From: Gammaproteobacteria bacterium
GTDB taxonomy: Bacteria > Pseudomonadota > Gammaproteobacteria > SURF-13
Assembly: GCA_035286765.1 (NCBI GenBank)
Contig: DATECT010000145.1
Coordinates: 1 to 31,020 of the forward strand
Direction: 5' to 3'
DNA: 31,020 bases
The notes under the pieces were generated by a model. It searched no databases, was not told the DNA's origin, and saw only the letters and a list, made by a program, of their open reading frames with translations. Positions 1 through 31,020 of this stretch are shown one piece after another; position 1 is the stretch's first letter, and the number at the start of each line of letters is the position of its first letter. Made by a program: the position numbers and the translations under genes.

Positions 1-2324
1 TCACCGACGTAGACCCGCTGCGTTACGGCCTGTTGTTCGAGCGCTTCTTGAATCCCGAGCGCGTGTCGCTGCCCGATTTTGATATCGACTTCTGCATGGA
101 AGGGCGCGACCAGGTCATTGATTACGTCGCGCGTCATTACGGCCGTGAGCGCGTCTCGCAGATCATTACTTACGGCAGCATGGCAGCCAAGGCCGTGGTG
201 CGCGATGTTGGGCGCGTGCTCGGTCAGCCCTATGGTTTCGTCGATACCATCGCCAAACTCATTCCCTTTGACTTAGGCATCACCCTGGACGAGGCCTTAG
301 AGCGCGAGCCGCAGTTACGCACGCGCTACGAGCAGGAAGAGGAGGTGCGCACGCTGCTCGACCTGGCGCGCTCCCTGGAGGGCATCACGCGCAATGCCGG
401 CAAGCACGCCGGTGGTGTGGTCATCGCACCCTCCAAGCTGACCGATTTTACCCCGCTGTATTGCGAGCAGGGCGCCACCAACCTGGTCACGCAATTTGAC
501 AAGGACGATGTGGAATCGGTCGGCCTGGTCAAATTTGATTTTCTGGGTCTGCGCACGCTGACCATTATCAATTGGGCGGTGCAGACCATTAACCGTTCCG
601 GCGCCGGCTTGGACATCAGCTTGCTGCCGATGGACGACAAGCCTACCTTTGATCTGCTCAAGGCCTGCTCGACCACCGCCATCTTCCAGCTTGAATCGCG
701 CGGTATGCGCGACTTGGTGAAGCGCCTGCAGCCGGATTGCTTTGAAGACATCGTCGCGCTGGTAGCCTTATTCCGTCCCGGTCCGTTGCAGTCCGGTATG
801 GTCGATGATTTTATTACCCGCAAACACGGGCGCACCAAGGTGAGTTACCCGCACCCGGATGTTGTGCCCATATTACAGCCCACCTATGGCGTGATTCTTT
901 ACCAAGAACAGGTTATGCAAATCGCGCAGGTGCTGGCCGGTTACACGCTCGGCGCAGCCGATCTGTTGCGCCGCGCCATGGGCAAGAAAAAGCCGGAAGA
1001 GATGGCCAAACAACGCGCTATTTTTACCGAGGGTGCGCGCGCACGTGGTGTGGAGGAGAAAAAAGCAACGGCCATTTTCGATTTAATGGAGAAATTCGCC
1101 GATTACGGTTTCAATAAATCGCACTCCGTGGCCTATGCGCTGATTTCCTATCAAACCGCCTACCTCAAGGCGAACTATCCTGCGGCCTTTATGGCGGCGG
1201 TATTATCCTCCGATATGGATAACACCGATAAGGTAGTGATGCTGATCGACGAATGCCGCGCCATGAAATTGACCGTGTTACCGCCGAATATCAATACCTG
1301 TGCGCACGCCTTCACCGTAAAAGACGATACGACTATTTTATATGGCTTGGGCGCGATAAAGGGCGTGGGCGAGGCGGCGCTTGAAGGCATCGTCGCCAAC
1401 CGCAACAGCGATGGGCCATTCAGCGATCTATTCGATCTATGCCGGCGCATTGATCTGCGTAAGGCCAACCGGCGCGTGCTGGAGGCGATGATACGGGCCG
1501 GTGCGCTGGACGAACTGGGACCGGGGCGTGCCATGCTAGTGGCCTCGTTGCCCGCAGCACTGACGCTGGCGGAACAGAGCTCGCGCGATCACGCCGTCGG
1601 ACAAAACGATTTATTCGGCGCGGCCAATGCTGCCGCCAAAACACCACCGCGTTTTGTGCAGGCCGCGGAGTGGGACGATGAGCAACGCATGGTGTACGAA
1701 AAGGAGACGCTGGGATTATATTTAACCGGCCATCCCATTACGCGTTATTTAGATGAACTCGCCGAGCTCACCACCAGCCGCATCGCGGATTTAAAACCCG
1801 CGCAGGACCAAAGCGTGGTAATCGCAGGTTTAGTCATGGCGATACGCACCATGAACAACCGGCGCGGCGAACGCATGGCCTTCGTCACCCTGGACGACCG
1901 TAGCGCGCGTATCGAAATGGTGCTGTTTTCCGAGACCTACCAACGCTATCGTGATTTGCTGATCAAAGACAAGTTGCTGGTAGTGGACGGCGCGGTGAGC
2001 GTGGATGAATACTCGGGCGGCTATAAAATGAGTGCCGAGCATATCTACGACATCAATCAGGCGCGCGAAATTTATGCCAAACGCCTGGTGATTGAGGTAG
2101 AATCGACGCGCGCCGGGAACGGTTTCGTAACCGGCTTGGCCCAAGTGCTGGCGCCATTTCGCAACGGCTCATGCCCGGTATGGATCAATTACCGGGCCAG
2201 GGCTGGCATCAAGGCCGATGCCCCGGTTGCACTCGGTCCCGAGTGGCGTGTGCACCCTACCGATGAATTACTGCATCGTTTGAAGGGTTTGGCCGGTGGC
2301 GAAAAGGTCAGGATCGTTTATTAA
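1..2324 (+). CDS. dnaE: DNA polymerase III alpha subunit, 5' partial (begins before the window)
   Basis: The frame is open from base 3 ([30 protein letters not shown]). Contains DnaE motifs [34 protein letters not shown] and a C-terminal OB fold. The ORF-track start at 33 is an internal TTG. Confidence 0.97.
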
Positions 2325-2329
2325 TAGGC

Positions 2330-2437
2330 AGATACAAGTTAAGAATCAGATACAAGATACAAGGGAAAAGATACAAGTAAATTCAAAAGAAGGGCTTTTA
2401 CTTGTATCTTGTATCTTGTATCTTGTATCTTATCTTT
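2330..2437. repeat. Mirrored heptamer-repeat hairpin in the dnaE-accA gap
   Basis: Four AGATACAAG-type units on the left (2330-2377) and four tandem CTTGTAT units on the right (2401-2428). The inner perfect stem is 14 bp: AAGATACAAGTAAA (2368-2381) with TTTACTTGTATCTT (2397-2410). Confidence 0.9.
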
Positions 2438-2438
2438 T

Positions 2439-3395
2439 ATGAACCTTAATTTTCTCGACTTTGAACAGCCTATTGCCGAATTAGAGGCAAAAATAGAAGA
2501 GCTACGTTACGTCTGCAACGATAACGAGATCAACGTCAATGAAGAAATTACCCGGCTCGAGGCGAAGAGCAAGACGCTCACGGAATCGATCTTTGCCAAG
2601 CTGAGTTCCTGGCAAATCGCCCAGTTGGCCCGTCACCCGCAGCGCCCCTGCATGCAGCGCTACGTGGAAAAAATATTCACCGACTTTGAAGAACTGCATG
2701 GCGATCGTTGCTATGCCGACGATGCCGCCGTCATAGGCGGTGTGGCGCGTTTGAACGGCAGGTCGGTCATGCTCATCGGTACGCAGAAGGGCGCCGACAC
2801 CAAGGAGAAGGTGCGGCGTAATTTCGGCATGCCGCGCCCGGAAGGCTATCGCAAGGCGCTGCGTTTGATGCAGTTGGCGGAACGCTTCAAACTGCCCATC
2901 TTAACCTTCATCGACACGCCGGGCGCCTTCCCCGGCGTAGATGCCGAGGAGCGCGGGCAGAGCGAGGCCATCGCGCGCAATCTGCTGGTAATGTCCGATC
3001 TTAAGGTGCCTATTATCTGCACTATCATCGGCGAAGGCGGTTCCGGCGGCGCGCTGGCTATCGGCGTAGGCGATCGCACCTTGATGCTCAAGTACAGTAT
3101 CTATTCAGTTATTTCGCCGGAGGGCTGTGCGTCTATCTTGTGGAAGAGCGCGGAACAGGCGCCGGATGCCGCCGAGGCGATGGGCGTTACCTCCGACCGC
3201 CTGATGAAATTAGGATTAGTCGATCAGGTCATTGACGAGCCCTTGGGCGGTGCGCATCGGGATATCGATACCATGGCCGAGCGCATGAAAGAATCTATCG
3301 AAGAAACCCTCAGTTATCTGAACCGCCTACCCATGGATAAATTGTTAGAACTGCGCTACGAGCGCATTATGCGTTTTGGCAGTTTCAACGAGTAA
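2439..3395 (+). CDS. accA: Acetyl-CoA carboxylase carboxyltransferase alpha subunit
   Basis: Begins [22 protein letters not shown] and contains [32 protein letters not shown] and [10 protein letters not shown]. Start moved to ATG 2439 because the ORF-track start at 2409 lies inside the repeat. Confidence 0.97.
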
Positions 3396-4815
3396 ACAAT
3401 TTTCGTCTCAGCGGCTGTTGCAGGTACTGCAAGAGGCCGTTAAGCCACCACACCCGACAGAGGCCAACCCAAGCGGTGCGGCCAGGGTGCCTTCACCGTC
3501 AGTCTCGCGCTATTGGATAGCTTACAGCGGCGGCCTGGATTCCCATGTCCTGCTGCATGCAATGAGTGCGCTGCGCCCGGTATTGCCTAATAGTGTTGTC
3601 CATGCGGTACATATCAATCATGGCTTGCAGCACAACGCTCAGCAGTGGGAACAACACTGCGCGCAAGTCTGCGCCGTATTACAGATACCCTATACCTCAT
3701 TGACGGTGAATGCCCACCCGGCGCCCGGCGAAAGCCCGGAGGCGGCGGCGCGTCATGCCCGCTACACTGCACTTAGCACGCTCATCGAGCCGGGTGATTG
3801 CCTGCTGACCGCCCACCATCAAGACGATCAGGCCGAGACCATGCTGCTGCAACTATTGCGCGGCGCAGGCCCGCACGGGCTGGCCGCTATGCCGGCCAGC
3901 ACAAACTTTGGCAAAGGACAACACCTGCGCCCCTTGCTCGGCTTCACCCATGCACAGTTAAAGGCATACGCCGAACAACATGGCCTCCATTGGATCGACG
4001 ACCAAAGCAATTTAAATACCGACTTCGACCGTAATTACCTGCGCCATGAGATCATCCCGCGCCTGCGCGCACGCTGGCCCGCGGCAGCGCGTACCCTTGC
4101 GCGCAGCGCGCAGCACGCGGCAGACGCCGCGCATCTGCTCGATGATTTTGCACAAGATGATTTAGTTGCCGTACAAGGCCCTAGCCCCGCCACGCTGATA
4201 GTTAGTAGCCTGCAAGAATTAAGCGCGGCGCGCCAGCGCAATGTGTTACGTGGCTGGCTGGATAAATTGGGCCTGCCCTTGCCTAACGCGGCGCATATTA
4301 AACATATCTTGACAGATATTGTGATGGCCGCGCCAGATAGTAATCCTTTAGTGCATTGGCCGGGTGCGGAGGTGCGGCGTTACCGTGATTTGATTTATGT
4401 GATGCAGCCATTAATGCCGCACGATCCCAGCCAAATCATTGCATGGGACCTAAGCGGTCCCTTGACGCTGCCAAGCGGATTAGGTGAATTATCATACACG
4501 CGCGCGCAAGGTGCTGGCATCAAGGCCACGCTCTGCCAAGACCAAACTATTACCGTGCGCTTCCGGCGCGGCGGCGAGCGCTGCCGGCCCGTTGGCCGCC
4601 AGCACAGCCATGAATTGAGGAAATTATTTCAAGAGCGTGGCATTCCACCCTGGCAACGCGATCGTGTACCGCTTATTTATATCGACGAGCAACTGGCGGC
4701 TGTCGTGGGACTATGGGTCTGCCACCCGCTACAGGCAGTGGAACATGAGACTGGATTCATTCTGCAAATGTGTCCATGCTCGGCAACCCATGGCCGCTTG
4801 GGCGGACGCGTGTAA
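3376..4815 (+). CDS. tilS: tRNA(Ile)-lysidine synthetase
   Basis: PP-loop AYSGGLDS, plus [32 protein letters not shown] and RNYLRH, and a TilS C-terminal domain. Usual position after accA. Start is uncertain: TTG 3376 (overlapping accA) or TTG 3418. Confidence 0.95.
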
Positions 4816-4988
4816 AGGTTCACTTTAAGCGCACTGTGGCATTCACCCCACACAGGCCCTTTCTGCTTGAATCAAGGGCTTTATTTTTGAACCCGAGGCT
4901 CATCCTTGCTGGGGCGTCTGGGCTGCAAGTGGCAGGGTTGAGGGGCATATGCTAAGGAAGGCTGTCAGTGGAGGTTGGCCGGTGTCCG

Positions 4989-5017
4989 TTGTGAAAAACC
5001 GCTCTTTCTGGTACCCT
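4989..5017 (+). promoter_or_regulatory. Candidate sigma70 promoter for pyrG-kdsA-eno
   Basis: TTGTGA, 17 nt spacer, TACCCT, with an extended -10 TG, about 50 nt upstream of the pyrG ATG. Consensus match only. Confidence 0.35.
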
Positions 5018-5059
5018 GTAATCCCATCTGGGGCTCAGTCTGAGCGCCTCCAAGAATAG

Positions 5060-7574
<2,515 letters not shown>

Positions 7575-7584
<10 letters not shown>

Positions 7585-7646
7585 CAAGTTACAAGATCAA
7601 AACCCGTAACGCATCTTTCTTGTAACTTGATACTTGTTACTTGTAA
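7575..7646. repeat. Mirrored heptamer-repeat hairpin in the kdsA-eno gap
   Basis: Left arm TAACAAG TGACAAG TTACAAG (7575-7595). Right arm CTTGTAA CTTGATA CTTGTTA CTTGTAA (7619-7646). Perfect 12-bp stem between 7585-7596 and 7618-7629. Confidence 0.85.
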
Positions 7647-7654
7647 CTTTTTAA

Positions 7655-8971
<1,317 letters not shown>

Positions 8972-9072
8972 GCCGTGTTTTTGACCTTCCCTGTATTAAG
9001 GGCTTATGCTTTAATTCGAATGCATTGCCAGATAAGGGCCCCGAATGAGCTTATGGGCAGGTAATTACGGAT

Positions 9073-9345
9073 ATGAAAATAATAAGCGCATTACTGATAG
9101 CCTTACTGGTAATTCTGCAATACCATCTCTGGGTAGGCAATGGCAGTCTTGCCGAGGTATGGCGCACCAAACAGGCCATCGTAGCGCAGAAGCAGGAAAA
9201 CTCATCCCTTCAGGAGCGTAACCTGGCATTGGACGCGGAGGTGGCGGATATCAAGAACGGGCTCGCGGCTATTGAGGAACGCGCGCGTAGCGAGCTGGGG
9301 ATGGTCGGGAAGGATGAAACCTTTTATCAAATAGTCAGCGAGTAA
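9073..9345 (+). CDS. ftsB: Cell division protein FtsB
   Basis: N-terminal transmembrane helix, LQYHLWVGNG, coiled coil, and EERARSELGMVGKDETFY. Usual position after eno. Confidence 0.95.
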   Translation: MKIISALLIALLVILQYHLWVGNGSLAEVWRTKQAIVAQKQENSSLQERNLALDAEVADIKNGLAAIEERARSELGMVGKDETFYQIVSE

Positions 9346-9374
9346 TTTCACTAGAACTGATCTAATGGGAGTGG

Positions 9375-9396
9375 AAAAGTCTTTCCAGGACTTTTT
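9375..9396 (+). terminator. Possible weak intrinsic terminator or hairpin after ftsB
   Basis: AAAAGTC, 7-nt loop, GACTTTT(T), 30 nt after the ftsB stop. The stem is AT-rich and weak. Confidence 0.2.
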
Positions 9397-10001
9397 CGCC
9401 CAAGCAAAGCAAAACAGAGTTGTTCAACACCCTGCTAGACTGCTCTAACCGGGCAATACCGTGGTCAGCGTTAAGTGCGCTGCTCCCGCTCGCTACATTT
9501 TCCTATCCAGCGCCAAGTTTGCCGCGGTTGCATAAATCATCTAAAAATATTATTGCATGATCTGATAATCACATGTTATTGTGAATAAAAGGACCTTGTA
9601 TTGGCGGCAACGTTTATACAAGAGGCACTGGCTGGCACATCCTTGATGAAGCCAAACTATCCGGAAGAGATACGGCGCCCTAGGGGAATAAGAAATGCAA
9701 AGCAATGTTTGCTTATTGAAATACGCTGAGGGAATCACCCCCACCTGCGTACCCCCATTCTGTCTCCAAGACGTAACTTCCTCAGATATATCCAAGCAGA
9801 TATTAACTAAATCGTTGCCGGTTGCCTTGCATGGCAGGGCACGAGTCGTTGCGACTATACTGCAAGATTACTTATTCCGTTACCCAGCAAGAGGTGCTAG
9901 ATTTTTAAGGTGATTTAACGGCATTGCTCATCGATATGATATCGGTGAGCAATAGTCCGCTGCGGAGCTTTATTGTTTATTCAAGGACAAAGGGCAAAAG
10001 G

Positions 10002-13000
10002 ATGAGGCACCAAGCTAGCAATTACATTCACCAAATGTTTGCGGAAAGAAGCGCCTGCATCTCCGCCGCCACTGCGTTGGTTTACGGCCCTCGAAAGCTA
10101 AGTTACGGTGAATTGAATACACGCGCCAATCAACTGGCCCATTATCTACGCAAGCTAGGGATTGGACCCAATGTATTGGTGGGGCTTTGCTTAGAGAGCC
10201 CGTTGGACATGATTATCGGTCTCCTGGGAATACTCAAGGCGGGGGGCGCCTACCTGCCGTTGGATCCTTCCTACCCCTCCGAACGGCTGTCTTTTATGTT
10301 GAAGGATAGTCAAGCCGCATTATTGGTAACGGAGCAGTGCTTGGCCGCACACCTCTCGACGGAGGGTATAGCAAGCATTTTTCTAGATACAGCCGCCGCC
10401 ATTAGTGCAGAGCATGAATCAGCGCCTGCATATGAAGCAGATATTGATGATCTTGCCTACGTAATTTATACCTCCGGATCAACAGGCTTGCCCAAGGGCG
10501 TTATGGTAACGCAGCGGAATTTGGCTCATTCCACTCATGCCCGCATGAGCTATTACCAAGAACCTGTAGAGCGCTTTTTGCTACTTTCGTCATTTTCATT
10601 CGACAGTTCCGTGGCAGGGATATTCTGGACGCTTTGCCAGGGCGGCACACTGTTCTTACCGGAGCACGGTGTGGGGCGCGATCCCAATGGACTTAAAGCC
10701 GCCATCTTCGAATATCGGATTTCCCATCTATTATGCCTGCCTGCGCTCTATACAGAAATCCTGGCGCAGGCCGCTGCCTGGCAGCTGGCCTCACTGTGTA
10801 CGGTTATTGTTGCGGGAGAGGTCTGCCCCACGAAAATCGTCGATCAGCATAATATGCTCGCCGCGCAGGCTAAATTGTTTAACGAATATGGCCCTACCGA
10901 GGGCACCGTCTGGTGTGCCGTGTATGAATGCAAACCACACGAAAACAGGGCTCAAATTCCCATCGGTCGCGCCATTCCCAATACCCAAGTTTATCTATTG
11001 GATGAAGATCTGCAGCCTGTCCCGGCGGGCGCGGCGGGTGAGTTATACGTGGGCGGCCCTGGGGTGGCGCGGGGTTATCTTAATCGCCGAGAACTGACAG
11101 CCGAAAGGTTTATTGCTGATCCCTACAGTAATGAGCCGGGGGCCAGGCTTTATAAGACAGGCGACCTTGCGCGCCTTTTGGATGACGGTAATATTGAATT
11201 CCTGGGGCGCCTGGACCAGCAGGTGAAACTGCGCGGTTATCGCATTGAAGTAGGTGAAATATCAGCAGTATTGGAGTCGCACGAGGCGGTAGCGGAGGCG
11301 TTGATAATGGCGCGCGAGGACGTGCCCGGCGATAAGCGCCTGGTGGCGTATGTCGTCCCCGCGGCAGCACGGCAAGCGCACCATGACGGCCATCATACCC
11401 ACGGCTTAGCGCAGGACTCTGAGCATGTATCGCAATACCGGATTATCTACGATGATCTTTACCGGGGCGCGGAAGATTGTTCGATCTTTGATAGCGGTGT
11501 TAAGCGCAAGGTCTGGAGGAGCAGCTATAGCAAACAGCCTCTCATGGATGAAGATGTCCTTGAATGCGTGGACGACACAACGCGCAGGATTTTGGCGCTT
11601 CGCCCTAAGCGGGTCTTGGAAATCGGCTGCGGCACCGGTCTGTTGTTGTTCAGGATTGCCCCGCATTGTGAGTATTATTGCGGTATCGATATATCCCGGC
11701 AAGCCTTGGAACATATCAGGCGGATGGAAGCGCGGCAGCCTGTGCACTGCGAGCTAGCGCTGTTTCAGAAGGCGGCGCATGAATTGGCGGACATCCCCTG
11801 CGCAGAGATAGACACCCTTATTATCAATGAGGTTACCCAGCATTTCCCCAGCATTGATCATTTAATCGATGTCCTGGAAAAGGCTACGCGTGTCATCCGG
11901 CCGGGGGGGCATATCTTTATCGGCGGTATTCGCAGCCTGCCTTTGCTGGAGGTTTTCCATGCCTCTGTGCAATTGGAGCGCGCGCCCGCCGGACTAAGCC
12001 GGGCCGAGCTGCGTAAGCGCGTGCAAGATAGCATGTTAGCCGAGCAGGACCTGGTCATTGACCCTACCTTCTTCACCGCGCTGAAACAATACCTGCCGGC
12101 ACTTAGTCAGGAGCAGATTGAACTCAAGGGCGGACATCACCATAACGAGATCAGCCGTTTTAAATACGATGTCACGCTGCATGTCGGGCCGTCTGTCTGG
12201 GTAGAGGTGGATCTCCCTTGGCAGGATTGGCAGAAACAGGCCTTGACGACCATGGCGGTTCGCCAACAGTTATTGGATGGCCCGGATAGCGTGGCTATTC
12301 GGCATGTACCCAATGCGCGTCTGTTGACTGAGCTGCGCGTCATGGAATTATTAACTGCGGAAGAGGGCCCCGAGACGGCGGGGGAACTACGCAAAATTAT
12401 CGGTGCCTATCCACGTGAACCGGGTATTGAGCCGGAGAGCATGCGGGCCCTGGCGGAAGGCCTGCCTTACAGCGTTAATATCAGTTGGCCGGCCTCGGGC
12501 ATGCTCAGCCACTACGACGTCATATTTAAACGCCGTGCGCAGGGGCAGCCCATAGCCGCCCAGACTAACAAGCCTATGCCGCTAAGTGAAACTGCGCGTG
12601 CGGTATCTCTACAGTTGCCCAGAAACCAGCGGCCGTCCATGCAGTCGTCGGCAACTGCTCCCTGCGTTGCTCTACCTCCTGCATCCATGCAGTCGTATGT
12701 TAATAAACCGGTGAAGGTTAAGTTGAGCGTTGATCAAACGCGCAAGCTCATACCGGAATTGCGTAGCTTTTTGCAGGAGAAATTACCGGCCTATATGATC
12801 CCTGCGGATTTCGTGCTGCTGGACCACTTACCGCGCGGCTATAACGGTAAGGTCGATCGCTCCGCATTACCGGTGCCCGCGCATGTTAGGCCGGAATTAA
12901 GCAATGCATTTATTCCGGCCCAAAGTTCCTTGGAGAAGACGCTGGAAAAGATTTGGATGGATGTGCTAAAGCTTGCCCCGATCGGGCTGCAGGATAGTTT

Positions 13001-13214
13001 TTTTGAATTAGGCGGCCATTCCCTGCTGGCGATGCAGGTCATCTGGCGGGTGCGCGACGCCTTGCAGGTGGAGTTGTCGCTGCGCAGCTTTTTCGAGGCC
13101 CCGACCATCAGCGGTTTGGCGCAGAATATCCAGAGGTGGGAGCGTCCGGCGACCTTGCCCGGCCCATTAACCGACCGGGATCATGGGGGAAACCGTATTC
13201 AGGGCGAGATATAA
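10002..13214 (+). CDS. Stand-alone NRPS loading module: A domain interrupted by a methyltransferase, then T (A-MT-T). His-like specificity
   Basis: A3 YVIYTSGSTGLPKGV and A8 GRLDQQVKLRGYRIE, then a SAM motif VLEIGCGTG (11613-11639) before A9/A10 (LPAYMIP, NGKVDR), then T FFELGGHSL. No C domain. Manual code DSALIAEVWK. ATG 10002 chosen for its upstream AAGG(A); the frame is open from 9924. Confidence 0.93.
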   Translation: MRHQASNYIHQMFAERSACISAATALVYGPRKLSYGELNTRANQLAHYLRKLGIGPNVLVGLCLESPLDMIIGLLGILKAGGAYLPLDPSYPSERLSFMLKDSQAALLVTEQCLAAHLSTEGIASIFLDTAAAISAEHESAPAYEADIDDLAYVIYTSGSTGLPKGVMVTQRNLAHSTHARMSYYQEPVERFLLLSSFSFDSSVAGIFWTLCQGGTLFLPEHGVGRDPNGLKAAIFEYRISHLLCLPALYTEILAQAAAWQLASLCTVIVAGEVCPTKIVDQHNMLAAQAKLFNEYGPTEGTVWCAVYECKPHENRAQIPIGRAIPNTQVYLLDEDLQPVPAGAAGELYVGGPGVARGYLNRRELTAERFIADPYSNEPGARLYKTGDLARLLDDGNIEFLGRLDQQVKLRGYRIEVGEISAVLESHEAVAEALIMAREDVPGDKRLVAYVVPAAARQAHHDGHHTHGLAQDSEHVSQYRIIYDDLYRGAEDCSIFDSGVKRKVWRSSYSKQPLMDEDVLECVDDTTRRILALRPKRVLEIGCGTGLLLFRIAPHCEYYCGIDISRQALEHIRRMEARQPVHCELALFQKAAHELADIPCAEIDTLIINEVTQHFPSIDHLIDVLEKATRVIRPGGHIFIGGIRSLPLLEVFHASVQLERAPAGLSRAELRKRVQDSMLAEQDLVIDPTFFTALKQYLPALSQEQIELKGGHHHNEISRFKYDVTLHVGPSVWVEVDLPWQDWQKQALTTMAVRQQLLDGPDSVAIRHVPNARLLTELRVMELLTAEEGPETAGELRKIIGAYPREPGIEPESMRALAEGLPYSVNISWPASGMLSHYDVIFKRRAQGQPIAAQTNKPMPLSETARAVSLQLPRNQRPSMQSSATAPCVALPPASMQSYVNKPVKVKLSVDQTRKLIPELRSFLQEKLPAYMIPADFVLLDHLPRGYNGKVDRSALPVPAHVRPELSNAFIPAQSSLEKTLEKIWMDVLKLAPIGLQDSFFELGGHSLLAMQVIWRVRDALQVELSLRSFFEAPTISGLAQNIQRWERPATLPGPLTDRDHGGNRIQGEI
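12973..13105 (+). repeat. Direct repeat copy 1 (T-domain core of the A-MT-T gene)
   Basis: 133 nt with 5 mismatches against 15972-16104 by manual alignment. Confidence 0.92.
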
Positions 13215-14014
13215 AACCCACCATGACCATAGCTTTTTTGAGTGGGGTACCGCTGTAGTATTATTGTATTACCGACGGCAGGAAATATGACCCATGCCAG
13301 CGATGCGGCCAAGCCATATTTTTTTAAGGTAGAGGATAACAGTCAAACAGCAGGGCGAAACTCCGCGAGTTTGAGCAAAAGCGTAACGTTTATGAAACAG
13401 GTTTAAGCCTGGCTGACCCCCACGAGATCTTATTTAAGTTATTCATTTGATGTTATTTAATGTTTTTTAGGAAATAAAAAATAGCATACTGCCTATAGGC
13501 GTAAATAATTCTTACTTGGCATGTTAGTCCCCTTGCTTTTGCAGCGAATTTAGGCTATTTATGAAAGCTATAAACGGATAGATGTAACAAGTAGCTTATA
13601 ACAAAGGACAAGGACGTCATGGAAAGATCCTCGCATTCAATTTCCCCTAGTCGTTCTCTTCAACCATACCGTCTATACGGGTCGTTAACATTAAGGGGTT
13701 GCGTATACTTCGCAAGACAGAGAACGCTGATTGAGCGGCTGGGTATCGCGTTTCCCATTTTGCAGTATGTCCATAGTAACTTCGTCTCAACCTTTGACGT
13801 GTGGCATTGTCGGAGACATAAGGTGTGCCGCACCCCTCCGAGGCCGTCATTGATGGCGAAGGATAGTGGTGTACCGGTATTTTATGACAGCAGGTTGGCT
13901 GGTTATCCGAGGTATTCGGTGATGGCCGGATGGCTATTGCGGGGGATGTCTACCCCGCTGCAACACTCAAGTTCGTTACTAGAATAATCAGCAGCACCTC
14001 AGGGAGGAGGATAC

Positions 14015-16195
14015 GTGACAGTGGAAAGCATCGGGCATTCAGGACCATTACGGGAACTGCTGCTCACGCCTGGGCAAACGATTGCGATTACGGCCACCTT
14101 TACGGTGGAACCGCTGGAACAAGCGCTCAGCTTTTGGATGCGCGAACTCGCTATTCCATCTGACATTGAGTTTGCGCCCTATAATCAAATATTCCAGCAG
14201 TTGCTCGATCCGGCAAGTTTGCTTTCCAAAAACCACACTGGCATAAATGTGGTTCTGGTGCGGTTCGAAGATTGGCTGCGCTTCGATGTGCACCGTAATG
14301 AGCAGGAATCACGCTTACCGCATAGCCGGGAAAAAATTGAACGCAATATCAATGACCTGTTGCGCGCCCTGAAAGCGGCAACCGCACGCTCGGCAATTCC
14401 TTATCTTATCTGCGTATGCCCCGCCTCCACCGAGGTAGTTGCCGATGCCAACAGCCTGCCTTTCTTGGTAAAAATGGAAGAGCTGATGGCGGCGGAATTG
14501 GCCACCATCCCCGGTGCTTACCTGATCAGGTCGGCAGAGTTGACGGCCACATACCCGGTTGCGGTTTATTACGATGCGCACGGCGATAAACTAGCCCATA
14601 TCCCCTTTACCCCCCCCTTCTTTACCGCGCTGGCCACCATGCTGGCGCGCAAGATCCATGCGTTAAAGAGCAGCCCCCACAAGGTCATTGTGCTCGATTG
14701 CGACCAGACCTTGTGGAAGGGTGTGTGTGGGGAGGACGGTGCGCAGGGTATTGAAATCGATGCACCGCACAAGACCTTGCAAGAATTCATTGTGGCGCAG
14801 CATGCCATGGGCATGCTGGTTTGCCTATGTAGTAAAAACAATGAAGAAGACGTTATAGAGGTTTTTGATAGCCGCGACGATATGCCGCTGCGGCGCGAGC
14901 ATATCGTGGCCTGGCGCATCAACTGGGCGCGCAAATCGGAAAATTTGAAATCCCTGGCCGAAGAACTTCAATTAGGCCTGGATAGCTTTATCTTTATCGA
15001 TGATGACCCGGCCACCTGCGCGGAAGTTGAGGAAAGTTGCCCGGAAGTATTGACGGTGCTGCTCCCGCAAGATACTTGTGAGATAACTAAATTCCTGGGT
15101 CATATTTGGGCGTTTGATCGTTTAACCGTTACCCATGAGGATGCCGCGCGGACGGCATTTTATAAGCAAAATTTACAGCGCGAGCGCACCCGCAAAGAGG
15201 CGCTGAGCTTCGAGGACTTTCTGGCCGGTTTGGCCATCACTATCCGCATCTCGCCCTTGCAGCAACAGCATGTAGGCCGGGTTGCCCAACTGACGCAGCG
15301 TACCAATCAATTTAATTTCACCACGATCAGGCGCACGGAAGCCGATATTCAAACCTTGCTACACATGCCGAATGTCGAATGCCTGGTGGTGGAGGTCAGC
15401 GATCGCTTCGGTGACTACGGGTTAGTGGGAATGATGGTGTTTGAGCTTGCCGCCGCCACCTTGCAGGTCGATAGTTTTTTACTGAGCTGCCGTGCGCTCG
15501 GCAAGGGCATCGAGAATCGCATGTTGGCGGCATTGGGTGAAATCGCGCAAAGCAGGGGCTTGGCGGATGTCGAAGTTACCTATCTGCCCACTCAGAAAAA
15601 CAGATTGGCATATGACTTTCTAAGTGCATGGAATATGCCCTGTAGAAAACTTGCCAGTAACGGCACGAAATTCATTTTTCCCGCCGCGTTTGCCGCCAAG
15701 ATCAGCTTGCATCCGGTAACCCAAGAGCCGGCCAATCCCAGCGCTGTGCTCAACACCGCTTCCTCTTTAAGCACTCTGGCGCCTGTCCAGGCAGTCGGCA
15801 AATCAGCGCGCTTGAGGAGAATTTGCGAGGTGTTATCCGACCCCGAATACGTGCACAAGATCATTGGTTTGGCACGGCGACGTCCCCGTCCCCAGCTTAA
15901 AAAAAACTTTATACCACCCTACACCAGAATAGAAAAATTGCTAGCCGATATCTGGGAGAGTGTCCTAGGCGTTGCCCCGATCGGGCTGCAGGATAATTTT
16001 TTTGAATTAGGCGGCCATTCGCTGCTGGCGATGCAGGTCATCTGGCGGGTGCGCGATGCCTTGCAGGTGGAGTTGTCGCTGCGCGGTTTTTTCGAGGCCC
16101 CGACTATTACGGGGATGCTTCATAACATCCAGGCGTTAGGACGCCTGAATAATTTACCAGACCCATTAACAGATCGTATACAGGGGGAAATATGA
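14015..16195 (+). CDS. FkbH-like glyceryl transferase/phosphatase fused to a carrier (T) domain
   Basis: N-terminal IAITATFTVEPL...FAPYNQIFQQLLDP, HAD motif VIVLDCDQTLW, CSKNNEEDV, FIFIDDDP, QRTNQFN, DRFGDYGLVG, FLLSCRALG, then T FFELGGHSL. GTG start after GGAGGAGG. Confidence 0.92.
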   Translation: MTVESIGHSGPLRELLLTPGQTIAITATFTVEPLEQALSFWMRELAIPSDIEFAPYNQIFQQLLDPASLLSKNHTGINVVLVRFEDWLRFDVHRNEQESRLPHSREKIERNINDLLRALKAATARSAIPYLICVCPASTEVVADANSLPFLVKMEELMAAELATIPGAYLIRSAELTATYPVAVYYDAHGDKLAHIPFTPPFFTALATMLARKIHALKSSPHKVIVLDCDQTLWKGVCGEDGAQGIEIDAPHKTLQEFIVAQHAMGMLVCLCSKNNEEDVIEVFDSRDDMPLRREHIVAWRINWARKSENLKSLAEELQLGLDSFIFIDDDPATCAEVEESCPEVLTVLLPQDTCEITKFLGHIWAFDRLTVTHEDAARTAFYKQNLQRERTRKEALSFEDFLAGLAITIRISPLQQQHVGRVAQLTQRTNQFNFTTIRRTEADIQTLLHMPNVECLVVEVSDRFGDYGLVGMMVFELAAATLQVDSFLLSCRALGKGIENRMLAALGEIAQSRGLADVEVTYLPTQKNRLAYDFLSAWNMPCRKLASNGTKFIFPAAFAAKISLHPVTQEPANPSAVLNTASSLSTLAPVQAVGKSARLRRICEVLSDPEYVHKIIGLARRRPRPQLKKNFIPPYTRIEKLLADIWESVLGVAPIGLQDNFFELGGHSLLAMQVIWRVRDALQVELSLRGFFEAPTITGMLHNIQALGRLNNLPDPLTDRIQGEI
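15972..16104 (+). repeat. Direct repeat copy 2 (T-domain core of the FkbH-T gene)
   Basis: 133 nt with 5 mismatches against 12973-13105. Confidence 0.92.
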
Positions 16196-19100
16196 ATCCA
16201 CTACTCTCGCCGCAGCCAGTCATGCAGGAGCCTCAGCCATCCATCCGCGAATTCCTGGCCCAGTTACGCACCCAAGGGGTGGTCATGTGGCCGGAGGGTG
16301 AGCGACTGCGGTTTAGCGCCCCCAAGGAGTGCCTCACTCCCGAGTTCTACAGCGCCTTAGCGGCGCGCAAGGTCGAGATTATGCATGTCTTGGCGGATGA
16401 CGCCGCCCCGGCCCCGGCGTCATTGCCGGCGTGCGATCATGCCAGCCCCTGTATCTCTTTTGCCCAGCAGCGCCTGTGGTTCCTCCACCAGTTGGCCCCC
16501 GATAGCCCGGTGTATAACATCCCGCTGCTGCTGGATGTGCGCCGCGTGTTGCAGATCGCCGTCTTGCAGCGTGCCTTGACTGAAATAGTGCGCCGCCACA
16601 GTGTGCTGCGTGCCGTTTATGTTCCCGGTAGCAACCCCCCGCGGCTCCACGTGCAACCGCCTTACGAGGTCGCCCTGCCGCTTATCTCGCTGACCGAAAG
16701 CGACCGTGCCAGCCGCCGCAGCCGGGCTCAAGCCCTCGCCGAAGCAGCCGCACGCGAGCCCTTCGATCTGGAGCACGGCCCCTTGCTGCGCGCCCATGTA
16801 TGGAGGTTGGAGCCGGAACAACACCTGTTGCTTATCAGTCTTCATCACAGCGTCTCTGACGGCTGGTCGAGCGGGGTATTGCTGAGTGAATTGGGCAGTC
16901 TTTACAGTGCCTTGGTGAGAGGTCAGACCATGCCCTTGGCACCCTTGCCTATTCAGTATGCGGATTATGCCCACGCCCAGCGCGCGGCCCTGCAAGGTCC
17001 GGCCCTGGATGAACAATTAGGCTATTGGAAACAGCAACTGGCCGATAGCCCGGCCCTGCTGACCTTGCCCAGCGACCGCCCGCGTCGCGGCACGCCGCGC
17101 TTTCAGGGGGCATTGGCCTACAGCCGTTTGCCGGCGGATCTAGTGGGCGAGTTGCAGGCCTTGAGCCGGCGTGCTGGAGTCACCTTGTTTATGACCCTAT
17201 TGGCTGCCTTCCAGGGCTTATTGGCGCGCTACAGCGGTCAGCATGACATCGTGGTGGGGGCACCTATCGCCGGGCGCACCGAACAGGCTACCGAGGGTTT
17301 GATCGGCTGCTTTATCAATACCCTGGCCCTGCGCACCGACCTGAGCGGGGATCCGAGTTTTATGGAATTACTCAAGCGGGTGCGGGAGACGGCCCTGGAG
17401 GCCTACGCCCACCAGGAACTGCCCTTCGATAAGTTGGTGGAGGCCCTGCAGCCGGAGCGCAATCTCAGCCACACGCCGTTCTTTCAAACGGTGTTTGTGT
17501 TGCACAACACGCCCCAGGAGGGCTTGCACTTCACCGATTTGAGCGTTACCGCGCTACCTATCCACACCGGCACGGCCAAGTTTGACCTGAGCTTGGCGGC
17601 CACCGAGACCCCCGCCGGGCTGGACTGCGAACTCGAATACAACACCGACCTGTTCGATGCGACCACTGCCGAACGCCTGCTCGGCCACTTCCGGACCCTG
17701 CTGGACGGCATCGTAGCCGACCCCACGCAGCGGCTGGGGCAGTTGCCGCTGCTCACGCCCGCCGAGCGTACCGCATTGCTGGCACCGCCCGCGCCGCCCG
17801 CCGCCGCGCCGAGCACCACCCTCACCGCCCTGTTCGAGGCCCAGGCGGTACGCCGCCCGCAGGCCATTGCAGCGGTGTATGAGGAGCAGCGCCTGAGCTA
17901 TCACGACCTCAACACCCGCGCCAACCAACTGGCCCACTACCTGCAGCAGCAGGGTGTCGGCCCCGAGCAAGTCGTCGGTCTGTGCCTGGAGCGCGGCCCC
18001 GACCTGCTCATCGGTCTGCTCGCCATCCTCAAGGCTGGCGGCGCCTACCTGCCGCTCGACCCCGGCTACCCGCCAGAGCGCTTGGCCTTCATGCTGGCCG
18101 ACAGCCAAGTCCGCCTGGTCATCACCCACAGCAGCCTCGGCGTCGCCCTGCCCGCTGACCGCTCGCGGCTCTGTCTGGACCAGCTAGCGACCGCCTTGGC
18201 CGCCCAGCCCGGCGCCAACCCCGTGACCACCGCCCGGCCCGAGCAGCTCGCCTACATCATCTACACCTCCGGCTCCACCGGCAAACCCAAGGGCGTGATG
18301 ATCACCCAGGCCAACGTCCTGCGCCTGTTTACGGCCACCGAGCCCTGGTTTCACTTTACCGAACACGACGTATGGACCCTGTTCCACTCCTACGCCTTCG
18401 ACTTCTCGGTGTGGGAGATCTGGGGGGCCTTGTTGTACGGCGGCACCCTGGTGATCGTGCCTTATGCCGTTAGCCGCGCCCCCGAGGCCTTCTACCAGCT
18501 GTTACATCAGGAAGGGGTCACCGTGCTCAACCAGACCCCCTCGGCCTTCCGCCAACTGAGCCACGCCGAACAGCAACTCGGCCCCCAGCCGCTGGCCTTG
18601 CGCTACATCATCTTCGGCGGCGAGGCCCTGGAGTTACAGAGCCTGAAGCCCTGGCTGGCGCGCCACGGCGACAGCGCCCCCCAACTCATCAACATGTACG
18701 GCATCACCGAGACCACCGTGCACGTCACCTACCGGCGCATCACCCTCGAGGACGTGGAGGCCCAGCGCGGCAGTGTGATCGGCGTGCCCATCCCCGACCT
18801 GCAGGCCTATTTGCTCGACCAATACGGCCAACCCGTGCCGATCGGCGTGCCGGGCGAGATCCACGTCGGCGGGGCGGGGCTGGCGCGCGGCTACTTGAAC
18901 CGTCCGGAGCTCAGCGCCGCGCGCTTCATCCCGCACCCCTTCAGTGACGTCCCCGGGCAGCGGCTGTACAAGTCCGGCGACCTGGCGCGCTACCTCAACA
19001 ACGGCGAGTTGGACTACCTGGGGCGCATCGATCAGCAAGTGAAGCTGCGCGGCTTCCGTATCGAGCTGGGCGAGATCGAGGCGGCGCTCAGCCAGCATGC

Positions 19101-19686
19101 CGGCGTGCGCGAGGCGGTGGTGCTATTGCGCGAGGACAGTCCCGGCGATCAACGTCTGGTTGGCTACTGGACCGGGCAAGGCGATCCGCTGCCGAGCACC
19201 CAGGACCTGCGTCAACATCTCAAGACCCAGCTTCCCGATTACATGGTGCCCTCTAACCTGGTGTGGCTGGAGGCGTTGCCGCTCACCGCCAACGGCAAGG
19301 TAGACCAGCGCGCCTTACCGCGCCCGGAGGATCATGCCGAACGCGAGCTTGCCTACGTCCCGCCCGCCACCTTACTGGAGCAGTCTATCGCGAGCGTATG
19401 GCAGGAGGTGCTGCAAGTCGAGCAGGTGGGACGTGAGGATAATTTCTTTGATTTAGGCGGGCACTCCATGCTCATGGTGCGTGTGCATAGCCGCTTACGG
19501 GAACTACTGGGTAAAGAAATCTCTGTCATTCAATTGTTTCAATACCCCACTGTGAGGGCGCTCGCACAATGCTTATCCCAAGCCGGGCCGCTTGCTCCTA
19601 CAGCCGCCTTAGCCGGGGTCATCGCTCACGCTGCGCGGCAAAAGGCCGCGCAGCAGCGTCATCGTCATGAGGCTAGAAGGGTATGA
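16192..19686 (+). CDS. NRPS module betaHD(TubC_N-like)-C-A(Thr)-T
   Basis: N-terminal IREFLAQLRTQGVVMWPEGERLRFSAPKECLTPEFYSALAARKVEI docking domain. C motif HHSVSDGWS. A code DFWNIGMVHK, the canonical Thr code. T FFDLGGHSM. Confidence 0.95.
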   Translation: MNPLLSPQPVMQEPQPSIREFLAQLRTQGVVMWPEGERLRFSAPKECLTPEFYSALAARKVEIMHVLADDAAPAPASLPACDHASPCISFAQQRLWFLHQLAPDSPVYNIPLLLDVRRVLQIAVLQRALTEIVRRHSVLRAVYVPGSNPPRLHVQPPYEVALPLISLTESDRASRRSRAQALAEAAAREPFDLEHGPLLRAHVWRLEPEQHLLLISLHHSVSDGWSSGVLLSELGSLYSALVRGQTMPLAPLPIQYADYAHAQRAALQGPALDEQLGYWKQQLADSPALLTLPSDRPRRGTPRFQGALAYSRLPADLVGELQALSRRAGVTLFMTLLAAFQGLLARYSGQHDIVVGAPIAGRTEQATEGLIGCFINTLALRTDLSGDPSFMELLKRVRETALEAYAHQELPFDKLVEALQPERNLSHTPFFQTVFVLHNTPQEGLHFTDLSVTALPIHTGTAKFDLSLAATETPAGLDCELEYNTDLFDATTAERLLGHFRTLLDGIVADPTQRLGQLPLLTPAERTALLAPPAPPAAAPSTTLTALFEAQAVRRPQAIAAVYEEQRLSYHDLNTRANQLAHYLQQQGVGPEQVVGLCLERGPDLLIGLLAILKAGGAYLPLDPGYPPERLAFMLADSQVRLVITHSSLGVALPADRSRLCLDQLATALAAQPGANPVTTARPEQLAYIIYTSGSTGKPKGVMITQANVLRLFTATEPWFHFTEHDVWTLFHSYAFDFSVWEIWGALLYGGTLVIVPYAVSRAPEAFYQLLHQEGVTVLNQTPSAFRQLSHAEQQLGPQPLALRYIIFGGEALELQSLKPWLARHGDSAPQLINMYGITETTVHVTYRRITLEDVEAQRGSVIGVPIPDLQAYLLDQYGQPVPIGVPGEIHVGGAGLARGYLNRPELSAARFIPHPFSDVPGQRLYKSGDLARYLNNGELDYLGRIDQQVKLRGFRIELGEIEAALSQHAGVREAVVLLREDSPGDQRLVGYWTGQGDPLPSTQDLRQHLKTQLPDYMVPSNLVWLEALPLTANGKVDQRALPRPEDHAERELAYVPPATLLEQSIASVWQEVLQVEQVGREDNFFDLGGHSMLMVRVHSRLRELLGKEISVIQLFQYPTVRALAQCLSQAGPLAPTAALAGVIAHAARQKAAQQRHRHEARRV

Positions 19687-22600
19687 ACAGTTTAAACGCC
19701 GACGCCGCTGACCAAATCGCCGTTGTGGGAATGGCGGGCCGTTTCCCCGGGGCTAAAAATATTGAAGCCTTTTGGCGTAACTTGCAGAAGGGCGTGGAAT
19801 CGATTGTCTTCTTTAAAGATGAAGAATTGGAGTCGCTGAATCTCGATGCGGCTTTATTAGGCGATCCGAGTTACATCAAGGCGCGTGCCATTTTAGACGA
19901 CGCCGAATCGTTTGATGCCGGTTTTTTCGGCTTTAAACCGAAAGAGGCCGAACTCACCGATCCGCAGCAACGGATTTTTCTGGAGTGCGCGTGGGAGGCC
20001 TTGGAAAATGCCGGTTATGACCCGGAAAATTATCCGGGCGCCATCGCGGTGTATGCGGGCGCCGGCTCCAATACCTATTTACTTAATCACCTCTACCCTA
20101 ATCATACGGCGTACGAATTAAGCAGCCTGGCTGCGATGATCGGCAACGACAAGGACTTTCTCGCCACGCGCGTATCGTACAAGCTCAATCTGCGCGGGCC
20201 GAGCGTGAGCGTGCAAACGGCTTGTTCCACCTCGCTGGTAGCCGTGTCCATGGCCTGTAACAGCCTGCTGAGCTATCAGTGCGATATGGCCCTGGCGGGC
20301 GGCGTGTCGGTTAGCTTCCCGCAGCGGCGCGGTTATTTATATCAAGAGGGCGGCATTCTCTCGGGCGACGGCCATGTGCGCGCCTTCGATGAACGGGCGC
20401 AAGGCATGCTGGCAGGTCATGGTGCGGGCATCGTGGTATTGAAGCGCCTCAGCGAGGCGCTGGCCGACGGCGACACGATCTGGGCGGTGATTAAAGGCAC
20501 TGCCATGAATAACGATGGTGCGCAGAAGGTCGGCTACACCGCCCCTAGCGTGGATGGGCAGGCCGAGGTGATCGCCCTGGCGCAGGCCCTGGCCGACGTG
20601 ACGCCGGACACCATTAGCTATGTGGAGGCACATGGCACCGGCACCCCCTTGGGCGACCCGATTGAAATTGCCGGTCTCACGCAGGCATTTCGGCTAGGCA
20701 CGGAGGCAAAAAACTTTTGTGCCATCGGTTCGGTAAAGACCAATGTAGGCCATTTGGATATCGCCGCCGGTGTGACGGGATTGATTAAAACCGTGCTGGC
20801 CTTAAGGCATAAACAATTGCCGCCCAGTCTGAATTTTGAGCGTCCCAATCCCAAGATCGATTTTGCCAATAGCCCGTTTTATGTGAACACCGAACTGCGC
20901 GAGTGGGAGACGGCAGGCACGCCGCGCCGCGCCGGCGTGAGTTCGTTCGGGATCGGCGGCACCAATGCGCATGTGGTCGTGGAAGAGGCCCCTGTGGTAG
21001 CGAGTTCCAGCCCGGCGCGTCCCTGGCAATTGCTGACGCTGTCCGCCAAAACCGCTACGGCGCTCGACACCGCTACGACAAATTTAGCCGAGCATTTAGC
21101 GCAACACCCCGAGCTCAATTTGGCGGATGCTGCTTATACCCTGCAACTGGGCCGCCGCGGTTTTCAGCACCGCCGTATAGTGGTGTGCCGAGATCACGCG
21201 GATGCGATTTCCTTACTCCAAACACCCGATGCTAATCGCGTCGTCAGCCAAACGCTTAACTCTACTCAGACAGCGGTGAGCTTCATGTTCCCCGGCCAGG
21301 GCGCGCAGTTTATTAATATGGGCCGGGAGTTATATGAGACCGAGCCGGTTTACCGGCAGCACATTGATAGTTGCGCGGAATTGCTGTTGCCCGAACTCGG
21401 GTTGGATCTGCGCAGCGTGTTATACCCGGACGCTGATCAGGCCGAGACGGCACAACAGCAATTAACCCAGACCGGCATCACCCAACCCGCACTGTTTGCC
21501 GTGGAATATGCCACGGCGCAATTGTGGATGGCGTGGGGTATTACGCCGCAAGCGTTGATTGGCCATAGCATCGGCGAATACGTGGCGGCCTGTTTGGCCG
21601 GCGTGTTTTCGCTGCCGGAGGCACTGGCCTTGGTGGCGGCACGCGCCCGGCTGATGCAGGCGCTGCCCGCCGGCGCGATGCTGGCCATTCGCCTGCCGGA
21701 GCAAGAGGTCGTGCCGTTGCTCGGCAATGGCATTGCACTGGCCGCGGTCAACAGCCCCGCCTTGTGTGTGGTATCCGGTGCGCACGCCGCCATCGAGGCC
21801 CTGCAACAACAACTCACCGAGCATGAGATCGGGCAGCGCCGTTTGCATACTTCCCATGCCTTTCACTCGGCGATGATGGAACCCATGTTAGCGGCCTTTG
21901 ACGAGCAGTTGACTAAGGTGAAACTACGCGCCCCTCAGATCCCGTATATCTCCAATGTCACGGGCACGTGGATTACTGCCGCGCAGGCCACCGATCCGCA
22001 TTATTGGACTATGCATATACGCCAGACCGTGCGCTTCTCAGACGGCCTGCAAGCGCTGTTTAGCGACAGGAATAGCGTGTTGCTGGAAGTTGGGCCAGGC
22101 CAGACCTTAACGACATTGGCCAGGCAACATTCGGCCAAATCCGGCGCGCAACTTATTGTGGCCTCCGGTTATCCGGTGCAGGAGCCGGGTTCGGATAGGG
22201 CGGCGCTACTTACCGCGCTGGGGCGCTTATGGCTGGCCGGAGTGACTATCGATTGGCGACTGGTTCACCAACCCGAACAACGCCAACGGGTGCCGCTACC
22301 GGCCTATCCCTTCGAGAGAAGGCGCTATTTTGTAGAGGTACCCGCGTTAGCAAAAAATATGACAGCACAAGTATTGAATAATAAATCAGTAGATTGTGTG
22401 ACCCGCTTCACTCAGCAAGCTGATAGGGCGGTTAGAAATGAAAAAGATAAGGAGATCACCATGGCTGATGCCCAGGTAGTTACACCATCCAACTCATCTG
22501 GCCGGCAGGCGCGGCTGGTGCCGCAATTGCAAAGTCTATTGAGTGAATTATCCGGCATGGACTTGGCAAGCGTGAGTACCACGACGACATTTCTCGAGAT

Positions 22601-25600
22601 GGGGTTTGATTCGCTGTTTCTCACCCAGCTCAGCCAGGCCCTGCAGAAAAAATTCGGTATCAAGGTCGCATTTCGCCAATTGCTGGGCGAGTCGGCCACG
22701 CTTACCAGCCTGGCTACGTACATCGATCAGCAATTGCCGGCGGAGGCCTTCCAAGAAGCACCTCACCAACCCTCGGCCGTAGCGGGCAACATTGAGTCAG
22801 TGTCCGCGCAGACAGCCTCTCTATTAATGCCTGCGCCGGATAGCGTCCAGACCAATACTTCAACACCGGCTGCGGCAAGCGTATTGGAACGCGTCATCGC
22901 CCAACAACTGCAACTTATGGCGCAGCAATTGGCGCAACTGCGTACCAGTGCAGCGCCTGCCTCGGTAGCCGCCGCGTCTTTACCGGCGCCACATGGCGAA
23001 TGGAGCATGACCGGGGTAGCGCATGATAACGTCACTCAACAGACTGTCAAAAAGGACGAGGTCAAGGCCTTTGGGCCGTACAAACCCATCGTGAAGGGCG
23101 CGAGCGGCGGGTTGACCGGACAGCAGCAGGCGCATCTAAATGAATTGGTGGCGCGCTATACGCAGCGCACCGCGGAATCCAAACGCTATACGCAGGAACA
23201 TCGCCCGCATCTCACTGACCCGCGTGCGGTGTCAGGTTTCCGCTTACTGTGGAAAGAGATGGTCTACCCGGTAGTTGCCGCGCGTTCCTCCGGCTCAAAG
23301 ATTTGGGATGTCGACGGTAATGAATACATCGACCTGACCATGGGCTTTGGCGTGAATTTATTCGGCCACTCGCCGCCTTTTGTCATAACCGCGTTGGAGG
23401 AACAACTCAAACTCGGCATTGAAATCGGCCCCACTTCACCGCTGACCGGGCAGGTGGCGCAACTGCTCTGCGAGTTGACCGGCATGGAGCGCGCCATCTT
23501 TTGCAATACCGGTTCCGAGGCCGTGATGGCGGCCTTGCGCGCGGCGCGCACTGTCAGTGGGCGCGACAAGATTGCGCTGTTCTCCGGTGCTTACCATGGC
23601 ATCTTCGACGAGGTGCTGGTGCGCGGCCACGCGACCGCGGACGGCAAACCGCATTCCCTGCCGATTGCACCCGGCATCCCCGAACACATGGTGCAAGATG
23701 TATTAGTGCTGGAGTATGGCACACCGGCCGCGTTGCAGATGCTCAAGGCGCATGGCCATGAACTGGCCGCCGTGATAGTGGAGTCGGTGCAGAGCCGTCG
23801 TCCGGATTTACAGCCCAGGGAATTTTTACATGAGCTGCGGCGCATCACGCAACAAACCGGCACGGCGCTCATCTTCGACGAAGTGATTACCGGGTTTCGC
23901 GCGCACCCGCAAGGCGCGCAGGGCTGGTTCGGGGTGCAGGCCGATCTTGCCACCTACGGCAAGGTCATCGGTGGCGGCATGCCCATCGGCGCAGTGGCGG
24001 GCAAGGCCGCTTATCTGGATGTGTTTGACGGCGGCGCCTGGCAATATGGCGATAACTCCTTCCCGGAGGTCGGTGTCACCTTTTTTGCAGGTACCTTCGT
24101 GCGTCATCCGTTGGCCCTGGCAGCGGCTTGGGCAGTGTTGAATCACCTCAAGAGCAGCGGCCCCGAATTACAACAGCGTTTGAATCAGCGTACTACTGAA
24201 TTTATTAACGACCTTAATAGCTTTTTCCAGGCACAACAAGCGCCGGTGCGCATCGCGCATTTTAGCTCGCTCTTCTATATCAGCTTCGAGGGCGAACAAA
24301 AATACGCCAGCCTATTGTTTTATCATTTACGCGAGAAGGGCGTGCACGTATGGGAAGGGCGTCCCTGCTTTTTATCCACGGCGCATTCCGATGCCGACAT
24401 CGTCCGCATTACGCAGGCCTTCAAAGACAGCGTGATGGCCCTGCAAGACGGCGGATTTTTCCCGCCTGCGCCCGCGCCGCGCGGCGGACTCGCAGTCCCC
24501 GACCATGCCGCCGACGCTACGCCGGCGCAGGCATCCGCATCCACGCCATCTGCGCCCACCAGCGTGGCGCTCACCGAGGCGCAGCGCGAATTATGGGTGG
24601 CGGCGCAAATGAGCACGGAAGGCTCGCGCGCCTACAACGATTGCCTCACGCTGGCGTTGCACGGCCCTTTGAACAAAGCGGCACTGTATAAAGCCTTGCA
24701 GAATCTAGTGGCGCGCCATGAGGCGCTGCGTACCACCTTCAGCGCCGCGGGCGACGTGCAGCACATCGCGACGCACGGCCAACTGGAGTTGCACGGCGTG
24801 GATTTATCGAACGTAGCGGCGTCGCAGCGCGAACACGCTCTGCACGCCCACCTACAGACCGGCGCCCAGCGCGAATTTGACTTGGTGCACGGACCGCTGG
24901 TGCGCGCCGAACTGGTCACACTCGAACCCAAGCACCATGTGCTGGTGGTCACCGCGCACCATATCGTGTGCGACGGCTGGTCGTTGGGCGTACTGTTTCG
25001 AGAACTGAGCGAACTGTACAACGCCGCCCACGAAAATCGATCCGCCGCACTGCCCCCGGCGCTGGCGTTCAGCACGTATGCGGCGTGGCAGGAGCGTCCC
25101 GAGCAGGTAGAGGCGCGCCGCCGCGCGGAAGATTATTGGGTGCAACAATACGCCGAACCCGCCCCGGCATTGGATCTGCCCACCGACCGGCCCCGTCCGG
25201 CACAACGTTCCTACCGGGGCGCGCGCCACGTCGCGCGGCTCGATGCGGCGCTGTACGCACAACTCAAACGCGCCGGCGCGCAGCAGGGCGCGACCCTATT
25301 CACGGTGCTGCTTACGGCCTACATGACCTGGCTACAGCGCCTCACCGGCCAAGACGATGTAGTGATCGGTGTGCCGGCGGCGGGGCAATCGCTGATCGAG
25401 GGCGGCGAGCACCTGCTCGGGCACTGCGTCAACTTTTTACCGCTGCGTCAGCGCTTGGATATGACGGCGAATTTCAACGACGCGCTGCGCGCCGTGCAAG
25501 ATAACGTGCTGGAGACCTATGAACACCAGCAATGCACCTACGGCAGTCTCATCCGCCGACTCGCCTTGCCGCACGACCCGAGTCGCGCGCCATTGGTGAG

Positions 25601-27812
25601 TGCCACCTTCAACATCGACCGGCGCATCGACGGGTTGGACTACGCCGGCCTGCGGGCGCAACTGCGCGGCCACTCCAAACAATTCATTAATTTCGATCTG
25701 AAATTGAACGCCGTGGAGACCGGGGAGGGCATGGAGCTCGAGTGGGACTACAACACCGCCCTGTTTGACGCCACGACCATTGAGCGCCTCAGCGGCCACT
25801 ACGCAACACTCTTGCAGGGCATACTCGCCGATTCCACCCAGCCCCTGGCGGCCTTAGCGCTGCTTACCCAGGCCGAGCAGGCGGTCCTCACCGCGCCCGC
25901 GCCGTATATCCCCGCCCCCGTCGACACTGTCATCACCCGCTTCGAGGCCCAGGTCGCGCTGACCCCCGACGCCCTTGCCGTCGAGGCCCCCGACGGCACC
26001 CTGACCTACGCCGCCCTCAACGTCCAAGCTAATCGCCTCGCCCACGCCCTGCGCGCGCTGGGCGCCGGCCCCGAGACCCGCGTCGGCCTGTTCGCCGAAC
26101 GCGGCGTCGGCCTGCTCGGCGGCCTGTGGGGCATCCTCAAGGCCGGCGCCGCCTACGTTCCGCTCGATCCACAGGCCCCGCCCGCGCGCCTGCGCACCAT
26201 CGCCGCCGACGCCGGGCTGCTCGCCGTGGTCAGCCCCAGTGTTTTCCCCGACGTCTCCGGCCCCGACCTCGACCTCCCCGTACTGTGCGCGGACGACGCT
26301 ACCCTCGCGGCCCAGCCCGCGCACAATCCGGACGCGCCCCCCCGCCCCGGGGATCTCGCCTATGTGCTCTACACCTCCGGCTCCAGCGGCGCCCCCAAAG
26401 GCGTCATGATCGAACACGGCGCGCTCATGCACCTCCATCAGGCCTTGGCGGATACCGTCTATAGCGACCTCGCGCAGCAGGCCCCTGCGCGGCCCCTGCG
26501 CGTAAGCCTCAACGGCCCGCTCTACTTCGACACCTCCGTCAAACAATGGCTGCAACTGCTGAGCGGCCACACCCTGTGCCTGGTGCCCGAGGACTGCCGC
26601 CCGGACGGTGCGGCCTTGCTCGCCTATCTTGCCAACCAGCGCGTAGACGTGCTCGACACCACGCCCACCCAACTCACCTTACTCGCCCAAGCCGGCCTGC
26701 TCGCCTCGCATGCCTACCGCCCGGCCTGCCTGCTCATCGGCGGCGAGGCCCTTGCGCCCAGCCTGTGGGCCGCCATCGCGGCCTGCCCCGAGTGGGCCGC
26801 CTACAATCTCTACGGCCCCACCGAATGCACCGTGGACGCCACCCTCGCGCGCCTCACCCCCGGCGGCACCCCACACCTCGGCCAGGCCCTCCCGCACGTC
26901 GGCCTGCGCATCCTCGATGCACAGCGCCAGCCCGTGCCCGTTGGTGTGGCGGGCGAACTCTACATCGGCGGGGCGGGCGTGGGACGCGGCTATCTCAACC
27001 GCCCTGACTTGACCCAAGCACGCTTCCTGCCTGATCCTAACGGGGCTGACCCCCAGGCGCGGCTCTACCAAACCGGCGACCGCGTGCGCCGTCGCGCCGA
27101 CGGCACCCTCGACTACCTCGGGCGCCTGGACGGCCAAGTCAAACTCAGAGGCTACCGTATCGAACTGGGCGAGATCGAGGCCCTCCTGCAGACCCACCCC
27201 CAGGTGGCGAGCGCCGCCGTCAGCGTGCGCGAAGACATTCCCGGGGACGCGCGCATGGTGGCCTATATCGTCGCGCGCGACAGCAACAGCCCGGACGAGG
27301 CGAGCCTGCGTACCCATCTCAGTACACACCTGCCCGACTACCTGCTGCCAAGCGCTTACGTCACCCTCACTCAACTTCCGCTCACCCGCCACGGCAAGCT
27401 CGACCGCCACGCCTTACCGGCCCCGCCTGTAGAGGCTACCGTCACGCCGGCCCCCGACGCGGCCCCCGAGGGTCCAGTCGAACAGGTCGTCGCCAAGCTC
27501 TACGCCCAAGTGTTGGGCCGTGGGCAGCTCGACCGCCACAGCAGCTTCTTCGCCCTCGGCGGGCACTCGCTGCTGGCCATCCAGGTGTTGGCGCGGTTGC
27601 GCGAGGCGTTGGACGTGAGTGTGCCGGTGCGCACCCTGTTTGAGGCCCCCACGGTGAGCGCCTTGAGCGCGCGGCTCACCGCCACGGCCACCGACCCGGC
27701 CCGTCTGGCGGCACGCGCGCGCCTGTATAACGAGGTCGCCCAACTCAGCCCGGAGGCGGTACGCGCCCAGTTGGCACGGCGGCGGGCGACCAAACAGGCG
27801 GGGGGCGAGTAG
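19683..27812 (+). CDS. Hybrid PKS-NRPS KS-AT-ACP-aminotransferase-C-A(Asp/Glu-like)-T
   Basis: KS QTACSTS, EAHGTGT, KTNVGHL. AT GHSIGE and HAFHS (malonyl type). ACP MGFDSL. Class III PLP aminotransferase FDEVITGFR and TYGKVIGGG. C HHIVCDGWS. A code DTKDLGLVDK. T FFALGGHSL. No KR, DH or ER. Confidence 0.96.
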   Translation: MNSLNADAADQIAVVGMAGRFPGAKNIEAFWRNLQKGVESIVFFKDEELESLNLDAALLGDPSYIKARAILDDAESFDAGFFGFKPKEAELTDPQQRIFLECAWEALENAGYDPENYPGAIAVYAGAGSNTYLLNHLYPNHTAYELSSLAAMIGNDKDFLATRVSYKLNLRGPSVSVQTACSTSLVAVSMACNSLLSYQCDMALAGGVSVSFPQRRGYLYQEGGILSGDGHVRAFDERAQGMLAGHGAGIVVLKRLSEALADGDTIWAVIKGTAMNNDGAQKVGYTAPSVDGQAEVIALAQALADVTPDTISYVEAHGTGTPLGDPIEIAGLTQAFRLGTEAKNFCAIGSVKTNVGHLDIAAGVTGLIKTVLALRHKQLPPSLNFERPNPKIDFANSPFYVNTELREWETAGTPRRAGVSSFGIGGTNAHVVVEEAPVVASSSPARPWQLLTLSAKTATALDTATTNLAEHLAQHPELNLADAAYTLQLGRRGFQHRRIVVCRDHADAISLLQTPDANRVVSQTLNSTQTAVSFMFPGQGAQFINMGRELYETEPVYRQHIDSCAELLLPELGLDLRSVLYPDADQAETAQQQLTQTGITQPALFAVEYATAQLWMAWGITPQALIGHSIGEYVAACLAGVFSLPEALALVAARARLMQALPAGAMLAIRLPEQEVVPLLGNGIALAAVNSPALCVVSGAHAAIEALQQQLTEHEIGQRRLHTSHAFHSAMMEPMLAAFDEQLTKVKLRAPQIPYISNVTGTWITAAQATDPHYWTMHIRQTVRFSDGLQALFSDRNSVLLEVGPGQTLTTLARQHSAKSGAQLIVASGYPVQEPGSDRAALLTALGRLWLAGVTIDWRLVHQPEQRQRVPLPAYPFERRRYFVEVPALAKNMTAQVLNNKSVDCVTRFTQQADRAVRNEKDKEITMADAQVVTPSNSSGRQARLVPQLQSLLSELSGMDLASVSTTTTFLEMGFDSLFLTQLSQALQKKFGIKVAFRQLLGESATLTSLATYIDQQLPAEAFQEAPHQPSAVAGNIESVSAQTASLLMPAPDSVQTNTSTPAAASVLERVIAQQLQLMAQQLAQLRTSAAPASVAAASLPAPHGEWSMTGVAHDNVTQQTVKKDEVKAFGPYKPIVKGASGGLTGQQQAHLNELVARYTQRTAESKRYTQEHRPHLTDPRAVSGFRLLWKEMVYPVVAARSSGSKIWDVDGNEYIDLTMGFGVNLFGHSPPFVITALEEQLKLGIEIGPTSPLTGQVAQLLCELTGMERAIFCNTGSEAVMAALRAARTVSGRDKIALFSGAYHGIFDEVLVRGHATADGKPHSLPIAPGIPEHMVQDVLVLEYGTPAALQMLKAHGHELAAVIVESVQSRRPDLQPREFLHELRRITQQTGTALIFDEVITGFRAHPQGAQGWFGVQADLATYGKVIGGGMPIGAVAGKAAYLDVFDGGAWQYGDNSFPEVGVTFFAGTFVRHPLALAAAWAVLNHLKSSGPELQQRLNQRTTEFINDLNSFFQAQQAPVRIAHFSSLFYISFEGEQKYASLLFYHLREKGVHVWEGRPCFLSTAHSDADIVRITQAFKDSVMALQDGGFFPPAPAPRGGLAVPDHAADATPAQASASTPSAPTSVALTEAQRELWVAAQMSTEGSRAYNDCLTLALHGPLNKAALYKALQNLVARHEALRTTFSAAGDVQHIATHGQLELHGVDLSNVAASQREHALHAHLQTGAQREFDLVHGPLVRAELVTLEPKHHVLVVTAHHIVCDGWSLGVLFRELSELYNAAHENRSAALPPALAFSTYAAWQERPEQVEARRRAEDYWVQQYAEPAPALDLPTDRPRPAQRSYRGARHVARLDAALYAQLKRAGAQQGATLFTVLLTAYMTWLQRLTGQDDVVIGVPAAGQSLIEGGEHLLGHCVNFLPLRQRLDMTANFNDALRAVQDNVLETYEHQQCTYGSLIRRLALPHDPSRAPLVSATFNIDRRIDGLDYAGLRAQLRGHSKQFINFDLKLNAVETGEGMELEWDYNTALFDATTIERLSGHYATLLQGILADSTQPLAALALLTQAEQAVLTAPAPYIPAPVDTVITRFEAQVALTPDALAVEAPDGTLTYAALNVQANRLAHALRALGAGPETRVGLFAERGVGLLGGLWGILKAGAAYVPLDPQAPPARLRTIAADAGLLAVVSPSVFPDVSGPDLDLPVLCADDATLAAQPAHNPDAPPRPGDLAYVLYTSGSSGAPKGVMIEHGALMHLHQALADTVYSDLAQQAPARPLRVSLNGPLYFDTSVKQWLQLLSGHTLCLVPEDCRPDGAALLAYLANQRVDVLDTTPTQLTLLAQAGLLASHAYRPACLLIGGEALAPSLWAAIAACPEWAAYNLYGPTECTVDATLARLTPGGTPHLGQALPHVGLRILDAQRQPVPVGVAGELYIGGAGVGRGYLNRPDLTQARFLPDPNGADPQARLYQTGDRVRRRADGTLDYLGRLDGQVKLRGYRIELGEIEALLQTHPQVASAAVSVREDIPGDARMVAYIVARDSNSPDEASLRTHLSTHLPDYLLPSAYVTLTQLPLTRHGKLDRHALPAPPVEATVTPAPDAAPEGPVEQVVAKLYAQVLGRGQLDRHSSFFALGGHSLLAIQVLARLREALDVSVPVRTLFEAPTVSALSARLTATATDPARLAARARLYNEVAQLSPEAVRAQLARRRATKQAGGE

Positions 27813-27843
27813 CATGAGTGCGGAAATGAAAGGGGAAGGAAAC

Positions 27844-30800
27844 ATGGTAGACATGAACAGTGCACAAGAAGAACTGCTTGCCTTGTTGCTGGAAGAGCAG
27901 GGCATCGACACTGAGCAAGCGCCGCCGCTTACGCCGCGCGCGCGCAACACGCCGCCGCCGTTGTCCTTCGCCCAGCAGCGGCTATGGTTTCTGGAACAGT
28001 GGGAGCAGGGCAGCGCGGCCTATAACATCTGCGATGCCGCGCGCCTCAGCGGCGTGCTGAAAGTGGATATTTTGGAGCGCGCGCTGAGCGAGATAGTGCG
28101 CCGCCACGAGGTGTTGCGCACCACGTTTAAAAGCATCGAGGGTACGCCGGTGCAAGTCATCCATCCCGCCACGCCGCTAAATCTGCCGCTCATAGATTTG
28201 CGTTTGCTGCCCAGGCCGCAGCGCGAGGCCGAGGTGCTGCGTATGGCCGGCGAGGCGGCGCGCCAGCTGTTTAATCTGGACCAGGGGCCGCTGCTGCGCG
28301 TTACGCTGCTGCGCGTAGACGAGCACGAACACGTGCTGCTGCTGACCATCCATCACATCATCTTCGATATCTGGTCGCGCAAGGTGTTCAGGCGGGAATT
28401 GCACACCCTGTACGAAGCCTACCTACAGGGCCGCGCCGCGCCGCTCGCCGAACTGCCCATTCAATATGCCGACTACGCCTACTGGCAGCGCGAATGGCTG
28501 CAAAGCGGCCTCCAGGCCCAGCAGATGGCGTATTGGAAGGAGCGTCTGGGCGGCGCGCTGCCGGTACTGGAATTGCCCGCCGATTACCCGCGCCCCGCGC
28601 AACAGACCTTTAACGGCGCGCTCGTGTCGCGCGTGCTGCCCGACGCGCTCAGCCAGGCCTTGCTGCACCTGGGCCAGCGTGAAGGCGCGACGCTGTTCAT
28701 GACCCTGCTGGCGGCGTTCAAGGCGCTGCTGCATCGCTACACCGGACAACACGATATTATCGTCGGCACCCCGATAGCGAACCGCTCGCGCATCGAAACG
28801 GAAGGGCTGATTGGATTTTTCCTCAACACCTTGGCGCTGCGCACCGACGTATCCGGCGACCCCAGCTTCACCGAATTACTGATACGCGTGCGCGAGCAGG
28901 CCTTGCAGGCCTACGACCACCAGGATTTACCCTTCGAGCGCCTGGTGGAAGAATTGCAGCCCACGCGCGATCCCAGCCACAGCCCGCTGTTCCAAGTGAT
29001 GTTCGTGCTGCAAAACGACGTGCAACAGTCGGTCGGGTTGCCCGGCGTCACCTTCACCCCGCTGGAGGTCGATAACCATACCGCCAAGTTTGATTTAACC
29101 GTATTCGTCATCGAATCAGGGCGGCGTTTAACGACCCATTTTGAATACAACACCGACTTATTTAGCGAACAAACGGTAGCGCCCTGGCTGGATCACTGGC
29201 AGACCTTGCTGGAGGGCATTGTGGCCGACCCCGCGCAACGCCTCTCGGAACTGCCGCTGCTTAGCGCCCCCGAGCGCCACCGGTTGCTCGTCGAATGGAA
29301 CCCTTGGCCGCCGTTCCCGACAGAACAGACCCTCGCGGGGCTGTTCGAGGCGCAGGTGGAACGAACCCCGCACGCGATCGCGGTGGCGTTCGAAGACCGG
29401 GTCCTCAGCTATGACGAGTTAAACGGCCGAGCCAATCAACTGGCCCACCGTCTGCGCGCCCTGGGCGTGGGCCCCGAGGTCTTGGTCGGGCTGTGCATGG
29501 AGCGCTCGCTGGAGTTGGTGGTGGGGCTGTTGGGCATCCTCAAGGCCGGGGGCGCCTATGTGCCGCTGGACCCCGGCTATCCCAAAGAGCGCCTGGCCTT
29601 CCTGTTGGAGGACACCGGGGTGCGCGTGTTGGTGGCGCAGCAGCGCCTGGTGGCCCAGCTGCCGGCACACCGGGCCAGGGTGCTATGCCTTCCCAGCGCC
29701 GCGCTCGAGGAGGAGTCCCGCGCCAACCCGGTAAGCGGCGTGCGCCCGGACCACCTCGCCTACGTCATGTACACCTCCGGCTCCACCGGCACACCCAAGG
29801 GCGTGGCCGTGCCCCAGCGGGCCGTGGCGCGCCTGGTCACGCACACCGATTACGTGACGCTCGGCCCCGAACAGGTGTTCCTGCAGTTTGCGCCCTTGGC
29901 CTTTGACGCCTCCACCTTCGAGCTTTGGGGCGCGTTACTCAACGGCGGTAAGCTCGTCGTCTTCCCCCCGCACACACCCACCCTCGCGGAACTCGGGACG
30001 ACGCTCCAGGCCCGGCGCATCACCACGCTGTGGCTCACCGCCGGATTATTCCATGCCATGGTTGACGAGCAGCTTTGGGCCTTCCAAGGCGTGCGCCAGC
30101 TGCTGGCCGGCGGTGACGTGCTCTCGGTACCGCACGTGCAACGCTTCCTGGCGGCCCACCCGGGCTGCCGGCTCATCAATGGCTACGGGCCGACCGAGAA
30201 CACCACTTTCAGTTGTTGCTATACGATCCCGCCCCATGCCGCGCTCGGCAGGGCGGTCCCCATTGGCCGCCCGATCGCTCACACCCAGGCTTATATCCTG
30301 GATGCCTATTGCCATCCCGTGCCGATCGGCGTCTTCGGCGAGCTCTACCTTGGGGGCGCGGGGCTCGCGCGCGGCTATCATAACCGCCCGGAATTGACCG
30401 CCGAGAAGTTCATCCCCCATCCGTTTAGCCCAGACCCCAGCGCGCGGCTTTACAAGACCGGCGACCTGGCGCGCTATTTACCGGACGGCAACATCGAGTT
30501 CCTGGGGCGTACCGATCATCAAGTCAAGATTAGAGGCTTCAGGATAGAGTTGGGCGAGATCGAGGCTGTGCTTAGCGCCCATCCAAGCATCAAGGAAGCC
30601 GTCGTCATAGCACGGGAAGACACGCCGGGAGACAAGCGCCTGGTGGCCTACCTGGCGGCAAGCCCTGCCCCCAGCAGCCAGGAATTGCGCAATTATTTGA
30701 TGGCGCGGCTGCCCGAGTACATGCTGCCCGCGATTTTTGTCATCCTGGATGCCCTGCCATTGACACCGAACGGCAAGCTCGACCGTAAAGCCCTACCTGC

Positions 30801-31020
30801 CCCCGGCGCGACCCAGGCAGGCCCCAGCTACACGGCCCCGCGCGACAATTTAGAACTGCAACTGAGCAAGATCTGGGAGCGCCTGCTACGCGTGCCGGCG
30901 GTGGGTATCCACGACAACTTCTTCGAACTCGGCGGCCACTCGCTGCTGGCGGTGCGCTTGGTGGCGCAAATCGAAAAGATCTGGGGCAAAAACGTACCGC
31001 TGGCCACGCTGTTTCAAGCG
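27844..31020 (+). CDS. NRPS module C-A(Val)-T, 3' partial (absent from the ORF track because it has no stop in the window)
   Basis: Translated manually: MVDMNSAQEELLALLLEEQG...LSFAQQRLWFLEQW, C motif HHIIFDIWS, A3 YVMYTSGSTGTPKGV, code DAFWLGGTFK (Val), NGKLDR, T DNFFELGGHSLL. In-frame ATGs at 27814, 27844 (after GAAGGA) and 27853. Confidence 0.93.
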   Translation, partial: MVDMNSAQEELLALLLEEQGIDTEQAPPLTPRARNTPPPLSFAQQRLWFLEQWEQGSAAYNICDAARLSGVLKVDILERALSEIVRRHEVLRTTFKSIEGTPVQVIHPATPLNLPLIDLRLLPRPQREAEVLRMAGEAARQLFNLDQGPLLRVTLLRVDEHEHVLLLTIHHIIFDIWSRKVFRRELHTLYEAYLQGRAAPLAELPIQYADYAYWQREWLQSGLQAQQMAYWKERLGGALPVLELPADYPRPAQQTFNGALVSRVLPDALSQALLHLGQREGATLFMTLLAAFKALLHRYTGQHDIIVGTPIANRSRIETEGLIGFFLNTLALRTDVSGDPSFTELLIRVREQALQAYDHQDLPFERLVEELQPTRDPSHSPLFQVMFVLQNDVQQSVGLPGVTFTPLEVDNHTAKFDLTVFVIESGRRLTTHFEYNTDLFSEQTVAPWLDHWQTLLEGIVADPAQRLSELPLLSAPERHRLLVEWNPWPPFPTEQTLAGLFEAQVERTPHAIAVAFEDRVLSYDELNGRANQLAHRLRALGVGPEVLVGLCMERSLELVVGLLGILKAGGAYVPLDPGYPKERLAFLLEDTGVRVLVAQQRLVAQLPAHRARVLCLPSAALEEESRANPVSGVRPDHLAYVMYTSGSTGTPKGVAVPQRAVARLVTHTDYVTLGPEQVFLQFAPLAFDASTFELWGALLNGGKLVVFPPHTPTLAELGTTLQARRITTLWLTAGLFHAMVDEQLWAFQGVRQLLAGGDVLSVPHVQRFLAAHPGCRLINGYGPTENTTFSCCYTIPPHAALGRAVPIGRPIAHTQAYILDAYCHPVPIGVFGELYLGGAGLARGYHNRPELTAEKFIPHPFSPDPSARLYKTGDLARYLPDGNIEFLGRTDHQVKIRGFRIELGEIEAVLSAHPSIKEAVVIAREDTPGDKRLVAYLAASPAPSSQELRNYLMARLPEYMLPAIFVILDALPLTPNGKLDRKALPAPGATQAGPSYTAPRDNLELQLSKIWERLLRVPAVGIHDNFFELGGHSLLAVRLVAQIEKIWGKNVPLATLFQA

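What the first reader, a model, noticed from the sequence alone, without database searches (positions are those of the whole stretch)
10002..16400. Two unrelated starter proteins share one docking address: a possible starter-switch or branching NRPS
Seen: neither the A-MT-T protein nor the FkbH-T protein has a C domain. They have near-identical T cores and end in LPGPLTDRDHGGNRIQGEI* and LPDPLTDRIQGEI*. The next protein begins with a single TubC_N-like beta-hairpin docking domain followed by C. Known: short C-terminal motifs ending in GEI-like residues bind beta-hairpin docking domains (tubulysin TubC, rhabdopeptide NRPSs, enacyloxin), and alternative starter modules exist (anabaenopeptin AptA1/AptA2), but those swap one amino acid for another. 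Inference: both an N-methyl-His-S-T and a glyceryl-S-T dock on the same Thr module. That gives either two product series, with a cationic amino acid cap or a neutral dihydroxy acid cap, or a branched product in which the C domain acylates both the Thr amine and its hydroxyl. Only three C domains are visible for five loaded carriers.
Basis: partly seen in the sequence, partly recalled or inferred. Interest (0 to 1): 0.85.

Follow-up and report, generated by a model that had tools for sequence, protein, structure and literature searches.

The report
Two different loaders, one docking address
In a soil bacterium's peptide-polyketide gene cluster, a histidine-loading enzyme and a glycerate-loading enzyme both end in the same short, selectively conserved docking peptide, and only one matching docking domain exists, so the assembly line can probably be started in two chemically different ways.

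Summary
A-MT-T (10002-13214; A code DSALIAEVW, a published His code) and FkbH-T (14015-16195) have no C domain. They share a 45-codon T core (96% DNA identity) and end in LPGPLTDR(DHGGNR)IQGEI* and LPDPLTDRIQGEI*. The next protein starts with the only TubC_N docking domain in the MAG.

New evidence:
- The T core is a recent gene-conversion patch (pS 0.15). The two tails are saturated at synonymous sites (pS 0.84) but almost unchanged in protein (pN 0.03), while the linker between them has drifted (pN 0.40). Both tails have therefore been kept by selection.
- The cluster is a variable island between eno-ftsB and ispD. One relative has A-MT-T(SLiM)|bHD-C-A, translationally coupled, with no FkbH. 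Another, 99% complete, has A-MT-T without a SLiM, then a fused FkbH-T-C-A(Thr)-T, the PKS-NRPS, C-A-T-TE and a PPTase. That line has three C domains and no docking domain.

Each loader is therefore a natural donor for this kind of C domain, and no extra C lies downstream.

Most likely reading (about 0.45): alternative priming by glycerate or N-methyl-His. Branched use, or a bypassed relic starter, remain possible. Binding and products are untested, and the complex prediction was uninformative. I class this as a new variant of known SLiM-bHD docking and alternative-starter logic.

The parts
10002..13214 (+). A-MT-T loader: an adenylation domain interrupted by a methyltransferase, then a carrier domain and the docking tail. 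There is no C domain. The 9-residue specificity code is DSALIAEVW (His).
   Evidence: Pfam; code from the alignment; the code is listed as His-activating in PMC12283262; core motifs A3-A10 and GGHS are intact.
12975..13109 (+). Carrier-domain core of A-MT-T: copy 1 of the 135-bp gene-conversion patch.
   Evidence: pS 0.15 and pN 0.02 against copy 2, while the flanks have pS about 0.8.
13155..13211 (+). C-terminal docking tail (SLiM) of A-MT-T: LPGPLTDRDHGGNRIQGEI.
   Evidence: over the 13 tail codons shared with the FkbH-T tail, pS is 0.84 and pN 0.03.
13215..14014 (.). 800-bp AT-rich spacer (45% GC) between the two loader genes. It ends in a strong Shine-Dalgarno (GGGAGGAGG) before the GTG at 14015.
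   Evidence: No Rfam match. No homology to cluster proteins, to the rest of the MAG or to relatives. The ORF at 13619-13987 has no Pfam hit.
14015..16195 (+). FkbH-T loader: FkbH_N, the HAD-IIIC/FkbH glyceryl-loading domain (residues 222-538), a carrier domain and the docking tail. There is no C domain.
   Evidence: NCBIfam TIGR01686 and TIGR01681. FkbH_N by atlas. The DCDQT and LLSCR motifs are read.
15974..16108 (+). Carrier-domain core of FkbH-T: copy 2 of the conversion patch.
16154..16192 (+). C-terminal docking tail (SLiM) of FkbH-T: LPDPLTDRIQGEI. Its stop codon overlaps the next gene's ATG (ATGA).
   Evidence: The tail is kept (L>V plus one synonymous change) in a 92%-identical relative in a groundwater run.
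16243..16392 (+). Beta-hairpin docking domain (TubC_N), the only one in the MAG.
16453..17781 (+). Condensation domain C1 (SFAQQRLWFL, HHSVSDG), which would receive the starter.
   Evidence: It is 59% identical (whole module) to the G006 C1 module, which is fused behind FkbH-T.
17833..19686 (+). A(Thr; DFWNIGMVH)-T of module 1.
19683..27812 (+). KS-AT(malonyl, HAFH)-ACP-aminotransferase-C-A(DTKDLGLVD, Glu-like)-T.
27814..31020 (+). C-A(DAFWLGGTF, Val-like)-T, cut by the contig end. By synteny a TE and a PPTase gene should follow.
   Evidence: G006 synteny.

Best explanation
The cluster is a four-module NRPS-PKS line: Thr, then malonate with beta-transamination, then a Glu-like residue, then Val. 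It has two separate C-less loading proteins.

Shown:
- A-MT-T loads His and carries a methyltransferase.
- FkbH-T is a glycerate loader.
- Both carry a nearly identical carrier core and the same C-terminal peptide, LPxPLTDR...IQGEI.
- The Thr module carries the only beta-hairpin docking domain.

Inferred:
- Each loader's tail binds that docking domain and presents its thioester to the donor site of C1.
- The line is therefore primed either with glycerate or with (N-)methyl-His, and makes two product series that differ in the cap.
- FkbH-T is translationally coupled to the line and is probably the stoichiometric, default starter.
- A-MT-T sits behind an 800-bp AT-rich spacer and may be expressed separately, which would make the ratio of the two series regulatable.
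- The arrangement arose by recombination in a variable island. A glycerate-primed block was joined to an older A-MT-T(SLiM)|bHD-C synthetase, with duplication of the T-SLiM cassette.
For: - Domains and tails are confirmed.
- Both tails are under purifying selection independently of the recent T-core conversion. In the tail, 8.0 synonymous changes fall on 9.5 sites and 1.0 nonsynonymous change on 29.5 sites. In the adjacent linker, 14 nonsynonymous changes fall on 35 sites. Fisher p is 4e-4 for tail against linker and 5e-6 for synonymous against nonsynonymous within the tail.
- Only one TubC_N domain and three C domains exist in the MAG.
- A relative at the same eno-ftsB site has A-MT-T ending in YVQGEL* overlapping by 4 bp a bHD-C-A gene. 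Its docking domain is 48-60% identical to the window's in 40-residue windows. Its junction CAGGGGGAGCTATGA resembles the window's FkbH-T|M1 junction CAGGGGGAAATATGA.
- In G006 the orthologous C1 is fused directly behind FkbH-T, so this C takes glyceryl as donor.
- Free-standing A-MT-T(SLiM) followed by bHD-C-A-T-TE, and FkbH-T ending in EEG[IV]L* followed by bHD proteins, both recur in unrelated clusters.
- A-MT-T is intact and about 50% identical between three lineages whose housekeeping genes are 80-88% identical.
- Literature: SLiM-bHD pairs are promiscuous and the rhabdopeptide NRPS uses two SLiMs on three bHDs (PMC9113145). Alternative starter modules are known in anabaenopeptin AptA1/AptA2 and in the puwainaphycins (PMC8402340). 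FkbH loading modules are known in NRPSs (PMC8609519; PMC8949500).
Against: - No binding evidence: complex prediction scored 0.17, below its mark, which the tool states is no evidence either way.
- In G006 the A-MT-T is conserved and intact but has no SLiM, there is no docking domain in that 99% complete genome, and FkbH-T is in cis. A-MT-T can therefore persist without this address, which fits a different or vestigial role as well as this one.
- No second example of two different loaders sharing a tail was found in about 160 fetched loci.
- C1 looks like an ordinary LCL-type domain. Its tolerance for both an N-methyl aminoacyl and a hydroxyacyl donor is assumed, not shown.
- No expression data: only DNA runs were found.
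- The MAG is 76% complete and the contig ends inside module 3.
Confidence: 0.45

Rival explanations
1. Relic starter. A-MT-T is the former loader of an ancestral two-module synthetase, A-MT-T(SLiM)|bHD-C-A(Val)-T-TE. It was displaced when the FkbH-primed block was inserted. It still carries the address but contributes little or nothing to the present product.
For: - The relative L111 and the unrelated loci L109 and L110 show the simple A-MT-T|bHD-C-A(-T-TE) form.
- The C-A(Val) of L111 is closer to the window's last module (54%) than to module 1 (45%).
- G006 keeps A-MT-T with no SLiM and no bHD.
- The island carries debris elsewhere: G010 has a free C domain with a truncated A-domain stub.
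- A-MT-T is separated from the operon by an 800-bp spacer.
Against: - The ORF is intact with all core motifs in three lineages at about 50% identity.
- The tail has pN/pS 0.04 at saturated pS, so the SLiM was maintained long after the duplication.
- The recent conversion of the T core keeps the carrier matched to FkbH-T's.
Confidence: 0.2
2. One branched product. Both loaders dock in turn on the same docking domain, and C1 acts twice on Thr-S-T, making an amide with one donor and an ester on the Thr hydroxyl with the other. Alternatively the second acyl group goes onto another nucleophile of the chain, such as the beta-amine made by the aminotransferase.
For: - The carrier/condensation count is unbalanced. 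There are six carriers, three C domains and one KS, both here and in the complete G006 cluster.
- A-MT-T and FkbH-T co-occur in two genera.
- C domains that acylate one acceptor twice (myxochelin MxcG, vibriobactin VibF) and ester-forming C domains (vioprolide; PMC8949500) are known. The first two examples are from my own knowledge.
Against: - Nothing in the C1 sequence sets it apart from ordinary LCL domains.
- The relative L111 lacks FkbH altogether, so the pair is not obligatory.
- There is no precedent for one C domain using two chemically different donors on one residue.
Confidence: 0.13
3. A-MT-T serves another step. Its MeHis-S-T is used elsewhere, for example offloaded by the TE onto the finished chain or handed to an enzyme encoded outside the contig. 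In that case the shared tail only reflects common descent of the T-SLiM cassette.
For: G006 shows A-MT-T functioning, if it functions at all, without the SLiM-bHD pair. The MAG is incomplete.
Against: Selection on the tail needs a binding partner, and the only bHD found is on M1. The complete G006 island holds no further candidate enzyme: only a PPTase follows, then ispD.
Confidence: 0.1
4. Assembly artefact. The repeated T core caused a chimeric join, so the two tails are not really in one genome.
For: The region holds a 135-bp repeat at 96% identity, and the Logan contigs break exactly at the repeat (13028 and 16026).
Against: The longest exact shared run, about 35 bp read by eye from the alignment, is far below the k=141 of the source assembly. 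One contig spans A-MT-T tail, spacer, FkbH and the FkbH T core in three samples. Independent ENA and JGI contigs carry the same proteins, and one carries both.
Confidence: 0.02

Closest known systems
SLiM / beta-hairpin docking (TubB-TubC, rhabdopeptide Kj12A-C, enacyloxin Bamb_5915, EpoA-EpoB)
   Same: An N-terminal TubC_N domain sits before a C domain, and a short charged C-terminal peptide ending in GE[IL] sits on the upstream carrier. In the rhabdopeptide NRPS two SLiMs serve three docking domains (PMC9113145).
   Different: In the known cases the competing carriers belong to like modules (amino-acid modules), or one SLiM recruits several docking domains. Here two enzymatically unrelated loaders, adenylation-based and FkbH-based, carry the same SLiM for a single docking domain.
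Anabaenopeptin AptA1/AptA2 and the puwainaphycin alternative starters
   Same: Two separately encoded starter units feed one downstream assembly line and give product families that differ at the first position (PMC8402340).
   Different: Those pairs are paralogues of one enzyme type and swap one amino acid or one fatty acid for another. Here the swap would be a cationic N-methyl amino acid against a neutral dihydroxy acid. The shared element is only the T-SLiM cassette, and nothing here is shown at the product level.
FkbH-primed NRPSs (SuoB of suomilide, dysinosin; vioprolide and cystomanamide FkbH modules)
   Same: An FkbH domain loads glycerate on a carrier in place of an A domain, and a C domain joins it to the next residue (PMC8609519; PMC8949500). 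Relative G006 has exactly FkbH-T-C-A(Thr)-T.
   Different: In the window the FkbH-T is a separate protein that needs a docking tail, as in some cyanobacterial clusters, and it shares that tail with a second loader.
McyE / MycA-type KS-AT-ACP-aminotransferase-C-A-T modules
   Same: Module 2 has the same domain order, including a Glu-like A domain as in McyE. The McyE comparison is from my own knowledge.
   Different: Here the module extends a short capped Thr rather than a long polyketide or fatty chain. This module is context for the finding, not the finding itself.

Membership tests
SLiM-beta-hairpin docking pair | N-terminal alpha-beta-beta-alpha-alpha docking domain (Pfam TubC_N) in front of the acceptor's catalytic domain | tested here: met
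   PF18563 at residues 18-67, 52.7 bits against a cut-off of 26. It aligns to 2JUG, 8AQQ and 5T7Z.
SLiM-beta-hairpin docking pair | Short disordered C-terminal peptide after a carrier domain, with charged residues and a hydrophobic last residue | tested here: met
   Both proteins end in RIQGEI after the T domain. The orthologous pair in relative L111 ends in YVQGEL, and the cyanobacterial FkbH-T proteins end in EEG[IV]L.
SLiM-beta-hairpin docking pair | [quoted passage not shown] | tested here: inconclusive
   Complex prediction scored 0.17 (mark 0.34), which the tool declares no evidence either way. Indirect support: purifying selection on both tails.
FkbH glyceryl-loading domain | HAD-IIIC phosphatase plus FkbH-specific C-terminal part with DxDxT and a conserved Cys, followed by a carrier | tested here: met
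   TIGR01686 at 307.8 bits (cut-off 146.65) and TIGR01681. VLDCDQT and LLSCR are read. FkbH_N by atlas. PP-binding at 642-702.
FkbH glyceryl-loading domain | Loads glycerate from 1,3-bisphosphoglycerate | not testable with these tools
   Inferred from family membership only.
Methyltransferase-interrupted A domain (A-MT-T) | SAM methyltransferase inserted between motifs A8 and A9 of an intact A domain | tested here: met
   AMP-binding at 48-386, partial AMP-binding_C at 445-482, Methyltransf_12 at 565-664, T at 1006-1067. The A8 and A10 motifs are read.
Methyltransferase-interrupted A domain (A-MT-T) | N-methylation (rather than O- or other methylation) of the loaded residue | not tested
   The closest homologues are generic NRPS A-MT-T modules. 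No diagnostic test was run.
Alternative-starter NRPS (AptA1/AptA2 type) | Two starter subunits encoded in one cluster with the same interface to one downstream subunit | tested here: met
   Shared T core and tail, and a single docking domain.
Alternative-starter NRPS (AptA1/AptA2 type) | Two product series differing only in the starter | not testable with these tools
   The organism is uncultured and no chemistry is available.

The most novel reading that the evidence does not exclude
One condensation domain is addressed through one docking domain by two chemically unrelated donors, and it uses both on the same Thr (amide plus ester, or amide plus a later N-acylation). This would give a branched, doubly capped product from a line that is one C domain short. 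That would be a programmed double use of a C domain with two different donors.
Probability: 0.12. Interest if true: 0.85.

Novelty: new variant of a known kind. Interest (0 to 1): 0.62.

Why it matters
If both loaders really feed C1, nature has done what NRPS engineers attempt. It has plugged a different kind of starter enzyme into an existing line by copying only a carrier-plus-docking cassette of about 100 residues. The relatives preserve the other states of this process: the simple A-MT-T|bHD-C form, the double-loader form seen here, and the fused FkbH-T-C form.

The system gives a natural, minimal test bed for three questions:
- How much of starter choice is set by the T-SLiM cassette and how much by C-domain gatekeeping.
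- Whether expression of a separately transcribed loader can switch the cap of a metabolite.
- How concerted evolution (gene conversion) keeps two carriers compatible with one partner.

Tried and rejected
- Complex prediction of M1 residues 1-90 with A-MT-T residues 1025-1096 scored 0.17. The controls were not run and the result is unusable.
- Methoxymalonyl or hydroxymalonyl extender pathway for FkbH-T: rejected. No FkbK/FkbI/FkbG-type genes occur in the window or in the complete G006 island, the AT is malonyl-type HAFH, and FkbH-T is fused in front of C1 in G006.
- An acyltransferase role for the 220-residue N-terminus of FkbH-T: rejected. It is the ordinary FkbH_N/BF1531-like domain found in this whole subfamily.
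- An inactive A domain in module 2 that A-MT-T might complement in trans: rejected. All its motifs are intact.
- Mosaic origin of C1 (donor lobe from the L111-type C domain): the sliding-window identity shows no clear breakpoint.
- Direction of the T-core transfer: GGHS against GGDS is not diagnostic, since 31 of 79 FkbH-T homologues have GGHS, and the identity matrix is indecisive.
- Spacer 13215-14014: no Rfam family, no protein remnant, no repeat. The promoter and terminator scans were at background level.
- A search for a second double-SLiM case in 79 FkbH-T loci and 80 A-MT-T loci found none. L155 has both domain types, but inside one colinear megasynthase.
- No RNA run holding the locus was listed, so expression could not be checked.

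Full report
**What is there.**

The window is a whole MAG contig (G000:C145). The MAG is 1.64 Mb in 241 contigs, 76% complete, 56.7% GC. Near-identical DNA occurs in three soil metagenome runs.

Bases 1-8971 carry dnaE, accA, tilS, pyrG, kdsA and eno, and ftsB follows at about 9072-9344. The gene cluster then reads:

| Gene | Coordinates | Domains |
|---|---|---|
| A-MT-T | 10002-13214 | loader, no C domain |
| spacer | 13215-14014 | 800 bp, 45% GC |
| FkbH-T | 14015-16195 | loader, no C domain |
| M1 | 16192-19686 | bHD-C-A-T |
| M2 | 19683-27812 | KS-AT-ACP-aminotransferase-C-A-T |
| M3 | 27814-31020 | C-A-T, cut by the contig end |

FkbH-T, M1, M2 and M3 are translationally coupled, with overlapping or abutting stop and start codons. 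FkbH-T has a strong SD (GGGAGGAGG) before its GTG start.

**Check of the observation.**

- Both tails read exactly as reported.
- Neither loader has a C domain.
- The FkbH domain scores 307.8 bits against a cut-off of 146.65.
- The docking domain is a clear TubC_N and aligns to the solved TubC, AerJ and EpoB domains.
- The two carrier cores are 43/45 residues identical and differ at 7 of 135 bases.
- The MAG has one TubC_N and three C domains in all.
- The arrangement is reproduced in other samples and in independent assemblies.

The specificity codes were read from an alignment of the A domains:

| Module | Code | Assignment |
|---|---|---|
| A-MT-T | DSALIAEVW | listed as His-activating in PMC12283262 |
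| M1 | DFWNIGMVH | Thr |
| M2 | DTKDLGLVD | near the Glu code DAKDLGVVDK, which I recall from memory |
| M3 | DAFWLGGTF | Val-like |

The AT is malonyl-type (HAFH), and the KS, ACP and aminotransferase motifs are intact.

**Are the shared tails meaningful?**

I compared the two T-plus-tail regions codon by codon with the Nei-Gojobori method.

| Segment | Codons | pS | pN |
|---|---|---|---|
| T core | 45 | 0.15 | 0.02 |
| Upstream flank | 30 | 0.77 | 0.45 |
| Linker after the T domain | 15 | 0.80 | 0.40 |
| Tail (LPxPLTDR + IQGEI) | 13 | 0.84 | 0.03 |

The T core is a recent gene-conversion patch. The flank and the linker have drifted at both kinds of site.

The tail is different. Eight synonymous changes fall on 9.5 synonymous sites, but only one nonsynonymous change falls on 29.5 sites. 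The nonsynonymous rate in the tail is lower than in the linker (Fisher p = 4e-4). Within the tail, synonymous changes exceed nonsynonymous ones (p = 5e-6).

The tails therefore lie outside the recent conversion, are old, and have each been held to the same peptide by selection. This is the strongest evidence available here that both are working docking motifs. The only docking domain found is the one on M1.

**Comparative genomics.**

The cluster is a variable island at one chromosomal site, between eno-ftsB and ispD, in a family of small-genome Gammaproteobacteria.

| Genome | Island, in gene order |
|---|---|
| G006 (another genus, 99% complete) | A-MT-T (1035 aa, tail ...ARREHPEAVARNERTR*, no SLiM); fused FkbH-T-C-A(Thr)-T (1833 aa, no bHD); KS-AT-T-AMT-C-A-T; C-A(Val)-T-TE; PPTase; ispD |
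| L111 (metagenomic relative) | eno-ftsB; A-MT-T ending in YVQGEL*, overlapping by 4 bp a bHD-C-A(Val) gene; no FkbH |
| G010 | eno-ftsB; free C domain with an A-domain stub; FkbH-T; KS-AT-T-AMT-C-A-T-TE; C-A-T-TE; PPTase |

- G006 has no TubC_N anywhere in its genome.
- Housekeeping proteins are 80-88% identical between G000 and G006. The cluster proteins are 50-64% identical and collinear.
- The docking domain of L111 is 48-60% identical to the window's in 40-residue windows.

Four conclusions follow:
- The complete line has three C domains, so the missing 3' end of the window should not hide another bHD-C.
- The orthologue of C1 takes glyceryl-S-T in cis, so glycerate is a secure donor.
- A-MT-T(SLiM)|bHD-C is a natural pair in this same island family, so the A-MT-T tail is a true address for this kind of docking domain.
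- A-MT-T is kept intact in three lineages at about 50% identity.

Both pairings also occur separately in unrelated clusters. FkbH-T proteins ending in EEG[IV]L* are followed by bHD proteins in several cyanobacteria. Free-standing A-MT-T proteins ending in EQGAL* or EEGTL* are followed by bHD-C-A-T-TE. I found no second locus in which the two loader types share one tail.

**How it probably works.**

The domains, the selected tails and the single docking domain are shown. The rest of this section is inference.

Both loaded carriers dock through the same SLiM on the M1 docking domain and enter the donor site of C1. C1 joins either glycerate or methyl-His to Thr. The KS then adds malonate and the aminotransferase converts the beta-keto group to an amine. 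A Glu-like residue and Val follow, and a TE should release the chain, by synteny with G006.

The recent conversion of the carrier core fits a need for both carriers to fit the same C-domain surface, but conversion alone is neutral evidence.

FkbH-T is co-translated with the line. A-MT-T sits upstream of an AT-rich spacer and could be regulated separately. I found no promoter evidence above background.

The junction of FkbH-T and M1 (CAGGGGGAAATATGA) resembles the A-MT-T|bHD junction of L111 (CAGGGGGAGCTATGA) more than the window's own A-MT-T end does (CAGGGCGAGATATAA). This hints that the FkbH catalytic part was recombined in front of the ancestral T-SLiM|bHD junction and that the T-SLiM cassette was duplicated. 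This is weak evidence, and the direction of the later conversion is undetermined.

**Rivals.**

- **Relic starter.** This reading draws on G006, where A-MT-T has no address, and on the debris in G010. It is opposed by the selection on the tail and by the intact ORFs.
- **Branched product from double use of C1.** This would explain why two genera keep one carrier more than the condensing domains can serve. It has no sequence support and no precedent with two different donors.
- **A-MT-T used at another step.** This needs a partner that neither island encodes.
- **Assembly artefact.** This is excluded for practical purposes.

**Comparison with what is known.**

SLiM-bHD docking and its promiscuity, including two SLiMs on three docking domains in the rhabdopeptide NRPS, are established (PMC9113145). 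Alternative starter modules are known for the anabaenopeptins and puwainaphycins (PMC8402340). FkbH loading modules in NRPSs are known from suomilide and dysinosin, and from vioprolide, where a C domain esterifies the glycerate (PMC8609519; PMC8949500).

What is new is the combination. An adenylation-type loader and an FkbH-type loader carry the same selected address and a homogenised carrier for one C domain, and the relatives display the other evolutionary states. I class it as a new variant of a known kind. It is of moderately high interest because it is directly testable and bears on NRPS engineering.

The double-address arrangement has not been reported by the scan on other DNA.

Noticed in passing
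window 9372-9440: A short intergenic element just after ftsB recurs at 79-96% identity on at least nine other contigs of the MAG (C203, C176, C82, C168, C123, C32, C19, C156, C154). It overlaps a hairpin found by the terminator scan (9413-9436, minus strand) and is probably a REP-like repeat.
   Followed up: partly
window 9924-31020 against L018/L101 (G006), L020 (G010) and L111: The site between eno-ftsB and ispD is a recombination hot spot that carries four different NRPS-PKS layouts in one bacterial family. The layouts include module swaps (Val module directly after the docking domain in L111), a protein fusion (FkbH-T-C in G006) and two TE-ending proteins in G010.
   Followed up: partly
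L020:1451-2953 (G010): A free-standing 500-aa C domain with an N-terminus like DCL or dual E/C domains (YPLSPLQQGMLFHH). It ends in the first approximately 45 residues of an A domain and then stops. It looks like a truncated C-A gene left upstream of FkbH-T, and it is at most 32% identical to the other C domains of the island.
   Followed up: partly
window 9924-16195 against 16192-31020: There is a GC step inside the cluster. The two loader genes are 53-55% GC and the spacer 45%, while the three downstream genes are 62-65%. The genome average is 56.7%. This is consistent with a composite origin of the island.
   Followed up: no
window 19683-27812: A McyE-like KS-AT-ACP-aminotransferase-C-A(Glu-like)-T module directly follows a Thr module. 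It would turn capped Thr into a 3,4-diamino-5-hydroxy acid. The free beta-amine is a candidate nucleophile for TE cyclisation or for a second acylation.
   Followed up: partly
window 13619-13987: A 122-aa ORF inside the spacer has no Pfam hit and no relatives among the fetched loci. It is probably not a gene.
   Followed up: partly
Read-laying run X5 (groundwater) on window 8000-21000: A relative about 92% identical in DNA carries A-MT-T, FkbH-T and M1, but nothing aligns to 13208-13641, so the spacer is replaced or diverged there. Its FkbH-T tail reads VPDPLTDRIQGEI. Its A-MT-T tail could not be read from the truncated output.
   Followed up: no

What the first reader, a model, noticed from the sequence alone, without database searches (positions are those of the whole stretch)
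19683..24460. Aminotransferase PKS module after an amino acid: predicted Thr-derived 3,4-diamino acid
Seen: KS-AT(malonyl)-ACP-AMT with no KR directly follows the Thr module. Known: this architecture (microcystin McyE, mycosubtilin MycA) converts a beta-keto thioester into a beta-amino acid, normally on a polyketide or fatty chain. Inference: extending a peptidyl-Thr gives 3,4-diamino-5-hydroxyhexanoate, an amino analogue of statine. The predicted backbone is [methyl-His or glyceryl]-(diamino-hydroxyhexanoyl)-Asp/Glu-Val plus anything downstream. I do not recognise this as a described compound. Statine-like units suggest protease inhibition, and the free amine could also be a branch or cyclisation point.
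Basis: partly seen in the sequence, partly recalled or inferred. Interest (0 to 1): 0.75.

Follow-up and report, generated by a model that had tools for sequence, protein, structure and literature searches.

The report
Threonine-fed amine-installing polyketide module
A soil bacterium's small, complete peptide/polyketide gene cluster holds an intact module that should extend a threonine-ended chain by two carbons and turn the new ketone into an amine, giving an unusual building block with two neighbouring nitrogens; the design is common in genomes, but I found no described product.

Summary
ORF 19683-27812 encodes KS-AT-ACP-AMT-C-A-T with every catalytic motif intact and no KR, DH or ER. The gene before it, overlapping by ATGA, is a C-A-T module with the canonical Thr code DFWNIGMVHK.

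The AMT matches the solved MycA aminotransferase domain (6KFM, E 1.6e-151). It is the best-conserved domain against the nearest relative (76%).

The assembly line is complete. The window ends inside the last T domain, and own-genome contig C101 continues with TE, a PPTase and ispD. The line is therefore [A-MT-T or FkbH-T] → Thr → malonyl+NH2 → Glu-like → Val → TE. It lies between the housekeeping genes ftsB and ispD, and no tailoring gene lies between them.

The predicted unit, N4-acylated 3,4-diamino-5-hydroxyhexanoate, is supported in silico only.

Novelty is limited. In 34 of the 37 related loci whose upstream side is readable, an amino-acid module precedes the KS. Thr is the commonest amino acid, then Val, then Pro. 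This scan has already reported Thr-primed AMT modules in several other genomes. I found no characterised product.

New here are the Thr elongation (not loading) context, the Glu-Val tail, a Cys-nucleophile TE and the island site.

Verdict: new variant of a known kind, moderate interest.

The parts
9924..13214 (+). Free-standing A-MT-T loader, code DSALIAEVW(K), His-like by recall. It is one of two candidate N-caps for the Thr residue.
   Evidence: Pfam AMP-binding, Methyltransf_12 and PP-binding. Code. The C-terminal tail ...DR..IQGEI is shared with the FkbH-T protein.
14015..16195 (+). FkbH-T loader (glyceryl-S-carrier), the second candidate N-cap. In relative L001 it is fused directly to the Thr module.
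   Evidence: NCBIfam TIGR01686 FkbH domain, E 8.3e-92. PP-binding at aa 642-702. L001 has FkbH-T-C-A-T as one 1833-aa ORF.
16192..19686 (+). Thr elongation module: TubC_N docking domain (aa 18-67), C (88-530, HHSVSDG), A (548-1036, code DFWNIGMVHK), T (1065-1128).
   Evidence: Pfam. Sequence and code. The same code occurs in L001.
19683..20840 (+). KS domain (aa 10-386) with Cys181-His-His, so competent for elongation.
   Evidence: Pfam PF00109 and PF02801. Motifs TACSTS, EAHGTGT, NVGH. Identity is 74% to the L001 KS and 54-66% to other KSs in the sample that are fed from an amino acid or FkbH-T, but only 38% to the Pseudoalteromonas L044 KS, which is inferred to be lipid-fed.
21282..22130 (+). 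AT domain (aa 534-816), GHS629IG, H725AFH, read as malonyl-CoA specific.
   Evidence: Pfam PF00698, E 4.3e-52. Motifs. That HAFH means malonyl is established knowledge of PKS AT domains.
22524..22724 (+). ACP (about aa 948-1014), phosphopantetheine Ser977 in GFDSL.
   Evidence: PF00550, E 1.4e-12 on the sub-region. Sequence.
23112..24458 (+). Class-III PLP aminotransferase (AMT) domain, aa 1144-1592, with PLP-binding Lys1427 (nt 23961-23963).
   Evidence: PF00202, E 5e-53. PDB 6KFM/6KFR/6KFU MycA AMT, E 1.6e-151, 508 bits over 449 residues. K, D, E, H, R, T and G positions are invariant in 52 homologues.
24564..27677 (+). C (HHIVCDG) - A (code DTKDLGLVDK, Glu-like) - T, fused behind the AMT.
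   Evidence: Pfam. Code. L001 has the identical code.
27814..31020 (+). Last module, C-A(Val, DAFWLGGTFK)-T, cut inside the T domain by the contig end. It continues on own-genome contig C101 (L070:3-932) as a TE with a Cys nucleophile, followed by an Sfp-type PPTase and ispD.
   Evidence: Pfam. tblastn of L001 C-A-T-TE places residues 1126-1407 on C101:3-857. The window ends ...TLFQA and C101 starts IDRLADIL.... Pfam on L070. GHCFG motif.

Best explanation
The region is a functional MycA/McyE-type beta-aminating PKS module (KS-AT-ACP-AMT, fused to C-A-T). It works inside a short, complete NRPS-PKS line.

**Proposed steps.**
1. An N-acylated threonyl thioester forms on the T domain of the preceding C-A(Thr)-T module. 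The acyl cap is glyceroyl from FkbH-T, or a methylated His-like residue from A-MT-T.
2. The chain passes to KS Cys181 and condenses with malonyl-ACP. This gives 4-acylamino-5-hydroxy-3-oxohexanoyl-S-ACP.
3. The in-line PLP domain (Lys1427) transaminates the 3-ketone on the carrier. This gives 3-amino-4-acylamino-5-hydroxyhexanoyl-S-ACP, a vicinal diamine with one free amine.
4. The fused C domain couples C1 to a Glu-like residue. The last module adds Val.
5. A Cys-nucleophile TE releases a product of about 480-540 Da, either linear or cyclised through the 3-amine or the 5-hydroxyl.

**Shown here.** Domain order, intact motifs, homology to the characterised MycA AMT, specificity codes, completeness and boundaries of the cluster, and conservation in relatives.

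**Inferred.** Every chemical step, the amine donor, stereochemistry, mode of release and biological role.
For: - **Domain order and absence of reductive domains:**
- **Catalytic motifs all present:**
- **Thr, Glu-like and Val codes:**
- **AMT homology:** 508 bits, E 1.6e-151, to the MycA AMT structures 6KFM and 6KFU. The MycA domain is described as transferring an amine from Gln to the ACP-bound beta-ketothioester (PMC3870968).
- **AMT conservation:** the PLP Lys and seven of the nine other motif positions checked are invariant in 52 homologues, and the other two vary only conservatively (S/T, Y/F). The AMT is the best-conserved domain against L001, at 76% compared with 50-75% for the other large (catalytic) domains (the short T domain of the Glu module scores 89% over 73 residues).
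- **Collinearity:** the Thr-module stop and the KS start overlap as ATGA at 19683-19686. The same order and the same three codes occur in the independent MAG L001, where FkbH-T is fused to the Thr module.
- **Completeness:** TE, PPTase and ispD lie on own contig C101, and the split T domain joins with about 2 residues missing. L001 shows the same island between ftsB and ispD, made up only of synthetase genes and a PPTase.
- **KS affinity:** the KS groups by identity with KSs fed from amino acids or hydroxy acids (54-74%), not with the Pseudoalteromonas KS that is inferred to be lipid-fed (38%).
- **Precedent in genomes:** 34 of the 37 related loci with a readable upstream side have an amino-acid module before the same kind of module.
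Against: - No product is known for this cluster or for any amino-acid-fed relative, in the papers I could search.
- No expression data exist. No RNA run is listed.
- The MAG is only 76% complete, so a trans-acting enzyme encoded elsewhere cannot be excluded.
- The specificity codes were read by motif anchors and interpreted from recalled code tables. The Glu-like code is not an exact match to a code I can cite.
- The role of A-MT-T is unclear. In L001 the FkbH-T is fused in cis to the Thr module, and that A-MT-T has a different tail. The identity of the 4-N cap is therefore uncertain.
- The beta-keto intermediate could also leave the line as a delta-lactone or tetramate-type shunt.
Confidence: 0.7

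Rival explanations
1. The KS is primed directly by glyceryl-S-T from FkbH-T, and the Thr module is bypassed or serves another branch. The AMT would then make 3-amino-4,5-dihydroxypentanoate rather than a vicinal diamine.
For: The sister cluster L002 has exactly this arrangement: FkbH-T followed directly by KS-AT-ACP-AMT, with no Thr module. Its AMT is 74% identical to the window's and sits in the same well-supported clade. L024 and L040 are also FkbH-fed.
Against: - In the window both loaders end in the same tail. The only TubC_N docking domain is at the N-terminus of the Thr module, not of the KS protein.
- The Thr module is translationally coupled to the KS gene.
- In L001 FkbH-T is covalently fused upstream of C-A(Thr)-T.
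- The window KS is closer to the Thr-fed L001 KS (74%) than to the FkbH-fed L002 KS (66%).
Confidence: 0.1
2. The ketone is not aminated in the final product. Either the AMT is inactive on this substrate, or a KR encoded elsewhere wins. The unit would then be a beta-keto or statine-like 4-amino-3-hydroxy acid.
For: The MAG is incomplete, at 76%. Trans-acting ketoreduction after assembly exists in other pathways (pepstatin, from memory). No biochemical data exist.
Against: - All AMT catalytic residues are present and invariant across 52 homologues.
- The AMT is the best-conserved domain against L001 and is very close to active MycA.
- No reductase lies between ftsB and ispD, in the window plus C101 or in L001.
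- No other PKS or NRPS modules were found in the genome.
Confidence: 0.07
3. The juxtaposition is an assembly artefact, with NRPS/PKS repeats joined wrongly in a metagenome bin.
For: The contig comes from a fragmented MAG of 241 contigs. GC rises from about 53% to about 63% near 16 kb. Logan contigs of the holder runs are only 0.7-3 kb long.
Against: - The same gene order and codes occur in the independent MAG L001 on an 84-kb contig with the same flanking housekeeping genes.
- A contig of run X1 bridges 18690-19742, and depth is even across the region in three runs.
- The reading frames are open throughout.
Confidence: 0.02

Closest known systems
MycA / ItuA (mycosubtilin and iturin synthetase subunit A, Bacillus): KS-ACP-AMT-C-A-T
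   Same: Both have a class-III PLP AMT domain in line after an ACP and fused to a C-A-T module, with no KR, acting on a carrier-bound beta-ketothioester. The window AMT matches the solved MycA AMT at E 1.6e-151. The MycA function is described in PMC3870968.
   Different: MycA is fed by a fatty acyl chain and makes a beta-amino fatty acid, whose amine later closes the lipopeptide ring. Here the donor is an N-acylated threonyl thioester from an NRPS elongation module, so the product carries two neighbouring nitrogens. The peptide is also only two residues longer.
McyE / NdaF (microcystin and nodularin synthetases): KS-AT-(CM)-ACP-AMT-C-A(Glu)-T
   Same: The order of domains is the same, including a cis AT and a Glu-type residue added right after the beta-amino acid (architecture recalled from the literature, not tested here).
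   Different: McyE aminates a long polyketide (Adda) and has a C-methyltransferase. The window module follows an amino acid and has no CM. The A-domain code differs from what I recall for McyE.
Flavipulchrin-type lipopeptide synthetase of Pseudoalteromonas (PMC12819058)
   Same: It is a characterised relative. A PKS module adds C2 and an AMT domain installs the 3-amine, followed by Gly, Asp and Asn. Loci L044 and L046, from other Pseudoalteromonas species, show the matching KS-AT-ACP-AMT-C-A(Gly)-T | C-A(Asp)-T-C-A(Asn)-T and 52-54% AMT identity.
   Different: It is lipid-primed through a starter C domain. Its KS is only 38% identical to the window KS, and its AMT lies in a separate clade.
Uncharacterised genomic family A(Thr/Val/Pro)-T | KS-AT-ACP-AMT-C-A(Gly)-T | C-T-TE (for example Labrys, Bosea, Acidicapsa, many MAGs)
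   Same: An amino acid, most often with the same Thr code, is handed to the same kind of KS-AT-ACP-AMT module. The window's AMT nests among them in the tree. Earlier reports of this scan describe the same design.
   Different: In that family the amino acid is a starter with a free amine, and the next residue is Gly. Here Thr sits in an elongation module with a C domain, so its nitrogen is acylated, and Glu-like and Val residues follow.
BioF/BioA logic of biotin synthesis (KAPA to DAPA)
   Same: It shares the chemical logic. An alpha-amino acyl unit is extended to an amino ketone, and a class-III PLP aminotransferase then makes the vicinal diamine (established biochemistry, recalled).
   Different: BioF and BioA are free enzymes acting on free acids, and the condensation is decarboxylative and PLP-dependent. 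There is no carrier protein or KS. This is only an analogy, and no homology beyond the aminotransferase fold class was tested.

Membership tests
MycA/McyE-type beta-aminating PKS module | Elongating KS with the Cys-His-His triad | tested here: met
   Cys181 in TACSTS, EAHGTGT and NVGH. PF00109 and PF02801.
MycA/McyE-type beta-aminating PKS module | Carrier protein with a phosphopantetheine serine directly before the AMT | tested here: met
   PF00550 at about aa 948-1014. GFDS977L.
MycA/McyE-type beta-aminating PKS module | In-line class-III PLP aminotransferase homologous to the MycA AMT, with the PLP lysine | tested here: met
   6KFM at E 1.6e-151. YGK1427 and FDEV are present and invariant in 52 homologues.
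MycA/McyE-type beta-aminating PKS module | No KR, DH or ER in the module | tested here: met
   No such Pfam hit even at E <= 10 between AT and AMT. The AT-ACP spacer is about 130 aa.
MycA/McyE-type beta-aminating PKS module | C-A-T module fused behind the AMT | tested here: met
   PF00668 at aa 1628-2069 with HHIVCDG, then A and T.
MycA/McyE-type beta-aminating PKS module | Substrate is a fatty acyl or polyketide chain | tested here: not met
   The upstream carrier belongs to a C-A(Thr)-T module.
MycA/McyE-type beta-aminating PKS module | Demonstrated transamination of the carrier-bound beta-ketothioester | not testable with these tools
   This needs an enzyme assay or a product structure.
Amino-acid-primed AMT family (A-T | KS-AT-ACP-AMT-C-A(Gly)-T), uncharacterised | An amino-acid-loaded carrier directly upstream of KS-AT-ACP-AMT | tested here: met
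   Thr code DFWNIGMVHK upstream of the KS. 28 related loci share this, and 6 more have a Thr module plus C-C-T.
Amino-acid-primed AMT family (A-T | KS-AT-ACP-AMT-C-A(Gly)-T), uncharacterised | The amino acid is the starter (A-T without a C domain), and Gly follows | tested here: not met
   The window module has a docking domain and a C domain before A(Thr). The downstream code is DTKDLGLVDK, not DILQLGMIWK.
Statine-type module (amino acid then KS-AT-KR-ACP) | KR domain reducing the 3-ketone | tested here: not met
   No KR in the module or the island.

The most novel reading that the evidence does not exclude
The AMT-installed 3-amine (or the Thr-derived 5-hydroxyl) is the nucleophile with which the clade-specific Cys-type TE closes a small, strained 10- or 12-membered ring. 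The island would then make a compact cyclic vicinal-diamine peptide in two N-capped versions, glyceroyl and methyl-His. That would be the first characterised product class for the widespread amino-acid-fed AMT modules. The ethylenediamine-like N,N motif with imidazole and carboxylate could also serve metal binding rather than protease inhibition.
Probability: 0.2. Interest if true: 0.65.

Novelty: new variant of a known kind. Interest (0 to 1): 0.45.

Why it matters
Beta-aminating PKS modules are textbook for lipopeptides (iturins) and microcystins. Their use on amino-acid-derived chains would create beta,gamma-diamino acids, and I could find no such block in any described natural product.

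My census shows that this design is frequent in soil bacteria of many phyla. A single characterised example would therefore annotate a large orphan family.

This instance is a good candidate for that work:
- The whole line is only about 21.5 kb.
- It is bounded by housekeeping genes and has no tailoring genes.
- The predicted products are small, about 479 or 542 m/z, and easy to look for.

It also shows that a streamlined genome of about 2 Mb keeps a costly NRPS-PKS island at a fixed, variable site.

Tried and rejected
Contexts were taken instead from the search for related loci, the genome search and the fetch from genomes.
- **Literature.** The full-text searches found no characterised amino-acid-fed AMT module and no 3,4-diamino-5-hydroxyhexanoate. 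Combinations searched:
  - aminotransferase domain, PKS, NRPS, diamino
  - FkbH with AMT
  - AMT domain with threonine
  - vicinal diamine
  - guadinomine with aminomalonyl
  - 'diamino-5-hydroxyhexano'
  - 'aminostatine'

  The hits on the acid name were the 3,6- or 2,6-isomers (negamycin, hydroxylysine). The library lacks most subscription journals, so this is not proof of absence.
- **Expression.** No RNA holder is listed, so nothing can be said about expression.
- **Read support.** Logan contigs of the three soil runs are short unitigs. They cover the region evenly, but only the possible source run (X1) gave a listed piece bridging the Thr-module/KS junction. The odd joints in that table have sides under 30 letters and were ignored.
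- **Rejected: KR hidden in the AT-ACP spacer.** The spacer is too short and gives no hit.
- **Rejected: FAAL-type lipid loaders in the relatives.** Their A domains carry amino-acid codes with D235 and K517.
- **Rejected: further modules elsewhere in the genome.** Only FabF-, FabD- and HemL-level hits were found, plus one lone A10-T fragment on C64.
- **Not attempted:** structure prediction (a solved homologue exists at E 1.6e-151), dN/dS (synonymous sites would be saturated at 76% amino-acid identity), and C-domain subtype calls (no reference set on hand).
Full report
**1. What is in the window**

The window is a whole contig (C145) of a 1.64-Mb, 76%-complete MAG.

It starts with housekeeping genes: dnaE, accA, tilS, pyrG, kdsA, eno and ftsB at 9073-9345.

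Five synthetase genes follow on the + strand:

| Coordinates | Domains |
|---|---|
| 9924-13214 | A-MT-T |
| 14015-16195 | FkbH-T (TIGR01686, E 8.3e-92) |
| 16192-19686 | TubC_N dock-C-A-T |
| 19683-27812 | KS-AT-ACP-AMT-C-A-T |
| 27814-31020 | C-A-T, cut by the contig end |

**2. Check of the observation**

Pfam finds KS, AT, ACP, Aminotran_3, C, A and T in that order in the 2709-aa protein. It finds no KR, DH or ER, even at E <= 10, between AT and AMT. The AT-ACP spacer is about 130 aa.

All catalytic motifs are present:
- KS: Cys181, His, His
- AT: GHS629IG with HAFH (malonyl type)
- ACP: DS977L
- AMT: YGK1427 and FDEVITGFR
- C: HHIVCDG

The preceding module's A domain reads DFWNIGMVHK, the canonical Thr code. 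The two downstream A domains read DTKDLGLVDK (Glu-like) and DAFWLGGTFK (Val). I read the codes by motif anchors and interpreted them from recalled code tables.

The Thr-module stop overlaps the KS start.

**3. The aminotransferase**

The AMT aligns end to end with the crystallised AMT domain of mycosubtilin synthase MycA (6KFM, 6KFR, 6KFU; 508 bits, E 1.6e-151). The next best matches are glutamate-1-semialdehyde aminomutases at about 1e-54.

MycA's domain is the characterised case. It moves an amine from Gln through PLP onto the ACP-bound beta-ketothioester (PMC3870968).

In an alignment of 52 homologous AMT domains, the PLP lysine, the Asp-Glu pair and the His, Arg, Thr and Gly positions I checked are invariant.

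Against the nearest relative the AMT is the best-conserved of the large domains, at 76%. KS is 74%, A(Glu) 75% and the C domain behind the AMT only 50%. Only the short T domain of the Glu module scores higher, at 89% over 73 residues. An inactive relic is therefore very unlikely.

**4. The cluster is complete and bounded**

The nearest relative is L001, an independent MAG on an 84-kb contig. It has the same flanks (dnaE to ftsB) and the same line: A-MT-T | FkbH-T-C-A(Thr)-T | KS-AT-ACP-AMT-C-A(Glu-like)-T | C-A(Val)-T-TE | PPTase | ispD. Its three codes are identical to the window's.

In the window's own genome, contig C101 begins with the residues IDRLADIL.... These complete the T domain that the window breaks off at ...TLFQA. 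C101 then carries a TE, an Sfp-type PPTase, ispD and ispF.

No other NRPS or PKS module was found in the genome.

The assembly line is therefore five building blocks long. No tailoring gene lies between ftsB and ispD.

**5. Mechanism (inferred)**

1. Glyceroyl- or (methyl-His-like)-Thr-S-T is passed to the KS.
2. It is extended with malonyl-ACP to the 3-oxo thioester.
3. The AMT aminates it to 3-amino-4-acylamino-5-hydroxyhexanoyl-S-ACP.
4. The chain is coupled to Glu and then Val, and released.

Only the 3-amine is free, because the 4-nitrogen is the former Thr amide.

Predicted linear products are C19H34N4O10 ([M+H]+ 479.2348) and C23H39N7O8 ([M+H]+ 542.2933).

The cap is uncertain. In the window both loaders end in the same tail, and only the Thr module has a docking domain. 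This agrees with earlier finding e1-5290033. In L001, however, FkbH-T is fused in cis to the Thr module, and its A-MT-T has a different tail. Glyceroyl is therefore the safer guess for the clade.

**6. How unusual is it?**

I took 53 genome loci with a related AMT and annotated them with the window's own domains as queries. The upstream side is readable in 37 of them.

| Upstream of the KS | Loci | Detail |
|---|---|---|
| Amino-acid A-T loader | 26 | 10 Thr (Labrys, Bosea, Acidicapsa, Terracidiphilus); 10 with a Val code plus 2 Val-like; 3 Pro; 3 other codes |
| C-A-T elongation module | 2 | L001 Thr, L050 Gly |
| Thr module followed by C-C-T | 6 | |
| FkbH-T | 3 | including the sister cluster L002 |
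| Recognisable fatty-acyl loader | 0 | |

The Pseudoalteromonas loci L044 and L046 match the published flavipulchrin architecture. They have no loader on the held stretch, so they count among the 16 unreadable loci and are inferred to be lipid-fed only from that paper. They sit in a separate AMT clade, and their KS is only 38% identical to the window's.

The window, L001 and L002 form a supported clade (SH-aLRT 98) inside the group fed from amino acids or hydroxy acids.

The sample was seeded by similarity to this AMT, so these proportions do not describe all AMT modules. They do show that feeding from an amino acid, and especially from Thr, is a recurrent design.

This scan has reported Thr-primed AMT modules in several other genomes and reached the same conclusion: common, with no known product. 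My census agrees with those reports independently.

My literature searches found no characterised example and no report of the 3,4-diamino-5-hydroxy acid.

**7. Context**

- Three soil metagenome runs from 2016 hold the stretch. One may be the source sample.
- The family has small genomes, 1.1-2.4 Mb.
- Only three of its 20 sampled genomes carry the AMT cluster: G000, G008 (the L001 genome) and G012 (the L002 genome).
- In six relatives eno, ftsB and ispD are directly adjacent. In two more an NRPS A domain follows ftsB.
- The ftsB|ispD junction is therefore a variable island site.
- GC rises from about 53% in the loader genes to 60-70% in the core genes.

**8. Release**

The TE nucleophile is Cys (GHCFG). 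The same is true in L001 and in both TEs of L002. Of the other 15 TEs with a readable motif, 13 have Ser and two more (L023, L052) have Cys.

Cys TEs are documented for beta-lactone formation by ObiF and beta-lactam formation by SulM (PMC11298585). The window TE lacks SulM's Gln-Cys-Asn signature.

Its nearest solved relative is 7DXO/7CRN, 'Non-ribosomal peptide synthetase 4', at E 3e-23. I believe this is the cyclising skyllamycin TE, but I could not verify that.

This modestly favours a cyclising release through the 3-amine (10-membered lactam) or the 5-hydroxyl (12-membered lactone). It remains speculation.

**9. Verdict**

The protease-inhibitor idea is untested.
- The module belongs to the MycA/McyE kind by every sequence feature. 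It fails the 'lipid or polyketide substrate' feature, so it works like a MycA module on a different class of substrate.
- Novelty: a new variant of a known kind.
- Interest is moderate. The chemistry is plausible and undescribed, but the design is already known from many genomes in this scan, and nothing here is mechanistically surprising.

Noticed in passing
own-genome contig C101 (L070:3-932); L001:14674-18984; L002:5421-14402 and 14527-18714: The terminal TE has a Cys nucleophile (GHCFG). The same is true in L001 (GACFG) and both TEs of L002 (GGCFG, GWCLG), and also in L023 and L052. The other 13 related TEs with a readable motif have Ser. The motif is not SulM's Q-C-N. The nearest solved TE is 7DXO/7CRN (E 3e-23).
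   Followed up: partly
window 9345-9924 with C101; loci L072-L082: The ftsB|ispD junction is a variable island site in a family of small-genome (1.1-2.4 Mb) Gammaproteobacteria. Six relatives have eno-ftsB-ispD adjacent, two have an NRPS A domain after ftsB, and three (including this genome) have the AMT cluster. Presence and absence both occur within one genus (g6).
   Followed up: partly
window 12973-13214 and 15972-16195; L001:1288-6789; L058:620-3727 (-): The two loaders of the window share a near-identical T domain and C-terminal tail (...DR..IQGEI). In relative L001, FkbH-T is fused in cis to the Thr module with no docking domain between them, and its A-MT-T ends in a different tail. The role of A-MT-T is therefore not the same, or not clear, across the clade. 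L002 instead has a free-standing C domain before FkbH-T and two TEs.
   Followed up: partly
window 1-31020: There is a compositional step. Housekeeping genes are 55-58% GC, the loader genes 52-54%, and the core NRPS/PKS genes from about 16 kb onward are 58-70% GC. This suggests a mosaic or horizontally acquired core.
   Followed up: no
own-genome contig C64:3335-3658: A lone fragment with the end of an A domain and the start of a T domain sits at a contig end, right after a CzcA-like RND efflux gene. It has no nucleotide similarity to the window, and its partner genes are unknown.
   Followed up: partly
L036 (Labrys okinawensis) 616-20115: The Thr-primed relative in Labrys is flanked by a LuxR/LuxI pair, a PPTase, an alpha/beta hydrolase and two more LuxR-type regulators. 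This suggests quorum-sensing control of that orphan cluster.
   Followed up: no
window 13214-14015: An 800-bp gap between the two loader genes has no convincing ORF and has lower GC. It may hold an internal promoter for the FkbH-T gene and the genes downstream.
   Followed up: no
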